Assembly: GCA_965202995.1 (NCBI GenBank)
Contig: OZ241861.1
Span: 483,299-547,298, forward strand
Direction of reading: 5' to 3'
DNA: 64,000 nt
Source: Tepidiformaceae bacterium
Lineage (GTDB): Bacteria > Chloroflexota > Dehalococcoidia > Tepidiformales > Tepidiformaceae
Below, in pieces: positions 1 through 64,000 of this stretch. Every line of letters begins with the position of its first letter. Position 1 is the stretch's first letter. The notes beneath the pieces were generated by a model. That model was not told where the DNA came from and did not search any database. It worked only from the letters and a program-made list of their open reading frames with translations. Both the position numbers and the translations under genes were made by a program.

Positions 1-867
1 GACCTCGAGTTCTGCCAGTTCCACCCGACCGCCTTCCGCGCGGAGGGCGCGCCGCCCTTCCTCATCTCCGAGGCGCTGCGCGGCGAGGGCGCCGTCCTGC
101 GCGACGCGCGCGGGCGCGCCTTCATGGCCGACTACCACGAGCTGGCCGACCTCGCGCCCCGCGACGTGGTGGCCCGCGCCATGCTGGCGGAGATGCGCGC
201 GGCGGGCGCGGATTGCGTGTGGCTCGACTGCACCGCGCTCGACGGCGTCGACGCGGCGGAGCGCTTCCCCGCCATCGCCGCCTTCTGCCGCGACCACGGC
301 ATCGACATCCGCCGCGATCCCGTGCCCGTGGCCCCCGCCGCGCACTACCTGATGGGGGGCGTGCGCGCGGACGACCGCGGGCGCACCACCGTGCCCGGCC
401 TTTACGCCTGCGGGGAGACGGCGGCCACGGGCGTGCACGGCGCGAACCGGCTGGCCAGCAACTCCCTGCTCGAAACCGCGGCCTTCGCCGTCCGCGCCGC
501 GCGGCGCATCGCGGAGGGCGGCGGGGACGCGCTGCCGCCCGCCGCCGATGCCGTCGCCATCGCGCCGCGCGGCGGCGTCCCCCCCGACCGCGCCGCCGTC
601 CAGCGGCTGCTGTGGGAACGCGCGGGCATCGAGCGCGACGGCGCGGGGCTGCGCGCGGGGCTGGCGGAGGCGCGCGCCTGGCCCGACGCCGCGCCGCACG
701 CCTCGCGCGACTGGCGCGAGCGGCGCGCGCTGGCGCTCTTCGCCGAACTGGCGCTCACCGCCGCGCTGGCCCGCGAGGAGAGCCGCGGCGCGCACTTCCG
801 CACCGACTTCCCCGAACGCGACGACGCCCGCTGGCGGCGGCGGCAGGTGTTCCGCCGTGCCCCCTGA
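1..867 (+). CDS. nadB: L-aspartate oxidase, C-terminal part (5' end lies outside the window)
   Basis: Frame 1 is open from nt 1 (DLEFCQFHPTA...) and continues into ORF-track 124..867. GLYACGETAATGVHGANRLASNSLLE and SRGAHFRTDFPE are typical of NadB/fumarate-reductase-type flavoproteins. Stop TGA 865-867, and nadC follows with an overlap. Confidence 0.9.
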   Translation, partial: DLEFCQFHPTAFRAEGAPPFLISEALRGEGAVLRDARGRAFMADYHELADLAPRDVVARAMLAEMRAAGADCVWLDCTALDGVDAAERFPAIAAFCRDHGIDIRRDPVPVAPAAHYLMGGVRADDRGRTTVPGLYACGETAATGVHGANRLASNSLLETAAFAVRAARRIAEGGGDALPPAADAVAIAPRGGVPPDRAAVQRLLWERAGIERDGAGLRAGLAEARAWPDAAPHASRDWRERRALALFAELALTAALAREESRGAHFRTDFPERDDARWRRRQVFRRAP

Positions 868-1720
868 GCCGCCCCCGGCGGAGGCCGTGGAGGCAGTCGT
901 GCGGCTGGCGCTGGACGAGGATCGCGCGCGCGACGACGCCACCACGGCGGCCACCGTCGCGCCCGGCCTCGTCGCGCACGCGCGGCTGGTCGCGCGCGAG
1001 GCGGGCGTGGCCTGCGGGCTCGGCGTGGCCGCGCGCGTCTTCGCGGCGCTCGACGGGCGCGCGGCCCTCACCGCGCGCGTGGCCGAGGGCGCGCGCTTCG
1101 CCGTCGGGGACGCGCTCGCGGACGTGCACGGCCCCGCGCGCGCCATCCTCTCCGGCGAGCGCACGGCCCTGAACCTCGCCCAGCGCCTCTGCGGCATCGC
1201 CACGCTCACGCGCCGCTTCGCCGACGCCGCGGCGGGGACGGGCTGCGCCGTCCTCGACACGCGCAAGACCGCGCCCGGCCTGCGCGACCTCGAGAAGTAC
1301 GCCGTGCGCTGCGGCGGCGGGCGCAACCACCGCCGCGACCTCGCCGCCATGGCCATGATCAAGGACAACCACCGCGAGGCCATCGCGCGGCAGGGCGGCG
1401 ACCTCGCCGGGGCCGTGGCCGCCATCCGCGCGCGCTCCCCCGGCGTTCCCGTCGAAATCGAGATCGACGCGCTCGATCAACTGGAGGCGGCGCTGGCCGC
1501 GCGCCCCGACTGGATCCTGCTCGACAACATGAGCGCCGCCCAGCTGCGCGAGGCCGTGGCCGCGACGGACGGGCGCGCGAAGCTGGAGGCCAGCGGCAAC
1601 GTCACCCTCGCACGCGCCGCCGAGGTGGCCGCCACGGGCGTGGACGCGCTCTCGGCGGGCGCGCTCACGCACAGCGCCCCCGCGCTCGACCTCTCCCTCG
1701 AAATCGCCTTCCCCGACTGA
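857..1720 (+). CDS. nadC: nicotinate-nucleotide (quinolinate) pyrophosphorylase
   Basis: GTG 857 is in frame with ORF-track 548..1720 and overlaps the nadB stop. Motifs GERTALNLAQRLCGIATLT, DTRKTAPGLR, KYAVRCGGGRNHR and IKDNH are present. The part of the ORF upstream of 857 is Arg/Pro-rich out-of-frame nadB sequence. Confidence 0.88.
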   Translation: MPPEPPPAEAVEAVVRLALDEDRARDDATTAATVAPGLVAHARLVAREAGVACGLGVAARVFAALDGRAALTARVAEGARFAVGDALADVHGPARAILSGERTALNLAQRLCGIATLTRRFADAAAGTGCAVLDTRKTAPGLRDLEKYAVRCGGGRNHRRDLAAMAMIKDNHREAIARQGGDLAGAVAAIRARSPGVPVEIEIDALDQLEAALAARPDWILLDNMSAAQLREAVAATDGRAKLEASGNVTLARAAEVAATGVDALSAGALTHSAPALDLSLEIAFPD

Positions 1721-1725
1721 GCGTG

Positions 1726-3903
1726 CTACGGGACGGGTTCGGCGACCTTGCGCACGTTCACGGGGATGGCGCTCATGACGGGGATGCCCGTGATGGGATC
1801 GTAGTCGCGCCGCGTGTCGGTGAGGCGGCCCGTGTTCGCCCCCAGCTCGCGCACGCGCGCGTCCTCCGCGGGCGCGTCGCCCCAGGCGTGCGCCATGGAG
1901 ACGACGCCCGCGCGCACGTCGGGGGCGGGTTCGACCACGCCGTAGATGGCCGCGCGCGCCGACGCGATCTCGACCACGTCCCCCGCCTCCAGCCCCAGCT
2001 CGGCGAGGTCCAGCGGGTTCATGTAGGCGGGATTGCCCGTGTTCGCGTACCGGCGCATGAGCCGCGGCAGGTCGCGCCCGGAGGAGTTGTAGGACTCCAG
2101 CAGGCGGCGGCTCACGAGGCGGTGCGTGAAGTCCTCGCCCGCGCGGTAGCCGCCGCCCTCGAAGTGCGGCTCGGCGCGCACGGCGGCCAGCTCGGCCAGC
2201 ATCTCCGCGCGGCCCACGTCGAGCCGCGGCGCGCCCGCGCGCTTCGGCGCCACGCGGATGTCGTCGTCCGCGAAGATATGCCCGTGCGGATGCTTCTTCA
2301 CCTCCGCCAGCGGGATGCGCGAGCCCTCGCACATCCGCTCCAGCAGCTCCGACGTGGTCGGCTTCGCGTCGAGGTCCACCTCGCCCCAGGGCATGCGCAG
2401 GGGCGTGCGCATGCGGTTGGCCAGCCCCCAGAAGAACTCCCACTCCTCGATCACGTCCGAGCCCGCGGGCGGATCGACCAGCTTCGGGCCGTACTGCGCG
2501 TAGGGCGCGGGATAGCCCTGGGCGAAGCCGAAGACGCCGGAGAGCGCCTCGTTCGGGAGCGTCGTGTCCTCCCGCTCGAGCGAGAGCCTGGGCGCGATCA
2601 CGTAGTGCGCCAGCTTGGCCGTGGCCGACAGCTTGATGTCGAGCGTGACCAGCAGGTCGAGCGCTTGCAGCGCCTCGTGGGTGCGCAGCTGATCGGGCCA
2701 GGCCGCCATCGGGTTCGAGCCGACGCAGATGAGCGCGCGGATGCGCCCCTCGCCCGGCGTCAGGATCTCCTCCGCCAGCGCGCTCGTGGGCGGCCCGATG
2801 GGCGTGATGGGCAGGTCGCGGATACGCAGCTTCTCGCGCGACTCCCAGTCCGTGCCCTCCTCATACGCCTGCGCGCGGTACTCCTTCGGCTTGCGCAGCA
2901 CGGGCGGGTTGGGCACGCGCTCGCCCTCGCGCAGCCAGCGCCCGCAGACCGTGTTGATGGCGTTGATGAGGTACTCGGTGACGTTGGCGTGGGGCGCGAA
3001 ATCGGGGCCCGTGCCGCTCGTCGCGGAGCCGCGCGCCCCGCCCGCGAAGATGCGCGCCGCGCGCTCCACCAGCGCCGCCGGAACGCCCGCGCGCTCCTCC
3101 ACGTAGTCCGGCGTGAACGGCTCCACCGCCTCACGCAGCGCCTCCACGCCCTTCACGTTGGCGGCGATGAAGTCGCCGTCCACCAGCCCCTCGCCGAGGA
3201 TGACGCGCAGGATGCCCGCCAGCAGCGTGGGATCCTCGCCCGGCTTCACCTGCAGGAACACGTCCGCCTTCTCCGCCGCCTCCGTGCGCCGCGGGTCGAT
3301 CACGATCAGCTTCAGGCCGCGCTGTTTCGCGCGGTGCAGCCGCTTCGCCGGGTTGTACTGGGGGATGCCGCCCCACATGGAGATGGTCGGGTTCGCGCCG
3401 ATCAGCATCCACACGTCGGCGTCGTCGAACATCTGCGGGCCCGCGCCCCAGTTGCCGTGGTAGGCGCGCGCGATGGGCTTGGCGGGCTGGTCGATGGTGC
3501 CCCCGGAGTAGGTCATGTTCGAGCCGATGCCCGCCATGAACGCCCCCGTGAACTGCCCCGACGACGGGTAGGAGAAGCCGTAGGTGCCGCTGAAGGTGGC
3601 CACCGCGCGGGGGCCGTGTTCGGCGATGATGGCGGACAGCCGCTCCGCCACCTCGTCGATGGCGCGCTGGTGGGGGATGGGGCCGAACGTGCCGTCGGGG
3701 GCGCGCTTCTGCGAATGGAGCAGGCGGTCGGGATGGTAGTGCTGTTCCGGCAGCTGCCGCCCCTTGATGCAGGTGAAGCCCTCGTACATGGGGTTCTTGG
3801 CGTCGCCGCGCACCTTGATCGCGCGCCCGTCCTTGATGTCCACCTCGATGCCGCAGAAGGCATGGCAGAAGCGGCAGAAGGTCTGCTTCGTCTCGACGAC
3901 CAT
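1726..3903 (-). CDS. molybdopterin-dependent oxidoreductase (DMSO-reductase/formate-dehydrogenase superfamily catalytic subunit)
   Basis: This is the C-terminal 725 codons of ORF-track 1726..4770. Start ATG 3903 (MVVETKQTFCRFCHAFCGIEV...) has GGAGGG at 3916..3911 upstream. The N-terminal C-x2-C-x3-C...C cluster is typical of the MopB 4Fe-4S domain. The rest of the ORF upstream runs antisense through the low-GC islet. Confidence 0.85.
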   Translation of the reverse strand: MVVETKQTFCRFCHAFCGIEVDIKDGRAIKVRGDAKNPMYEGFTCIKGRQLPEQHYHPDRLLHSQKRAPDGTFGPIPHQRAIDEVAERLSAIIAEHGPRAVATFSGTYGFSYPSSGQFTGAFMAGIGSNMTYSGGTIDQPAKPIARAYHGNWGAGPQMFDDADVWMLIGANPTISMWGGIPQYNPAKRLHRAKQRGLKLIVIDPRRTEAAEKADVFLQVKPGEDPTLLAGILRVILGEGLVDGDFIAANVKGVEALREAVEPFTPDYVEERAGVPAALVERAARIFAGGARGSATSGTGPDFAPHANVTEYLINAINTVCGRWLREGERVPNPPVLRKPKEYRAQAYEEGTDWESREKLRIRDLPITPIGPPTSALAEEILTPGEGRIRALICVGSNPMAAWPDQLRTHEALQALDLLVTLDIKLSATAKLAHYVIAPRLSLEREDTTLPNEALSGVFGFAQGYPAPYAQYGPKLVDPPAGSDVIEEWEFFWGLANRMRTPLRMPWGEVDLDAKPTTSELLERMCEGSRIPLAEVKKHPHGHIFADDDIRVAPKRAGAPRLDVGRAEMLAELAAVRAEPHFEGGGYRAGEDFTHRLVSRRLLESYNSSGRDLPRLMRRYANTGNPAYMNPLDLAELGLEAGDVVEIASARAAIYGVVEPAPDVRAGVVSMAHAWGDAPAEDARVRELGANTGRLTDTRRDYDPITGIPVMSAIPVNVRKVAEPVP

Positions 3904-3927
3904 CGGGGTGCCCTCCGGGCGCGCGTG

Positions 3928-3969
3928 CCGCGCCCCCGCACGATAGCGGAGCGCGATCGCCCCCGCCAG
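3928..3969. repeat. 42-bp direct repeat, left copy (flanks the low-GC islet)
   Basis: ccgcgcccccgcacgatagcggagcgcgatcgcccccgccag is repeated at 5787..5828 with one substitution (c/t). Confidence 0.9.
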
Positions 3970-3999
3970 CGCCGCTAGCCAGATTGGGGCAGACCCGGT

Positions 4000-4028
4000 T
4001 TGCACGCTGGGATCCAAGGTGCTAGCAT
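4000..4028 (+). promoter_or_regulatory. sigma70-like promoter for the DUF262-HEPN operon
   Basis: TTGCAC (4000-4005), 17-nt spacer, TAGCAT (4023-4028). GAGGAG at 4049-4054 precedes ATG 4057. Confidence 0.45.
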
Positions 4029-4056
4029 GACCAGCGACCGCACCTTGTGAGGAGCC

Positions 4057-5205
4057 ATGACGAGCACCGCCCCCTCCCAGCCCCCGCCCGACGAATCGAT
4101 GGACGAGCTCGTTATCGACGAGTCTATCAAGAGTGATCGCGAGCTGGACGAAATTCCGGGGATCGAGCGATACGAGATCGGCTTCTATGGAGCCGACTAT
4201 CCTGTTGATGCTCTGTACAAGCGCCTGACTTCCGCAGAGTCCGCTGCTGAGGGGGATATTTTCATCCCTGATTTTCAGCGCGGCTATATCTGGAGGAAAA
4301 AGCAGGCTGACCGATTCATTGAATCGCTCCTCTTGGGGCTCCCTGTCCCGGGAATTTTCCTCTCCACTGATGCAACCAATCGACGTTTGGTTATCGATGG
4401 AGGCCAACGGCTGAGGACGATCCAGTCCTTCATGGATGGTACGTTCAACGGGCGCGATTATTTGCTTGGAAAAGGAATCCATCGTGATTTCGAAGGCAAG
4501 GGTTATCGTGATTTGCATCCGACTGATCGTCGCCGATTCGACGATGCGATCATTCATGCAACTATCGTCCGCCAAGAAAAGCCTGAAGGAGACAATCGCT
4601 CTCTTCTCTATATTTTTGAGAGGCTGAATACTGGAGGCACTGCTGCTCAACCGCATGAAATCCGTCGAAGCCTTTGGGGAGGGGGTCTGAACGACCTGAT
4701 CAAGTCTTTGGATGAGAACCAGCAATGGCGAGAAGTGTACGGACAGCGTTCCCAACACATGAAAGACCAAGAGTTGATTCTCCGATTTTTCGCCCTGTAT
4801 CTAGACGAGGACCGTTATGGAAAGCGGAAAGAGGAGCGCATGATGAAAGATTTTCTAACGTCGTTCATGGCGCGTAATCGCGACATTGACGTTACTATTG
4901 CGAGCCACCTTGAAGAAGTTTTTTCTGCGGCCATTTCCCTTGTCAATGAATCTCTTGGCAGGACTGCATTCCGTCGCGGAAGAGGTCTGAACGCAGCAGT
5001 TTTCGATTCCGTGATGGTCGCCCTTGCACACACACAAGCCGAGAGTAATCTCCCTAATGCCCAAGAATTCAAAAGGTGCTATGAAGGCCTGCTCGCAAAT
5101 ATTCGATTCGAAGAGGTTACCAGCAGTAGGACTTCACACGAGGCCAATGTTAAAGAACGTCTGCGTTTAGCACGCGAGGCGTTCACTGAATCGGACAGTC
5201 AGTAG
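4057..5205 (+). CDS. DUF262 (ParB-like NTPase/nuclease fold) domain protein, 382 aa, with no recognisable DUF1524/HNH half
   Basis: ORF-track 4057..5205. DUF262 signature IPDFQRGYIWRKKQADRFIESLLLGLPVPGIFL ... VIDGGQRLRTIQSF. The gene is low in G+C (33/60 and 26/60 in lines 4141 and 4561). Confidence 0.8.
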   Translation: MTSTAPSQPPPDESMDELVIDESIKSDRELDEIPGIERYEIGFYGADYPVDALYKRLTSAESAAEGDIFIPDFQRGYIWRKKQADRFIESLLLGLPVPGIFLSTDATNRRLVIDGGQRLRTIQSFMDGTFNGRDYLLGKGIHRDFEGKGYRDLHPTDRRRFDDAIIHATIVRQEKPEGDNRSLLYIFERLNTGGTAAQPHEIRRSLWGGGLNDLIKSLDENQQWREVYGQRSQHMKDQELILRFFALYLDEDRYGKRKEERMMKDFLTSFMARNRDIDVTIASHLEEVFSAAISLVNESLGRTAFRRGRGLNAAVFDSVMVALAHTQAESNLPNAQEFKRCYEGLLANIRFEEVTSSRTSHEANVKERLRLAREAFTESDSQ

Positions 5206-5709
5206 ATGGATTCTCCAGAGATGCCATCGGAGCCTGAGCAGATTGACGCGGCCTTTGATCGTGCCGAGCGTATTGCCCTGAGCAACGAACCTTGGATGGA
5301 TGAGGTTTTGTCCGACTATGCTCACCACCTCTGCATCTTGGCGACGGGATTTCTGGAGCGAGCCGTTGTGCGGGTGTTTCAAGAGTACGTGGATGCTCAC
5401 GGAGATTCTCGGATCGGCAACTACGTGGATCAGACGTTCCAGCGTGAGGGAAGCATGCGAGCGCGAAACATCCTCAGGATCGCTGGTGAATTTGACGAAG
5501 ACTGGAAGAACCGCTTGGATAGTGAGATGACGGAAGAACACAGAATGGCGATTGGAAACCTGTACAGCCACCGAAACAACATTGCACATGGTAGGGACAG
5601 CGACCTGACCTACCGCCAAGTGCGCGACGCTTACAATTCAATCACAGAGACCATCGGTTTTCTCGAGGAGATTGTCGAGTCAACTCCTTCGCGTTATCCC
5701 CGTGCCTAG
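5206..5709 (+). CDS. small HEPN-like protein (Rx4H motif), 167 aa
   Basis: ATG 5206 directly abuts the upstream TAG (5203-5205). R-N-N-I-A-H at codons 123-128 (nt 5572-5589) within LYSHRNNIAHG matches the HEPN Rx4-6H catalytic motif. Low G+C, like the upstream gene. Confidence 0.65.
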   Translation: MDSPEMPSEPEQIDAAFDRAERIALSNEPWMDEVLSDYAHHLCILATGFLERAVVRVFQEYVDAHGDSRIGNYVDQTFQREGSMRARNILRIAGEFDEDWKNRLDSEMTEEHRMAIGNLYSHRNNIAHGRDSDLTYRQVRDAYNSITETIGFLEEIVESTPSRYPRA

Positions 5710-5713
5710 GTGC

Positions 5714-5780
5714 GCGCGTCCTCCGAAGGCCACCCAGTGCAGCGCGCTGTGCAGCAGGTGCCGGAAACCCGCGTTCGCGT
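5714..5780 (-). pseudogene. remnant of the 3' end of a ThuA-like gene (paralogue of 8201..9022)
   Basis: 5714-5780 aligns to 8221-8286 with 61 of 66 positions identical plus a 1-nt indel, by hand alignment. It encodes ...ANAGFRHLLHSALHWVA, compared with ANAGFRRLLHNALHWVA in the intact gene. The indel shifts the frame, and the upstream 90% of the gene is absent. Confidence 0.7.
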
Positions 5781-5786
5781 CGTAGT

Positions 5787-5828
5787 CCGCGCCCCCGCAC
5801 GATAGCGGAGCGTGATCGCCCCCGCCAG
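5787..5828. repeat. 42-bp direct repeat, right copy
   Basis: ccgcgcccccgcacgatagcggagcgtgatcgcccccgccag matches 3928..3969 at 41 of 42 positions. Confidence 0.9.
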
Positions 5829-5868
5829 ACGGTAGACTGCGGCCACCCGACGACGGAGGCGGCCCGAC

Positions 5869-6429
5869 ATGGGCGAACGGGACGGCGCGGATCGCCCGCT
5901 GCCCAACAGCTACTGGGTCATCCCGGGACGTTTCGCGGCTGGCGAATACCCCGGCGCGAAGGATCCCCGCGAGGCCGCCGAGCGACTGCGGACCCTGCTG
6001 CGCGCGGGCATCGACCACTTCATCGACCTGACCGAAGCGCGGGATGGACTGGAGCCGTACGCCGAAGCGCTGGCGGATGAGGCCCGCGCACTCGGCACGA
6101 GCGCCACGCATGAGCGGCATCCAATCGTCGATGTGAGCGTGCCGCGCAACCCGGCGGAGATGGTCGCCATCCTCGACGCCATCGACCGCGCGCTGAGCGA
6201 GGGACGCAGCGTGTACGCTCACTGCTGGGGCGGCGTCGGGCGGACCGGCGCCGTCGTCGGCTGCTGGCTCGTGCGGCACGGCAGGACGGGCGACGAGGCC
6301 CTCGCCCAGGTTGCCGAATGGTGGCGGGGCGCGGAGAAGGCGGACCGCCTGCCCCACTCCCCCCAGACGCGCGAGCAACGCACTTATGTCCGCGAGTGGG
6401 CGGAACCGCCGCCGGAGGAGTCCCGATGA
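5869..6429 (+). CDS. Cys-based protein-tyrosine/dual-specificity phosphatase-like protein
   Basis: ORF-track 5869..6429. The CX5R active-site loop is HCWGGVGRTG. GGAGG at 5855-5859 and TAGACT at 5833-5838 lie upstream. Confidence 0.75.
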   Translation: MGERDGADRPLPNSYWVIPGRFAAGEYPGAKDPREAAERLRTLLRAGIDHFIDLTEARDGLEPYAEALADEARALGTSATHERHPIVDVSVPRNPAEMVAILDAIDRALSEGRSVYAHCWGGVGRTGAVVGCWLVRHGRTGDEALAQVAEWWRGAEKADRLPHSPQTREQRTYVREWAEPPPEESR

Positions 6430-7601
6430 ACGCCGAACCCTTCACCATCGCCATCCCCGACGCGAAGCTGGCCGACCTGCGCGGGCGGCTGGAGCGCGTC
6501 AACTGGGCGCCCGACTTCGCCAACGACGACTGGGCCTACGGCGTGAACGGCGCCTACCTGCGCGAACTCGCCGAACACTGGCTCCGCGGCTACGACTGGC
6601 GCGCGCACGAGGCGGAGATGAACCGCCTGCCCAACTTCCGCGTCGAAATCGAGGGCGCGCCCATCCACTTCGTCCACGTGCGCGGGCGGGGGCCGGACCC
6701 GATCCCGCTCATCCTGTCGCACGGCTGGCCGTGGACCTTCTGGGACCTGCGCCACGTGATCGGCCCCCTCAGCGACCCCGCGGCCCACGGCGGCGATCCC
6801 GCCGACGCCTTCGACGTGGTCGTGCCCTCGCTGCCGGGCTTCGGCTTCTCCACGCCGCTGACCGTGCCCGGCGTCAACTTCTGGCGCACGGCGGACCTCT
6901 GGGACGCGCTCATGCGCGGCGTGCTGGGCTACGAGCGCTACGGCGCGCAGGGCGGCGACTGGGGCGCGCTCGTCACCAGCCAGCTGGGTCACCGCCACGC
7001 GGAGCACGTGATCGGCATCCACCTCACGGACGCGATCCGGCTGGACCTGTTCAGCCACGACCGGCCCTGGGTGCTCGGCGACCCGGGGCTGGCGACGCTG
7101 CCCGCGGGCGAGGCGCGACGGGCGCAGCTGGCGCGCATGCGCCTCTACTCCTCGCACGTGGCCGTGCAGACGCTGGACCCGCAGACGCTGGCCTTCATGG
7201 CGCACGATTCGCCCATCGGCCTCTGCGCCTGGATTCTCGAACGGCGGCGCAACTGGGGCGATACCGGCGGCGACGTGGAATCGCGCTTCCCGAAGGACGA
7301 CCTGCTCACGACGATGATGCTCTACTGGGCCACGGACGCCTTCGTCACCTCGGTGCGCTACTACTTCGAGGCGGCCTGGAACCAGTGGCGGCCGCACCAC
7401 GACCGCGCGCCCGTGGTCGAGGCCCCCACGGGCGTCACCTTCCACGGGCCGGACGCCCCGGCGGAGCCGGGCGAGGCGCTGCGGCGCTACTGGAACCTCG
7501 TGCACTGGGACCGCCATCCGGCGGGCGGCCATTTCGCCCCGGCGGAGGAGCCGGAGGCCATCGTGCGCGGCATCCGCGCCACCTTCCGCGGGCTGCGCTA
7601 G
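6426..7601 (+). CDS. epoxide hydrolase (alpha/beta hydrolase with N-terminal EH domain)
   Basis: ATG 6426 overlaps the upstream stop (ATGA) and is in frame with ORF-track 6318..7601. MNAEPFTIAIPDAKLADLRGRLERVNWAP ... ILSHGWPWTFWD ... PSLPGFGFS is typical of microsomal-type epoxide hydrolases. Confidence 0.8.
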   Translation: MNAEPFTIAIPDAKLADLRGRLERVNWAPDFANDDWAYGVNGAYLRELAEHWLRGYDWRAHEAEMNRLPNFRVEIEGAPIHFVHVRGRGPDPIPLILSHGWPWTFWDLRHVIGPLSDPAAHGGDPADAFDVVVPSLPGFGFSTPLTVPGVNFWRTADLWDALMRGVLGYERYGAQGGDWGALVTSQLGHRHAEHVIGIHLTDAIRLDLFSHDRPWVLGDPGLATLPAGEARRAQLARMRLYSSHVAVQTLDPQTLAFMAHDSPIGLCAWILERRRNWGDTGGDVESRFPKDDLLTTMMLYWATDAFVTSVRYYFEAAWNQWRPHHDRAPVVEAPTGVTFHGPDAPAEPGEALRRYWNLVHWDRHPAGGHFAPAEEPEAIVRGIRATFRGLR

Positions 7602-7621
7602 CCCCTCGCCAGATACAGCTA

Positions 7622-7951
7622 TCAGGTGGTGAAACGGCTCGGGTTCTCCGGCATCAGAACCTCGCCATCGTGAAGGAGCCACTTGGGGTCCGGCCTGCCC
7701 GATGCCCCCAGGCTGCCGTCCTGCCGGAGATACTGGTGGACGACGGCGACCTGCCGTCCGTTGGCGTCGAAGTACCCGACGGCCTGACTACGAGTGCAAA
7801 ACGGCTCACCGGCGCCGGGCGCGGACGGGTGTTTGTCCGTCTTGAGCTGTATAGTGAGCCTGCCAGCTTCGACCGCCTCCACGAAACGAAGCTCGTTGAA
7901 GAGCCGACGCAGACGGGCGGCGGGAACGTAGCGACGCGGAGGGCTGGCCAT
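7622..7951 (-). CDS. hypothetical protein, 109 aa, with atypical codon usage
   Basis: ORF-track 7622..7951. Many A/T-ending codons sit in an otherwise GC3-rich genome. I recognise no motif. The segment HQYLRQDGSLGASGRPDPKWL looks conserved. Confidence 0.45.
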   Translation of the reverse strand: MASPPRRYVPAARLRRLFNELRFVEAVEAGRLTIQLKTDKHPSAPGAGEPFCTRSQAVGYFDANGRQVAVVHQYLRQDGSLGASGRPDPKWLLHDGEVLMPENPSRFTT

Positions 7952-8204
7952 GCCGGAAGCGTACTCCCTTGAGGCCGTGCGGGCGCGGATTCAGCGGTGC
8001 GCCGAGGGCGACGGCAGCCCCGCCGAGCTCGACGACTGGCTCTTCCCCCTCCTCTGGCCGGACGAGGGCGACGCCGACGCGCGCGAACTCGCGTGGAGCG
8101 CCGAACTCCTGCTCATGGAGCTGGGCCGCGGACACTGGACCGAAGCGGCGTTCCGGGAGCAGCTGGCGCTGCTCATCCAGCCCCGCGCCGTCGCCGGACG
8201 CTAG
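7950..8204 (+). CDS. hypothetical protein, 84 aa
   Basis: ORF-track 7950..8204 has strong GC3 bias typical of native coding sequence. Its ATG overlaps the divergent ATG of 7622..7951 within CATG (7949-7952). Its stop shares CTAG (8201-8204) with the convergent ThuA-like gene. Confidence 0.5.
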   Translation: MPEAYSLEAVRARIQRCAEGDGSPAELDDWLFPLLWPDEGDADARELAWSAELLLMELGRGHWTEAAFREQLALLIQPRAVAGR

Positions 8205-9022
8205 CCCCGCGCCCAGGCCCGCGCGTCCTCCGACGCCACCCAGTGCAGCGCGTTGTGCAGCAGACGCCGGAAGCCCGCGTTCGCGTAGCAGTTCGGGCCG
8301 TCCCCGATCTGCATCGCCACCACCGGCGCGTTCCCGCTCTTCTTCGCCCACACCACCAGGTCGCTCCCCTCCGGATGGTCCCACTCCGCCTGCTCGGCGG
8401 CGGGCGCCAGCGGCGGCGGATTGAAGTTCTCCCGCACCATCGGGTAGTCCGTGCGCATCAGCGGCAGGATGCCCGGCTGCGTCTCGAACGCCTTCGACGT
8501 CAGGTACAGCTCGTCCTCGATCTCGAACGGCTCGACGCCCTCCAGCACGGGGTGGCCGATGGCCGCGGGATCGGGCGAGACGACGCCGCGCGGGTTGCCC
8601 CGCGGATCGTGCGCGCCGCCGCGATAGCCCGAGCCCGGCGTCGGCTCGCCGAACACCTCGCCTTGCGTGAGCAGGAACGACGTGCCGCTCACGTCGCGCC
8701 AGCCCGCCCACGCCGGCCACTGCACGATGGCGTGGTTGAGCATGACGATGCCCGTGCCGCGCTCCAGCAGCGCCGCGATGCTGCGCTGGTACTCCTCCGG
8801 CGCGGGCGCGAAGCTGGCCCCCCCGTCCGGACTCTCCGTGCCCCACATGTCGTAGAAGAGCACGGCCTCGTACGCCGCCGCGTTCTCCGGCCGCAGCATC
8901 ACCTGCGCCGCCGGCTGCTCCACCTGCGTCGTCTGCAGCTCCGGATTCTCGTCGAAGATGGCGTAGAAGCCGTTGTAGTCGAAGGGATGCCCCTTCGTCA
9001 CCACCAGCGTGTTCACGGCCAT
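8201..9022 (-). CDS. ThuA-domain (trehalose-utilisation-like) protein
   Basis: This is the C-terminal 273 codons of ORF-track 8201..9907. Start ATG 9022 (MAVNTLVVTKGHPFDYN...) has GGAAGGA at 9037..9031. The C-terminal ANAGFRRLLHNALHWV is typical of ThuA-like proteins. Confidence 0.65.
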   Translation of the reverse strand: MAVNTLVVTKGHPFDYNGFYAIFDENPELQTTQVEQPAAQVMLRPENAAAYEAVLFYDMWGTESPDGGASFAPAPEEYQRSIAALLERGTGIVMLNHAIVQWPAWAGWRDVSGTSFLLTQGEVFGEPTPGSGYRGGAHDPRGNPRGVVSPDPAAIGHPVLEGVEPFEIEDELYLTSKAFETQPGILPLMRTDYPMVRENFNPPPLAPAAEQAEWDHPEGSDLVVWAKKSGNAPVVAMQIGDGPNCYANAGFRRLLHNALHWVASEDARAWARG

Positions 9023-9036
9023 GAGTGCGCTCCTTC

Positions 9037-9855
9037 CTATCCCGCGGGGATGGCGTCGTGGGCCGCGAGGATGGCCGCGAAGCGCGCCTCCACCGCGGGC
9101 TGCGTCTCCGGATGGCTGAGCACGTACAGCTCGTTCCCCCGCACCGCGCGCACCACGCGCGCCGCCAGGTCCTCCGGCTCGATGATCTCCTGCGGCACCC
9201 CCTCGCCCTCCACGCGGTTGGGCGGCTCCGGCCCGCCGTACTCCCCGGGGCGGTTGCGCCCGGCCTCCACGATGCGCGAGCGCACGCCCCCCGGACACAC
9301 CACCGACACGCCGATGCCGTGCTCCGCCAGGTCCAGCGCCAGCGCCTCGCTCAGCCCCACCACGCCGTACTTCGCCGTCGTGTAGGAGACGATGCCCGGC
9401 GTGGCCGCGGGCACCAGCCCCGCGATCGACGCCGTGTTCACGATGTGCCCCCCCTCCCCCTGCGCCACCATGCGCGGCAGGAACGCCTGCACCCCGTGAA
9501 TCACCCCGTACAGGTCCACGCCCAGCACCCAGTCCCAGTCCGCCTCCGTCATGTCCTGCGCCAGCCGGAAGGTGACCACGCCCGCGTTGTTGCACAGCAC
9601 GTGCGCCCCCCCGAACTCCGCCCACGCCGCGTCCGCGAGCGCCTCCAGCGACGCCCGCTCCGTCACGTCGTTCTCCACCGCGATGGCGCGCATCCCCGCC
9701 GCCTCCACCGCCGCCACGGCCTCCGCCGCCATGTCCATCTCGATCTCGCCGATGACGACGTTCATGCCCTCGTTGGCGAAGGCCGCGGCCAGCGCCTTGC
9801 CGATGCCGCCGCCGCCGCCCGTGACGACCGCCGTGCGCCCGCGAAGTTCTTCCAC
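9037..9855 (-). CDS. short-chain dehydrogenase/reductase (SDR)
   Basis: This is the C-terminal part of ORF-track 9037..11607. Start GTG 9855 (VEELRGRTAVVTGGGGGIGKA) follows GGGAGG; GTG 9864 is an alternative start. TGxxxGxG and YxxxK (YTTAKYG) motifs are present. Confidence 0.8.
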   Translation of the reverse strand: MEELRGRTAVVTGGGGGIGKALAAAFANEGMNVVIGEIEMDMAAEAVAAVEAAGMRAIAVENDVTERASLEALADAAWAEFGGAHVLCNNAGVVTFRLAQDMTEADWDWVLGVDLYGVIHGVQAFLPRMVAQGEGGHIVNTASIAGLVPAATPGIVSYTTAKYGVVGLSEALALDLAEHGIGVSVVCPGGVRSRIVEAGRNRPGEYGGPEPPNRVEGEGVPQEIIEPEDLAARVVRAVRGNELYVLSHPETQPAVEARFAAILAAHDAIPAG

Positions 9856-9921
9856 GCGAACCACCTCCCGTTGGCGCGGCAGTGTAGCACGCCGCGCCCC
9901 CGCGCAAGCCCCTGCGGCGGC

Positions 9922-9927
9922 TATACT
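9922..9927 (+). promoter_or_regulatory. -10-like hexamer TATACT immediately upstream of hsdR (possible leaderless mRNA)
   Basis: TATACT at 9922-9927 and ATG at 9937, with no Shine-Dalgarno sequence between them. It is the only AT-rich hexamer in the divergent intergenic region. Confidence 0.35.
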
Positions 9928-9936
9928 GCTCCGCCC

Positions 9937-12279
9937 ATGCTCAACGAGGCCGATACCCGCGCCAAGCTGGTCGATCCCGTCCTGCGCGGGCGCGGCTGGG
10001 TGGAAGGGCTGATCAGGCGCGAGCAGACGCCCGGCCGCATCGACATCGTGGGCGCGGGCGGACGGCGCGGACGCGGGCGCTCCACCGACTACCTCCTCCA
10101 TGCCCGCGTGGACGGCAAGCGCACGCTCCCCATCGCCGTGCTGGAGGCGAAAGCCGAGGAGTACGCGCCCGACCACGGCCTCGAACAGGCGAAGCGCGAC
10201 GCGCGCCTCCACCACGTGCCCTTCGCCTTCGCCACCAACGGCCACCTGTTCGTCGAGCACGAGTTCGCCACGGGCCGCACGACCGCCCCCGCGCCGCTGA
10301 CCGAATTCCCCGGCTGGGACGACTTGCTCCGGCGCTACCTGAAGCAGCGGGAGATCGACCTCACGCGCAAGGAGGCCGCGCCGCTCCTGAAGCCCGCGCG
10401 CGCGCACGACCGCCCCTACCAGTACGCCGCCGTGCGCGCCGTGCTCGAACGCATCGCGCGCGGAGAGAAGCGCCCCCGCGCCCTGCTCTCCCTCGCCACG
10501 GGCACGGGCAAGACGCGCATCGCCGTCAGCCTGCTGCGCGCCCTGGACCGCAGCGGCCAACTCCGCCGCGCCCTCTTCGTCTGCGACCGCAAGGAGCTGC
10601 GCGATCAGGCCCTCGGCGCGCTCCACAACGAATTCAAGGCCGACGCCGCCAAGGCCACCACGCGCAACCCCGAGAAGAACGCCCGCGTCATCGTCGCCAC
10701 CTACCAGACGCTGGGCATCGACGACGAGGGCGGCGACGACTCCTACCTCTCGCGCCACTACCCGGAGAACTACTTCAGCCACATCATCATCGACGAGTGC
10801 CACCGCTCCGCCTGGGGCAAGTGGCGCGCCGTGCTCGACCGCAACCCCGACGCCGTCCACATCGGCCTCACCGCCACGCCCCGCACCTGGGAGCGCGTCG
10901 GCGATCCCGACGACATCGAGACCGAGGACGACGACGCGATCACGCGCGACAACCACCAGTACTTCGGCGAACCCGTCTACGAGTACTCCATCGCCGACGC
11001 CATGGACGACGGCTGGCTCGCCGCCATGAAGCTCGTGCGCGCCGAAATCATCACCGCCGGGCAGCGCGAGCGCGAGGAAGGCGTCAGGAGCGGCGAACTC
11101 GACCCTGATCGCATCCGCGACGCTCGCACGGGCGCGCCCGCGGGCGTCAGCGACATGCCCGAAATCTACCGGGCCGCTTCCATCGAACAGCGCCTCCGCA
11201 TCGAGGAGCGCGTCGAGGAGATGTGCCGCGACCTCTTCCAGCGCCTCCTCGAATCGGGCGGACCGCGCCAGAAGACGCTCATCTTCTGCGCCGGCGACGC
11301 CCATGCCGACCGCGTCGCCGCCGAAATGGGCAACCTCTACGCCGAATGGGCCGATCGCGCGGACGAGCGCCCCGTCGATCCCTACGCCTTCAAGTGCACC
11401 GCCCAGGGCGGGGCCGAGCTGCTCTCCGACTTCAAGGGCGCCGCCTCCCGCGCCTTCGTCGCCTGCACCGTCGACCTCATCACCACCGGCGTCGACGTGC
11501 CCCGCCTCCAGAACGTCGTCTGGTTCCGCTACCTCAAGTCCCCCATCCTCTTCCACCAGATGCTGGGACGCGCCACCCGCATCCACGCCGAAAGCGGCAA
11601 GCTCCACTTCACCGCCTACGACTACACCAACGCCAGCCGCCTGCTCGACGCATCCCTCGCGCAGCGCCCCGAGACCGAGCGCGAACGCAAGCCCGACGGC
11701 GAGCGCGAGGAGCGCGACCCGCCCCGCATCTTCGAGGCCGAGGGCGTCGAGGTCCGCATCGAGCCCGAGGGCGTGGTTGTCATGGTTCCCGAAGGCGGTA
11801 CACTGCGCCGCGTGACGCTCGACGACTACCGCGCCGGCATCGCCGAACGCATCCTCGCCGAAGCGGCCGGCATCGACGCCTTCCGCGAACGCTGGATCGC
11901 GCCCGAGGAACGCCGCGCCATGCTCGATAGCCTGCCGCAGGGCTCGGCCAGCGCCGACATCCTGCGCGCCGCCAGCGACATCGACGAGGGCTGCGACGGC
12001 TACGACGTGCTCGCCAGCGCCGCCTTCGGCGAGACGCCCCGCCCGCGCCTCGAACGCGCCGACCGCTTCGAGGAGACGGAGGAGCGCGGCATCCTGCGCG
12101 CCATCGCCCGCCAGTTCGGCTACGGCGGCACGGACGCCCTCGAAAGCAGCGGCCTCTTCCAGACCCCGGGTGTGCGAGCGGCGGGCGGCCTCGCCGCGCT
12201 CGAACCGGAAGCCGCGAACCGCTTGCTCGACCTGAAGCGCCGCGTGCTCGCCACCGACGCGGAGTGGCGCGACGCATGA
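9937..12279 (+). CDS. hsdR: type I restriction enzyme R subunit (EcoEI-like C-terminal domain)
   Basis: ATG 9937 is in frame with ORF-track 9025..12279. N-terminus MLNEADTRAKLVDPVL. Helicase motifs SLATGTGKT, IIIDECHR and LTATP are present, and the C-terminus is EcoEI_R_C-like. Confidence 0.9.
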   Translation: MLNEADTRAKLVDPVLRGRGWVEGLIRREQTPGRIDIVGAGGRRGRGRSTDYLLHARVDGKRTLPIAVLEAKAEEYAPDHGLEQAKRDARLHHVPFAFATNGHLFVEHEFATGRTTAPAPLTEFPGWDDLLRRYLKQREIDLTRKEAAPLLKPARAHDRPYQYAAVRAVLERIARGEKRPRALLSLATGTGKTRIAVSLLRALDRSGQLRRALFVCDRKELRDQALGALHNEFKADAAKATTRNPEKNARVIVATYQTLGIDDEGGDDSYLSRHYPENYFSHIIIDECHRSAWGKWRAVLDRNPDAVHIGLTATPRTWERVGDPDDIETEDDDAITRDNHQYFGEPVYEYSIADAMDDGWLAAMKLVRAEIITAGQREREEGVRSGELDPDRIRDARTGAPAGVSDMPEIYRAASIEQRLRIEERVEEMCRDLFQRLLESGGPRQKTLIFCAGDAHADRVAAEMGNLYAEWADRADERPVDPYAFKCTAQGGAELLSDFKGAASRAFVACTVDLITTGVDVPRLQNVVWFRYLKSPILFHQMLGRATRIHAESGKLHFTAYDYTNASRLLDASLAQRPETERERKPDGEREERDPPRIFEAEGVEVRIEPEGVVVMVPEGGTLRRVTLDDYRAGIAERILAEAAGIDAFRERWIAPEERRAMLDSLPQGSASADILRAASDIDEGCDGYDVLASAAFGETPRPRLERADRFEETEERGILRAIARQFGYGGTDALESSGLFQTPGVRAAGGLAALEPEAANRLLDLKRRVLATDAEWRDA

Positions 12280-12887
12280 ACCCGGGCGACCCGCTCCCCG
12301 ACGGCTGGCGCTGGACCACGCTGGGGGAGTGCTGTGTTCAGGAACGAAAAGCGATCACCAGCGATAGACCCGAGTATACGGAGATGCCTTACCTGGGGCT
12401 GGAACATATTGAAGGAAGCACCGGGAGGATTCTGGTCAGCGAAAAGGCGGCGCGCGGATCTGAATCCACGAGCAACAACTTTTGCTTCACTCCTGAACAC
12501 GTTCTCTACGGGAAACTCCGTCCGTACCTCAACAAGGTGGCCCTGCCCGATTTTTCGGGGCGTTGCAGCACGGAGATTATCCCGCTCCGCCCTGTCGATA
12601 TGGACCGCGGCTTTCTGGCATGGTTCCTTCGCAGGAGCGATACGGTTGAGTACGCCATGCGGGGCAAGACTGGTTCACGAATGCCTCGCGCATCCATGAA
12701 GGAACTCCTGCTGCTCCCCATCCCCCTGCCGCCGCTGGCCGAGCAGCGCCGCATCGTGGCCGCGCTCGAAACGCGACTCGCCGCCGCAGAGCGCGCCCGC
12801 CACGCTGCCCTCTCCCAGCTCAATGCGCTGGAGGCGATGCCAGCCGCCCTGCTGAGGAAAGTGTTTGAACGCGAGGCCAAAATCTGA
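12276..12887 (+). CDS. hsdS: type I R-M specificity subunit, proximal half (TRD1 plus central conserved region), ending at an in-frame TGA
   Basis: ATG 12276 overlaps the hsdR stop (ATGA). PDGWRWTTLGE ... LPIPLPPLAEQRRIVAALE ... is the typical HsdS TRD and conserved helix. Stop TGA 12885-12887. Confidence 0.85.
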   Translation: MNPGDPLPDGWRWTTLGECCVQERKAITSDRPEYTEMPYLGLEHIEGSTGRILVSEKAARGSESTSNNFCFTPEHVLYGKLRPYLNKVALPDFSGRCSTEIIPLRPVDMDRGFLAWFLRRSDTVEYAMRGKTGSRMPRASMKELLLLPIPLPPLAEQRRIVAALETRLAAAERARHAALSQLNALEAMPAALLRKVFEREAKI

Positions 12888-12901
12888 TTTTGGCCTCGCG
12901 T
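12869..12901. other. perfect 15-bp inverted repeat (3-nt loop) containing the hsdS-interrupting stop codon
   Basis: acgcgaggccaaaat / ctg / attttggcctcgcgt. TGA 12885-12887 spans the loop and the first stem base. It is followed by the tandem 9-mers tcgaaattt x2 (12901-12918) and a T-rich stretch. Confidence 0.85.
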
Positions 12902-13001
12902 CGAAATTTTCGAAATTTGTCGTGTTTTCACCGGTGGTCCCGCTCCACAAGGCAATCAGTACTTTGGGGCGTCCGGTCCGCTCTTCTTTCGCGTTCGGGA
13001 C

Positions 13002-13487
13002 TTGTCGGTGAGTGGTCGGACCACAGCGCTGGCAACAGCCCGTGATCGACTCTCCCCGTCTGCGTTGGATACGCTCAAACTGGTTCCCGTCCAGCCGAAC
13101 ACACTGGTCTTCCCGAAGAGCGGAGCCGCAATTGCCACGAATAACCGAGCCCTCACCACAGTGCCCGGATACTTGGTCAGTCACCTCATGGCGCTTGAAG
13201 CCGGAGATTCAGTCCTGCCACTCTGGCTGTACTATGCATTCTGCACACTGGACATGACCGATTTCTCGGATAATACAGGGTACCCAAGCCTCCGCAAAAC
13301 AACGGTCGAGAGGATTCAAATCCCTCTCCCGCCCATCGACGAACAGCGCGCGATCATCACCGAACTCGAACGGGAAATGGCGGCCACGGAGCAGGCGCGT
13401 ACGGCGGCGCGCGAGCGGCTGGCGCTTGCCGAAGCGCTGCCGGGTGCTATCCTGCGGCGCGCTTTCGCGCCCGGAGCCTCCGCATGA
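13002..13487 (+). CDS. hsdS: type I R-M specificity subunit, distal half (TRD2 plus C-terminal conserved region); possibly an untranslated pseudogene fragment
   Basis: ORF-track 13002..13487 (TTG start). The same frame is open from 12888, directly after the TGA, and reads FWPRVEIFEICRVFTGGPAPQGNQYFGASGPLFFRVRDL, a typical TRD start. IQIPLPPIDEQRAIITELE forms the distal conserved helix. The stop overlaps the hsdM ATG. Confidence 0.7.
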   Translation: MSVSGRTTALATARDRLSPSALDTLKLVPVQPNTLVFPKSGAAIATNNRALTTVPGYLVSHLMALEAGDSVLPLWLYYAFCTLDMTDFSDNTGYPSLRKTTVERIQIPLPPIDEQRAIITELEREMAATEQARTAARERLALAEALPGAILRRAFAPGASA

Positions 13488-15022
13488 CCTCGGCCATCGC
13501 CTCCCAGTCCTCGCTCGACGCGCGCATCAAGACCGTGTGCGACGTGCTGCGCCGCTCGAACTGCGCTGGCGCGCTCCAGTACGTGCCGGAGCTGACGTGG
13601 CTGCTTTTCCTGCGCTTCCTCGACGAGCGCGAGGAACGGGAGGCGCGGGACGCGGCGGCGCTGGGGCGGCGGTACGAGGCATCGATCCAGGAGCCCTTCC
13701 GCTGGCGCGACTGGGCCGCGCCCGACGGCGTGAAGCGCAACCTGCTGCAGCATGGGGCGGGGAACTCCGTTTTCGCGTTTCTCGAGGGCGACCTGCTGCC
13801 GTACCTCCACGAGCTGGGGAACAACGGGGGCACGCCCCGCCAGCGGCTCATCGGCCAGATTCTCTCCAGCGTGGACGGCACGCGCGTGGACACGGAGCGC
13901 AACTTCTACGACGTGGTGGACCTCGTGCACGAGATTCGGTCGGGCGAGATGGACGACCAGCACCTGTTCCCGCTGTCGGGGGCCTACGAGGGCCTGCTGC
14001 TCTCGATGGGGGAGAAGAACAACGACGGCGGGCAGTTCTTCACGCCGCGCGAGGTGGTGCGGGCGATGGTGCGCGTGGTCGCCCCGACGGTGGGCGAGAC
14101 GGTGTTCGACCCGTGCTGCGGGACGGGCGGCTTCCTGGCGCAGGCCTTCGAGCACATGCGCGCGAACCTGCCCCCGGAGGCGACGGGCGAGGCGCTGGAG
14201 CGGCTGAGCGGCGAGACGTTCTACGGCACGGAGAAGGACACCCTCGTCTACCCGATCGCGCTGGCCAACCTCGTGCTCCACGGCATCGACGAGCCGCACA
14301 TCCAGCACGCCAACACGCTCACGCGCGCGGAGGAGTACGGCGGGCTCTTCGAGGACGCGCCGGACCAGTTCGACGTGATCCTCACGAATCCCCCGTTCGG
14401 CGGCAAGGAGGGCGCGGACGCGCAGAACCACTTCGACTACCCGACGTCCTCGACGCAGGTGCTCTTCCTGCAGGAGGTGATCGAGAGCCTGAAGCGGGGC
14501 GGGCGCGCGGGCTTCGTGGTGGACGAGGGCCTGCTCTTCCGCACGAGCGAGCGGGCCTTCGTGCAGACGAAGCGCAAGCTGCTGGACGAGTGCGACCTGT
14601 ACTGCGTGGTGAGCCTCGCGCCGGGCGTGTTCACCTCGGCCGGTTCGGGCGTGAAGAGCAACCTGCTGTTCTTCAACAAGGGGCAGCCGACGGAGCGCAT
14701 CTGGTACTACGAACTGTTCCCGCCGGAGTGGACCGACCGGAAGGGGCAGACGCGGCCGGGCACGCGCTTCACCAAGAAGTACCCGCTGACGCTGGCGCAC
14801 TTCGAGGAGTTCTTCGCGCTGCTGCCGGAGCGGGCCGATTCGGAGCGCTCGTGGACGGTGACGCGGGAGCAGGTGGAGGCGAACGGCTACGACCTGAAGG
14901 CGGTCAACCCGCACCGCCCGGACGACTCGGACACGCGCACGCCGGAGGAGCTGCTGGCGGAGATCGCGGGCCACGGGCGGGAGCTGGAGTCGGCGCTCGC
15001 GGAGCTGCGGTCGGCCTTGTAG
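13484..15022 (+). CDS. hsdM: type I R-M N6-adenine DNA methyltransferase subunit
   Basis: ORF-track 13484..15022. It has an ATGA overlap with hsdS. Motifs FDPCCGTGGFL (SAM binding) and NPPFGG (catalytic) are present. Confidence 0.92.
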   Translation: MTSAIASQSSLDARIKTVCDVLRRSNCAGALQYVPELTWLLFLRFLDEREEREARDAAALGRRYEASIQEPFRWRDWAAPDGVKRNLLQHGAGNSVFAFLEGDLLPYLHELGNNGGTPRQRLIGQILSSVDGTRVDTERNFYDVVDLVHEIRSGEMDDQHLFPLSGAYEGLLLSMGEKNNDGGQFFTPREVVRAMVRVVAPTVGETVFDPCCGTGGFLAQAFEHMRANLPPEATGEALERLSGETFYGTEKDTLVYPIALANLVLHGIDEPHIQHANTLTRAEEYGGLFEDAPDQFDVILTNPPFGGKEGADAQNHFDYPTSSTQVLFLQEVIESLKRGGRAGFVVDEGLLFRTSERAFVQTKRKLLDECDLYCVVSLAPGVFTSAGSGVKSNLLFFNKGQPTERIWYYELFPPEWTDRKGQTRPGTRFTKKYPLTLAHFEEFFALLPERADSERSWTVTREQVEANGYDLKAVNPHRPDDSDTRTPEELLAEIAGHGRELESALAELRSAL

Positions 15023-15085
15023 CGTTGCGGGGCGCGGCGCGGGCGCGCACGATGGGCGCCACCATCACCAGGGGAGGCGCGCCCC

Positions 15086-15616
15086 ATGAGCACCACGCCG
15101 CTGGACATCCTCCGCACGGGCCTCGAGTCGATGCACGGGATGCTCGACCAGGCGCTCGGCGACATGACGCTGGAGCACCTCAACTTCCGCCCCCGCGAGG
15201 GCGGCCTCAGCCCCTTCTTCAGCCTCTGGCACTACGTCCGCACCGAGGACAACATCGTCAACTACGTCGTGCGGGGGCGGCCCACGGTGTGGCTCGAGGG
15301 CGGCTACGACGGGCGCCTCGGGCTGCACCGCACGGCGCAGGGCACGGGCATGTCGGACGCGGACGCGAAGGCGCTCGCGCTCACCGACCTGGACGGCTGG
15401 CGCGAGTACCAGCCGCGCGTGTGGCGGGCCACGGCGGCGTACCTGGGGGAGCTGTCGGCGGACGAGTTCGACGCGCGCACGGTGACGATCAAGCCGCTGG
15501 GGGAGATGTCGCTCTGGCAGGCGCTGAACGGCGTGTGCCTGAGCCACGGCTACCGTCACGTGGGCGAGATCGAGTACGCGCGGGGCGTGATGGGGCTCGG
15601 CGGGCTCACCGTCTGA
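15086..15616 (+). CDS. DinB-family (DinB_2/DUF664-like) metal-dependent protein
   Basis: ORF-track 15086..15616. The pattern is that of a four-helix DinB fold, with H-containing helices (FSLWHYVRTED ... SHGYRHVGEIEY). Confidence 0.6.
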   Translation: MSTTPLDILRTGLESMHGMLDQALGDMTLEHLNFRPREGGLSPFFSLWHYVRTEDNIVNYVVRGRPTVWLEGGYDGRLGLHRTAQGTGMSDADAKALALTDLDGWREYQPRVWRATAAYLGELSADEFDARTVTIKPLGEMSLWQALNGVCLSHGYRHVGEIEYARGVMGLGGLTV

Positions 15617-15708
15617 GGCGGCGTCTGGCGCGCGGGCGCGGCGCTCGTTAAGCTGCCGCTCGCATCCCGGCGCGGCGCGGGCCGCGCACGCAACGCAGGA
15701 GTGGCGTG

Positions 15709-16485
15709 ATGAAGCTGGAAGGCAAGGTCGCCGCCGTCACGGGCGGCAGCCGCGGCATCGGGCGCGGCATCGTGGAGGCGTTCCTCGCGGAGGGCGCCAG
15801 CGTCGTCCTCAACGGGCGCAGCGCGGAGAAGGGCGAGCGCGCGCTGGCGGAGATGGGGGCGGGCGAGCGCGCCCACTTCCTGGCCGGCGACGTGACGCGG
15901 GAGGAGACGATCAGGGGGCTGGTGGACGGCGCCGTCGCGCGCTACGGGCGCATCGACATCCTCGTGAACAACGCGGGCGGCAGCTCGGGCTTCGCGCCCG
16001 TGGCGCAGATGGAGAACGAGGCCTGGGACCACACCATCCGCTGGAACCTGTCGGCCACCTTCTGGGGCATCAAGCACGCCTTCCGCCACATGCTCCCCCA
16101 GGAGAGCGGGCGCATCATCAACGTCTCCTCGCTGGAGGGGAAGCACGGCAAGCCCGGCATCGCCGCCTACGTGGCCGCCAAGCACGCCATCAACGGCCTC
16201 ACGAAGAGCGCGGCGCAGGAGGTGGGTACGACGGGCATCACCGTGAACGCCATCTGCCCGGGGCTGATCGAGACGGACATCGTGCGCGAGAGCGGGGCCG
16301 CCGCCGCCGCCTCCATGGGCCTCACCTACGACGAGATGGTGCAGCAGTTCGCCGACGAGTCCGCCATCAAGCGCATGAACACCGTCGAGGAGGTCGGCGC
16401 CGTGGCCGTGCTCCTCGCCTCCGACGTGGGCGCGGGCATCACGGGCGCGCTCTGGTCGGTGGACGGCGGCACCGCGGCCTACTAG
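15709..16485 (+). CDS. SDR-family oxidoreductase (FabG/3-hydroxybutyrate dehydrogenase-like)
   Basis: ATG 15709 lies 7 nt after AGGAG (15697-15701). TGGSRGIG, NNAG and YVAAKHA motifs are present. Confidence 0.85.
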   Translation: MKLEGKVAAVTGGSRGIGRGIVEAFLAEGASVVLNGRSAEKGERALAEMGAGERAHFLAGDVTREETIRGLVDGAVARYGRIDILVNNAGGSSGFAPVAQMENEAWDHTIRWNLSATFWGIKHAFRHMLPQESGRIINVSSLEGKHGKPGIAAYVAAKHAINGLTKSAAQEVGTTGITVNAICPGLIETDIVRESGAAAAASMGLTYDEMVQQFADESAIKRMNTVEEVGAVAVLLASDVGAGITGALWSVDGGTAAY

Positions 16486-16495
16486 GAGCGCGAAC

Positions 16496-18229
16496 ATGAG
16501 CGACAAAGTCGAACTCCTCTGCAGCTGGGACAGCGTCCACACGCCGCCCCACAGCGCCTACACGACGACGAACGCCGCCGAGGTGCTGCCGGGCGTGACC
16601 CGCCCCCTGCCCGCCGACATCTGGCGGGAGTGGGACTACATCTGGAACCACGGCGTGCTCGAGGACCTGGGCGTGCTCGACCTCGTGCCCCTGCCCAAAC
16701 CGCCGGGGACCACCATCCTGCCCTTCATCGGCGGGCGCTTCGTCATCAACTACGCCCTCACCATGCAGTTCACGTCCACCTACCAGGTGGGCGAGGGCAG
16801 CGACTTCCTCAAGCAGTTCCTCGAGGGCGGCGACGCCCTCAAGAGCGACGCCGCCTCCGATGAGGAGCGCGCCGCCGCCACGCGCGCGCGCATCACCGAG
16901 CGCTGGGAGGCGAACGCGGCCACCTGGGCCAAAAACCGCGAGATCACCTACGACGCCTGGCGCCACTCCCGCGTGCGCGACTGGAGCGCCGCCAGCGACG
17001 CCGACCTGATCGAGGCACTGGACGAGGGCATCACGCTGGCGGGCCGCCTCTTCATCTCCCACTACTACAGCTCCGTCGGCGGTGGCGAGTACACCACCAT
17101 CATCGGTGACATCCTCAAGGAGCACATCCCCGACCACCCGCCGGAGTGGACGAACACCATCACCAGCGGCCTCACGGACGTGGAGAGCGCGCTGCCCGCG
17201 AAGGCCATCTGGGATCTGAGCCGCTTCGCGCTGGCCCGCCCCGCGCTGGCGGACGACCTGCGCACGCTCACGGCGGACGGCCTCACCGCGCGGCTGGCCT
17301 CGCCGCCCGACGACGGCTGGCGCGCCTTCGCCGCCGAGTACGCCGCCTTCGTCGACCAATTCGGCTTCCGCGGCCAGAACGAGACGGACCCCTCCCACCG
17401 CACGTGGGACGAGGCCCCCAACTTCGTGCTGAGCAGCATCCAGGCCGACCTGCAGGCCCCGCCCGAACGCGATCCGCACGCGCTGGAACGGAAGCAGGCG
17501 GCGGCGCGCGAGGCGGTGGAGCACGACATCGAGGCGCGCCTGCCCGCCGAGACGCTGGACGGCTTCCGCCACGCCCTGCGGCTGGCCCAGACGCTGAACC
17601 GCGGGCGCGAGGGCAGCAAGGCCAACTGGGCCCGGGCCTGCCGCACGCAGCGCCCGCCCGTCATGGAGCTGGCCCGGCGGCTGGTCGCGCGCGGCGTCGT
17701 CGATGACGCCGACGACGTGTGGTACCTGCGCCTGCCGGAGCTGCGCGAGGCCGCGCGGGGCGAGCTCGACGCGGCGCGCGCGAAAGCGGGCGTGGCCAGC
17801 CGCCGCGAGGAGCGCGCCCGCCTCGAGGGCTACGAGCTGCCCGTGCTGTTCGACTGGCCCGTCGAGCTCATCCCCCGCGAGCGGGCCGCGGCGGCGGAGT
17901 CGGCCTCCTACGAGGGGCTGGGCATCAGCCCCGGGCGGGCCACCGGGCGCGCGCGCGTCATCGAGAGCGCCGAGGCGGCCATGAGCGCCGACCTCGCGCC
18001 CGGCGACATCCTCATCGCGCCCGTCACCGACGCCGCCTGGACGCCGCTCTTCATCCCCGCCGCGGGCGTGGTCGTGGAGACGGGCGGCGTGCTGAGCCAC
18101 GCGGCCACGGTGGCGCGCGAGTTCGGCATCCCCGCCGTGGCCCAGATCCGCGGCGTCACCTCGCTCATCCCGAACGGCGCCACGGTCACGCTCGACGGCG
18201 CCGCCGGCACCGTCACGGTCGAGCCGTAG
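16496..18229 (+). CDS. PEP-utilising enzyme family protein (mobile phosphohistidine domain at the C-terminus)
   Basis: ORF-track 16496..18229. The C-terminal GDILIAPVTDAAWTPLFIPAAGVVVETGGVLSHAATVAREFGIPAV is the PEP-utilisers mobile domain. Confidence 0.75.
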   Translation: MSDKVELLCSWDSVHTPPHSAYTTTNAAEVLPGVTRPLPADIWREWDYIWNHGVLEDLGVLDLVPLPKPPGTTILPFIGGRFVINYALTMQFTSTYQVGEGSDFLKQFLEGGDALKSDAASDEERAAATRARITERWEANAATWAKNREITYDAWRHSRVRDWSAASDADLIEALDEGITLAGRLFISHYYSSVGGGEYTTIIGDILKEHIPDHPPEWTNTITSGLTDVESALPAKAIWDLSRFALARPALADDLRTLTADGLTARLASPPDDGWRAFAAEYAAFVDQFGFRGQNETDPSHRTWDEAPNFVLSSIQADLQAPPERDPHALERKQAAAREAVEHDIEARLPAETLDGFRHALRLAQTLNRGREGSKANWARACRTQRPPVMELARRLVARGVVDDADDVWYLRLPELREAARGELDAARAKAGVASRREERARLEGYELPVLFDWPVELIPRERAAAAESASYEGLGISPGRATGRARVIESAEAAMSADLAPGDILIAPVTDAAWTPLFIPAAGVVVETGGVLSHAATVAREFGIPAVAQIRGVTSLIPNGATVTLDGAAGTVTVEP

Positions 18230-18411
18230 GGGGCGGGGGCGGCGCGCGGCTTGGCATCGCGGGCCCCTGCGGGCCAGCGACGGCGGCGGGGCTGACGGAG
18301 CTGGCGCTGTACAACGTGGAGGGCGGGCACGGACGCCTGGGCGGGCGCGGGCTACCCACGGGGGACTGATACACTGGTTCCAGCGAAACGGCTCATCGGA
18401 GGCGCGGAGCG

Positions 18412-19101
18412 ATGAAAACCGTCACGGAAGCCCGAACGAACCTGTCCTTCGAGGGCATCTACGAGGCGCCGGAGGCGGCGCGATACCTGAAGGCGGCCGA
18501 CCGCGGGGCGAAGGTCTACCCGGTCCGCTCGGCCACCATTATCCGCTGGATTCGTCAGGGACTCTCCTCGCTCGATCTTGTCGATACTCCCGGCGCGGAG
18601 CTGGTGATCACCTTCGAGGATCTGGTTTCGATGCGCGTGATTGCCGCCCTGCGTGCGGCGGACATCCAGTGGAAGGAGATCCGCGCGACGGAGCGCTGGT
18701 TGCGGAACGAACTTGGCATCCCCCGCCCGTTCGCGTCGGAGTCCCTCTGGGCGGGACGGGGGCAGGTGTTCGGCGACTGGACGAGCCAGCTGCTGGCCGC
18801 GAGCCTGCACGGGCAGGCGGCGTTCGAGATGCTGCACCAGTACCTGATTCCCGTGCATGGCCTGAGCTTCGACCAGGCGTCCGGCATGGCGAATTCCTGG
18901 GAGGCGGCGCCGTCCATCCTGCTGGCGCCGGAAATCCAGTTCGGGGCGCCCTGCATCAAGGGGACGCGCATCCCGGCGCGAACCATCGCGGGGATGATCG
19001 ACGCCGGAGATTCCAGGGAATGGGTGATGGGGGAGTTCGGAATCTCGAAAGAGGAGGCGGATGCCGCCTGTGAATGGGAACATCGTCTCCGAGCCGCATA
19101 A
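18412..19101 (+). CDS. DUF433-domain protein (putative antitoxin-like) with an N-terminal extension
   Basis: ORF-track 18412..19101. The C-terminal IQFGAPCIKGTRIPARTIAGMIDAGDSREWVMGEFGISKEE matches the DUF433 pattern. Confidence 0.65.
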   Translation: MKTVTEARTNLSFEGIYEAPEAARYLKAADRGAKVYPVRSATIIRWIRQGLSSLDLVDTPGAELVITFEDLVSMRVIAALRAADIQWKEIRATERWLRNELGIPRPFASESLWAGRGQVFGDWTSQLLAASLHGQAAFEMLHQYLIPVHGLSFDQASGMANSWEAAPSILLAPEIQFGAPCIKGTRIPARTIAGMIDAGDSREWVMGEFGISKEEADAACEWEHRLRAA

Positions 19102-19105
19102 CCCC

Positions 19106-19174
19106 TTGTTCCTGCTTGATGAGTCGCTGGTCCCGGCCGTCGCTCGCGCACTGAATGCGGTTGGCTACCGGGAG
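19106..19174 (+). pseudogene. truncated DUF5615 (PIN-like toxin) remnant
   Basis: An in-frame TTG at 19106 gives (M)FLLDESLVPAVARALNAVGY, the characteristic DUF5615 N-terminus. After about 22 codons the frame becomes Arg-rich nonsense and runs into the convergent VOC gene. Confidence 0.5.
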
Positions 19175-19214
19175 AGGCTGCGGAGCGGTCAACGGCGAGG
19201 GGCGAGGAGCGGGG

Positions 19215-19589
19215 CTACTGGCGGAGGGCGCGCGTCTCCGGCGTCTCGATCAGCTGGCAATGGTTGCCGTCGGGGTCGAGGAAGGTCGAGATGCGCCCGC
19301 CCCAGGGCTCCTCGCCCTTGCTGCGCACGAAGGCCGCGCCGCCCGCCTCCAGCCGCGCATGCTCCGCGTCGAGGTCGTCCACCACGAAGTTGATGAGGCA
19401 ACGCTTCGCGTCGGCGGCGGGGCCGCGCACCTCGTCGTGGGCGCTCACGATGAGGTAGCTCTGGCCCAGCGCGAACGCGCCCGGGCTCATCTCCGGCGCG
19501 GGCGTCAGCCCCACGACGTCGCGGTAGAACGCGATCAGCCGCTCCGGCCGCTCGCTCCCCAGGTTGAGCGACAGCGACGGCAGGATCAC
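19215..19589 (-). CDS. glyoxalase/bleomycin-resistance (VOC) family protein
   Basis: This is the C-terminal 124 codons of ORF-track 19215..20060, starting at GTG 19589 (VILPSLSLNLGSERPERLIAFYRDVVGL...). ...GGRISTFLDPDGNHCQLIE is typical of VOC proteins. Confidence 0.75.
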   Translation of the reverse strand: MILPSLSLNLGSERPERLIAFYRDVVGLTPAPEMSPGAFALGQSYLIVSAHDEVRGPAADAKRCLINFVVDDLDAEHARLEAGGAAFVRSKGEEPWGGRISTFLDPDGNHCQLIETPETRALRQ

Positions 19590-19594
19590 GGACG

Positions 19595-20536
19595 CTACCC
19601 CGCGAAGCCGTCGATGGCGGCGAGGTCGTCGGGCGTGAGCGCCCAGCCCGCCGCCGCCACGTTGGCGCGCACCTGATCGGGCCGCGTGGCGCCGGAGATG
19701 ACGCTGGGCACACCCTCCTGCGCGAGCAGCCAGCTCATGGCCAGGTCGAGCACGGTGTGGCCGCGCTCCGCCGCGAACGCCTCCGCCTTCGCGAGGACGT
19801 CCCAGTTGCGGTCGTTCACGTACTTGCCCGCCAGCCCGGCCAGCATCCCCTCGCTGAAGCGGCTGCCCTCCGGCATCTCCGCGTCGCGGCGGTACTTGCC
19901 CGTGAGGAAGCCCGCGGCCAGCGGGAAGTAGGGCAGGATGCCGAAGCCGCAGTCGCGCGCGGCGGGCGCGACCTCGGCCTCGATGCCGCGCTCCACGAGG
20001 CTCCACTCGTTCTCCACGGAGACGTAGGGCGCGAGGCCGTTCGCGGCCGTCGTCTCGCACGCCTCCGCGATCTGCGCGGCGGACACGTTGGAGATGCCCG
20101 CGTGGCGCACCTTGCCCGCCTTCACGGCGTCGTCCAGCGCGCGCGCCGTCTCCTCCGCGGGCGTGTCCGGGTCGGGGAAATGGACCATGTAGAGGTCCAC
20201 GTAGTCGGTGCCGAGCCGCCCCAGGCTCTTCTCCAGGGCGTTCGTGATGTACTCGCGGGAGCCGCTGCCGGGCGAGGCCATGTCCGCGCCGGGCATGCCG
20301 AACTTGGTGGCGATGACGGTCTCACCGCGGCGCCCGCCGAGGGCCGCGCCCAGCATCTCCTCCGAGGCGCCCATGCCGTACATCTCCGCCGTGTCGAAGA
20401 AATTGACGCCCAGGTCGAGCGCCGTGTCGACCACGGCCCTGGCGGTGTCCGCGTCGATCCTCATGCCGAAGTTGTTGCAGCCGAGCCCCACGACCGAGAC
20501 TTCCAGGTCCGAGCTGCCGATGGTGCGTTTCTCCAC
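19595..20536 (-). CDS. aldo/keto reductase
   Basis: ORF-track 19595..20536. LEVSVVGLGCNNFG ... NFFDTAEMYG ... GKVRHAGISN are AKR hallmarks. Confidence 0.88.
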   Translation of the reverse strand: MEKRTIGSSDLEVSVVGLGCNNFGMRIDADTARAVVDTALDLGVNFFDTAEMYGMGASEEMLGAALGGRRGETVIATKFGMPGADMASPGSGSREYITNALEKSLGRLGTDYVDLYMVHFPDPDTPAEETARALDDAVKAGKVRHAGISNVSAAQIAEACETTAANGLAPYVSVENEWSLVERGIEAEVAPAARDCGFGILPYFPLAAGFLTGKYRRDAEMPEGSRFSEGMLAGLAGKYVNDRNWDVLAKAEAFAAERGHTVLDLAMSWLLAQEGVPSVISGATRPDQVRANVAAAGWALTPDDLAAIDGFAG

Positions 20537-20606
20537 GATGACGGCCTCCGTGCGTGCGTTCGCGCGCAGTGTAGGGCAATCGGCGGCGGGGCGCGCATCG
20601 GGGGCC

Positions 20607-21869
20607 TCAGGTGGGCGCGAACTCCAGCTCCAGCGACGCCACCGAGCGCATGGCCGTACCCTCGCCCATGCGCGGGTTGCGCCCGGGCTTGATGCGCACG
20701 TCGCCGACCGCCTCGAGGAGCGCGCGCGAGCCGATCACCGCCTCCGCCCGCGCCAGCTGGTAGCCCACGCAGAAGTGCTTGCCCAGCCCGAAGCCGAGGT
20801 GGCTCGCGCGCCCGCCCTCGCGGTGGCCCACGCGCGTCTCCTTCCCGAAGTACAGGTCCTCGCGGAAGAGGTCGAAGCGCTCCGGCTCGGCGAAGACGCG
20901 CTCGTCGTGGTTGGCCGAGTGCATGGAGAGGTGCGCGACCGCGCCCGCCGGGATGGCCGCGCCGCGCACGGCCGCCTCGCGCAGCGTCACCCGCGGCTCG
21001 CCGCCGACCGGCCCGGAATGGCGCATCGTCTCCGTGAAGGCGCGGTCCAGCAGCCCGTGGTCGCGCCGCACCCCGGCGAACTGGTCGGGATGGTTGAGCA
21101 GCAGCCACCAGAGGTTGGCGATGGCCTTGTCCGTGGTCTCGCCGCCCGCCGTCAGCAGCAGGCTCGTGAAGGCCTTGACGTCGTGCGCCGACAGCCGTTC
21201 GCCGTCCACCTCCGCCGCGCACAGCCGCGAGATGAGGTCGTCGCCCGGCTGGCGCCGCCGCTCGCGCACGAACGGCTCCAGGTACTCGTGGAACTCGCGG
21301 TTGGCCGCGATGCCCGCCCGCCGCAGCGCCGGATCGGGCGACAGCCCCGCCAGGAACGTCGGGTACCAGCGGCGGAAGCGGTCGCGGTCGGAGCGGGGCA
21401 GCGCGAGCATGTCCACGATCACGTTCACGGGCAGGCGCGCGCTGAACTCGCTCACGAGGTCCGCCTCGCGCTTCGCCGCCATGCCGTCCGCCAGCTCGCG
21501 CGCGGCCTTCTCCGTGAAGCGCGCGACCAGCTCGCGCACGTTGCCCTCGACGACGGGCAGGAAGGCGTCCAGCCGGCGGCCCACGAATTCGGGCGCGACG
21601 ATGGCGCGCTTGCGCGTGTGCTCGTCCCCGTCCATGGCCGTGAGCGAGGGGCCGAAGACGGCGCTGTGCGACTGCTCCATGATGCTGCTGGAGAACGTGT
21701 CGTGGTCGAGGAAGCCCGCCACAACGTCCTCGTAGCGCGTGATCCACCAGACGCCGTCGCGCGGGTTGCGCCAGACGGGGTGTTCGTCGCGCAGCCGCCG
21801 CAGGGCCGGATACGGGTCCAGCCGGAAGGCTTCCCCCTCCAGCAGGCGCGGGTCGAACGGCTCGCTCAT
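20607..21869 (-). CDS. cytochrome P450
   Basis: ORF-track 20607..21869. The heme-binding loop is FGLGKHFCVGYQLA and the I-helix is LLLTAGGETT. Confidence 0.9.
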   Translation of the reverse strand: MSEPFDPRLLEGEAFRLDPYPALRRLRDEHPVWRNPRDGVWWITRYEDVVAGFLDHDTFSSSIMEQSHSAVFGPSLTAMDGDEHTRKRAIVAPEFVGRRLDAFLPVVEGNVRELVARFTEKAARELADGMAAKREADLVSEFSARLPVNVIVDMLALPRSDRDRFRRWYPTFLAGLSPDPALRRAGIAANREFHEYLEPFVRERRRQPGDDLISRLCAAEVDGERLSAHDVKAFTSLLLTAGGETTDKAIANLWWLLLNHPDQFAGVRRDHGLLDRAFTETMRHSGPVGGEPRVTLREAAVRGAAIPAGAVAHLSMHSANHDERVFAEPERFDLFREDLYFGKETRVGHREGGRASHLGFGLGKHFCVGYQLARAEAVIGSRALLEAVGDVRIKPGRNPRMGEGTAMRSVASLELEFAPT

Positions 21870-21899
21870 GGCGCGCAGGATACGCCGCCCGCGCCGCGT

Positions 21900-22340
21900 T
21901 CAGCGCGCGGGATGCACGGCGCGCACGCACTCCACGAGCAGATTCCCGATGAAGTCCGCCAGCGGCGAGTCGTCCGGGGGCAGGCCTTGGATTTCGCTGT
22001 GCGAGGGGTCCGCGGGGTAGCCGTCCCCGGCATCCAGCGGCATGTGCGTGAAACACAGCGCCCCCAGATGCTCGCGCACCTGGCGCTTCGCGTCGCCGAC
22101 GCCCAGCTCGGCGAAACGCCCGCCGGGTCGCAACGCCAGACGGGAGCGGCGTCGTACCTCGGCGATGCGGGCTGCCGTATCTCCGATCGCGTCGAACCCT
22201 TCCAGCCAGTGGACGGAGAGGCCGGTCTCGTCGGAACGCAGGCGGAACGCGCCGACCGCGAGGCTGCCATCCAGGTGGACGAACGACGGCTTCGCATAGC
22301 GAACGACATGGTCGCCATCGGGCAGGTCGTCGCCGGTCAC
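21900..22340 (-). CDS. hypothetical protein, 146 aa (distal gene of a two-gene cassette)
   Basis: ORF-track 21900..22340. GTG start with a 4-nt overlap onto the upstream gene. Native GC3 bias. No motif recognised. Confidence 0.55.
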   Translation of the reverse strand: MTGDDLPDGDHVVRYAKPSFVHLDGSLAVGAFRLRSDETGLSVHWLEGFDAIGDTAARIAEVRRRSRLALRPGGRFAELGVGDAKRQVREHLGALCFTHMPLDAGDGYPADPSHSEIQGLPPDDSPLADFIGNLLVECVRAVHPAR

Positions 22341-22735
22341 GTGCCCGCCGTCAGGGGAAGGTCGAACGCGCCAACCTGCCCCCTGACCCCTTCGAGCGTA
22401 TCCGTTCCGTACGCGCGGGAGGCTTCGGCCGCTCCGGCGCGTTTCGTGAAGACGACGAACGCCACCGTCCCGTCCCCGCGAAACTGAAGGCCCAGATGGC
22501 TCCCGTCGGCGCCCTTCCAGACGGCGCGCAGGTTCCCGTTCTCCAGCAGCGACAACTCCGCGCGATCCATCCCCGACGACGACCGCACGAACGCCCAGAA
22601 GTCCCGCTCCGAGGCCTCATTCACCACGATGTCGTCGGCGGGCGCGCCATCGCGCAGGGAGGCGATGCGAGCGCGGTAGGCGTCCGCGACGCTCCCCGAC
22701 GCGCCGTTCGGTCGGGCGACGGGCTCAGTGGCCAT
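22337..22735 (-). CDS. hypothetical protein, 132 aa (proximal gene of a two-gene cassette)
   Basis: ATG 22735 (MATEPVARPNG...) is in frame with ORF-track 22337..22792. GGAGG (22746..22742) lies 6 nt upstream, and a TAGGAT-like -10 sits at 22773..22768. Confidence 0.55.
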   Translation of the reverse strand: MATEPVARPNGASGSVADAYRARIASLRDGAPADDIVVNEASERDFWAFVRSSSGMDRAELSLLENGNLRAVWKGADGSHLGLQFRGDGTVAFVVFTKRAGAAEASRAYGTDTLEGVRGQVGAFDLPLTAGT

Positions 22736-22805
22736 TCCGCGCCTCCGTCGCGCCATCGCGCCACCCCATCCTACTCCACCCGGCACCGGCATCTCCCCTC
22801 CCCGC

Positions 22806-23753
22806 TCAGCCCCGGCCCGCCGCGTCCAGGGCGGCGGCGAGGCGCGGGAAGAGGGGGCGCGCGTTGCCCGCGCCGATGGCCGCCAGCTGCGTCGCGTCGA
22901 AGCCCGACTCCTCCCGCAGCCAGGCGATGGCCCCGTCCACGTCCGCGCGCGAGAAGGCCGGGTAGTCCGTGCCGAAGATGAGGTGGTCCGCGTCCGTCAC
23001 CGTGAGCAGGCTCGGGAGCGCCGTGGCATGGCAGCACACGGCCACGTCGTAGTAGAGGCGCCCCAGGTAGGCCGCCACGCCCGCGGGCGCGTTCGTGCGC
23101 AGCGGCTCCGCGCCCTCGGAGCGCGCCACGCGCCCCGCGATGTAGGGGAAGCAGCCGCCCGCGTGCGCCATGATCCAGCGCAGGTTCCCGTACCGCTCGA
23201 ACGCCCCCGACGCCAGCAGACTGCCGATGGCGCGCGTCGTCTCCACGGGGAAATCGACGACGGAGGCGGGCAGGCCGGGCACCCCCACGGGCGAGGCCGT
23301 GGGATGCAGGTGGATGGTCGCCCCGCGCCGGTCGAGCGCCGCCAGCACGGCGTCGAAGCGCTCCGCGCCGATGAGATCGGGGCCCACGCCGCTGGGCAGG
23401 AGCACGCCGTCCATGCCCAGCTCGTCGAACGCGCGGTCGAGCTCGGCGCGGGCCGCGTCGGGGTCCACGATGGGCAGCGTGGCGAACGCCCCGAAGCGGT
23501 GGGGCCAGCGCCGCGCCACGCCCGCGAGATAGTCGTTCGCGGCGCGATGGAGGGGGATGGCCGCCGCCGGGTCCGCCACGTCGGCCACGAAGATGATGGG
23601 CGTGAGCACGGCGGCGGCGATGCCGCTGGCGTCCATGTCGGCGAGCGCCCGTTCGGGCGTCCAGCCGCCGCCCACGGTGATGCCGACGCGGGCCGCCGCC
23701 TCCGCGATTTCGGCGGCGGGCACATGATGGTGTACGTCGATCATGCCGTTCAT
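22806..23753 (-). CDS. amidohydrolase-2 (ACMSD-like metal-dependent hydrolase/decarboxylase) family protein
   Basis: ATG 23753 (MNGMIDVHHHV...) follows GGAGGGAG and is in frame with ORF-track 22806..23852. It shows the HxH ... H ... D pattern (IHLHPT, AHAGG, FGTDYP). Confidence 0.8.
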   Translation of the reverse strand: MNGMIDVHHHVPAAEIAEAAARVGITVGGGWTPERALADMDASGIAAAVLTPIIFVADVADPAAAIPLHRAANDYLAGVARRWPHRFGAFATLPIVDPDAARAELDRAFDELGMDGVLLPSGVGPDLIGAERFDAVLAALDRRGATIHLHPTASPVGVPGLPASVVDFPVETTRAIGSLLASGAFERYGNLRWIMAHAGGCFPYIAGRVARSEGAEPLRTNAPAGVAAYLGRLYYDVAVCCHATALPSLLTVTDADHLIFGTDYPAFSRADVDGAIAWLREESGFDATQLAAIGAGNARPLFPRLAAALDAAGRG

Positions 23754-23915
23754 GGCGCTCCCTCCGGCAGCGTTCCGTCCGCCACCATCGTACGCGACGG
23801 GAGCGTACGGGGGCGCGGGCGAGCGGCGAGAGACTTGGCGACCGTCAGCCATCCTGGCACAAGCGCGCTACTGCGGCGCGACGCGCAACCCGGAGGCGCG
23901 CGCACCGGTGTCGGT

Positions 23916-24425
23916 TCAGGAAGCGTCGCGGCCCGTCATGAGGCGGGCGCGCTGCTCGCGCTCGCGACGGCGGGAACGGGTGCCGTAGACGAAGGCCCCG
24001 ATGATGGCGGGCAGCGGGAAGGCCGCGAAGGCCACCGCGAACCAGGGACGATCCACCAGCACGGCAACGAGCGCCAGCGCCTCGAAGCCGAGCGTCAGGA
24101 GCGCCCCGCTCACAAGGCCCGCCCACGACCGCTGGCCCTCCTGTCGCAGCGCCTCGGTCTCCAGTTCGGCGCGATGGCCGGCCTGCCCCTCCGCCATCCT
24201 CACGATGCGATCAGCCGCGCCGGGGAGGACGGCCTCGTACTTCTCCAGCTCATCCGCCGACGGCAAGGGACCGGCGTGCAGGGACGCCTCAAGCGTAAAG
24301 ACTGCGGGGAGCTGTGCGAGTATCTCCGCGGGAAGCTGTTCAAGGATCTCGGGAAGAGCCGGCGATGCCTGCTCATCATCGGCGTCGGGAACCGCCAACT
24401 CCCCCGACTCGTTCTCCTGGCTCAC
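23916..24425 (-). CDS. DUF2335-like membrane protein
   Basis: ORF-track 23916..24425. PSADELEKYEAVLPGAADRIVRMAEGQAGHRAELE is followed by two TM helices, which matches my recollection of the DUF2335 pattern. It has a GTGA overlap with the upstream small gene. Confidence 0.55.
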   Translation of the reverse strand: MSQENESGELAVPDADDEQASPALPEILEQLPAEILAQLPAVFTLEASLHAGPLPSADELEKYEAVLPGAADRIVRMAEGQAGHRAELETEALRQEGQRSWAGLVSGALLTLGFEALALVAVLVDRPWFAVAFAAFPLPAIIGAFVYGTRSRRREREQRARLMTGRDAS

Positions 24426-24649
24426 GGCCGGTCGGCGTTCTCCGGTTTCCTGACCGTGATGGTGACCTCGTACACGCCCATCGCGTTCCGCAGGTCGTCG
24501 CCGACCGCCTGCCAGTCCTGCCCGATGGCGTAGCGGTCGGCCTGCGGGCCGCTGAGCGCGCTGTTGAACTCGGTCAGCGTGCCGCCGAAGTCGATGAGCC
24601 GCCCAAGACCTTCCCAGAAGCTGGGGCGGGCGAACAGGAAATCGGACAT
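24422..24649 (-). CDS. small hypothetical protein, 75 aa
   Basis: ATG 24649 (MSDFLFARPSFWEGLGRLIDFGG...) lies 7 nt after GAAGGAG. A TAAGAT -10-like hexamer sits at 24676..24671. In frame with ORF-track 24422..24670. Confidence 0.55.
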   Translation of the reverse strand: MSDFLFARPSFWEGLGRLIDFGGTLTEFNSALSGPQADRYAIGQDWQAVGDDLRNAMGVYEVTITVRKPENADRP

Positions 24650-24704
24650 CGGAACGCTCCTTCCCCCCACATCTTACAGGCGCGCGGCCCGCGCCGCCAG
24701 CCGC

Positions 24705-25559
24705 TCAGGAGACCTCGCGCCAGTAGCGCTCGATGGCCTCGATGTGCGCGCGCGGACCGTCCAGGCCCGCGTTCATGGTGCGCATGGAGACGTAGTCCGC
24801 GCCCGCCTCGCGCCAGCGCTCCGCCTCCGCCGTCCAGCCGTCGGGGCCGTCCGCGTAGTTCACCATGGCCTCGACGCCGAACTCGGCGGGGTCGCGCCCC
24901 CCGCGCGCGAGGTGGCCGCGGATCGTCTCCAGCGCGGCGAGCGCGTCCGTCGAGCTCCCGCCGAAGATGAAGCCGTCGCCGATGCGCGCGGCGCGCTCGA
25001 AGGCGGGCGCGCTGAAGCCGCCGAACCAGATGGGGATGCGCCTGCCCGGCAGCGGGTTCAGGCCCGCGCGGTCGATGCGGTGCCATTCGCCCGCGAAATC
25101 GACGACGGGCTCGGCCCACAGCCGCCGCAGCACCTCGATCTGCTCCTCCTGCCGCCTGCCGCGGTTCCCGAAGCGCTCGTTGAGGGCGTCGTACTCCACG
25201 TAGTTCCAGCCCGTGCCCACGCCCAGCCGCAGCCGCCCGCCGGAGAGGATGTCCACCTCGGCGGCCTGCTTGGCCACGAGCGCGGTCTGGCGCTGGGGCA
25301 GGATGATGACGCCCGTGACCAGCCCCACGCGCTCCGTGACGGCGGCCAGGTAGCCGAACAGCGTGAAGGGCTCGTGGAAGGCGGACTCGTGCGTGTAGGG
25401 GCCCCACAGCCGCGGCTCGCGCTCGGGCGTCGCGCCCAGCACGTGGTCGTAGGCGAGGATGTGCGAGTAGCCCAGCCCCTCCGCCGTCTGCGCGAAATCG
25501 CGGATCACGGACGGGTCCGCGCCGATCTCGGTCTGGGGGAAGATGACGCCGATTCGCAT
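24705..25559 (-). CDS. luciferase-like monooxygenase (LLM) family flavin/F420-dependent oxidoreductase
   Basis: ORF-track 24705..25559. MRIGVIFPQTE ... LGVGTGWN is typical of the LLM class. Confidence 0.8.
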   Translation of the reverse strand: MRIGVIFPQTEIGADPSVIRDFAQTAEGLGYSHILAYDHVLGATPEREPRLWGPYTHESAFHEPFTLFGYLAAVTERVGLVTGVIILPQRQTALVAKQAAEVDILSGGRLRLGVGTGWNYVEYDALNERFGNRGRRQEEQIEVLRRLWAEPVVDFAGEWHRIDRAGLNPLPGRRIPIWFGGFSAPAFERAARIGDGFIFGGSSTDALAALETIRGHLARGGRDPAEFGVEAMVNYADGPDGWTAEAERWREAGADYVSMRTMNAGLDGPRAHIEAIERYWREVS

Positions 25560-25616
25560 GGGCCCGCTCCGTTCGCGCGATGGCCGCAGTCTACGCCCCT
25601 CCGCCCGCCCGGCGCG

Positions 25617-26054
25617 CTACTCGAACGCCTCCACCGCCACGTCCACGGTGACGCGGCCCGCGCGCTCGAACTCGAGCGTCAGCGCGAACGTCTCGCCCGG
25701 CGCCGGAACCTCCGCCACGCCGAGCAGCATGACGTGATAGCCGCCGGGGCGCAGGGAGACGCTCCCGCCCGGCGCGATGGGGATGCCGCCCGCGACCTCG
25801 CGCATCATCGCGCTCCCGTCCACGGTCGCGATCTCGTGCAGCTGCGCGTCGTCCGCGATCTCCGTCGCGGCGGCGACGAGCGCGTCCCCCGCGCCCGTGA
25901 CGCGGACGTCGAAGTAGACGGCCCCCAGATCGGTCGTGGTGAAGCGCGCGCGGGCGTTGTCGATGACGACGCCGCCGTCCCCGTCGTCGTCGCCGCAGGC
26001 CGCGAGCGCGCCCGCGCAGAGGACGAGCGCGGCGAGCGCCGCCTTCCCGATCAC
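25617..26054 (-). CDS. copper chaperone PCu(A)C (DUF461) lipoprotein
   Basis: GTG 26054 has a GTGA overlap with the sco stop and is in frame with ORF-track 25617..26135. Lipobox LAAC. The pattern is GSAMMREV ... PGGYHVMLLGV. Confidence 0.75.
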   Translation of the reverse strand: MIGKAALAALVLCAGALAACGDDDGDGGVVIDNARARFTTTDLGAVYFDVRVTGAGDALVAAATEIADDAQLHEIATVDGSAMMREVAGGIPIAPGGSVSLRPGGYHVMLLGVAEVPAPGETFALTLEFERAGRVTVDVAVEAFE

Positions 26055-26758
26055 GAAGGCTCTTGCCAGCCCTCGGCGGCGAGCAGGGGCAGGTCGTGCG
26101 CCATGATCTCGCGCAGCCCGCCGCCCTCCAGCCACGGGTAGACGATGTGGCCCAGGTCGTCGGGCGTGTAGGCGATGAGGTAGGAGGCGTGGTTCACGCT
26201 GTAGCGCCCGTCGCCCAGCTCCGTCTTCACGATGGGGGCCATGCCCAGCGAGCCCAGCAGCGCCGCGAGCGTCTCCGCGTCGGGGATGAGGCCGGTGAAG
26301 CGGCTGTCCCAGAGGTCGAGCCAGCGCCGCACCTCGGCGGGACCGTCGCGGTCGGGGTCGGTCGTGATGAACAGCACGCGCACGCCCTCCGCGAGCGCGG
26401 GGTCCATCGCCTCCAGCGTCTTCGCCAGGTCGAGCATGTGCGTGGGGCAGATGTCGGGGCAGTGCGTGTAGCCCAGGTAGACGAGCGTGAGGGCCCCCGC
26501 GGTCTCCGCGAGGATGTCGAACGGCTCCCCCTCGGTGTCGGTGAGCGTGAAGGCGGGCTTGGGCAGGGGCGGCGTGACGCGCGCGCCGCGATAGACGACC
26601 TCGCCCGCGCCCTCCACCTCGAAAGCGCGACCGTCGCCGGAGCTGCCACCATCGCCGCCGCAGGCCGCCAGCACGCCAATCGCCAACGCGCCAATCGCCA
26701 ACGCGCCAATCGCCAACGCGCCAATCGCCAACGCGCCAATCGCCAACAGCCCCCTCAC
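26051..26758 (-). CDS. SCO1/SenC-family copper-binding thiol-disulfide protein (lipoprotein)
   Basis: GTG 26758 has a GTGA overlap with the upstream stop and is in frame with ORF-track 26051..28138. It has a thioredoxin-like HCPDICP motif. The signal peptide has a (LAIGA)x5 repeat and the lipobox VLAAC. Confidence 0.85.
   Translation of the reverse strand: MRGLLAIGALAIGALAIGALAIGALAIGVLAACGGDGGSSGDGRAFEVEGAGEVVYRGARVTPPLPKPAFTLTDTEGEPFDILAETAGALTLVYLGYTHCPDICPTHMLDLAKTLEAMDPALAEGVRVLFITTDPDRDGPAEVRRWLDLWDSRFTGLIPDAETLAALLGSLGMAPIVKTELGDGRYSVNHASYLIAYTPDDLGHIVYPWLEGGGLREIMAHDLPLLAAEGWQEPS
26675..26749. repeat. 15-bp tandem repeat x5 (gccaatcgccaacgc) inside the SCO signal-peptide coding region
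   Basis: There are four perfect copies (26675-26734) and a fifth with 13 of 15 positions (26735-26749). The repeat is in frame and encodes LAIGA repeats on the minus strand. Confidence 0.9.
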
Positions 26759-27801
26759 GCCCGTCCCCCCGGCGGCGGCGCCGGACGCCACTCCGCGCCC
26801 GCGCCGTCGGCGGCGTCGAGGCGGTGGCCCAGCCGCTCCTCGTGCGCGGCCCAGCGCCAGGCCGCGGCCAGCAGCGCGATCAGCCCGAGCGCCTCGCCGC
26901 CGATGAACATGACCGCGCCCGCGATGCGCTGGTCGAGCAGCGCGTCCGGCCCCCACTCGCGCGGAATGGCCGCCAGCGGCGCGTAGATGACGTTGTCCGG
27001 TTCGTGGAAGAGCAGCCCCAGGAAGGCGTGGATGGGCACCAGCGCGAGCAGGTAGGCCATCCGCACGGGATGCGCCAGCGGCCGGCTCACGGGGTTGCCG
27101 TCCACCACCGGCCACCAGTAGTGCAGCCCCGCGAAGAGGAAGAGCGCGTAGCCCGCGAAATGGAGGACGGCGTTCCCGAGACTCTCCTCGAAGGCGGGCG
27201 TGACGTACCAGAGCAGGGGCACGGCGGCGAAGAGCGCCACGCCCGTGAGCGGGTGCGCGAAGGCGCGGAAGGCGCGCGCGTGCAGCAGCGGGCGGATGCG
27301 GCGGCGGCGCTCCCGTCCCGCCGCGATCAGCCACAGCGTGGCGGGCGCGCCCGCCAGGATGAGCGGCGGCGCGATCGTGATGAGGATGAAATGCTGCGCC
27401 ATGTGCAGCGTGAGGAAGGTGCCGTCGTAGGCGGCCACGGGGCCGAACACGGTGAGGGCCGTGAGCGCCAGCCCGCCCAGGCAGGCGGCGGCGCGGCGGC
27501 GCGAAACCGGCGACCGTCCGCCGACGGCCCGCGCCCGCCCGTACACGCGCGCGTACCAAACGGCGGCCAGCGCGATCAGATAGAGCGGGATCGGTTCGAT
27601 GGCGAAGGTGAGGAGCGCCCGCGGGAACTCCGGCGGGGGGACCGCCGCCCACGAGCACACCCACACCCAGCCCGTGCCGCCGCCGGCCCCGCGCAGGGCC
27701 AGCGTGGCGGCCACGCTCGCCAGCAGCCCGCCGACGGCCGCCAGCGCCGCCGTGCGCCCCGACATGCGCGCCGCCGCGCCCGCGATCCCGCCCATGCGCA
27801 C
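26755..27801 (-). CDS. ctaG: cytochrome c oxidase assembly factor, Caa3_CtaG-type membrane protein
   Basis: ORF-track 26755..27801. It is a polytopic membrane protein with LHMAQHFILITIAPPLILAGAP, typical of Caa3-type CtaG. Confidence 0.7.
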   Translation of the reverse strand: MRMGGIAGAAARMSGRTAALAAVGGLLASVAATLALRGAGGGTGWVWVCSWAAVPPPEFPRALLTFAIEPIPLYLIALAAVWYARVYGRARAVGGRSPVSRRRAAACLGGLALTALTVFGPVAAYDGTFLTLHMAQHFILITIAPPLILAGAPATLWLIAAGRERRRRIRPLLHARAFRAFAHPLTGVALFAAVPLLWYVTPAFEESLGNAVLHFAGYALFLFAGLHYWWPVVDGNPVSRPLAHPVRMAYLLALVPIHAFLGLLFHEPDNVIYAPLAAIPREWGPDALLDQRIAGAVMFIGGEALGLIALLAAAWRWAAHEERLGHRLDAADGAGAEWRPAPPPGGRA

Positions 27802-27901
27802 AGCTTACCCGCTCGCCCCTTGCCGCCAATCGCCGCCGCGCGGGCAACGTGGTAGAACGCGGGGCGAACCGTCCGCCAACCGGCGGCGGCTGGGGGACCG
27901 C

Positions 27902-28663
27902 ATGAACATCAACGGACTGAGCGCCATCGTGACCGGCGGCGGCTCCGGCCTCGGCGAGGCCGCCGCACGCGAACTCGCCGCGCACGGCGCGCGGGTCGCC
28001 ATCCTCGACCTCGCCCGCTCCAACGGCGGCGGCGTGGCCGCGGACCTCGGCGGCGTCTTCGTCGAGGCCGACGTGACCAGCGACGAGCAGGTCGCGCGCG
28101 CCGTGGCGGACGCGGCGGCGGCTCACGGCGGCGTGCACCTGCTCGTCAACTGCGCGGGCATCGCCACCGCCGAGCGCACCGTGGGGCGCGACGGCCCCGC
28201 CAGCCTCGAGGGCTTCGCGCGCACCGTGAACGTCAACCTCATCGGCACCTTCAACGCCATCCGCGTGGCGGCGGCGGCGATGGTCGGGAACGAGCCCACG
28301 GAGGACGGCGAGCGCGGCGTGATCGTGAACACCGCCTCCGTGGCCGCCTTCGAGGGCCAGATCGGGCAGGCCGCCTACTCCGCCTCGAAGGGCGGCGTGG
28401 TGGGCATGACGCTGCCCATCGCGCGCGACCTCGCGCGGGACGGCGTGCGCAACAACACCATCGCGCCCGGCCTCTTCCTCACGCCCATGCTGCTGGGCCT
28501 GCCCGAGGAGGCGCGCGAGGCGCTGGGCGGCGTGACGCCCTTCCCCTCGCGCCTGGGCAAGCCGGAGGAGTACGCCCGGCTGGTCCGCGCCATCATCGAG
28601 AATCCGATGATCAACGGCGAGACGATCCGGCTCGACGGCGCCCTCCGCCTCGCGCCCCGCTGA
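27902..28663 (+). CDS. SDR-family oxidoreductase (3-hydroxyacyl-CoA dehydrogenase type-2-like)
   Basis: ATG 27902 (MNINGLSAIVTGGGSGLGEA...) is in frame with ORF-track 27599..28663. YSASKGG and PGLFLTPM are present. Confidence 0.85.
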   Translation: MNINGLSAIVTGGGSGLGEAAARELAAHGARVAILDLARSNGGGVAADLGGVFVEADVTSDEQVARAVADAAAAHGGVHLLVNCAGIATAERTVGRDGPASLEGFARTVNVNLIGTFNAIRVAAAAMVGNEPTEDGERGVIVNTASVAAFEGQIGQAAYSASKGGVVGMTLPIARDLARDGVRNNTIAPGLFLTPMLLGLPEEAREALGGVTPFPSRLGKPEEYARLVRAIIENPMINGETIRLDGALRLAPR

Positions 28664-28716
28664 GCGCCCCGCCGTCCGGCGCCCGCGCCGGGCGCGATTT
28701 GCCCCCGCGGCCCGCC

Positions 28717-30261
28717 ATGCCCCACACTGCGCCCGTGCTCGCCAGGGTGCGGTCGAGCGCGGTTTCCGGGCTCGACGGCGTGATGGTCGACGTCGAGGTC
28801 GACATCTCGCGCGCGCAGAATCCGACGACGGCGGTCGTGGGCCTGCCCGACGCCGCCGTGCAGGAATCGCGCGAGCGCGTGCGCGCGGCCATCCGCAACA
28901 GCGCCCTCACCTGGCCCTTCAACAGCCGCATCACCGTGAACCTCGCCCCCGCCGACCTGCGCAAGGAGGGGCCCGCCTACGACCTGCCCATCGCCACGGG
29001 CATCCTCGTGGCCAGCGGGCAGGTGGATGCCGCGCTCGACGACGCCGTGTTCGTGGGCGAACTCGCGCTCGACGGCGAGGTGCGCGCCATTCGCGGGGCC
29101 CTGCCCATGATCGCCGTGGCGCGGGACCGGGGCGCGCGCCGCGCCTTCGTGCCCGCCCCCAACGCGCCCGAGGCCGCGCTCGTGGACGGCATCGAGGTCT
29201 ACCCCGTGGCCTCCCTCGCGCAGCTGGCCATGCACCTGCTGGGCAAGGATCCCATCGCGCCCTGGTCCGCCGAGGCCGCGCCCGCCGCGGAGGCGCCCGA
29301 GGGCGGCCCCGACCTGGGCGAGGTGATCGGGCAGGAGCACGTGAAGCGGGGGCTGGCCGTGGCCGCCGCGGGCGGGCACAACGTGCTCATGCGCGGGCCG
29401 CCGGGCAGCGGCAAGACGCTGCTGGCGCGCGCCATCCCCTCCATCCTGCCGCCCATGACGAACGACGAGGCGCTGGAGGTGACGCGCATCTACAGCGTGG
29501 CCGGGCTGCTGCCGCCCGGCGCGGGCCTGCTGCGCGAGCGCCCCTTCCGCGCGCCCCACCACACCATCTCCCATGCGGGGCTGGTGGGCGGCGGCTCCAA
29601 CCCGCGCCCGGGCGAGATCACGCTCTGCCACCACGGCGTCCTCTTCCTCGACGAGCTGCCCGAATTCGGCCCGCAGGTGCTGGAGGTGCTGCGCCAGCCG
29701 CTGGAGGACCGCACGGTCACCATCAGCCGCGCGCGCTCGGCCGCCACCTTCCCCGCCAGTTTCGCCCTCGTGGCCGCCCAGAACCCCTGCCCCTGCGGCT
29801 ACCGCGGCGACCCCGCGCGCGAGTGCATCTGCTCGCCCAACGCGGCGGCGCGCTACCAGCGCCGCGTCTCCGGCCCCGTGCTCGACCGCATCGACATCTT
29901 CCTCGACGTGCCGCGCGTGGACTACGAGAAGCTGACGGAAGCCGCGCCGGGCGAGCCCTCTTCCGCCATCGCCGCGCGCGTGGGGGCCGTGCGCGCCATC
30001 CAGCGGGAGCGCTTCGCGGACGCCGACACGCGCCTCAACGCGGAGATGGGCCCGGCGGCGGTGCGCGAACACGCGCAGGCCAGGATGGACCGCGACGCCG
30101 CCGCCCTGCTCGCCGCCGCCACGCGCCAGATGGCGCTCTCCGCGCGCGCCTTCCACCGCGTGCTCAAGGTGGCGCGCACGGTGGCCGATTTCGAGGAGGC
30201 CGGGGCCATCGGCGCGGGGCACATGGCCGAGGCCCTGCAGTACCGCGAACGGACGGAGTAG
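28717..30261 (+). CDS. comM: YifB/ComM-family Mg-chelatase-like AAA+ ATPase
   Basis: ATG 28717 is in frame with ORF-track 28699..30261. It has a Lon-protease-like N-domain, Walker A GPPGSGKT, GVLFLDELPEF and a C-terminal chelatase domain. Confidence 0.9.
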   Translation: MPHTAPVLARVRSSAVSGLDGVMVDVEVDISRAQNPTTAVVGLPDAAVQESRERVRAAIRNSALTWPFNSRITVNLAPADLRKEGPAYDLPIATGILVASGQVDAALDDAVFVGELALDGEVRAIRGALPMIAVARDRGARRAFVPAPNAPEAALVDGIEVYPVASLAQLAMHLLGKDPIAPWSAEAAPAAEAPEGGPDLGEVIGQEHVKRGLAVAAAGGHNVLMRGPPGSGKTLLARAIPSILPPMTNDEALEVTRIYSVAGLLPPGAGLLRERPFRAPHHTISHAGLVGGGSNPRPGEITLCHHGVLFLDELPEFGPQVLEVLRQPLEDRTVTISRARSAATFPASFALVAAQNPCPCGYRGDPARECICSPNAAARYQRRVSGPVLDRIDIFLDVPRVDYEKLTEAAPGEPSSAIAARVGAVRAIQRERFADADTRLNAEMGPAAVREHAQARMDRDAAALLAAATRQMALSARAFHRVLKVARTVADFEEAGAIGAGHMAEALQYRERTE

Positions 30262-30339
30262 CCGTCGCGCGAACGCCCGTTTGACAGCGAACGCGCGTTC
30301 CCCGAAACTGTGCGGACCTTCCCGAACGGATGTGCCGCC

Positions 30340-30570
30340 ATGGTCAACCCGCTCCCCACGATCGTCTTCGATGTCCTGCTCGTCGGAACGGCGGCGACGC
30401 TGTTCGCGGCGGTGATCCGCCCGATGGCGTCGGCGGGGATGCGGGCGGGCCTCCGCCGGGGCCCGGCGCGGTGGCTGGCGCGCGTTCGGGGCGGGACGCG
30501 CCCCGACGGCCGGCGTCGCGCGGCTCCCCTCGCCGCGCGGCGCCGGACCCGGCGCGCGGACGCGGCCTAG
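30340..30570 (+). CDS. possible small membrane protein (one TM helix plus an Arg-rich tail)
   Basis: An internal ATG of ORF-track 30310..30570 gives MVNPLPTIVFDVLLVGTAATLFAAVI. A TTGACA at 30281-30286 lies upstream. The 3' end overlaps the relA stop. It could be a GC artefact. Confidence 0.25.
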   Translation: MVNPLPTIVFDVLLVGTAATLFAAVIRPMASAGMRAGLRRGPARWLARVRGGTRPDGRRRAAPLAARRRTRRADAA

Positions 30571-32759
30571 CGCGCCGTGCGGTGGCAGCTGCGCACGCCG
30601 CGGATCGTCTCCATGCGCGTGAGCAGCCGCGAAATCTGCGCGATGCCGCTCGTCTCCAGCGTGGCCAGCACCGTCACCGTGCCGTTGCCGTTCCGCGTCG
30701 TGGCCACGTCCACCATGTTCACGTCCTCGGCGGCCACGATGGCGCTCAGGTCGCGCAGCAGCCCCACGCGGTCCCAGGCGTCCACGCGGATGGCCGCCGG
30801 GTAGCGCCGCTCCTCGCCCGCGTCCCAGTCCACGTCGATGAGCCGGTCGCGCTCGCGCTCGTGCAGCACGTTGTGGCAATCGGCGCGGTGCACGGTGACG
30901 CCGCGGCTGCGCGTCACGTAGCCGCGCACGCTGTCCCCGTGCACCGGGTTGCAGCAGCGCGCGAGGCTCGTTTCGAGGCCGTTCACGCCGAACGCGCGCG
31001 GCCCCGCGCCGTCGCCCCGCGCGGAGGGACGGCCCACGGGGATATCGTCCGCCTCGTCCCGCTCCCGCCGCTGCAGCAGGGCGCTCGCCTTGCGCGTGAG
31101 CGACTCCACGCCGATGTCGCCGTAGCCGATGGCGGCCAGCAGATCCTCCCAGCTCTTGCCCGGATAGAGGGCCAGCACCTCGTCGCGGTGGTCGCTCAGG
31201 TCGAGGGCGAGGCGGCGCATCTCGCGCTCCAGCATCTCGCGCCCGCGCTCCACGCTCTCCGCGCGCTGCCGCTTGCGGAACCACTGGCGCACCTTCTGCC
31301 GTCCGTTGGCCGTGCGCAGGTAGCCGAGGCTCTCGCTCAGCCAGTCGCGCGAGGGGCCGTTGCGCGAGCGGCTGCGCATGATCTCGACCACGTCGCCGTT
31401 CTGCAGGACGGCGTTGAGCGGGGCCATCTTGCCGTTCACCTTGGCCCCGATGGTCTGGTGGCCGAGGTCGGTGTGGATGCGGTAGGCGAAATCGAGGGGC
31501 GTGGCCCCGGCGGGCAGGTCGAGCACGTCGCCGCGCGGCGAGAGCGCGAACACCTGGTCGTCGAACACGTCCGTCTTCACGCTCTCGACGAACTCCTCCG
31601 CGCCCGCCAGCTCGCGCTGCCACTCCAGCAGCTGGCGCAGCCAGGCGATGCGCTCCTCGTCCCCGGCGGTGCGCTCGCCGCCGCCCTTGTAGCGCCAGTG
31701 CGCGGCCACGCCGTACTCGGCCACGCGGTGCATCTCGCGCGTGCGGATCTGCACCTCGAGGGGGCGCGCGCCGGGGCCGATGACGGTCGTGTGCAGCGAC
31801 TGGTACATGCTCGCCTTGGGGCTGGCGATGTAGTCGTCGAACTGCCCCGGCAGGGGGCGCCAGGTGGCGTGCGTCACGCCCAGCGCGGCGTAGCAGGCGG
31901 CCACGTCGTCCACCAGCACGCGCAGCGCCAGCAGGTCGTAGATCTGGTCGAACGACTTGGCCTCGCGCCCGTAGCGCCGCGCCTTCTGGTGGATGGAGTA
32001 GATGTGCTTGGCGCGGCCCGTGACCTCGGCCTCGATGCGGGCGTCGTCGAGCTGCAGGCGCAGGCCCGCGGCCACGTCCTCGATGTAGCGTTCGCGCGCC
32101 AGGCGCGTGGCGTCGAGGCGCGCCGCGATCTCCTGGTAGCGCTCCGGCTCGAGGTAGCGGAAGGCGAGATCCTCCAGCTCCCACTTGATCTGCCAGATGC
32201 CGAGGCGCGTGGCCAGCGGCGCGAAGATGTCCATCGTCTCCCGCGCGATGCGCCGCTGCTTCTCCGGGCGCAGGGCCCAGAGCGTGCGCATGTTGTGCAG
32301 GCGGTCGCAGAGCTTGATCAGCACCACGCGCACGTCCGCCGCCATGGCCAGCAGCATCTTGCGCAGGTTGCGCGCCTGCGCCTCGTCGCCGTCCTCCTCG
32401 CCCACGCGCAGGGGCAGCCGGTCGAGCTTCGTCAGCCCCTCCACCAGCCGCGCCGCGTCCTCGCCGAAGCGCGCCGCGATCTCGGCGTTGGGCACGCCGC
32501 AGTCCTCCTGCACGTCGTGCAGCAGCGCGGCCACGATGGACGCCTGGTCCAGCTCCAGCCCGGCCACCAGCCGCGTGACCTCCACGGGATGGGTCACGTA
32601 GGGCTCGCCCGTGCGCCGCAGCTGGCCCGCGTGGCTCTCGGCGGCGAAGGCGCAGGCCTCGGCGATGAGGGGGATGCGCTCCTCGGGCAGGTAGGCGCGC
32701 ACGCGGTCGAGCAGGGCGGCCGCCCCGGGGGATTCCCGGAGTTCCGCCGCGACGCTCAC
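30567..32759 (-). CDS. relA: bifunctional (p)ppGpp synthetase/hydrolase (RelA/SpoT homologue)
   Basis: GTG 32759 is in frame with ORF-track 30567..32972. It has the HD domain (HDVQED), the synthetase domain (YIASPKASMYQSLHTTV), and TGS and ACT regions. Confidence 0.92.
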   Translation of the reverse strand: MSVAAELRESPGAAALLDRVRAYLPEERIPLIAEACAFAAESHAGQLRRTGEPYVTHPVEVTRLVAGLELDQASIVAALLHDVQEDCGVPNAEIAARFGEDAARLVEGLTKLDRLPLRVGEEDGDEAQARNLRKMLLAMAADVRVVLIKLCDRLHNMRTLWALRPEKQRRIARETMDIFAPLATRLGIWQIKWELEDLAFRYLEPERYQEIAARLDATRLARERYIEDVAAGLRLQLDDARIEAEVTGRAKHIYSIHQKARRYGREAKSFDQIYDLLALRVLVDDVAACYAALGVTHATWRPLPGQFDDYIASPKASMYQSLHTTVIGPGARPLEVQIRTREMHRVAEYGVAAHWRYKGGGERTAGDEERIAWLRQLLEWQRELAGAEEFVESVKTDVFDDQVFALSPRGDVLDLPAGATPLDFAYRIHTDLGHQTIGAKVNGKMAPLNAVLQNGDVVEIMRSRSRNGPSRDWLSESLGYLRTANGRQKVRQWFRKRQRAESVERGREMLEREMRRLALDLSDHRDEVLALYPGKSWEDLLAAIGYGDIGVESLTRKASALLQRRERDEADDIPVGRPSARGDGAGPRAFGVNGLETSLARCCNPVHGDSVRGYVTRSRGVTVHRADCHNVLHERERDRLIDVDWDAGEERRYPAAIRVDAWDRVGLLRDLSAIVAAEDVNMVDVATTRNGNGTVTVLATLETSGIAQISRLLTRMETIRGVRSCHRTAR

Positions 32760-32839
32760 CCGCCCGCTCCCGCGCGCTTTCTCATTGGACGCCCCTCGCC
32801 CTATCCTAGCACCGACGCCCCCATGGGGCGGGAGCGGAC

Positions 32840-34123
32840 ATGAGCGCACGGTTCCAGACGCCGCGGGGCACGGAGGACGTGCTCCCCGACGAGCAGCCGC
32901 GCTGGCGCCGGATGGCGGCGGCGGCGGACGAGATCGCGCGCCTCTTCGGCTACGAGCGCATCGACACGCCATCCTTCGAGGCCGCCGCCCTCTTCGAGAA
33001 GGGCGCCGGCGACGCCACCGACATCGTCGAGAAGGAGATGTACGCCTTCGAGGATCGCGGCGGCGAGACCCTCGCCCTCGCGCCCGAGGCCACGCCCGCC
33101 ATCTGCCGCGCCTGGCTGGAGCACGGCATGGCCAGCCGCCCCCAGCCCGTGCGCCTCTACACCACCGCGCGCATGTTCCGCTACAGCCGCCCCCAGCTGG
33201 GCCGCCTGCGCCAGTTCACGCAGTTCGACTGCGAGGCCATCGGCTCCGGCGGCGCGCTGGCCGACGCCGAGCTGATCGAGCTGCACTGGCGCTTCTGCGA
33301 GCGCCTCGGCCTGCGCGACCTGGAGCTGCGCCTCGGCAGCATCGACGACCCCGCGCCGCGCCGCGCCTACCTCGACCGCCTGCGCGACCACTACCGCCCC
33401 CTGCGCGACCGCCTCTCGCCGGACAGCCAGCGGCGGCTGGAGCGCAACCCCCTGCGCCTGCTCGACAGCAACGACGAGCGCGACCGCGAGCTGCGCGCGG
33501 GCGCGCCCACGCCCCTCGACCGCCTGAGCGACGACGCCGCCGCCCACTTCGCCGCCGTGCGCGAGGCGCTGGACGCGGCGGGCGTGCCCCACACCGTGGA
33601 CCCCCTGCTCGTGCGCGGCCTCGACTACTACAACCGCACCGTCTGGGAGATCGTCCCCCGGGGCGACGAGCGCGCGCAGGGGTCGATCGGCGCGGGCGGG
33701 CGCTACGACGGCCTCATGGAGACGCTGGGCGGCCCCCCCACGCCCGCCGTCGGCTTCGCCGCGGGGCTGGAGCGCATCGTCATCGAGATGAAGCGGCAGG
33801 GGCTGGACGGGCCCGCGCCGCCCGCGCCCGACGCCTTCGTGATCCACGCCGGGGAGGGCGCCGCGCGGGCCGCCGCGCGCGCCGCCGCCGAACTGCGCGC
33901 GCGCGGGCTGGCCGCCGTCACGGGCGAGCCCGGACGCTCCCTGCGCGCCCAGCTGCGCCGCGCCAACGCCAGCGGCGCGCGCGTGGCCGTCATCATCGGC
34001 GCCGACGAGCTGGCGCGCGGAACCGCCGCCGTCAAGGACCTGCGTGGCGACGGCGCGCAGGAGGACGCCCCCCTCGACGCGCTGGCGGAGCGGCTGGCCG
34101 CGCGCCTCGCGGACGCGGGCTGA
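32840..34123 (+). CDS. hisS: histidine--tRNA ligase
   Basis: ORF-track 32840..34123. RGTEDVLP, MFRYSRPQLGRLRQFTQF and GGGRYDGL motifs are present. Confidence 0.93.
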   Translation: MSARFQTPRGTEDVLPDEQPRWRRMAAAADEIARLFGYERIDTPSFEAAALFEKGAGDATDIVEKEMYAFEDRGGETLALAPEATPAICRAWLEHGMASRPQPVRLYTTARMFRYSRPQLGRLRQFTQFDCEAIGSGGALADAELIELHWRFCERLGLRDLELRLGSIDDPAPRRAYLDRLRDHYRPLRDRLSPDSQRRLERNPLRLLDSNDERDRELRAGAPTPLDRLSDDAAAHFAAVREALDAAGVPHTVDPLLVRGLDYYNRTVWEIVPRGDERAQGSIGAGGRYDGLMETLGGPPTPAVGFAAGLERIVIEMKRQGLDGPAPPAPDAFVIHAGEGAARAAARAAAELRARGLAAVTGEPGRSLRAQLRRANASGARVAVIIGADELARGTAAVKDLRGDGAQEDAPLDALAERLAARLADAG

Positions 34124-34128
34124 CCGTC

Positions 34129-35205
34129 GTGGACGACGCCGCGCGCCGCCGCCTCGACGAGCTGCGGGCGCGCCACGACGCGATCACGGAGGAGATGGGC
34201 CGGCCCGACGTGGCCGCGGATTATGACAAGGTGGCGCGGCTGGCCCGGGAGCACGCCGCCATCGCCCCCGCCGTCGAGCTGCTGAACCGCTACCGCGAGG
34301 CCGAGCGCGCCCGCGACGAGGCCCGCGCCCTGCTCGCCGAGGACGACCCCGACCTGCGCGAGCTGGCCGGGGACGAGGCCGCGGCGGCGGACGAGCGCCT
34401 GGCCGCCCTCGACGCCGAGATCCCCCGCGCCCTGCTGCCGCGGGACGCGCGCGACGACCGCAACGTGATCATGGAGATCCGCGCGGGCACGGGCGGCGAG
34501 GAGGCCGCCCTCTTCGCGCGCGACCTCTTCCGCGCCTACCACCGCTACAGCGAGCGCCGCGGCTGGCGCACGGAGCTCGTGAGCGCCTCGGAGACGGGCC
34601 TCGGCGGCCTGCGCGAGGTCGTCTTCGGCGTGAACGGCGAGGGCGCCTTCTCGCGCCTCAAGTACGAGAGCGGCGTGCACCGCGTGCAGCGCGTGCCCGA
34701 AACGGAGGCGCAGGGGCGCATCCACACCTCCACCGCCACCGTGGCCGTGCTGCCCGAGGCCGCCGAGGTGGAGGTCGACGTCAACGAGAAGGACCTGCGC
34801 GTGGACATCTTCCACGCCTCCGGCGCGGGCGGCCAGAACGTGAACAAGGTGGCCACGGCGGTGCGCCTCACGCACCTGCCCACGGGCCAGGTGGTCGTCT
34901 GCCAGGACGAGCGCTCGCAGCTGAAGAACCGCGTCCGCGCCATGACCGTGCTGCGCGCCCGCCTGCTGGACGCCGAACGGGAGAAGCAGGAGCGCGATCT
35001 CACCGCCGAACGGCGCACGCAGGTGGGCAGCGGCGACCGCAGCGAGAAGGTCCGCACCTGGAACTTCCCGCAGGACCGCATCACCGACCACCGCGTGGGG
35101 CTGACCGTGCACAACCTGCCCGACCGCCTGGACGGGAACCTCGACGACATCATCGACGCGGTGGCGGCGGCGGACGAGGCGGCGCGGCTGCGGGCCACGG
35201 CGTGA
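34129..35205 (+). CDS. prfA: peptide chain release factor 1
   Basis: GTG 34129 is in frame with ORF-track 32785..35205. GGQ (SGAGGQNVNK) and the RF1-type PxT region are present. Confidence 0.92.
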   Translation: MDDAARRRLDELRARHDAITEEMGRPDVAADYDKVARLAREHAAIAPAVELLNRYREAERARDEARALLAEDDPDLRELAGDEAAAADERLAALDAEIPRALLPRDARDDRNVIMEIRAGTGGEEAALFARDLFRAYHRYSERRGWRTELVSASETGLGGLREVVFGVNGEGAFSRLKYESGVHRVQRVPETEAQGRIHTSTATVAVLPEAAEVEVDVNEKDLRVDIFHASGAGGQNVNKVATAVRLTHLPTGQVVVCQDERSQLKNRVRAMTVLRARLLDAEREKQERDLTAERRTQVGSGDRSEKVRTWNFPQDRITDHRVGLTVHNLPDRLDGNLDDIIDAVAAADEAARLRATA

Positions 35206-36023
35206 GCGCGCGCGCCGCCGCCGCCTCCGCCCGCGCGCGGCTGGAAGCGGCGGGCGTGCCCGACGCCGCCATCGAGGCGGAGACGCTCACGCTGCACGCG
35301 AGCGGCCTCGACCGCGCCGCCTACTTCGCGGGCGCGCCCATCGACGCCGCCTCCGCCGCCCGCCTCGAGGCGCTGCTGGCCCGCCGCCTGCGCCGCGAAC
35401 CCACGCCCTACCTGACGGGCGTGCGCGAATTCCACGGCGTGGAGCTGGCCGTGGGGCGCGGCGCGCTCATCCCCCGCCCCGAGACGGAGCTGCTCGTCGA
35501 ACTGGGCCTCGCCGAGCTGCGCGAACGCCCCGACGCCATCGTGATCGACGTGGGCGCGGGCTGCGGCGCCGTGGCCCTGGCGCTGGCGCTGGCCGAGCCG
35601 CGCGCGCGCGTGCTCGCCACCGACCTGAGCGCCGACGCCCTGCGCCTGGCCGCGCGCAACGTGGCCCGCCACGGCGCGGCGGTCGCGCTCGCGCGGGGCC
35701 ACCTCGCCGCCGCCGTGGCGCGCGCCGACGTGGTGCTCGCCAACCTGCCCTACGTGCCCGCGCGCGCCATCGACGCGCTGCAGCCGGAGATACGCCGCTG
35801 GGAGCCGCGCCTCGCGCTCGACGGGGGCGCGGACGGCCTCGACCTCGTGCGCGCCCTGCTCGACGACTGCGGCGCGCGCCTGCGCCCCCGCCTCGCCGCC
35901 CTCGAGGTGGGGCCGGGACAGGCCGGGCCCGTGGCCGCGTACGCCGCCGCGCTGGGCGCGGAGACGGACGTCGCGCCCGACCTCGCGGGGCGGGAACGGG
36001 CCGTCACGGCGCGATGGCGGTGA
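35202..36023 (+). CDS. prmC: release-factor glutamine N5-methyltransferase
   Basis: ORF-track 35202..36023. It has a GTGA overlap with prfA. SAM motif VIDVGAGCG and an NLPY variant of NPPY are present. Confidence 0.85.
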   Translation: MSARAAAASARARLEAAGVPDAAIEAETLTLHASGLDRAAYFAGAPIDAASAARLEALLARRLRREPTPYLTGVREFHGVELAVGRGALIPRPETELLVELGLAELRERPDAIVIDVGAGCGAVALALALAEPRARVLATDLSADALRLAARNVARHGAAVALARGHLAAAVARADVVLANLPYVPARAIDALQPEIRRWEPRLALDGGADGLDLVRALLDDCGARLRPRLAALEVGPGQAGPVAAYAAALGAETDVAPDLAGRERAVTARWR

Positions 36024-36811
36024 GGCTCGTCGCGCTCGACATCGACGGCACGCTGCTGCCGTCCGCGGGGCCCCACCGCGGCGAGCTCTCCCCGCGCCTG
36101 CGGGCGGCGATACGCGCGCTGGCGGCGAGCGGCTGCGCCGTCGTGCTGGCCAGCGGGCGGATGCTGCCGGGCGTCGTGCGCGTGGCCCGCGAACTCGGCC
36201 TGACCGCGCCGCTCATCGCGCAGGACGGCTGCGTGACCGCCGACGCCGACGGCCGCATCGCGCGCGAGCGGCGCATCGATCCCGCCCTCGCCCTCGACGT
36301 CGTCGGCTGGGCCCGCGCGCGCGGCTACGCCTGCGAGTGGTTCGGCACGCACCGCTACGCCGCCAGCGAGGAATCGGAGGCCACGCGCGTCTACGGCGAG
36401 ATGTGCGGCGTGTCCCCGGAGTACCATCCCGCGCCGGAGACGCTGGGCATCGAGCCCAACGGCGTGGGCGTGCTCAGCGACGGTGAGCGCTCCGCCGCCG
36501 TGCACCGCGCCCTCGCCGCGCGCCACGGCGACGCCCTCACGCTGCTCGATTTCCCGCACGTGACCGTGGCCGTCGCGCCCGACGCCAGCAAGGGCCGCGC
36601 GCTGGCGCTCGTGGCCCGCGACCTGGGCGCGCCGCGCGCGCGGACGCTGGCCATCGGCGATAGCGTGAACGACGCCTCCATGCTGGCCTGGGCGGGCCGC
36701 GGGCTGGCCGTGGCCGGCGCCGACCGCCACGCCCGCGAGGCCGCCGACGAGACGCTCCCCGACGAGGTGGACGCCGTGGCGCGGGCGCTGGAGCGCCTGC
36801 TCCCGCGCTAG
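36014..36811 (+). CDS. Cof-type HAD-IIB phosphatase
   Basis: ORF-track 36014..36811. LVALDIDGTLL ... GDSVNDASML are present. Confidence 0.85.
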   Translation: MAVRLVALDIDGTLLPSAGPHRGELSPRLRAAIRALAASGCAVVLASGRMLPGVVRVARELGLTAPLIAQDGCVTADADGRIARERRIDPALALDVVGWARARGYACEWFGTHRYAASEESEATRVYGEMCGVSPEYHPAPETLGIEPNGVGVLSDGERSAAVHRALAARHGDALTLLDFPHVTVAVAPDASKGRALALVARDLGAPRARTLAIGDSVNDASMLAWAGRGLAVAGADRHAREAADETLPDEVDAVARALERLLPR

Positions 36812-37401
36812 GTCGGGTCGATGCGGTGCCAGACGCGCATGAGCGCCAGCGAGACCGCGAGGATGGCCAGCGTCGCGCCCGCCACCGGCGCCGCCACCCG
36901 CACCCAGTCCAGCGTGGCCCCCTCCGCGGGCGTGGCGGCGGGCACGGCGTACTGCCCCGTGACCGCGCGGATGCGCGCCGTCAGCTCGGCCTCCGGCAGC
37001 CGCTCCGGCGGGCTGGCCCCGTTCACGGCCACGCCGTCCGCGATGACGAAGAGGGCGGACGCGAGCGGCGCTTCGTAGCCCGTTCCCCCACGCCGCAGCG
37101 CCGCCAGCGCGCGCATTCCCGCGGGGGGCGTGACGGCGAGGGGACAGCCGTCCCCGCCACCCGACGCCAGCGGGACCGCGTCCGCCGAGGCCGCGCCCTT
37201 GAGCCAGGCCTCCGGCAGGATGGCCGCGCCGCCAGCGCGCTCCGTCACCTCGCCCACGACCACCGCGTCGAAATCGGCGAGCGAGAAGCGCAGGTCGGCG
37301 AGGTCGAGGCGCGGGCACTCATCCCCCTGCGCGCGCGCGTTTCCCGTCGCGAGGAGGGCGGCCAGCGCCAGCGCCGCGAGGGCCGCGGCGGCGCGCCCCA
37401 T
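36808..37401 (-). CDS. exported hypothetical protein with a C-terminal membrane anchor
   Basis: ATG 37401 (MGRAAAALAALALAALLATGNARA...) begins the last 197 codons of ORF-track 36808..38628. It has a signal peptide and a C-terminal TM helix (VAAPVAGATLAILAVSLALM). Confidence 0.6.
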   Translation of the reverse strand: MGRAAAALAALALAALLATGNARAQGDECPRLDLADLRFSLADFDAVVVGEVTERAGGAAILPEAWLKGAASADAVPLASGGGDGCPLAVTPPAGMRALAALRRGGTGYEAPLASALFVIADGVAVNGASPPERLPEAELTARIRAVTGQYAVPAATPAEGATLDWVRVAAPVAGATLAILAVSLALMRVWHRIDPT

Positions 37402-37424
37402 CGTGCCGCCGTCCCCGTCGCGGC

Positions 37425-38570
37425 CTACGATTCCGCCTGCGCGAACTGGTAGATCTTGCCCTCCGTCTTGATGGAGGGGGCGATCACCATCTCCGCTTCC
37501 TGGAATTCGCGGATGGTGTGCGCGCCGCACATGCCCATGGCCGTGCGCAGCGCGCCCGCCAGGTTCTCCGTGCCGTCGGTGCGGCTGGTGGGGCCGAAGA
37601 GCGTCTTCTGCAGCGTCGTGTTCACGCCCACGAACACGCGCGTGCCGCGGGGCAGGTCGGCATGCGAGGTGGCCATGCCCCAGTGGTAGCCGCGCCCGGG
37701 CGCCTCCGTGGTGGCCGCGAAGGGCGACCCCATCATCACACCGTCCGCCCCCGCCGCGAAGCACTTGCACACGTCCCCGCCGGTGCGGATGCCGCCGTCG
37801 GTGATGATGGGCACGTAGTTGCCCGTCTCTGCGAGGTGGGCCTCGCGCGCGGCGGCGCAGTCGATGGTGGCGGTCACCTGCGGCACGCCGATGCCGAGCA
37901 CCTCGCGGCTGGTGCAGCCCGCGCCCGGCCCCACGCCCACGAGCACGGCGGCCACGCCCGTGCGCATCACCTCGCGCGTGGCCGTGAAGCCCACCGTGTT
38001 GCCCACCGCCACGGGAATGCGAACCTGCTCCAGCAGCTTCTCGAAGCGCAGCCCCTCGATGCTGCTCGATTCGTGCCGCGCCGTCGTCACCGTGCTCTGC
38101 ACCACGAGCAGGTCCGCGCCCGCCTCCTGCACGATGGGCGCGTAGCGCTTCGTGCTCTTCGGCGTCACGGACACGGCCGCCACGGCCCCGCCCTCCTTCA
38201 TCTCCGCCACGCGCCGCGCCACCAGCTCGTCGCGGATGGGGCGCTGGAAGGCCGCCTGCAGGATGGCCGTGGCCTCGTCGCGGTTCACCGAGGCCACCTC
38301 GTCGAGAATCGGGCGCGGCTCGTCGTAGCGCGTCCAGATGCCCTCCAGGTTGAGCACGCCGAGGCCGCCCGCCCCGTGCATCAGCCGCGCGAAGGCCGGA
38401 TCCACCACCGCGTCCATGGCCGAGGCGATGAAGGGCAGGTCGAAATGGTGCGGCCCGATGTCGAGGCCGATCTCGACCAGCTCGGGGTTGATCGTCGATT
38501 CGCCGGGCACGATGGCCACGTCGTCGAACCCGTAGGCGTGCCGGAGCTGCTTGATGCGCGGGGCGTTCAC
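37425..38570 (-). CDS. IMP dehydrogenase-family protein (GuaB3-like, no CBS pair evident)
   Basis: GTG 38570 lies 7 nt after GAAGGAGG and is in frame with ORF-track 37425..38684. YGFDDVAIVPG ... GVGPGAGCTSREVLGIGVPQ ... GGIRTGGD is the IMPDH/GMPR barrel. Confidence 0.85.
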   Translation of the reverse strand: MNAPRIKQLRHAYGFDDVAIVPGESTINPELVEIGLDIGPHHFDLPFIASAMDAVVDPAFARLMHGAGGLGVLNLEGIWTRYDEPRPILDEVASVNRDEATAILQAAFQRPIRDELVARRVAEMKEGGAVAAVSVTPKSTKRYAPIVQEAGADLLVVQSTVTTARHESSSIEGLRFEKLLEQVRIPVAVGNTVGFTATREVMRTGVAAVLVGVGPGAGCTSREVLGIGVPQVTATIDCAAAREAHLAETGNYVPIITDGGIRTGGDVCKCFAAGADGVMMGSPFAATTEAPGRGYHWGMATSHADLPRGTRVFVGVNTTLQKTLFGPTSRTDGTENLAGALRTAMGMCGAHTIREFQEAEMVIAPSIKTEGKIYQFAQAES

Positions 38571-38808
38571 GGGCGGTCCTCCTTCGGGACGTGCGAAAGG
38601 CCGCGTCCCGAAAGGCGGGGCGCGGCAACGGGCGGAGCGGACGCGGCGCGGGGGTTCACCGGAGCGGATTCCGTTCGGGACCAAGCGGATCGGAACGCAT
38701 CGTCACGGCTCCCCCCAGCCTAGCGCCGCGCCCGCGCGCGGGCAACGCCGTTCGCCCCGCGCTGGCCGGAATTCGCACGGGCGCGGCCATTCTGTGAAGC
38801 TGGCGCGC

Positions 38809-39666
38809 ATGGACGAGCTCGCCCCCGGCCTCTACGTGGTGGCCACGCCCATCGGCAACCTCGGCGACCTGGGCGAGCGTGCGGCGGCGGTGCTGCGCGC
38901 GGCCACGCTCGTGGCCGCCGAGGACACGCGCTCCCTGCGCCGCCTGGCGCGCCGCGCGGACGTCGCCGCCCCCGCCATGAGCCTCACCGAGCACAACGTG
39001 GAGGCCCGCATCCCGCGCCTGCTGGAGGCCGCGCGCGCGGGCCCCGTGGCCCTCGCCTGCGACGCGGGCACGCCCCTCGTGGCCGACCCCGGCGCGCGCG
39101 CCGTGGACGCCGCCCACCGCGCGGGCGTGCCCGTGCGCGCCGTGCCCGGCCCCTCCGCGCTCACCGCGGCGCTCTCCGTGGCCGGCTTCGACGCCAGCGA
39201 CGTGCGCTTCGGCGGCTTCCCTCCGCGCGCAGCGGGCAAGCGGCGGCGCTGGCTGGCGGAGGCCGCGCGGGGCGCGCGCACGCTCCTCTTCTTCGAGAGT
39301 CCGCGGCGGGTGGCCGCGACCCTGCGCGACGCCGCCGACGCGCTCGACGACCCGCCCGCCGCCGTCTGCCGCGAGCTCACGAAGCTGCACGAGGAGACGG
39401 TGCGCGGCCCCGCCTCCGCGCTGGCCGAACGCTTCGCGGAGACGCGCGGCGAGTGCGCGGTGGCCATCGACCTGCGCGGCTGGGCGGCGCGCGCCGACGA
39501 GCGCGAGCTGCGCGCCTACCTCGCCGAGATGCGGGAAGCGGGCGCGCGACGGGCGGCGGCGGCGGCGCTGGCGGCGCGGCGCTTCGGCGTGCCCCGCGCG
39601 CGCGCCTGGGACGCCTGGCCGGACGCGGACGGCGGCGGCGGGGCCGCCAACGCGCGACGGTGCTAG
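38809..39666 (+). CDS. rsmI: 16S rRNA (cytidine1402-2'-O)-methyltransferase
   Basis: ATG 38809 is in frame with ORF-track 38551..39666; GTG 38794 is an alternative start. LYVVATPIGNLGDL ... AEDTR ... DAGTPLVADPG ... LTKLHEE are present. Confidence 0.88.
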   Translation: MDELAPGLYVVATPIGNLGDLGERAAAVLRAATLVAAEDTRSLRRLARRADVAAPAMSLTEHNVEARIPRLLEAARAGPVALACDAGTPLVADPGARAVDAAHRAGVPVRAVPGPSALTAALSVAGFDASDVRFGGFPPRAAGKRRRWLAEAARGARTLLFFESPRRVAATLRDAADALDDPPAAVCRELTKLHEETVRGPASALAERFAETRGECAVAIDLRGWAARADERELRAYLAEMREAGARRAAAAALAARRFGVPRARAWDAWPDADGGGGAANARRC

Positions 39667-39669
39667 AAT
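39661..39669 (+). promoter_or_regulatory. extended -10 element TGcTAGAAT upstream of metG (inside the end of rsmI)
   Basis: TGC at 39661-39663 plus TAGAAT at 39664-39669, 29 nt before GTG 39698. Confidence 0.4.
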
Positions 39670-39697
39670 CCGCGTACCGCTCGCCAAAGGGGACGCC

Positions 39698-41347
39698 GTG
39701 GCCGAACGCATCTTCGTGGGTGTGGCCTGGCCCTACGCGAACTATCTGCTCCACGCCGGGCAGGCGGCGGGGGCCTACCTCCCCGCCGACATCTTCGCGC
39801 GCTACCACCGCATGGCCGGGAACGACGTGCTCATGGTCTCCGGCTCCGACTGCCACGGCACGCCCATCACCGTGGCCGCTGGGGACGAGGGCGTCGCCCC
39901 CCGCGACGTCATCGACCGCTACCACCCCAAAATGCTGGAGTGCTGGGAGCGCTTCGGCATCTCCTTCGACCTTTACACGACCACGCTCACGGAGAACCAC
40001 CGCGAGACCGTGCAGGCCATCTTCACGCGCCTGCTGGAGCGGGGCCACCTCTACCGCGGCGCCCAGGACCAGCTCTACGACCCCGAGGCCGGGCGCTTCC
40101 TGCCCGACCGCTACGTGGAGGGCACCTGCCCGCGCTGCGCCGCCGCCGACGCCCGCGGCGACCAGTGCGACCAGTGCGGATCGCAGCTGGACGCCATCGA
40201 CCTGATCGAGCCGCGCAGCCGCCTGAGCGGGGCCGCGCCGGAGGTGCGCCGCTCCGAGCACTTCCTGCTGCGCCTCTCCGCTTTCGGGGACGAACTGGCC
40301 GCGTGGGTGCGTAAGCAGGCGCACTGGAGGCGGAACGTGGCCAACTTTACGCTGGGCGTCCTCGACGAGGGGCTCAAGGACCGCGCCATCACGCGCGACA
40401 TCGACTGGGGCGTGCCGGTGCCCGTGCCGGGCTACGAGGACAAGCGCATCTACGTGTGGTTCGACGCCGTCATCGGCTACCTCTCCGCCTCCCGCGAATG
40501 GGCCGCCCGCGAGGGCGATCCGGAGGCGTGGCGCGCCTGGTGGGAAGACGGCGACGCCCGCGCCTTCTACTTCATCGGCAAGGACAACATCGTCTTCCAC
40601 ACGCTCATCTGGCCCGCCATGCTCCTCGGCCACGGCGGCCTCGACCTGCCCCACGACGTGCCCGCCAACCAGTACGTCACCTTCGCCTCCGGCCAGAAGC
40701 AGAGCAAGTCGAAGGGCGCCGCCACCTGGCTGCTCGACCTGCTCGACGCCTACGACGCCGACGTGGTGCGCTTCTACCTCACGCGCATCATGCCCGAGAC
40801 CGCCGACGCCGAATTCCGCGAGGACGAGCTGATCCGCGCCAACAACGAGGTGCTGATCGCCACCTGGGGCAACCTCGTGAACCGCGTGCTGGCCATGATC
40901 CGGCGCGACTTCGGCGGCGCCGTGCCCGACCCCGGCGCGCCCGGCGCGGAGAGCGCGGCGCTGCTGGACGCGGTGCGCGCGGGCTTCGACCGCTGCGGCG
41001 CGGAGTACGCCGCCTGCCGCTTCCGCGGCGCCCTGCGCGAGGCCCTCTCCATCGCCCAGGAGGCCAACCGCTACCTCGACGCGCGCGCCCCCTGGAAGGC
41101 CGTGCGCGAGGACCGCGCGCACGCCGCCGAGACGCTGCACACGGCCCTGCAGGCCATCTCCGGGCTGTGCGCCCTGCTCCATCCCGTGCTGCCCTTCTCC
41201 ACCGCGCGGCTGCACGCCATCCTCGGCCACGAGGGCGACCCCCGCACGACGGGCTGGCGCCTGCTCGAGGCCCCCGCCGGTCGCCCCCTCGGCGAGGGCG
41301 GCGCGCTCTACCGCAAGATCGACCTGCCCGAGGCGGCCACCGCCTGA
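39698..41347 (+). CDS. metG: methionine--tRNA ligase
   Basis: ORF-track 39698..41347. It has a HIGH-like region (PYANYLLHAGQ), the zinc knuckle CPRCAAADARGDQCDQC and KMSKS-like KQSKS. Confidence 0.92.
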   Translation: MAERIFVGVAWPYANYLLHAGQAAGAYLPADIFARYHRMAGNDVLMVSGSDCHGTPITVAAGDEGVAPRDVIDRYHPKMLECWERFGISFDLYTTTLTENHRETVQAIFTRLLERGHLYRGAQDQLYDPEAGRFLPDRYVEGTCPRCAAADARGDQCDQCGSQLDAIDLIEPRSRLSGAAPEVRRSEHFLLRLSAFGDELAAWVRKQAHWRRNVANFTLGVLDEGLKDRAITRDIDWGVPVPVPGYEDKRIYVWFDAVIGYLSASREWAAREGDPEAWRAWWEDGDARAFYFIGKDNIVFHTLIWPAMLLGHGGLDLPHDVPANQYVTFASGQKQSKSKGAATWLLDLLDAYDADVVRFYLTRIMPETADAEFREDELIRANNEVLIATWGNLVNRVLAMIRRDFGGAVPDPGAPGAESAALLDAVRAGFDRCGAEYAACRFRGALREALSIAQEANRYLDARAPWKAVREDRAHAAETLHTALQAISGLCALLHPVLPFSTARLHAILGHEGDPRTTGWRLLEAPAGRPLGEGGALYRKIDLPEAATA

Positions 41348-42162
41348 TGCGCCTCGTCGATTCCCACAGCCACCTGCAGGACGCGCGCTTCGACGCCGAC
41401 CGCGAGGCCGTGCTGGCGCGCGCCGCCGCGGCTGGCGTGGAGGCCATCGCCGTCTGCGGCGAGGATCTCGCCTCCAGCGAGGCCGCCGTCGCCCTGGCCG
41501 CGCGCACGGACGCCCCGCGCCTCTTCGCCACGGCGGGCTTTCACCCGCACGAGGCCGCGCGCGCCACGGACGAAGCGCTCGACGCCATCGAGCGGCTCGC
41601 GCGCGAGGGGCGCGTGGCCGCCATCGGCGAAATCGGCCTCGACTTCCACCGCGAACGCGCCCCGCGCGCGGTCCAGCGTCGCGCCCTCGACGCGCAGCTG
41701 GAGCTGGCGGCGCGGCTGGGGCTGCCCGTGAGCGTCCATTCGCGTGGCGCCGAGGCCGAGCTGGAGCCGCACCTGGCCCGCTTCGCCGCGCGCTCGCCGC
41801 TGGCCGCGCGGGGCCGCCCCCACGGCGTGCTCCACGCCTTCGGAGGCGCGCCGGAACAGGCGCGGCGCTACGTGGCGCTGGGCTTCCTCGTCTCGCTCGC
41901 CTGCTCGGCGGGCTACCGCGCCAACGACGAGGCGCGTCGCGTGGCCGCCGAGCTGCCGCCCGACGCCCTGCTCATCGAGACCGACAGCCCCGCCCTGCCG
42001 CCGCGCGACCGCCGCGGCGAGCGCAACGAACCGGCGCACGTGCGCGACGCCGCCGGGGTCGTGGCCGGGGCGCGCGGCGAACCCGTCGAGGCGGTCGCCG
42101 CCGTCACCGCCGCCAACGCCCTGCGCCTCTTCGGCGCTGCCGTCGCGGAGGCCCCCGCGTGA
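41347..42162 (+). CDS. tatD: TatD-family metal-dependent DNase/hydrolase
   Basis: ATG 41347 shares one nt with the metG stop (TGATG) and is in frame with ORF-track 40456..42162. MRLVDSHSHL ... GEIGLDFH ... VSVHSR ... IETDSP are present. Confidence 0.88.
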   Translation: MRLVDSHSHLQDARFDADREAVLARAAAAGVEAIAVCGEDLASSEAAVALAARTDAPRLFATAGFHPHEAARATDEALDAIERLAREGRVAAIGEIGLDFHRERAPRAVQRRALDAQLELAARLGLPVSVHSRGAEAELEPHLARFAARSPLAARGRPHGVLHAFGGAPEQARRYVALGFLVSLACSAGYRANDEARRVAAELPPDALLIETDSPALPPRDRRGERNEPAHVRDAAGVVAGARGEPVEAVAAVTAANALRLFGAAVAEAPA

Positions 42163-43148
42163 CGCAGGCGCGGCAGGCGCGCATGGCGGCCGCCCTCTAC
42201 GGGCCCGTGGCCGAGGACATGATCCTCGTGGACGACCTGCTGGAGTCGGTGAAGCGCGTGGAGCTGGCCCCCCTGCGGCGGATGCTCGACCACGCCCTCG
42301 CGCCGCGCGGCAAGCGGCTGCGGCCCGCGCTCGTGCTGCTGGCGGGGGCCTTCGGCGACTACGACCTCAACCGCCTCACGCCGCTGGGCGCGGCCATCGA
42401 GCTGCTGCACACGGCCAGCCTCGTGCACGACGACGTGGTGGACGGCGCCAACAGCCGCCGCGGGCGGCCCACCGCCAACGCCGTGTTCGACAACGCCCTC
42501 ACCGTGCTGCTCGGCGACTTCATGTTCGCCAACGCGGCGGAGATGGTGACGCGCACGGGCAGCCTCGCCGTCACCCGCCTCTTCGCCCTCACGCTCATGA
42601 AGATGACGAACGGCGAGCTGGACCAGGACGCCGCCGCCTTCGACGTGGGGCGCGACGTGCAGCAGTACCTCTGGCGCATCGGCGGCAAGACGGCGGCCCT
42701 CTTCGCCACCTCCACGCAGGGCGGGGCCATGCTGGCGGGCTGCGACGACGAGGGCGTCGAGGCCCTGCGCGGCTACGGCTACAACCTCGGCATGGCCTTC
42801 CAGATCATCGACGACATCCTCGATTTCGTGGGCGACGAGGACGAGATGGGCAAGCCCGCGGGCGGCGACCTGCTGGAGGGCACGATCACGCTGCCCGCGC
42901 TCTTCTACCTGCGCTCGGCCCCGCGCGAGAATCCCGTGCGCCGCTTCCTCGCCGCCGGGGACGGGCGCGCCGCGCGCCTGCCGGAGGCCCTCACCGCCGT
43001 GGTCCAGTCGGACGCCATCGAGTCGGCGCGGTCGCTGGCGCGCGAGTTCGCGGAGCGCGCCGCCGGGGGCCTCGCCGCGCTGCCCGCGGGCGACGCGCGC
43101 CGCACGCTCGACGAGCTGGGCGGCTACGTGCTCACGCGCCGCGCCTGA
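42159..43148 (+). CDS. polyprenyl diphosphate synthase (trans-IPPS, long-chain type)
   Basis: ORF-track 42159..43148. Two DDxxD motifs are present (LVHDDVVD, IIDDILD). Confidence 0.88.
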   Translation: MTQARQARMAAALYGPVAEDMILVDDLLESVKRVELAPLRRMLDHALAPRGKRLRPALVLLAGAFGDYDLNRLTPLGAAIELLHTASLVHDDVVDGANSRRGRPTANAVFDNALTVLLGDFMFANAAEMVTRTGSLAVTRLFALTLMKMTNGELDQDAAAFDVGRDVQQYLWRIGGKTAALFATSTQGGAMLAGCDDEGVEALRGYGYNLGMAFQIIDDILDFVGDEDEMGKPAGGDLLEGTITLPALFYLRSAPRENPVRRFLAAGDGRAARLPEALTAVVQSDAIESARSLAREFAERAAGGLAALPAGDARRTLDELGGYVLTRRA

Positions 43149-43203
43149 GCGCATCGCGCCCGCGCCCGTTGCCGCGCCGCCGACGGGCGCGTACGATTCC
43201 CGC

Positions 43204-43821
43204 ATGGTCGCGTTCGACACGCTCAAGGCCTCCCAGCGGCTGCGGAAAGCGGGGTTCCCCGAGGATCAGGCGAACGCGCTCGTCTCGGCCTTCGCCGAGG
43301 ACATCGGCGCGAACCTCGCCACGAAAGACGACATCGCCCTCCTGCGCAAGGACTTCGACGTCCTCCGGCACGACTTCGACGTCCTCCGCCACGACGTCGC
43401 CAGCGACATCGAGTCGCTCAGGGAGAGCATGGAACGGGAGAACGCGGCGCTGCGGAAGGACTTCGCCAACGAGATGGCGGCCTTGCGGAAGGACTTCACC
43501 AATCAGATGGCGGCGCAGCAGGGCGAACTCGCCAACGCGATGGCGGCCTTGCGGAAGGACTTCGCCAACCAGATGGCGGCGCAGCAGAGCGAACTCGCCA
43601 GCCAGACGGGGGCGCTCCGCACGGACGTCGCCAACCAGGTGGCGGCGCAGCAGCGCGAACTCGCCAATCAGACGGCGGCGCTGCGGAAGGACTTCGCCAG
43701 CGAGCGGGAACTCCTCCGGAAGGAGATCAGCCTGCGCATCGCGCTGGGCTTCACCGGCGCCACGACGCTGATCCTGGCCGCCATCGGCGCGGCCACCGGC
43801 ATCATCGTCGCGCTTACCTGA
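43204..43821 (+). CDS. DUF1640-like coiled-coil protein with internal 22-aa repeats and a C-terminal TM anchor
   Basis: ORF-track 43204..43821. The N-terminus FDTLKASQRLRKAGFPEDQANALVSAF resembles DUF1640. AALRKDFANQMAAQQ.ELA repeats and the C-terminal helix GATTLILAAIGAATGIIVAL are present. Confidence 0.65.
   Translation: MVAFDTLKASQRLRKAGFPEDQANALVSAFAEDIGANLATKDDIALLRKDFDVLRHDFDVLRHDVASDIESLRESMERENAALRKDFANEMAALRKDFTNQMAAQQGELANAMAALRKDFANQMAAQQSELASQTGALRTDVANQVAAQQRELANQTAALRKDFASERELLRKEISLRIALGFTGATTLILAAIGAATGIIVALT
43351..43392. repeat. 21-bp tandem duplication (gacttcgacgtcctccgNcac x2)
   Basis: 43351-43371 and 43372-43392 differ at one position and encode DFDVLRH DFDVLRH. Confidence 0.85.
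43444..43704. repeat. 66-bp (22-codon) tandem repeats, about 3.5 units plus a leading half unit
   Basis: Units start at 43444 (half unit), 43477, 43543, 43609 and 43675. Units 43477 and 43543 are near-identical. Confidence 0.85.
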
Positions 43822-44281
43822 GCTTCCGCTTCAGCTCCGGGTGGATGCGGCTGGGCACGCCCTTCTTGATCACGTCCCGCCGCTCGTAGGCGGCGCGCAC
43901 CTCGCTGGGCGGGATGGGGTTGTTGAACATGTCCACGAGATCGCCCCTCGCCGCCGTCTCGCGCATGTCGCGCAGGGCGGAGCGCTCCCCCCGCGTGAGC
44001 CCCGGCTTCGGCTTCGGCTTGTTGATCTCGGGATGCTCGTTGGGGCGCCCCCCCGTGAGGCGCTTGCTCACCTTCTTGCCCAGGTGCCAGTAGGTGCCGT
44101 CGTCGGGAATCTTGCGCGGATAGCCGTCGCGGAAGGTGAAGGCCGAGAACGACGTGGGCATGATGCGCCCCGCCTCCTCGTAGCACTCCGGGCAGGGCAC
44201 CGGCTCCGACGCCTCGCGCATGGGGCGCAGCTCCTCGAACACCCCGTGGCAGGGCTGGCAGTAGTACTCGTAGAGGGGCAT
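43814..44281 (-). CDS. FmdB-family zinc-ribbon protein with a long basic C-terminal extension
   Basis: ORF-track 43814..44281. MPLYEYYCQPCHGVFEELR ... VPCPECY is the CxxC...CxxC FmdB ribbon. Its 3' end overlaps the convergent gene by 8 nt. Confidence 0.7.
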   Translation of the reverse strand: MPLYEYYCQPCHGVFEELRPMREASEPVPCPECYEEAGRIMPTSFSAFTFRDGYPRKIPDDGTYWHLGKKVSKRLTGGRPNEHPEINKPKPKPGLTRGERSALRDMRETAARGDLVDMFNNPIPPSEVRAAYERRDVIKKGVPSRIHPELKRKLR

Positions 44282-44313
44282 GGCGTACCTCGCGGCGAGC
44301 GGCCTCGCGCCCC

Positions 44314-45120
44314 CTAGTCTACCGCGTCCGCCGTTGCGGGATACGCCCCCCGCGCGGCGTGGCGCTCAAGCGCGCCCACGCCCTCCGCGAAACGGCGCGC
44401 GTTCGGCTCGCGGTCGAGGTGGTAGCGCACGAGCTCGGCGATGGCCGCGCGCAGCTCCGCGGCGTCGGCGGACGACGCGCGCACCGCCGCGAAGGCCTCC
44501 GCGTCCGCGCGCCGCGCGAAGCGCAGCAGCTTGACCACGGCCACGGAGACGGCGCGCCCGCCCCCCGCGTTCGCGCGGCACGGACGGCAGACGAGCCCGC
44601 CCGCCGACGGCGAGAGCAGCGTCTCCTCCTCCGGCAGCCGCCCCTCGCAGAGGGCGCAGGCGTCGATGCGCGGCTCGTAGCCGAGGAGCGAGAGCAGACG
44701 CAGCTCGAAGTGGCGCGCGACCAGCGGCCCGCCGCCCCCGTCCAGCGCCTCCAGCGTCGCCGTCAGCAGGGCGTACAGCTCCGGCAGGGGCTCGCGCTCG
44801 CCCGTGAAGCGGTCGACCAGCTCGATGCAGCAGAGCGCCTCCGCGCCCGCGGCCAGGTCCTCGCGCAGGCGGCGGTGGGCGGAGACGGTCTCGGCCTGCG
44901 TGAAGACGTCGAGCGTGCGCCCGCGCGCCAGCAGCAGGCGGCTGCGCGTGAGCGGTTCGAGGTGGCCGCGCATGCGGCTGCGGGCCTTGCGCACGCCCTT
45001 GGCGATGGCGTCGAAGCGGCCCTCCTCGCGGGTGAACACGGTGAGGATGCTGTCGGCCTCGCCGAGGTTGCGGCGGCGCAGGACGACGCCCTCGGCGCGG
45101 TAGACGCGCGGCCTCGCCAC
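44314..45120 (-). CDS. recO: DNA repair protein RecO
   Basis: ORF-track 44314..45120. It has an OB-fold N-terminus (VYRAEGVVLRRRNLGEADSILTVFTREEG) and the Cys4 motif CALCEG...CRPC. Confidence 0.9.
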   Translation of the reverse strand: MARPRVYRAEGVVLRRRNLGEADSILTVFTREEGRFDAIAKGVRKARSRMRGHLEPLTRSRLLLARGRTLDVFTQAETVSAHRRLREDLAAGAEALCCIELVDRFTGEREPLPELYALLTATLEALDGGGGPLVARHFELRLLSLLGYEPRIDACALCEGRLPEEETLLSPSAGGLVCRPCRANAGGGRAVSVAVVKLLRFARRADAEAFAAVRASSADAAELRAAIAELVRYHLDREPNARRFAEGVGALERHAARGAYPATADAVD

Positions 45121-45121
45121 G

Positions 45122-45724
45122 CTACAGCTCCTGCCGCCCTTCCAGCGCCCGCGCGAGCGTCAGGTCGTCCATGTACTCGAGGTCCGCGCCGCTGGGCAGG
45201 CCCCGCGCGAGGCGCGTGACGCGCACGCCCAGCGGCCCCAGCAGGCGCTGCAGGTACATGGAAGTGGCCTCCCCCTCGAGGCTGGGATTGGTGGCCATGA
45301 TCACCTCCCCCACGCCGCCCGCCTCCACGCGCTCCGTGAGTTCGCGCACGCGCAGCTGCTCCGGCCCCACGCCCTCGATCGGATTGAGCGCGCCGTGCAG
45401 CACGTGGTAGAGGCCGCGGTAGCCGCCCGTGCGCTCCACCACCAGCACGTCCAGCGGTTGCTCCACCACGCAGATGAGGGCGCGGTCGCGGCGCTCGTCG
45501 GCGCAGAGGGCGCAGGGGTCCGCCTCCGTGATGTTCCAGCAGGCGCCGCAGAACACGATGCGGCGCTTCACGTCGCCGAGCGCGCGCGCCAGCGCCAGCG
45601 CCTCGTCCTCGGGCGCGCGCAGCACGTGGTAGGCCAGGCGCTGGGCCGACCGGGGGCCGATGCCCGGCAGGCGGGTGAACTCCTGGATCAGGCGGGCGAT
45701 CGGCTCCGGCGCGCCGTCGGACAC
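45122..45724 (-). CDS. recR: recombination protein RecR
   Basis: ORF-track 45122..45724. It has RLPGIGPRSAQRLAYHVL (HhH), the C4 zinc finger CGACWNITEADPCALC and a Toprim domain. Confidence 0.93.
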   Translation of the reverse strand: MSDGAPEPIARLIQEFTRLPGIGPRSAQRLAYHVLRAPEDEALALARALGDVKRRIVFCGACWNITEADPCALCADERRDRALICVVEQPLDVLVVERTGGYRGLYHVLHGALNPIEGVGPEQLRVRELTERVEAGGVGEVIMATNPSLEGEATSMYLQRLLGPLGVRVTRLARGLPSGADLEYMDDLTLARALEGRQEL

Positions 45725-45730
45725 GCCGCC

Positions 45731-46087
45731 TCAGCCGCCGGAGCCGGGCAGCTCGAGCCCGCCCGTCAACATGCCGAGCGAATCCGCCTGCAGCGCGGCG
45801 GCGCGTTCGGCGGCGTCGTGGATGGCCGCCACCACCAGATCCTCGAGCATCTCCACGTCGTTCGGATCGACCACGTCGGGCTCGATTTTGACCTCCCGCA
45901 CCTTCTGCTCGCCGCTCATCGTGACGCGCACGGCCCCTCCCCCGGCGCTGCCCTCCACCGTGCGCGCGGCGAGCTCCTCCTGCGCGCGCTGGAGCATCGC
46001 CTGCGCCTCGGCCATCTGGTCGGCGCGCGGACGCGCCCCCCCGCCGCCGCGGCGCAGATAGCGGTTGCGGCCCGCCCCCTTCGCCAT
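45731..46087 (-). CDS. ybaB: YbaB/EbfC nucleoid-associated protein
   Basis: ATG 46087 begins the last 118 codons of ORF-track 45731..47602 and shares one nt with the dnaX stop. AQAMLQRAQEELAARTVEGSAGGGAVRVTMSGEQKVREVKIEP is the YbaB pattern. Confidence 0.85.
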   Translation of the reverse strand: MAKGAGRNRYLRRGGGGARPRADQMAEAQAMLQRAQEELAARTVEGSAGGGAVRVTMSGEQKVREVKIEPDVVDPNDVEMLEDLVVAAIHDAAERAAALQADSLGMLTGGLELPGSGG

Positions 46088-47583
46088 CAGGAGCGCTCCG
46101 GCGGGGGCGGAGGCGGGCCGTCGCCGGACCCCACGGGCGTCGCGCCCATGGCCCGCGCCGCCTCCGCCAGATGCCCGCCCCGCGCGGGCGGACGCGCGGG
46201 CGCGGCCTTCTCGATGCGCTCCACGGCCAGCGTCACCGGGCGCTTCAGCAGCTCCCCCGCCTTCTGCTCCACGAGCGTGCGCCCGTCGTTGTCGATCTTC
46301 TGCAGGTGGATGGGATGGTAGAAGCCGAGCCGCAGCTCGTCCCCGTCCATGGCCAGCACCTCGCAGGAGCCGTTCAGCCACGCGGCGAGCGTGGGCTGGG
46401 CCATCTTGCAGCGCGTGTAGAGCTCGTCGAGGAAGCGCTCCTCGCGGCTGCGCTCCTCGCCGCCAGCGGCGCCCGCGGGGCGGCGCGGACGCGCGGGACG
46501 GCGGGGACGGCTCTCGCGCTGGCCGTCCGCGCGGCGCTCCCCTTCCGGAGCGGCGGCGGGCGCGACGGCGCGGGCGGGGCCCAGCACGGCGGCGGCGCAG
46601 GCCACCTCCAGCGGCACGGGGCTGCCCGGATCGCGACGGAAATCGGCCCCCGCCAGCTCCGCCACCGCCGTCGTCAGCGTCTCCACCTCGGGGGCGCGCT
46701 CGCGGGCGGCGGAGAGCAGGCGCTCGCGCAGCGTATCGATCGTCTCGCGCGTGAAGCGGGCGATGTCGAGGCCGTCGGCGGCCACCTCGCGGGCGAGCGC
46801 GAGCGCCGCGCCGAGATCCCGCGCGGCGAGCGCCCCGGCCAGCTGCTCCGTGCGCTCGTCGCGCACCAGCCCCAGTCCCTCCAGCACGTCGTCGGTGCCC
46901 GGCGCGGGGCCGTAGGTGGCCGCGATCTGCTCCAGCAGCGTGATGGCGTCGCGCAGCGCCCCGCGCGCCTCCCGCGCGATGGCCAGCAGCCCCTCCTCCG
47001 GCACCGCATAGCCCTCGCGCCCGGCGATGTAGGCCAGCCGCTCCACCATCGCCTCCACGGCCACGCGCCGGAAATCGAAGCGCTGGCAGCGCGAGACGAT
47101 GGTCGGCGGCAGCTCGTGCAGCTCCGTCGTGGCGAGGATGAAGATGGCGTGCGGCGGCGGCTCCTCCAGCGTCTTCAGCAGCGCGTTGAAGGCCCCCGTG
47201 GTGAGCATGTGCACCTCGTCCAGCAGGTACACCTTGCGGTCCAGGTCGCTGGGCGCGAACGCGATCTTGTCGCGCAGCTCGCGCACGTCGTCGATGCCGC
47301 GGTTGCTGGCCGCGTCCATCTCGATCAGGTCGAGCGCCGTCCCGCGGTTGATGGCCTCGCAGGCCGCGCAGGCGTTGCACGGATCGCCCTCCTCGCGCTC
47401 GCGGCAGTTCACCGCCTTCGCCAGGATGCGCGCCGTCGTCGTCTTGCCCGTGCCGCGCGGCCCCGCGAAGAGGTAGGCGTGCGCCACCTGGTCCGTGATC
47501 AGCGCGTTGCGCAGCGTGGACACCACGTGGTCCTGGCCGACCACCTCGTCGAAGCCGCGCGGGCGCCACTTGCCGTAGAGCAC
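46087..47583 (-). CDS. dnaX: DNA polymerase III subunit gamma/tau
   Basis: GTG 47583 (VLYGKWRPRGFDEVVGQDHV...) follows GGAAGGGGG and is in frame with ORF-track 46087..47814. Walker A GPRGTGKTT, the zinc module CREREEGDPCNACAAC and DEVHML are present. Confidence 0.9.
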   Translation of the reverse strand: MLYGKWRPRGFDEVVGQDHVVSTLRNALITDQVAHAYLFAGPRGTGKTTTARILAKAVNCREREEGDPCNACAACEAINRGTALDLIEMDAASNRGIDDVRELRDKIAFAPSDLDRKVYLLDEVHMLTTGAFNALLKTLEEPPPHAIFILATTELHELPPTIVSRCQRFDFRRVAVEAMVERLAYIAGREGYAVPEEGLLAIAREARGALRDAITLLEQIAATYGPAPGTDDVLEGLGLVRDERTEQLAGALAARDLGAALALAREVAADGLDIARFTRETIDTLRERLLSAARERAPEVETLTTAVAELAGADFRRDPGSPVPLEVACAAAVLGPARAVAPAAAPEGERRADGQRESRPRRPARPRRPAGAAGGEERSREERFLDELYTRCKMAQPTLAAWLNGSCEVLAMDGDELRLGFYHPIHLQKIDNDGRTLVEQKAGELLKRPVTLAVERIEKAAPARPPARGGHLAEAARAMGATPVGSGDGPPPPPPERS

Positions 47584-47696
47584 GATTCCCCCTTCCCCCC
47601 AAGCATACGCAAGGGCGGGGATCCGTGCGGACCCCCGCCCCGCGTTTTCGCCCGAACCGGACCCGCCCGACGGCGGGCCCGCGCGATGCGGCGGCG

Positions 47697-47900
47697 CTAG
47701 GCCGCGCGCGCCAGCTTCTGGCGGAGACGGTCGATGCGCAGTTCCTCGTCCGCGATCTCGCGGGCGAGCGCCTCCTCGGCGCGGATGGCGTCCCACTCCC
47801 CGCGGAACCGCCATTCCGGCGAATTCAGCAGCAGCGAGCGCTCCAGAAGGACCGACCGGGCCAGTTCGTGCTCGAACACGGTTTCACCTCCGGCGAGCAT
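47697..47900 (-). CDS. possible small protein, 67 aa, downstream of the riboswitch candidate
   Basis: ATG 47900 is in frame with ORF-track 47697..48209. It has high GC3 and a helical, charged sequence (EEALAREIADEELRIDRLRQKLARAA). It is the only minus-strand ORF between the aptamer and dnaX. Confidence 0.35.
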   Translation of the reverse strand: MLAGGETVFEHELARSVLLERSLLLNSPEWRFRGEWDAIRAEEALAREIADEELRIDRLRQKLARAA

Positions 47901-48040
47901 CGGCGGCGGCGTCCCCGCCACGGGAACGGCACCGGGCGTCGTCGTCGGGGCCGCTGGCCGTCTCGGGACGGTTCGGGTCCGGGCGTTCGCGTGCGAACCG
48001 GAGCGAAGCGGTCGAGAGACCCCCACGATTGAGGTCCCTC

Positions 48041-48152
48041 CCACGCCTGCGAGGTTAGCTGACGGGCTGCGACCGGAGGTGTCGCCCGCGGATGCGGTTC
48101 GCCCCGATGTGGCGGTTCCCCCGCTCCCCCGAAGGGGATTCGGCGGCAGCGG
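48041..48152 (-). promoter_or_regulatory. candidate c-di-AMP riboswitch (ydaO/kimA class)
   Basis: The minus-strand RNA reads CGCCGAAUCC (48145..48136), CCCC-UUCG-GGGG hairpin (48137..48126), AGCGGGGGAACC (48125..48114), UCGGGGCGAACC (48107..48096), GGGCGAC, and GUCAGCUAACCUCGCAGGCG (48063..48044). These match, in order, the blocks I recall from Bacillus subtilis ydaO: CGCUUAAUC, hairpin, AGCGGGGGACCC, UUGGGGUGAAUCC, GGGCGA, GUCAGCUAACCUCGUAAGCG. Confidence 0.6.
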
Positions 48153-48211
48153 ATGCTGCCCCCACCACCGTGCCCGCCCCCGCGTTAACGCGCAAGCGCG
48201 GGGCGCCACGC

Positions 48212-50914
48212 CTACTCAAGCAGCTCCCCCGCGATCACTCCTATCCAGATCTTCTCGCCCGTTTCCACGAGGTACTGCCCGGTCTCGATGCGAGCGACGG
48301 GATACGTCGGAAGCGGGCGCACCACCACGCATCCCCCGTCGAGCCCACTGGCATGGACAGGGGAATGGAAATCGCGGTTCTCGAATCCGTGTGGCTGCGA
48401 TTCCACGGAAAGCTCCTCCACGTCGATGGGATAGACATGGAGGAAGAAAGTGGGGACATCCACGGAAAAATCACAAGCATTATTACTCACATAGATAATA
48501 TCCTGATCCAAAAGATACACATCCCAGCCGGAGTTAGTCAGAACGGAGTTTCCCAGTGCATCCAGGAAGTCCCTGCTGATCTCCGCAGGGTTACGATCCG
48601 AAAGAAAGATCACTCCCCTCCATATCTTCTCACTCGTTTCCAAATGGTATCGCCCTGTCTCGATGAGAGCGACAGGATACGTCGGAAGTGAACGCACGAC
48701 TACGCATCCATCGTCGAGCGCATCGGCATAGAAAGGGGAATGGAAATCGCGGTTCTCGAATCCGTGTGGTTGCGACTCCGCAGGAAGATCTTCTCTATCG
48801 ACAGGATGGATATGGAGGAAAAAGGGATGGGTATCCACGGAGAATTCGCAGGTGTCATCAGAAACATAGATAATGTCTTGATCCGAAAGGTACACATCCC
48901 ATCCGGAATTGCTCAGAACCGGGAGGCCCAGTGTGTCCAGGAAATCCCTGCTGATCTCTGTGGATCTACGTTCTCTGGCAAAATCGATGGCACCATACCA
49001 AATTCTGTCATCACCTGAGAATTGTCCTGTCACAATCCGGGAAAAGGGATACCGAGGCAGTGGATGAAGAGCAACACACGTCCCTTCAAGATTGACAGAA
49101 TTTTCCGAGAAAAAGAAGCTTTGATTCTCAAACTTCGCTCCCTGCGATTCCAAGGGAAGATCGTCGATGGTGGAGGGAAAGATGTGAACAAAGAAGGTAG
49201 GGCGTGTTTCTTCGCAGTTGTCGGTAACATAGAGAAGCGAATCGTCGGAGCGATACACTTCGTATTCCTTTCTCTCCAGAGTGGGATATCCTAAATGATC
49301 CAGTATCTCGGGAAATGTTTCTGCTGTATTGTGATAAAGATCGATTAACACTTGGGAATCATGCACCAAATAGAGTGTAATATCCCCGGTCACTTTTGCG
49401 TCATAAAGGATGTTGGTATTTCCTTGAATATTAGCAAGTTTTTCAAGCAAAACGATATCATTCACTTCTGCATTAAAGAATGCGATCCAAAGACGCCTGC
49501 TTTCTCGTAAATCGAGCAGGTCATCCAGACATGATTTCTTGTTGCACACTCTGTAGTATTTCGGGATATCTCCTCCGTAGTGTATTTTTATAAAAGGCAT
49601 CCCTCCTATGAAAGGACCCGGTTCTCCTTCTGTCCAGAAAATGATATCCCCTTCTTCTCGCCATTCTTCGACACTGGCGATGGCAACTTCAAATGACAGG
49701 GGTTCCGAAAATAATCCATCTTCATTCGTGATAGAAAGTACGCCAATGAATCCTATGACAAGCACTGATCCAGAACATATTATAGCCCTGATGGAAATTT
49801 TCAAGGAACCAGTTAGATTGGTAAGCAATTCCGAAGCTACCGGGATACACTGGGAAAATGCCACTATGATGACTGGTCCCCATAAGGTGGAATGTCGGTT
49901 GGCGCCAATGGGGTATTCCTGAAATATCGCGGCACTCAATGCAATAACCATACTGATCAGGAACAGGATTGTGAGTTCGCTTCTTCTTCTAATATGCTTG
50001 CCAAGAGCGAAAAGGGCAATACTGAATCCAATCAGGGCAAAAAATGGAATGATTTCAACATGGTATCCAAGAATTTCTCTGAATTTATCGTAGCTGAATT
50101 GAACAATTTCTCCCACGTTTGTCAATCTTCCCTGATAGTAATCATCCTGAAGATAACCATCACGCGCCCATCCAGCCCTCCATCCATCAGTATGGTACTG
50201 CAGAGTGCTGAACCATGCCGTAACGCTCCCCGCCGACAGCGCCAACACCGGCGCTATCGAGAACGAGACCGTATCCCTAATCCCAGCCATCCACTTCCCC
50301 CTTCCCCAGCCTGTATCGAGGCCCCGCTTCATGACGATCATCAGCACCATCGCCACGCCGAGCAACACCAAGCCATATTGCAGAAGCGGACCGACAAACA
50401 GCGTTACTGGTAGCAGCCATCGCTTTTCCCCTTTCAGGTACCACAGCGCCCCGGCTAGCATGATCACCACCAGCAGCGCGTCTATCGAATACTCCCGCAC
50501 ATCCCGTGCCTCATGAATCGCGGCCACGGACACCGCCATGAGAACACCAGCGGGGAAGGCCACCGACCGTCTGACCCCGGCCAGGGGGAGCAACACCACG
50601 AGCGCGGCCACCGTGAGCGTGCTCGCCACCGCCGGCGCCAGCCGGATGCTGAGACGGGATACTTCAATCTTCTGGATGAGCCACAGGCCAATCGGCCAGA
50701 GGATCGGCGACGAATTCTGGGTACGCGTGTTCTCGATGAGCTCCCCGAACGACCCTTGTGCATTGAGAGATGCAATCGCTTCATCAGCACGGAGACCATC
50801 GGAAGGAAGGGCATAGAACCGCGGCACGGCAGCGGCAACGACCAGAACCACGCATGCGACATAGTACAGCGTCGATTCCCTGGGCCACCGCAGCCCCCGG
50901 AGCCGTTCCCACAT
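48212..50914 (-). CDS. ArnT/PMT-like (GT39/GT83-type) membrane glycosyltransferase fused to a large C-terminal region with three tandem repeats of about 125 aa
   Basis: ATG 50914 (MWERLRGLRWPRESTLYYV...) is in frame with ORF-track 48212..51001, giving 900 aa. The N-terminal part is a polytopic membrane region with the pattern RADEAI...SSPILWPIGLW...RLAPAVASTL, typical of PMT_2/ArnT. The last 369 aa are three repeats. Confidence 0.75.
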   Translation of the reverse strand: MWERLRGLRWPRESTLYYVACVVLVVAAAVPRFYALPSDGLRADEAIASLNAQGSFGELIENTRTQNSSPILWPIGLWLIQKIEVSRLSIRLAPAVASTLTVAALVVLLPLAGVRRSVAFPAGVLMAVSVAAIHEARDVREYSIDALLVVIMLAGALWYLKGEKRWLLPVTLFVGPLLQYGLVLLGVAMVLMIVMKRGLDTGWGRGKWMAGIRDTVSFSIAPVLALSAGSVTAWFSTLQYHTDGWRAGWARDGYLQDDYYQGRLTNVGEIVQFSYDKFREILGYHVEIIPFFALIGFSIALFALGKHIRRRSELTILFLISMVIALSAAIFQEYPIGANRHSTLWGPVIIVAFSQCIPVASELLTNLTGSLKISIRAIICSGSVLVIGFIGVLSITNEDGLFSEPLSFEVAIASVEEWREEGDIIFWTEGEPGPFIGGMPFIKIHYGGDIPKYYRVCNKKSCLDDLLDLRESRRLWIAFFNAEVNDIVLLEKLANIQGNTNILYDAKVTGDITLYLVHDSQVLIDLYHNTAETFPEILDHLGYPTLERKEYEVYRSDDSLLYVTDNCEETRPTFFVHIFPSTIDDLPLESQGAKFENQSFFFSENSVNLEGTCVALHPLPRYPFSRIVTGQFSGDDRIWYGAIDFARERRSTEISRDFLDTLGLPVLSNSGWDVYLSDQDIIYVSDDTCEFSVDTHPFFLHIHPVDREDLPAESQPHGFENRDFHSPFYADALDDGCVVVRSLPTYPVALIETGRYHLETSEKIWRGVIFLSDRNPAEISRDFLDALGNSVLTNSGWDVYLLDQDIIYVSNNACDFSVDVPTFFLHVYPIDVEELSVESQPHGFENRDFHSPVHASGLDGGCVVVRPLPTYPVARIETGQYLVETGEKIWIGVIAGELLE
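48215..49321. repeat. three tandem coding repeats (about 369, 375 and 363 nt) encoding an unrecognised domain
   Basis: The repeat units are 48215-48583, 48584-48958 and 48959-49321. The first two share long identical runs, e.g. the 36-nt aggggaatggaaatcgcggttctcgaatccgtgtgg at 48359-48394 and 48734-48769 (offset 375). The third unit is recognisable only at protein level. Confidence 0.85.
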
Positions 50915-50954
50915 GAACGCGCACAGGCTACAGGCCTCGCCCCCGCGACGCAAC

Positions 50955-52490
50955 TCAGCGCACGCGCAGGATGACGCCGTCGGGGAGCTCCGCCACCGCA
51001 TCCAGCGCGGACGACGCCTGCAGTTCGGCGGGGCCGTAGCCGTAGTTGGCGTTCGCGGGCCAGTCGCGGAACCAGACGACCCAGGCGCCGGGCCGTGCGC
51101 CGTCGAGCGCCCGCTCCACGCGGTCGCGCGCCTCCGGCAGGCGCTGGTAGCGGTTCGCGGGGCCGAGGGCGATGTACAGCAGGTCGTGACGGTTGGAGAG
51201 GAACTCCGCGCCCCGCGGCTCGCCGAACCATTCCACCGTGGGGAAATCGCCCCGCCAGTCCGCGCTCCAGTCGGGCAGCAGCGCGACGAGGTCGTCCCGC
51301 GCGATGGCGTGCGCGGTGAGCCCCGCGTTCCCCAGCGTCCAGAGCGCGAGCGCGCCCGCGACGGCGATGGCGGCGGCGCGGACCGGAAGCGCGTGCGCCC
51401 CGCGCCGCCAGAGCCGGTCCGCCGCCAGCGTCAGCAGGAAGATCGCGGGAACGATGCAGGGGAGCAGCTGCCGCGAGAAGCTGTCCGTCCCGGACAGGGT
51501 CGCCAGCGTGAAGAGGTAGCAGGCGGTGAACACGGCCACGAAGACGCTCGCCGTCACCAGGCTCGCGCGCGCCCGCCCGCTTTCCGCCACGCGCCAGCCC
51601 GCCGCCGCGACCGCGAGCGCACCGGCCGCCAGCAGCGCGAGCGCCGCCGCCTCCGTCATGGCGCCGGGCGTCCCCCCCGACGGCGGGACGAGGAAGATCC
51701 AGTCCGCGGCGACGTCGATCATGCCGTCCCGAATCTGGCTCGCGGACAGGCCCGAGGGCGAACGCGCGCCCCCGAGGCTCCCCGTGAGCGAGAGATTGCG
51801 CAGCATCCAGAGCGCAAGGGGAATCGCCGCCAGCGCCGCCCAGACGGCCACGCGCCGCACGCGCTCCGGCAGGGGGGCGTCGCGCCGGAACAGGAGCAGC
51901 GGCGCGACGGCCAGCGCCAGTGCGACGCCCATGAAGCGCGCGAGGCAGGCGAGAGCCGCGAACAGCGCCGCCCACGCGAACGCCGCTCGCCCGCCGCCGT
52001 TCAGGTGCACCGCCGTGAGCATGAGCGCGAGCAGCGTGAGCAGGATGAAGAGCGGCTCGGACATGGCGAGCGCGGAGATGTTGGCCAGCGGGATGGCGAG
52101 GGCCGCGGCCAGACAGCCCAGCGCGACGAACGGGCGCGCCACGCCGCACCAGCGCAGCCACCAGCCGAGCGCGACGACGGTCAGGCCGAGACAGGCGGCG
52201 TTGAGCGGCCCCGCCACCGCGTGGGGATCGACGACGAAGAAGCCCGCCGCCGCCAGCAGCATCGGAAAGAGCGGCGGGAACGACACGTAGCTCCGGTCGA
52301 GGAAGCCCGCGAACCCGTCCCCGTCCGCCAGCCGCCGCGCCACGCCGATGTAGTTGACGGCGTCGCCGTGGAAGACGCCGCCGTGAACGGCCTCCCGCAG
52401 CAACGCGAGCGCCACGCCCAGCAGGGCGATGCCGAGCACGAGCAGCGCGAAGCGGTCGGGGCGGGGGAACGTCAGCGCGCCGTCTCCCAC
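50955..52490 (-). CDS. ArnT/PMT-like membrane glycosyltransferase (second copy, native GC)
   Basis: GTG 52490 is in frame with ORF-track 50955..52835; the start is uncertain. It is polytopic, with GDAVNYIGVARRLADGDGF...FPPLFPMLLAA typical of the PMT_2 family. It overlaps the upstream methyltransferase gene by 19 nt. Confidence 0.7.
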   Translation of the reverse strand: MGDGALTFPRPDRFALLVLGIALLGVALALLREAVHGGVFHGDAVNYIGVARRLADGDGFAGFLDRSYVSFPPLFPMLLAAAGFFVVDPHAVAGPLNAACLGLTVVALGWWLRWCGVARPFVALGCLAAALAIPLANISALAMSEPLFILLTLLALMLTAVHLNGGGRAAFAWAALFAALACLARFMGVALALAVAPLLLFRRDAPLPERVRRVAVWAALAAIPLALWMLRNLSLTGSLGGARSPSGLSASQIRDGMIDVAADWIFLVPPSGGTPGAMTEAAALALLAAGALAVAAAGWRVAESGRARASLVTASVFVAVFTACYLFTLATLSGTDSFSRQLLPCIVPAIFLLTLAADRLWRRGAHALPVRAAAIAVAGALALWTLGNAGLTAHAIARDDLVALLPDWSADWRGDFPTVEWFGEPRGAEFLSNRHDLLYIALGPANRYQRLPEARDRVERALDGARPGAWVVWFRDWPANANYGYGPAELQASSALDAVAELPDGVILRVR

Positions 52491-53329
52491 GTGATCAGCA
52501 GCCCCCGCAGCGTCGGGCGCCACGCCGGACGCCAGCGCCCGTCCGCATCGCGCGCGAACAGCTCGTCGAGGCGCGCGACGATACGCTCCTCCGCGCCCGG
52601 CGCGTCCTCCGCCTCCGCCTCGGCCAGCGCGAAGGCGACCGCCTCGTCCGCGGTCGCGGGCAGGGGACCGCGTTCGGGCCAGTCGAACGGCTCCGGCAGG
52701 AGGAGCACCTCCGGCAGCAGCCCCATGTCCCACAGCACGACCAGCAGCTCGCGGTGGCCGGGCCCGCACGCCTGCTCCACCCCGAAGGCGGCCTCGAAGA
52801 GGCGGGCGTTGCGCGCGGGCGGCGTCGGACTCCACACGTGGACGACGGCGCGGCGCGCGGCGGCGCGGTCGAGTTTATGCAGGAACGCCTCGATCTCGCG
52901 CACGAAGTAGACGACGTCGACGCTGACGGCGACGTCGCCCTCGACCTCCGCGTCGAGCCAGGCTTCGGGCGCGAGCGCGGCGTTGCCGATGCCCGCCTCC
53001 CGCATCAGCTCGAGGAAGGCCTCGCCCATGCCGGGCGCGGGCTCGACGTTCGTGAGCGCGCGGCAGCGCAAGGCCAGCGGCAGCCCGATGCGTCCCGCGC
53101 CGCCGCCCACGTCGATCACGTGGTCGTCCGCGCGCACGAACCCGGCCAGCCGCGCGAGGTTCGGATCGAGCGGACGGCGCGGGTCGAAGCGGTAGGAGGG
53201 AGCGTTGCGGCTCCAGCGGGCCGAATCGAGCGCGTCCAGCCCCAGCTCGCGCCGCTGCGCGTCGACCGCATCGACCAGCTCGCGGTAGCGCTCGGCCGCC
53301 GTCATCGCGCGCACAGGATAGCCCGCCAT
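52472..53329 (-). CDS. class I SAM-dependent methyltransferase
   Basis: ORF-track 52472..53329. SAM motif I is VIDVGGGAGRIGLPLA. ATG 53305 is an alternative start. Confidence 0.75.
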   Translation of the reverse strand: MAGYPVRAMTAAERYRELVDAVDAQRRELGLDALDSARWSRNAPSYRFDPRRPLDPNLARLAGFVRADDHVIDVGGGAGRIGLPLALRCRALTNVEPAPGMGEAFLELMREAGIGNAALAPEAWLDAEVEGDVAVSVDVVYFVREIEAFLHKLDRAAARRAVVHVWSPTPPARNARLFEAAFGVEQACGPGHRELLVVLWDMGLLPEVLLLPEPFDWPERGPLPATADEAVAFALAEAEAEDAPGAEERIVARLDELFARDADGRWRPAWRPTLRGLLITWETAR

Positions 53330-53347
53330 GCGCCCCCGCGCCGCGCG

Positions 53348-54061
53348 TCACGGATCGCGCGCGGGCCGCGCGCGCAACAGGGCGTAGGCGAGCGCCCCCA
53401 GCACGGCCCCCACGATGGGCCCGACCCAGTAGACCCAGTGCGCGGTCCATTCGCCGCTCGCGAGGGCTGGGCCGAACGAGCGCGCGGGATTCATGGAGGC
53501 GTTGGCGATCGGCCCCCAGCCGATGGCGGCGAGCCCCACCCAGGCGCCGACGGCCACGCCCGCGAACGCCCCCTGCGCGCGCTCGTCCGTGGCCACGCCG
53601 AAGACGATGAGCGCGAGGAAGAAGGTGAGCGCGATCTCGGAGAGCAGGGCCGCGTCCACGCCGCCGATGCGCGGGACCGTGGCCCCGGCGTCGCCCGCCT
53701 CCCCGACGATGGCCGCGATGGCCAGCCCCGCGAGCGCTCCGCCCGCCAGCTGCGACGCCGCGTAGGCGAGCGCGCGCGCCGCGCCGATGCGCCCCGTGAC
53801 GAGGAAGGCGACGGTGACGGCGGGGTTGACGTGCGCGCCGGAGACGTGGCCGAGGGCGAGGATGACGGCCGTCACCGCGAGGCCGAAGGCGAGGCCCACG
53901 CCCACGCCCGTGACCGCGCCGCCGCTGGCCGCGTCCACCGCCATCGCGCCCGCGCCCGCGAACACCAGCGCGAAGGTCCCCAGCGCCTCCGCGAGGCAGC
54001 TGGCCAGCGCGCCGCGCCGGTCCGCCAGCCACGCGCGGTCGGCCCCCAGCGGGTCAGGCAT
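53348..54061 (-). CDS. MIP-family channel (aquaporin/glycerol facilitator)
   Basis: ORF-track 53348..54061. Two NPA boxes are present (SGAHVNPAVT and NASMNPARSFGP). Confidence 0.9.
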   Translation of the reverse strand: MPDPLGADRAWLADRRGALASCLAEALGTFALVFAGAGAMAVDAASGGAVTGVGVGLAFGLAVTAVILALGHVSGAHVNPAVTVAFLVTGRIGAARALAYAASQLAGGALAGLAIAAIVGEAGDAGATVPRIGGVDAALLSEIALTFFLALIVFGVATDERAQGAFAGVAVGAWVGLAAIGWGPIANASMNPARSFGPALASGEWTAHWVYWVGPIVGAVLGALAYALLRARPARDP

Positions 54062-54100
54062 CCGCGACGGTTCGCGGGCGCGATGCGGTCGGAGCGCGCG

Positions 54101-55429
54101 TCACGGGATGGATTCGTGGAACCCGTCGGCGACGTGGCCCTCCGCCGCCAGCCGTGCGTACTCCTCGCCGGAGACGCCCAGCAGCTCGCGGTACACGTAT
54201 TCGTTGTCCTGGCCCATGGCCACGGGCGCGCGCCGGATGCCGCCCTCGCACGCGGGCAGGGCGTAGAGCGGCCCCGGACAGGCGTAGCGCCCCCTGCCGT
54301 CGGGCAGGTCGCACTCCTCGTAGAGGCCGCGGGCGCGCACGTGCGCGTCGCCGAGCACACGCCAGCCGGGCAGCACGGGCGCCGCGGGCACGCCCGCCCC
54401 CTGCAGGCGGTGGAAGAGCGCCTCGTCGTCGAACCCGCGCGTCCACTCCCCAATGTGCGCGTCGATGGCGTCGTGGCGCGCGAAGCGGCCCGACGCGCTG
54501 GCCAGCGCCGCGTCGGCGGCCCAGTCGGGGTCGCCCATCGCCGACCGCAGCGCCGCCCACTCGCCGTCGTCCGTCACGGAGATGGCGATCCAGCGGTCGT
54601 CGCCGGGGCCGCCGTCTCCGTCCGGGCGGCAGGGGTAGACGCCGCAGGGCGCGTGGCCGTGGATGGAGCGGTTGCCGGCGGCGCGCTCCACCTCGCCGTT
54701 GAGGCTGTAATCGAGGTAGGCCTGCGCGAACATGGCGGCGGCGTTCTCCGCCTGCGCCAGCTCGATGAGCTGCCCGCGGCCCGTGTTGCGCCGGTGCCAG
54801 AGCGCCATGAGCACGGCCAGCGCGATCTGCGCCCCGCTCGTGTAGTCGGCGGAGAAGATGGCGGACTTGGCGTCCGGCGGCGCGTCCGCGTAGCCGCGCA
54901 GCAGCTGGTGCCCCATCACCCCCTCCAGGTGCGCCCCCAGCGTGCGCGCGTCCGCGTAGTCGCCCGTGAGCCCGTAGCCGGACGCGCGCACGAAGATGAC
55001 GTCCGCGCGCCGCTCCCGCAGCCACTCCCAGGTGACGCCCAGCTTCTCCATCGTGCCCACGGCGCTGTTCTCGATCACCACGTCGGAGCGCGCCACCACG
55101 CGCCCGAGGATGGCCCGCCCCTCGGCGCGGCGCAGGTCCACCGTGAAGCTGCGCTTGTTGCGGAACATGCCCACGAACAGCGAGCAGCAGTTCCACGGGC
55201 GCGGCCCCGGATCGTCGTCGGGGAAGGACGTCGACGCCGGCCAGGCGCGCGCCTCCTCGGGCGTGGGACGCGCCCGCGGCCCGCGCGTGAGCGGCTGCCA
55301 CACGTACTGGTTCTCGGCCTTCAGCACCTCCGCGCCGAGGTCGGCCAGCAGCGCCGTCGAGAAGGAGCCCGCCCACACGCCCGTGAGGTCCACCACGCGC
55401 ACGCCGTCGAGGGGCAGGGGGACGCTCAC
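54101..55429 (-). CDS. CoA-transferase family III (CaiB/BaiF-type)
   Basis: ORF-track 54101..55429. LDGVRVVDLTGVWAGSFSTALLADLGAEVLKAE is typical. Confidence 0.85.
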   Translation of the reverse strand: MSVPLPLDGVRVVDLTGVWAGSFSTALLADLGAEVLKAENQYVWQPLTRGPRARPTPEEARAWPASTSFPDDDPGPRPWNCCSLFVGMFRNKRSFTVDLRRAEGRAILGRVVARSDVVIENSAVGTMEKLGVTWEWLRERRADVIFVRASGYGLTGDYADARTLGAHLEGVMGHQLLRGYADAPPDAKSAIFSADYTSGAQIALAVLMALWHRRNTGRGQLIELAQAENAAAMFAQAYLDYSLNGEVERAAGNRSIHGHAPCGVYPCRPDGDGGPGDDRWIAISVTDDGEWAALRSAMGDPDWAADAALASASGRFARHDAIDAHIGEWTRGFDDEALFHRLQGAGVPAAPVLPGWRVLGDAHVRARGLYEECDLPDGRGRYACPGPLYALPACEGGIRRAPVAMGQDNEYVYRELLGVSGEEYARLAAEGHVADGFHESIP

Positions 55430-55438
55430 GGCCGCAGC

Positions 55439-56356
55439 CTACGCCCCGCCGGAGGCGGGCGCGGCGACCTCCTCGCTGAACCAGGCGAGGTCGTCGAAGT
55501 CGGAGGAGGAGACGGCCAGCTCGGAGACGCCCGCGGCGGCGAAGGCGGCGACCTGTTCGCGCATGTGGTCGGCGTCGCCGTGGAGGACGCCGCGATAGTC
55601 CCAGCGCGTGGCCGTCTCCGCGCGTCCCCAGCCGCGCGCCATGATCGCGATGCCGCCCGCGAGCTCGTCCGCCGCGGCGCGCGTGCGGCCGCGCGCGAGG
55701 ATGACGTCGGCGGTGATGGCGAAGGCGTCGGGATCGCGGCCCGCATCGGCGAGCGCCTCGCGGGCGCGTTCGGCCAGCGCGGCCACCTGCGCGGGGCCGA
55801 GCTGCCAGGTGTTGAGGCCGTCCGCCTCGCGCGCCGCCAGCCGCAGCAGGACGCCATCGCGGTTCAGCCCCACGACGATGGGCGGATGGGGCCGCTGCAC
55901 GGGCTTGGGCAGGAAGGACGCGCCCCCCTCGAGGCGGTAGTGCTCGCCCGCGAACTCCGCCGCCTCTTCCGTCCAGAGCGCCCTGAGCACGCGGATGCCC
56001 TCGCCGAGCTGGCGCACGCGCCCGCGGAAGTCCGGCATCGCGAAGCCATAGGGGGCGAAGTCGGCGTGCTCGTAGCCCGTGCCGATGCCGAGCACGGCGC
56101 GCCCGCCGGAGAGGCGGTCCACGGTGGCCACCTGCTTGGCCAAGCGGAAAGGATGGTGGAAGGGCATGCCCGTGACGTGCGTGCCCAGCCGCAGGCGCTT
56201 CGTGCGTCCCGCCGCCCAGGCGAGCCAGCTCCAGGCGTCGGGCTGCTCGAAGGAGGGGTGATCGACGACGTAGAGGGCGTCGAAGCGGAGCGCGTCCAGC
56301 TCGGCCAGGCGCCTGTCGAGGGCGCCCGCGCCCGTGGCGACGACGCCGAAACGCAT
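55439..56356 (-). CDS. LLM-family flavin/F420-dependent oxidoreductase
   Basis: ATG 56356 shares one nt with the upstream stop. MRFGVVATG... LGIGTGYEHADF is the LLM pattern. It is the C-terminal 305 codons of ORF-track 55439..57466. Confidence 0.8.
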   Translation of the reverse strand: MRFGVVATGAGALDRRLAELDALRFDALYVVDHPSFEQPDAWSWLAWAAGRTKRLRLGTHVTGMPFHHPFRLAKQVATVDRLSGGRAVLGIGTGYEHADFAPYGFAMPDFRGRVRQLGEGIRVLRALWTEEAAEFAGEHYRLEGGASFLPKPVQRPHPPIVVGLNRDGVLLRLAAREADGLNTWQLGPAQVAALAERAREALADAGRDPDAFAITADVILARGRTRAAADELAGGIAIMARGWGRAETATRWDYRGVLHGDADHMREQVAAFAAAGVSELAVSSSDFDDLAWFSEEVAAPASGGA

Positions 56357-57144
56357 CAGTCCGCGGCCTCTCCGGCCAGCAGTTCGAGGTCGTCGATCTT
56401 GCCGAACATGTAGGGCAGGAACGATTCGCCGGGCACGCGCGCGAGGATTTCGCCGCGGGTATAGGTGTCGCCCTCGCTGTAGGTGAGGCCGAGCAGCTCG
56501 CGCACGGGCACGTCGGCGACGGGATCGTGGGGCGCTTCCCGCAGCAGCAGCTCGCCCTCGAGGCGCTCGACGAGGCGCGTGCTCCCCGTGTGCCGCACGC
56601 GCACGAGCACGGGGTCGTTGTCGAAGCCGCAGCCGTCGGGCGCGGGCATGAACTTGAAGTAGAAGCGCGAGGTCTCGCGCGACGGGCCCGCCCGCAGCCG
56701 CTCCACGGCGCGCCCGCGAATCTCGATGTAGGCCACGCCGTATCGCTCGATCGTGCCCGTGATCTCGTCGCCGTCGCGGCGCACGCGGATGTCCGCCACT
56801 TTCTTCGGCTCGCCGTAGAGCTCGCGCCCGAAGACGACGGCGCTGTCCGTGGACATGGGCATGGTGACGGGGTAGTCGCCCACGACGTCGCCGTAGCGGC
56901 AGCGCACGTTGAGGCCGCCCGCGCCGAAGGGCTGGAGCGTGTTGCTGCGCCCGATCCAGGAGACGCCGGCGGAGGCGATGGGCTCGTCCGCCGGTTCGAG
57001 CGGCGGCGGCAGGAGCGCCGCGATCACCTCCGGATCCGTGCGGAAGACGGCGGAGAGGCCGCGGAAGCGCTCGAAGGCGGGCGCGGCGTAGAGCGCCCGC
57101 AGGCGGCGCACCTCGTCGAGGGTCTTCACGTAGCGGAGCTTCAT
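56356..57144 (-). CDS. acetoacetate decarboxylase (ADC)-family protein
   Basis: ORF-track 56356..57144. The size and the pattern FGRELYGEPKK ... YFKFMPAPDG resemble the ADC family. Confidence 0.6.
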   Translation of the reverse strand: MKLRYVKTLDEVRRLRALYAAPAFERFRGLSAVFRTDPEVIAALLPPPLEPADEPIASAGVSWIGRSNTLQPFGAGGLNVRCRYGDVVGDYPVTMPMSTDSAVVFGRELYGEPKKVADIRVRRDGDEITGTIERYGVAYIEIRGRAVERLRAGPSRETSRFYFKFMPAPDGCGFDNDPVLVRVRHTGSTRLVERLEGELLLREAPHDPVADVPVRELLGLTYSEGDTYTRGEILARVPGESFLPYMFGKIDDLELLAGEAAD

Positions 57145-57162
57145 GCGGGGCCTCCTTCGGCG

Positions 57163-57999
57163 TCAGTCCATGCGGGAGCCGCCGTCGACGTTGAGCGCCT
57201 GCCCGGTCATGTAGGAGGCGTCGTCGGAGGCGAGGAAGGCGACGGCGGCGGCCTGCTCCTCGACGGTGGCCTGGCGGCCCATGAGCAGGGCGCGGCGGAT
57301 GGCGGCCTTCGACGTCCCGGGCTCGCGCCCCGCGACCTCGTCGTAGCGCCCGAAGGTGCCGTCCATCATGTCCGTGTCCGTGGAGCCGGGACAGACGACG
57401 TTCACGCGGATGCCGTGTCTGGCCAGTTCGAGCGCGAGCTGCTGCGTGAGGCCGTGCATGGCCCACTTGGTGGCGCAGTAGGCGCCGTAGTCGGGGATGC
57501 CGATGCGCCCCGCCGTGGAGGAGATGTTGACGATGGCGCCGCCGCCCGCCTTCACCATCTCGCGCCCCACTGCGCGGATGACGCGGTAGAGGCCGTGCAG
57601 GTTCACGTCCACCGTGCCGAACCAGTTCTCGTCGGTCATGTCGAGGATGGGCGCGGCCCCGGCATCGCTGGGCAGGGCGGCGTTGTTCACGAGGATGTCG
57701 ATCCTGCCGAATTCGGCCACCGCGGCGTCCACGGCGCGGCCCACGGAGTCGGCGTCGGTCACGTCGCAGTCGAGGGCGAGGGCGCGACGGCCCAGCGCGC
57801 GCACCTCGTCGGCCACGCTGGCGACGCCCTTCCAGCCGCGCTCGCGCTCGTGCGCGGGGAAGGAGGCGGGATCGCGCGGGCGTCCGGTGACGGCCACGTC
57901 GGCGCCGTCGCGCGCGAGGCGCAGGGCGATGGCGCGCCCGATGCCGCGATGGCGCGCCGCGCCCGTGACGAAGGCGGCCCTGCCGTCCAGCCTGCCCAT
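57163..57999 (-). CDS. SDR-family oxidoreductase
   Basis: ORF-track 57163..57999. VTGAARHRGIG, NNAA and YCATKWA are present. Confidence 0.85.
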   Translation of the reverse strand: MGRLDGRAAFVTGAARHRGIGRAIALRLARDGADVAVTGRPRDPASFPAHERERGWKGVASVADEVRALGRRALALDCDVTDADSVGRAVDAAVAEFGRIDILVNNAALPSDAGAAPILDMTDENWFGTVDVNLHGLYRVIRAVGREMVKAGGGAIVNISSTAGRIGIPDYGAYCATKWAMHGLTQQLALELARHGIRVNVVCPGSTDTDMMDGTFGRYDEVAGREPGTSKAAIRRALLMGRQATVEEQAAAVAFLASDDASYMTGQALNVDGGSRMD

Positions 58000-58003
58000 C
58001 GCC

Positions 58004-58483
58004 TCAGGCGCCGGTGATGGCGCCCAGCTCCTCCCACGACATGGCGCGGCGCGCGTTCCAGTGGGCCACCCAGCTGTCGGTCACGCCCTGGTAGCCGTGG
58101 TGGTAGTCCACCTCGAGGGTGACCTTGCCCTCGTCGTTGAATTCGAGGCGCGACATGCCCTCGAAGGTGCGCCAGCGCCCGTAGTTCTCGTCGTTCTCGT
58201 CCATGACCTGGCTGTAGGCCATCCAGAGGATGGCGATGCCGCGGTGGCCCTCGGCGACGTACACCTCCTCGACGGGCACGCGCAGCGTGATGCCCACCTT
58301 GCGCCTGGCCCAGAAGTGGCGGATCTCCTCCTTGCCGCGCATGGCGCCGTCGTGGTTGACGATGTCGCGCATGACGCCGTCGTCGGCGAACCACTCGTCG
58401 GGGCCGTAGGGGTCGCCGCTGCTCCAGCCGCCCTCCTCGAAGAGCTTGCGGCCGGTCTCGATGTCGTTCGGTCCCACGGGCAT
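58004..58483 (-). CDS. SnoaL-like/NTF2-fold protein
   Basis: ORF-track 58004..58483. The size and an alpha+beta cone-like pattern fit the fold. This is a weak assignment made from composition and context. Confidence 0.5.
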   Translation of the reverse strand: MPVGPNDIETGRKLFEEGGWSSGDPYGPDEWFADDGVMRDIVNHDGAMRGKEEIRHFWARRKVGITLRVPVEEVYVAEGHRGIAILWMAYSQVMDENDENYGRWRTFEGMSRLEFNDEGKVTLEVDYHHGYQGVTDSWVAHWNARRAMSWEELGAITGA

Positions 58484-58545
58484 GGCGTTCCCTCCTCCGT
58501 GCGGCGCGCATTCTAGCGGGCCGCGCGGCGCGGCGGGGCGGCTCC

Positions 58546-58812
58546 TCAGCCGCCGCCGATGGCGGGCACGAACTGGATCTCCGCGTCCTCGCCCACGGGC
58601 TGGAGCAGGCCGAGGTGGTTCGTCTCGCCGTCGATGGCCGCCATGATCTCGGGGATGAGGCGCCCGTCCTCGTCGAGCAGGCGCGCCTTCATGCCGGGGA
58701 AGCGGGCGTCGAGGGCGTCGATCACCTGGCGCAGGGTGCGGCCGGGGACGGCGACGGAACGCTCGCCCCCGGTGAGCCCCTCGAGGAGCGACGGGATGAA
58801 GACGGTGGCCAC
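58546..58812 (-). CDS. MoaD/ThiS-family ubiquitin-like sulfur-carrier protein
   Basis: GTG 58812 is in frame with ORF-track 58546..59097. The product is 88 aa and ends ...EIQFVPAIGGG, a C-terminal Gly-Gly. Confidence 0.7.
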   Translation of the reverse strand: MATVFIPSLLEGLTGGERSVAVPGRTLRQVIDALDARFPGMKARLLDEDGRLIPEIMAAIDGETNHLGLLQPVGEDAEIQFVPAIGGG

Positions 58813-58823
58813 GCGCGCGCCCG

Positions 58824-61121
58824 CTAGCCCTCCGGCGGCACCGCCCCCAGCGCCTCGAGCACGTTGGCGGGCGACATGGGCAGGTGCGTCATGCGCACGC
58901 CGGTGGCGTCGCGCACGGCGTTGGCGATGGCCGCCATGGGGGGCACGATGGGCACCTCGCCCACGCCGCGGATGCCGTAGGGATGGCCCGGATTGGGCAC
59001 CTCCACGATCTGCGTGTCGATCATGGGCAGGTCGAGGCTGGTGGGCATGCGGTAGTCGAGGAAGCTGGGGTTGGCCATGGCCCCGTCCTCGCCCCACACG
59101 TACTCCTCGTTCAGCGCCCAGCCGATGCCCTGCACGGCCCCGCCCTGCATCTGCCCCTCCACGTAGGAGGGATGGATGGCCGTGCCCGCGTCCTGGATGA
59201 CGGTGAAGCGCAGGATGTCGACCTTGCCCGTCTCCGGGTCCACCTCCACGTCCACGATGTTGCCGGCGAAGGCGGGGCCCACGCGCGTGGGGTTGGAGCT
59301 GGCGGAGGCGCTGATGGGGCCGCCCGTGCGCAGCTGCTGGCGCGCCACCTCCTTCCAGGAGACGGACTCGCCGCCGGCGGAGAAGGTCCCGTCGGCGAAG
59401 GCCACGTCCTCCGGCTCCGCCTCCAGCAGGATGGCGGCGCGGCGCGTCATCTCGCCCTTCACGTCCTCGGCGGCGGCGATGACGGCGATGCCGGTGGAGA
59501 AGGCGGTGCGGCTGCCGCCGGTCACGCCCGTCCAGCCCACGGAGTCGGTGTCGCCCACGGTGGGCTGCACGTCCTCGGCGCGCAGGCCCAGCGCCTCCGC
59601 CGCCTGCATGGCGAGGGCGGCGCGCATGCCGCCGATGTCCACGGAGCCGGTGACGAGGGCGATGGTGCCGTCGGCGTTCACGGTGACGGTGGCGGAGGAC
59701 TGGTTGCCGCCGTTGAACCAGAAGCCCATGGCCACGCCGCGCCCGCGGTTGGGCCCCTCAATGGGGGCGGAGTAGTGGGGATGGTTGACGATGGCCTCCT
59801 CCACCTCCACGCAGCCGATGGCGGGGAAGGGCACGCCGCTGGGCATGCGGTCGCCCTCGCGCGTGGCGTTGCGCAGGCGGAACTCCATGCGCTCCATGCC
59901 GATCTCCGCGGCGAGCTCGTCGATCACGCTCTCCACGGCGAAGGCCGCCTGCGGCGAGCCCGGCGCGCGGTAGGCCCCCACCTTCGGCTTGTTCACGACC
60001 ACGTCGTAGCCGTCCACGAGCAGGTGCTCGACGTCGTAGGGGGCGAGGGCGGTCATGGCCCCGGCGCCCACGGGCGAGCCCGGGAAGGCCCCCGCCTCGT
60101 AGGCCATCCACAGCTTCGCGGCGGTGATGACGCCGTCCCTCGTGGCCCCGATGCGGGCGCGGATGACCGTGGCGGAGGTGGGCCCCGATGCCTCGAACAC
60201 CTCCGTGCGGCTCATCGTCACCTGCACGGGCCGCCCGCTTTCGCGCGAAAGCAGGGCCGCCACCGGATCGACGTGCACGTAGGTCTTCGCGCCGAAACCG
60301 CCGCCGATCTCCATGGGGATGACGGTCACGCGGCCCTCGGGCACGCCGAGGATGGCGGCCGCCTGCCCGCGGATGCCGAAGGCCCCCTGCGTGCTCGTCC
60401 AGATGGTCACGTGCCCGTCCGGCGCCCAGCGCGCGGTGGAGGTGTGCGGCTCGATGTAGCCCTGGTGCACGGTGCTGGTGGTGAACTCGCGCTCGACGAT
60501 CGCGTCCGCCGCCGCGAAGCCCTCCTCCAGCTCGCCGCGCCGGAACTGCAGGTGGCTGGCGACGTTGCTGTGCACGCCCGTGTCGTCGCCGCGCGTCCAG
60601 CGTTCGGCGATGGAGCGCGTGGTCATGGCCTCGTGCAGCAGGGGGGCGTCCTCGCGCATGGCGTCGAGCGCCGTGAGGACGACGGGCAGGGGCTCGTATT
60701 CGACCTCGATCAGGTCGAGCGCCTCCTCCGCCGCGTGCGGGTTGGCGGCGGCCACGGCGGCCACGGCGTGCCCCTTGTAGAGCACCTTGTCCCGCGCCAG
60801 GCAGTTCTCCGCCAGCATGCGCGCGTTGCCCATCGTCTCGCCGTAGTCGATGAGCGTGTCCCGCACGATGGGCACGTCCGCGCCGGTGACCACGGCCTTC
60901 ACGCCGGGCAGGGCGCGCGCGCGGCTGGCGTCGATGGAGACGATGCGCGCGTGGCCGTGGGGGCTGCGCAGGATCTTGCCGTGGAGCGCGTCCGGCAGGC
61001 GCACGTCGGCGCCGTAGCGCGCGCGGCCCGTCACCTTGTCGACGCCGTCGTGGCGGATGGGGCGGCTCCCGACGACCGTGTAGCCGCTCTTGGGGGCGCT
61101 GCGGTCCGCGATGGTGGTCAT
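58824..61121 (-). CDS. xanthine dehydrogenase/aldehyde oxidase/CoxL-type molybdopterin-binding large subunit
   Basis: ATG 61121 (MTTIADRSAPKSGYTVVGSRPIRHDGVDKVTGRARYGAD...) is in frame with ORF-track 58824..61778, giving 765 aa. The a/b-hammerhead and MoCo-binding domain patterns are present. Confidence 0.88.
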   Translation of the reverse strand: MTTIADRSAPKSGYTVVGSRPIRHDGVDKVTGRARYGADVRLPDALHGKILRSPHGHARIVSIDASRARALPGVKAVVTGADVPIVRDTLIDYGETMGNARMLAENCLARDKVLYKGHAVAAVAAANPHAAEEALDLIEVEYEPLPVVLTALDAMREDAPLLHEAMTTRSIAERWTRGDDTGVHSNVASHLQFRRGELEEGFAAADAIVEREFTTSTVHQGYIEPHTSTARWAPDGHVTIWTSTQGAFGIRGQAAAILGVPEGRVTVIPMEIGGGFGAKTYVHVDPVAALLSRESGRPVQVTMSRTEVFEASGPTSATVIRARIGATRDGVITAAKLWMAYEAGAFPGSPVGAGAMTALAPYDVEHLLVDGYDVVVNKPKVGAYRAPGSPQAAFAVESVIDELAAEIGMERMEFRLRNATREGDRMPSGVPFPAIGCVEVEEAIVNHPHYSAPIEGPNRGRGVAMGFWFNGGNQSSATVTVNADGTIALVTGSVDIGGMRAALAMQAAEALGLRAEDVQPTVGDTDSVGWTGVTGGSRTAFSTGIAVIAAAEDVKGEMTRRAAILLEAEPEDVAFADGTFSAGGESVSWKEVARQQLRTGGPISASASSNPTRVGPAFAGNIVDVEVDPETGKVDILRFTVIQDAGTAIHPSYVEGQMQGGAVQGIGWALNEEYVWGEDGAMANPSFLDYRMPTSLDLPMIDTQIVEVPNPGHPYGIRGVGEVPIVPPMAAIANAVRDATGVRMTHLPMSPANVLEALGAVPPEG

Positions 61122-61211
61122 GCGCGCTGGCCTCCTGCCGTGGTGCGCCCATCCTACGCCATCGCGGCGGCGCGGGATGCGGAGCGCGCCCGCGGGCGGC
61201 ACAATCGCGCC

Positions 61212-61931
61212 ATGGCGGGCGCGCGGACGCGGACGGGGGCCTGGGCGGCGGCGCTCGCCTGCCTGCTGCTGGCCGCCTGCGCGGGCGCGGACGACGGCGG
61301 CACGGCGGACGACGCGCCGGACGCGCGCTCGCTGCTCGAACGGGCGGCGGAGCGCTTCCGCGACGTGCGCGGCTTCCACTTCGTCTACGACTTCGAGGGC
61401 GGCGGCGCGCCCATCGTCTTCGACCTCGTGATGGAGCGCGCCGAGGGCGACGTGGCGCGGCCCGACCGCATGCGCGCCGCCGTGCGCGCCATCGCGCCCC
61501 AGCTGGGCCGCATCCGCGTCGAGGTCGATTTCGTGGGCGTGGGCGACGACTCCTGGATCACCAACCCCTTCAACCGCGAGGAGTGGCGCGCGCTGGACGG
61601 CAACCCCGTGGCCCGCGCCTTCGACCCCGTCGCCGGCATCGACGCCGCCGTGCGCTCCGTCGCCGACCCCGTGGTGACGGGCGCGGAGCGCGTCGGGGGC
61701 GCCGACGTCTGGCGCGTCGAGGGCACGCTCGATTCGGGCGCGCTCGACGCCTTCGTGAGCGACGGCGAGCCCGGCCACGAGGTGCGCGCCGCCGTCTGGA
61801 TCGAGCGCGGGCGCTTCCTCGTGCGGCGCGTGCGCCTCGTGGGGCGGCTGGCGGCGGACGAGCCCGCGGACCTCGTGCGGCGCATCGAGCTGAGCGGCTT
61901 CGACCGCCCCGTCGCCATTGAGCCGCCCTGA
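61212..61931 (+). CDS. LppX/LprAFG-family lipoprotein (LprG-like)
   Basis: ATG 61212 is in frame with ORF-track 58884..61931. It has the lipobox LLLAAC. The size and the pattern FHFVYDFEGG ... WRVEGTLD resemble the LprG-family lipid-binding fold. It is followed by an MFS gene, as in mycobacteria. Confidence 0.6.
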   Translation: MAGARTRTGAWAAALACLLLAACAGADDGGTADDAPDARSLLERAAERFRDVRGFHFVYDFEGGGAPIVFDLVMERAEGDVARPDRMRAAVRAIAPQLGRIRVEVDFVGVGDDSWITNPFNREEWRALDGNPVARAFDPVAGIDAAVRSVADPVVTGAERVGGADVWRVEGTLDSGALDAFVSDGEPGHEVRAAVWIERGRFLVRRVRLVGRLAADEPADLVRRIELSGFDRPVAIEPP

Positions 61932-61933
61932 CG

Positions 61934-63394
61934 GTGGCGAACGCGGCGGCGGGGGCGCGGGCGGCCTGGCCGCTGGTGATCGCGCTCGGGCTGGGCGTCT
62001 TCGTGGGGGGCTTCGACCAGACCTTCGTGGTCCCCGTGCTGGCCGCCATGCTCGGCGACCTGGGCGTGGCCGTGGACGAGCTCGAACGCAGCTCCTGGAT
62101 CCTGAACGGCTACCTGCTCGGCTACACCGTCGCGCTGCCGCTCATGGGCCGCCTGACCGACGTGTACGGCGCGCGGCGCGTCTTCACGGCGGGGATGCTC
62201 GTGTTCATGGGCGGCTCCGTGCTCGTGGCGCTCGCGCCGAACCTGCCCCTGCTGGCGGCGGCGCGCGCGGTGACGGCCATGGGCGGGGGCGCGCTCGTGC
62301 CCGTGGCGCTGTCCGTGGCCGCGCGACGGCTGCCGCGCTCGCGGCGCGCGCTGGGGCTGGGCGCCATCTCCACGCTCGACGACGCCTCCAGCCTGGCGGG
62401 GCCGCTCTGGGGCACGCTCATCGGCGTCTGGCTCGGCTGGCGCGGCCTCTTCTGGATGAACATCGCCCTCGCCCTGCCCGTGCTCGCGGTCGTGCTCGTC
62501 CTGCTGGCCCGCGCCAGCGACGACGCGGCGCGCGCTCCCCGCGAGCGCGTGGACTGGCCCGGCGCGCTGCTGCTGGCGGGCGCGCTCACGGCGCTCACCT
62601 TCGCGCTGGCGGGCGCGGGCGAGCGGCTGCGCGAACCCTGGGCGGCGGCGCTGCTGCCGGCGGGCGCGGCGGCGCTGCTGGCGGCCTTCGTCGCGCGCCA
62701 GCTGCGCGTGGCCGCGCCCCTCGTGGACGTGCGCATGTTCCGCCGCCCGCGCGTGGCCCTCGCCAACGCCGTCTTCCTGCTGGAGGGCATGGCGCTGGTC
62801 ACGGCCTTCGTGAACGTGCCCCTGCTGGCCGACCTCGTCTGGGGGCTGGAGGGCGCGGGGCCAGGGCTGATGCTGGGGCGCATGGTGCTGTTCATGGCCG
62901 TGGGCGGGCTGGCGGGAGGCGCCCTCGCCACACTGGCGGGCTACCGCCTCGTATCCCTGCTGGGATTCGCCCTCGCCGCCGCCGGGCTCTTCGCCATGGC
63001 CGCCTGGGCCGACCAACCGGGCCCGGCCTCGCTCTGGATCGCGCTGGGGCTGGCGGGGCTGGGCTTCACGCTCGCCGACGCCTCCCTCTACGCGACCGTC
63101 ATCGAGGGCGTGGAGGAGGCGCGGCGCGCGTCCGCCGCCGCCGTGCTCCAGCTCTGGCAGACGCTGGGCATGATCGTGGGCGTGGCCATCCTCAGTTCGC
63201 GCGGGCTGGGGCGCTTCGACGAGCGCGCCGCGAGCCTCTTCGCCGCCGACCTCTTCGACATCACCGAGGCGCAGCTGCTCACCGTCGTGCGCCAGACGAT
63301 GAACGAGACGTTCGTGGCGGCGGGCGCGCTCATGGTCGTCGCCGCCGCGCTCGCGCTGGGCCTCGGCGGCGGACGCCTGCGCGGCGGAGGGTGA
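61934..63394 (+). CDS. MFS transporter (DHA2/EmrB-like, P55-like)
   Basis: ORF-track 61934..63394. It has multiple TM helices and the MFS motif A-like GRLTDVYGARRV. Confidence 0.85.
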   Translation: MANAAAGARAAWPLVIALGLGVFVGGFDQTFVVPVLAAMLGDLGVAVDELERSSWILNGYLLGYTVALPLMGRLTDVYGARRVFTAGMLVFMGGSVLVALAPNLPLLAAARAVTAMGGGALVPVALSVAARRLPRSRRALGLGAISTLDDASSLAGPLWGTLIGVWLGWRGLFWMNIALALPVLAVVLVLLARASDDAARAPRERVDWPGALLLAGALTALTFALAGAGERLREPWAAALLPAGAAALLAAFVARQLRVAAPLVDVRMFRRPRVALANAVFLLEGMALVTAFVNVPLLADLVWGLEGAGPGLMLGRMVLFMAVGGLAGGALATLAGYRLVSLLGFALAAAGLFAMAAWADQPGPASLWIALGLAGLGFTLADASLYATVIEGVEEARRASAAAVLQLWQTLGMIVGVAILSSRGLGRFDERAASLFAADLFDITEAQLLTVVRQTMNETFVAAGALMVVAAALALGLGGGRLRGGG

Positions 63395-63405
63395 GCGCCG
63401 CCCGC

Positions 63406-64000
63406 TCAGTCGGTGAAGACGCCGCCGTGCGGGTGCAGCATCGCGCCCGTGTAGAAGCTGGCGTCGTCGCTGGCCAGGAAGAGCGCCGTCCGCGCCACCT
63501 CGGCGGGGCGGCCCATGCGGCGCATGGGCGTGAGGCGCATGGCCCACGCGCCCGTGTCGGCCTCGTCGATGCCCGCCGTCATGGGCGTCTCGATGAAGCC
63601 GGGGCCGATGGCGTTCACGCGCACGCCGTGCGGGGCCAGCTCCAGCGCCAGCACCTTCGTCAGCATCCACACGCCCGCCTTCGAGACGCAGTAGGGGCCC
63701 ACGCCCTGCAGCGGCACCTTCGCCATGATGGAGGCCACGTTGACGATGGCCCCGCCGTTGCCCGCCGCCACCATGCGGCGCGCCACGGCGCGGGCGGAGA
63801 GCATGACGCCCGTGAGGTTCACGTCGAGCACCTTCTGCCAGGCCTCGACGGGCGCGTTCAGGAGGTGCGTGGCGGTGGGATCGGACTCCGCGTGGGGGGC
63901 GATGCCCTCGGGGTCGAGGTAGCGCCAGTTGCTGATGCCCGCCGCCGCCAGCAGCACGTCGATGCCGCCGAAGGCCGCCTCGGCGTCCCGCGCCAGCGTC
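63406..64000 (-). CDS. SDR-family oxidoreductase (N-terminus outside the window)
   Basis: ORF-track 63406..63957. The same frame stays open to nt 64000 (...FGGIDVLLAAAGIS). YCVSKAG and PGFIETPM are present. Confidence 0.85.
   Translation of the reverse strand, partial: TLARDAEAAFGGIDVLLAAAGISNWRYLDPEGIAPHAESDPTATHLLNAPVEAWQKVLDVNLTGVMLSARAVARRMVAAGNGGAIVNVASIMAKVPLQGVGPYCVSKAGVWMLTKVLALELAPHGVRVNAIGPGFIETPMTAGIDEADTGAWAMRLTPMRRMGRPAEVARTALFLASDDASFYTGAMLHPHGGVFTD

Follow-up and report, generated by a model that had tools for sequence, protein, structure and literature searches.

We found that a 900-aa glycosyltransferase encoded in the window, that is, in the whole stretch of 64,000 nucleotides analysed here, ends in three tandem copies of a previously undescribed domain, which has neither a curated model nor a solved structure. 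With moderate confidence we propose that the repeats form a non-catalytic extracytoplasmic arm of a GT-C transferase, which binds or positions a glycan or envelope acceptor, and that the gene is an exchanged cassette. Cell envelopes are built and decorated by GT-C enzymes, in which accessory domains outside the cytoplasm determine what becomes glycosylated. The repeat represents a newly recognised, large domain family, which falls into about 2,300 clusters when grouped at 50% identity, reaches 10 copies per protein and merits at minimum a domain-family entry and a structure. Should it prove to be a glycan-recognition module, it would offer a new handle on surface remodelling by uncultured symbionts and a candidate marker for host adaptation.

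The gene and its membrane module

The gene and the individual parts of its product are located as follows.

48212–50914, minus strand: complete repeat-bearing gene, encoding a 900-aa GT-C-fold glycosyltransferase with C-terminal repeats; the stop codon occupies 48212–48214
49724–50914, minus strand: membrane module of GT-C fold, aa 1–397; 11 transmembrane helices are predicted, with the N-terminus in the cytoplasm and the C-terminus outside
50780–50785, minus strand: D44–E45, candidate catalytic acidic motif in the first outside loop, after TM1
49334–49723, minus strand: alpha/beta domain, aa 398–527, extracytoplasmic, reaching from the last membrane helix to the repeats; helices and strands alternate in the model
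48959–49333, minus strand: R1, the membrane-proximal and divergent repeat, aa 528–652, in which D54, conserved in the family, is missing and D21 is replaced by E
48584–48958, minus strand: R2, aa 653–777
48215–48583, minus strand: R3, the C-terminal repeat, aa 778–900

In the list of open reading frames, the frame counted from its first ATG covers window positions 48212–51001 on the minus strand and encodes 929 aa. Starting at the ATG at 51001 would lead to an overlap with the upstream gene, the stop codon of which lies at 50955–50957. The ATG at 50914 corresponds to M30, which is the start both in the database form P0274 and in the alignment with the ortholog of a close relative, and this gives the 900-aa protein. 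In this protein, the 11-helix GT-C-fold module is followed by an alpha/beta domain of some 130 aa and then by three repeats of about 121 aa each in tandem. The non-repeat segment that leads from the last membrane helix to R1, put at roughly 200 aa in the preliminary description, is accordingly shorter. A scan for promoters and terminators around the gene returned nothing informative.

All loops rich in lysine and arginine fall on one side of the membrane in the 11-helix model: the cytoplasmic loops contain 11 K and R in 35 residues, the outside loops 11 in 132. A 10-helix topology was rejected because these loops would then face outside. The parity of the 11-helix map depends on the TM5/TM6 hairpin, which itself rests on a short helix.

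The full-length AlphaFold2 model (pLDDT 77; mostly 80–95 in the membrane part) has a GT-C fold, as judged by a Foldseek comparison with the PDB (prob 1.0, E 2e-6 to 1e-3). The top matches (E 2e-6 to 8e-4) are ALG12 (9s6t), ArnT (5f15/5ezm), STT3A (6s7o), AftA (8if8), DPY19 (7zli), Pmt4 (9i5k), PglB (3rce) and AglB (3wak), and Emb is matched as well. Additionally, the protein carries a conserved acidic motif of the kind found in GT-C enzymes. Among 24 homologues, D44 never varies and E45 is conserved to at least 90%, and the pair sits 10 residues past TM1 in the helix map. By comparison with PMT and ArnT enzymes, this pair is a candidate for the catalytic residues.

Comparison with sequence profiles gave a more reserved picture. 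The window protein scored 16.1 bits with Pfam PMT (PF02366), against a gathering score of 22.7, showed no match to PMT_2 (PF13231) and matched GtrII weakly; a full-length profile run against PDB sequences gave noise only (a 14-3-3 protein, E 0.026). Because PMT stays below its gathering score and PMT_2 is absent, we assign the protein to the GT-C fold and not to GT39 or GT83. The original assignment as an ArnT/PMT-like glycosyltransferase thus holds for the fold (ArnT/PMT/STT3-like) and for the D–E pair; it does not extend to the PMT and PMT_2 thresholds.

The repeat and its location

The C-terminal repeats R2 and R3 share 73.5% identity in pairwise BLASTP (E 5e-65) and 79% at the nucleotide level. 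R1 is more distant, with 40% identity to R2 (E 6e-24) and 39% to R3 (E 2e-27). Judged by these alignments, the similarity far exceeds chance. When a family HMM was run over the whole window, it found exactly three domains, all within the repeat-bearing ORF, and the protein terminates 6 residues beyond the R3 domain. The BLASTP and HMM results bear out the three tandem C-terminal repeats proposed earlier, for which the consensus and the interval 48215–49321 were essentially right.

The single-repeat model, calculated for R2, is an eight-strand beta-sandwich (pLDDT 90.1, pTM 0.82). C37 and C85 are invariant in the family, and at least two cysteines are present in 701 of the 731 domain instances. 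Given this Cys pair, the sandwich is probably disulfide-stabilised. The invariant residues are only C, P, C and W, followed by a near-invariant set (D21, Y23, Y31, F46, F47, H49, D54, F67, N69, F72, Y94, T101 and Q103) with many aromatic and polar side chains. Because of this conservation pattern, we regard the repeat as probably non-catalytic.

None of the searches connected the repeat to a known domain, which agrees with its being called unrecognised at the outset. The repeats of the window protein matched nothing in Pfam-A 2025 or NCBIfam 2026 at E up to 1, and those of other family members (8 + 52; E ≤ 0.01 and ≤ 0.001) had no Pfam match. A single repeat scanned by itself likewise stayed without a match. 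A 61-sequence repeat profile gave 0 matches to PDB sequences at E ≤ 10. With Foldseek, the repeat model reached a best E of 0.045 in the PDB (TM-scores 0.41–0.45) and of 0.023 among the viral folds of BFVD, and neither database gave a match at E ≤ 0.001. The best PDB folds were generic Ig/FnIII-like sandwiches, and carbohydrate-binding modules in the PDB were free of significant structural matches. One could argue that the repeat belongs, in strongly diverged form, to one of the known Ig-like, FnIII or CBM superfamilies, the link having been missed by the libraries used. Indeed, Foldseek detects a weak likeness to FnIII/cytokine-receptor domains, to the accessory domain of the glycopeptidase Amuc_1438 and to Big_2-CBM56 (TM-scores 0.39–0.45, prob up to 0.98, E 0.05–0.2). 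With the Pfam-A, NCBIfam, PDB-profile and Foldseek searches all empty at the thresholds given above, however, we consider this reading quite improbable.

The repeats lie outside the cytoplasm, as had been supposed. This follows from four independent lines: the 11-helix topology, the homology of the fold, the invariant Cys pair and the relatives with a signal anchor. The structurally matched GT-C enzymes that possess a C-terminal soluble domain all have it on the extracytoplasmic side.

Horizontal acquisition and gene neighbourhood

The repeat-bearing gene differs strongly in composition from its surroundings, with a GC3 of 0.56 vs 0.92–0.97 in the neighbouring genes. L001, a close relative that was assembled independently, contains an ortholog in a flanking context identical in kind. 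This ortholog has two repeats and the window gene three, so that one of R2 and R3 must be an extra copy; at the nucleotide level, R3 is 81% and R2 78% identical to the last repeat of L001. The third repeat is lineage-specific. Between the two alleles, dS amounts to 0.4–2.1 in the repeat-bearing gene vs 0.1 in the flanking genes, and the alpha/beta domain is the most divergent part (38% amino acid identity, dS about 2.1). The low GC3, together with an L001 allele that differs in repeat number and shows the far higher dS, marks the gene as a foreign island. From these data we take it to be a cassette that was acquired horizontally and is often exchanged, within a chromosomal region that is otherwise conserved.

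The extreme compositional contrast could also point to a chimera of the assembly or to a pseudogene in decay, in which case the repeats would have no current function. The gene caller did cut the L001 ortholog down to its last 138 aa. We nevertheless find this explanation hardly credible, since the L001 assembly independently has the gene with a like flanking context and the 900-codon frame is open. In every segment, dN/dS against the L001 allele is about 0.2–0.35, which indicates a functional gene.

A general GC-poorness of the family genes was ruled out, the median GC difference being −0.017; the strong contrast is confined to a minority of the family loci, the window lineage included. The window holds no tRNA gene, and hence none that would mark an island boundary, and no integrase was present among the window ORFs scanned.

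Upstream of the repeat-bearing gene lie two further genes.

50955–52490, minus strand: 511-aa polytopic membrane protein with native high GC, probably a second glycosyltransferase
52472–53329, minus strand: putative class I SAM-dependent methyltransferase of 285 aa

The 511-aa protein, which is 88% identical to its L001 orthologue, matches the NCBIfam LA_3751/LA_3752 putative glycosyltransferase family with E 3e-6, below the cut-off, and has no Pfam match. It is no detectable paralogue of the repeat-bearing protein, as BLAST finds no similarity between the two. The 285-aa protein matches several Pfam methyltransferase families (E 0.004–0.014, all under the gathering score), and its position is kept in L001 with 94% identity. 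Concerning the second ArnT-like gene and the SAM methyltransferase of the preliminary description, the polytopic nature of the former stands, while the sub-threshold matches make both enzymatic assignments tentative.

The repeat family and its proposed role

The family comprises 2,296 cluster representatives at 50% identity, with 1–10 copies per protein and a regular period of about 121 aa. Of the 138 proteins that have at least three repeats, 88 show the lowest score in the first one. The repeat is always C-terminal and follows a GT-C (PMT/PMT_2), Wzy_C, SGNH or arylsulfotransferase module or a signal anchor. Among the 52 proteins scanned, the partner is PMT_2 in 13 and PMT in 6, and some of the other repeat-bearing proteins reach these Pfam families with E down to 3e-11. 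Further partners are Wzy_C (O-antigen ligase type) with 10 repeats, SGNH domains of the GDSL/AlgX type and one arylsulfotransferase, and in some relatives a signal peptide or anchor precedes the repeats and nothing else. The survey of contexts suggested at the beginning found the repeat with GT-C enzymes, with other envelope enzymes and on its own.

How could the enzyme operate? We infer, by analogy with the GT-C superfamily, that its sugar donor would be polyprenyl-phosphate-linked and would be used on the outer side of the cytoplasmic membrane, with the Asp–Glu pair of the first outside loop as the putative catalytic centre. The three beta-sandwich repeats would reach away from the membrane as a non-catalytic arm, which may bind or position a glycan or envelope acceptor in the way the C-terminal modules of Emb hold the growing arabinan, and its reach or avidity would depend on the number of copies. 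We link the repeat to glycans because it is always found C-terminal to envelope-glycan enzymes.

It seems unlikely to us that the repeats serve merely as a passive spacer, a ruler or an anchor to the wall or S-layer, in which rigid beta-sandwich beads would keep the catalytic or alpha/beta part at a fixed distance or tether the enzyme, with no recognition of its substrate. The copy number is highly variable, 1–10 in the family and 2 vs 3 between close relatives, the period is regular and the fold resembles tandem FnIII/Ig arrays, all of which would suit a spacer. The repeats, however, lie farther out than the catalytic module, which is embedded in the membrane, and cannot space this module from the membrane. 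Moreover, a polar/aromatic block (FFLHxxPxDxxDLP, GF(D/E)NxDF, TGQ) is kept across phyla at 30–40% identity, which is more than a pure spacer requires.

To map the distribution, we scanned one genome per species, covering 185,579 species, for the motif FFLHxxPxDxxDLP in the form of a degenerate DNA pattern and obtained at least 120 loci. The domain is present in 119 of 120 among the matches listed. All 119 of these domain loci lie in ENA MAGs whose taxa, about ten phyla in all, are of the sponge-symbiont type (Dehalococcoidia, Latescibacteria, Binatia, Entotheonella, Caldilineaceae, Acidobacteria, Nitrospirales, Gemmatimonadota, Spirochaetia, Gamma- and Alphaproteobacteria and Acidimicrobiia), a taxon spread that among the matches listed may be biased by scan order. 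The same pattern produced 5 matches, all false, in 241 million JGI metagenome records. In a published table, OY282360, which falls into the same accession block as the MAG records, is labelled "sponge metagenome" (PMC12239599). The family appears to be concentrated in sponge-associated bacteria of many phyla, and it shows clear signs of horizontal exchange.

These observations bear on the idea that the repeats are a sponge-symbiont adhesin or lectin for glycans or proteins of the host matrix, shared by horizontal transfer within the holobiont. The MAG distribution, the sponge label and the lack of a true copy in the JGI records fit with it, as do the signal-anchored repeat-only proteins, the arylsulfotransferase partner and the foreign GC with allele replacement. 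Most full-length members, however, are fused to enzymes for the cell's own envelope glycans, and the distribution may reflect scan order, so we judge a host-directed adhesin to be distinctly unlikely. A doubtful but somewhat more probable reading is that the repeat is a niche family of the marine-sponge holobiont, exchanged horizontally among at least 10 phyla on several kinds of envelope-glycan enzymes and on secreted proteins, and that it would be an extracytoplasmic, lectin-like module and tailor or present symbiont surface glycans. If so, it could help the symbionts to evade phagocytosis or to dock to sulfated matrix, for example.

The acceptor-binding arm that we favour has its closest parallel in the mycobacterial Emb proteins (EmbA/EmbB/EmbC; GT-C, CAZy GT53), in which a membrane module is likewise followed by C-terminal extracytoplasmic beta-sandwich modules. 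These periplasmic, carbohydrate-binding-module-like domains hold the glycan acceptor. Emb structures (7bvh, 7bvf, 6x0o) are among the fold matches of the full-length model. In contrast to Emb, the unit here is a tandem repeat of about 120 aa in variable copy number, which matches the Emb C-terminal domains neither in sequence nor significantly in fold, and with about 400 aa and 11 helices its membrane module falls far short of that of Emb in size.

ArnT (GT83) resembles the protein in fold (5f15/5ezm, E 3e-6 to 7e-6, target TM-score 0.50) and in the alpha/beta soluble domain after the last helix. Of the bacterial PMT_2 and eukaryotic PMT enzymes (GT39), Pmt4 and Pmt1-2 are matched in fold, and the acidic pair after TM1 is common to ArnT and PMT; the Pfam scores set the window protein apart from both. 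Also, the MIR domains of PMTs are beta-trefoils that sit within a loop, whereas here the beta-sandwich repeats are C-terminal. TMTC1–4 and the bacterial PMT_2-TPR proteins share the order of a GT-C module and a C-terminal extracytoplasmic or lumenal repeat array, which in their case is thought to select the acceptor. Their repeats are alpha-helical TPRs, unlike the beta-sandwich with its conserved Cys pair.

Finally, Gtr systems glycosylate with three components, the flippase GtrA, the GT2 enzyme GtrB and the GT-C-type transferase GtrC. Besides the weak GtrII match, a likeness lies in the gene order of two other family loci, L002 (Latescibacteria) and L129 (another MAG), where a GT2 gene and a PF03706 flippase-like gene are directly followed by the GT-C and repeat gene. 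The window gene differs, as it adjoins the second polytopic protein and the putative methyltransferase; among the genes examined around it there is no GT2 or flippase gene and thus no Gtr-like cassette. The GT2 and flippase-like neighbours in L002 and L129 lend contextual support to the proposed use of a polyprenyl-phosphate-linked donor.

The repeats and their host protein

The repeats are encoded by a minus-strand open reading frame (48212..51001), which counts 929 aa from its first ATG. The protein database form P0274 has 900 aa and starts at the ATG at 50914, leaving a gap of 40 nt to the stop codon of the upstream gene (50955-50957). The alignment with the ortholog at L001, a locus from a close relative, begins at the methionine equivalent to this ATG. 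Residues are numbered in the 900-aa form throughout. Its final ~370 residues consist of three head-to-tail units.

Table. Repeat units and their pairwise comparison
49333-48959, minus strand: repeat R1 (aa 528-652)
48958-48584, minus strand: repeat R2 (aa 653-777)
48583-48215, minus strand: repeat R3 (aa 778-900)
R2/R3 pair: 73.5% protein identity (DNA 79%), E 5e-65
R1/R2 pair: 40% protein identity, E 6e-24
R1/R3 pair: 39% protein identity, E 2e-27

Translated in all six frames, the 64-kb window contains just three domains that the family HMM recognises, R1, R2 and R3. Together with the pairwise E-values this shows that the C-terminal tandem repeats reported in the preliminary description are real, far beyond chance. 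The feature is genuine and well delimited: an accessory repeat of a new kind on an enzyme class already known.

At E up to 1 the repeats match no model of Pfam-A (2025 copy) or NCBIfam (June 2026), and in 8 and 52 other family members (E <= 0.01 and <= 0.001) the repeats have no Pfam match either. A 61-sequence domain profile found no PDB chain at E <= 10. The AlphaFold2 model of R2, built on the 61-sequence alignment (pLDDT 90.1, pTM 0.82), is a beta-sandwich of some eight strands, with two short helices. Foldseek against the PDB returned nothing at E <= 0.001 (best E 0.045), and no significant match was found among the viral structures of BFVD. The PDB matches of best probability reach query TM-scores of 0.41-0.45, and the nearest folds are generic sandwiches, namely the Amuc_1438 glycopeptidase accessory domain, cytokine-receptor FnIII domains and Big_2-CBM56. 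We consider it very improbable that the repeat is remotely linked to a known sandwich superfamily as one of its divergent members; with no significant match in these searches, the domain is undescribed, as initially supposed.

The full-length model, computed from 24 homologues, has a pLDDT of 77, with most of the membrane part at 80-95. Its top Foldseek matches are GT-C enzymes (probability 1.0, E 2e-6 to 1e-3), among them ALG12 (9s6t) and ArnT (5f15, 5ezm; target TM-score 0.50), further STT3, AftA, DPY19, Pmt4, AglB, PglB and EmbA/B/C. Ten residues past TM1, D44 is invariant and E45 nearly invariant in the 24 homologues; the catalytic acidic motif of GT-C enzymes such as PMT and ArnT lies at this position. 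Because the Pfam matches of the protein to PMT (16.1 bits) and GtrII are both below threshold, we file it as GT-C fold alone, neither GT39 nor GT83.

In an 11-helix topology all K/R-rich loops are cytoplasmic (11 K+R in 35 loop residues inside, 11 in 132 outside), and the acidic 503-residue C-terminal part (87 D+E, 35 K+R) lies outside. A 10-helix topology was rejected, as it would place the RRRS and KRGLDTGWGRGK loops outside. The positive-inside rule, the GT-C fold homology, the invariant cysteine pair of the domain and signal-anchored relatives, which we count as four independent lines, agree that the repeats are outside the cytoplasm. This is where the preliminary description had tentatively put them, and the cytoplasmic placement that it had named as a refuting outcome, to our mind the main one, is thereby removed. 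According to the model, aa 398-527 form an alpha/beta domain that separates the last helix from R1 and occupies a place similar to that of the periplasmic domain of ArnT. The non-repeat segment noted earlier is thus present, with a modelled length of ~130 aa instead of about 200.

A family of C-terminal repeats

A word-indexed search with the three repeats as queries returned only six short proteins, and a second search with nine sequences returned 195. When 1.84 billion cluster representatives (50% identity) were searched exhaustively with HMMER, 2,296 proteins passed E <= 1e-3 and 1,790 passed E <= 1e-10, with at most ten repeats per protein. Architecture statistics were drawn from 295 family proteins, which carry 1 to 10 copies with a median period of 121 aa. 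Without exception the repeats are C-terminal, and no hydrophobic helix follows them. The N-terminal region is polytopic in 108 of the 295, with a median of 8 helices by a crude count and the first repeat beginning near aa 535. Another 27 carry a single hydrophobic segment ahead of the repeats, within the first 120 aa in 19 cases, and several of these N-termini look like classical signal peptides.

In domain numbering, C37, P52, C85 and W113 are invariant. Nearly invariant are D21, Y23, Y31, F46, F47, H49, D54, L58, G66, F67, N69, F72, L91, P92, Y94, I99, T101, G102 and Q103, and two or more cysteines occur in 701 of the 731 domain instances. Divergence is usually greatest in the repeat next to the membrane, which scores lowest in 88 of 138 proteins with at least three repeats; R1 fits this pattern with D21 replaced by E and D54 by T.

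Pfam recognises PMT_2 as the N-terminal partner in 13 and PMT in 6 of 52 proteins. Other partners are Wzy_C (O-antigen ligase) in the ten-repeat protein P0125, GDSL/AlgX-type SGNH domains and one arylsulfotransferase. All of these recognisable partners work outside the cytoplasm, on glycoconjugates of the envelope or the extracellular space; many other partner modules, including the membrane module of the window, have no Pfam match. Four repeat-bearing proteins of one family alignment (A6) match Subtilosin_A (PF11420; E down to 3e-11), perhaps an artefact of hydrophobic or low-complexity sequence.

Many of the "stand-alone" short database proteins are probably gene-calling artefacts, since genes of atypical composition are truncated or split by gene callers at two loci. 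At L001 a 785-aa ORF is called as its last 138 aa only (P0001; L001 8125-8541), and at the Latescibacteria locus L002 a 456-aa gene is followed by a 158-aa gene (L002 6512-8477), the cluster mate having 535 aa.

One genome per species (185,579 species) was scanned with a degenerate DNA pattern for FFLHxxPxDxxDLP, which captures only part of the family. The scan gave at least 120 loci, and 119 of the 120 matches listed contain true domain copies; an Alkalitalea locus was a chance match. Among the matches listed, all 119 are ENA MAGs, most of them chromosome-level (prefixes OY282, OY729/OY730, OZ24, OZ25, CBD, CATQ, CAYGAY). They belong to Dehalococcoidia, other Chloroflexota, Caldilineaceae, Latescibacteria, Binatia, Entotheonella, Acidobacteria (Bryobacterales, Vicinamibacterales, Ca. 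Marinacidobacterium), Nitrospirales, Gemmatimonadota, Spirochaetia, Gamma- and Alphaproteobacteria and Acidimicrobiia. Many genomes have numerous loci, the Dehalococcoidia chromosome OZ251484.1 at least nine. The same pattern gave zero true copies in 241 million JGI metagenome records.

The taxa among the matches listed are the signature community of high-microbial-abundance marine sponges. MAG sets of such communities are described in Sanger Aquatic Symbiosis Genomics data notes (PMC12648040), a sponge-symbiotic lineage is known within Aldehydirespiratoraceae (PMC11706023), and one record of the accession block OY282 itself, OY282360, is labelled "sponge metagenome" (PMC12239599). The family is sizeable, uncurated and apparently niche-restricted. 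In this setting the repeats might serve as a lectin or adhesin for the host matrix; because most full-length members carry enzymes directed at envelope glycans of the cell itself, we regard this as quite unlikely.

Foreign origin and allele turnover

Over 48300-50200 the GC content is 38-55%, against a background of 72-78%, and GC3 is 0.56 in the repeat-bearing gene versus 0.92-0.97 in its neighbours, which marks the gene as a compositional island. An assembly artefact is ruled out by L001, an independent assembly (Logan SRR17504028) with the same order: CoA-transferase, a variable slot, methyltransferase, polytopic protein, the low-GC repeat-bearing gene, small ORF, dnaX, ybaB, recR and recO.

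Table. Window versus L001
Flanking genes: protein identity 94-99% (upstream polytopic protein 88%), dS 0.10-0.14
Repeat-bearing gene: protein identity 63%, dS 0.44-2.1

From these dS values we conclude that the two alleles are much older than the two genomes. The alpha/beta domain is the most divergent part, and a dN/dS of ~0.2-0.35 indicates purifying selection. Recombination or horizontal transfer keeps refilling the slot; the gene is of foreign origin and its alleles turn over. Because the L001 allele has only two repeats, one of R2 and R3 is an extra copy in the window allele. L001 also contains a second low-GC paralogue with two repeats (1454-3793, 779 aa, 42% identical) at the position held in the window by a MIP-channel gene of high GC (53348-54061), so that this slot too differs between the genomes. 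Low GC is not a general family property: the median domain-minus-flank GC difference among the matches listed is -0.017.

Gene neighbourhood and proposed function

The only functionally related neighbours in the window are a 511-aa polytopic protein and a putative methyltransferase. The former, previously called a second ArnT-like gene, is indeed polytopic; its match to NCBIfam LA_3751/2 putative glycosyltransferase (E 3e-6) is sub-threshold, and it shows neither a Pfam match nor similarity to the repeat-bearing protein. The methyltransferase matches exist and are likewise all sub-threshold, which leaves the proposed envelope-modification cassette plausible but weakly supported.

The combination of this membrane module with the repeats recurs in Latescibacteria, Gammaproteobacteria/Pseudomonadales, Dehalococcoidia and one acidobacterial MAG, with identities of 37-41% (31-45% when all such loci are counted). 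L002 and L129 show a Gtr-like three-component layout, in the order GT2 gene, PF03706 flippase-like gene, repeat-bearing gene and FAD amine-oxidase-like gene. L128, a 2.69-Mb MAG contig that shares metagenome assembly ERZ19489113 with L002, carries three consecutive genes (3285-9884; 806, 715 and 627 aa), each with one C-terminal repeat, as tandem paralogues.

As modelled, the protein is a GT-C-fold membrane enzyme whose outside-facing C-terminal arm combines the alpha/beta domain with three beta-sandwich repeats. Via D44/E45 it would take a sugar from a polyprenyl-phosphate donor and pass it to an acceptor in the envelope. The repeats may act as a recognition arm without catalytic activity, binding the acceptor polymer or holding it in position, and their copy number could tune reach or avidity. 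In function, the closest analogues would be the CBM-like C-terminal domains of the Emb arabinosyltransferases. As a rival reading, the repeats would be a passive spacer or wall anchor, which we think rather unlikely.

Downstream, the stop codon of the glycosyltransferase gene is followed after 57 nt by a c-di-AMP riboswitch (48029-48155, minus strand; Rfam RF00379, 71 bits, E 3e-15); a 170-aa ORF overlaps this element and is therefore probably spurious. A conserved 66-aa ORF without Pfam match follows 129 nt past the riboswitch (47700-47900, minus strand), just upstream of dnaX. In the regions 4057-5709 and 9025-12279 (plus strand), a second low-GC island (~50% GC) encoding GmrSD_N (DUF262) and RiboL-PSP HEPN proteins, likely an acquired defence pair, lies near a type I restriction R subunit; at L130, a GmrSD_N gene is also close to a repeat-bearing glycosyltransferase gene. 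GC is also reduced, to 58-65%, at 12300-13500, the interval that separates the restriction R gene from the next gene of high GC. Finally, the 205-aa product of 43204-43821 (plus strand) combines internal repeats with a period of ~11 aa (ALRKDFANQMAAQQ...), a C-terminal hydrophobic helix and a CCDC90-like Pfam match (E 5e-9).
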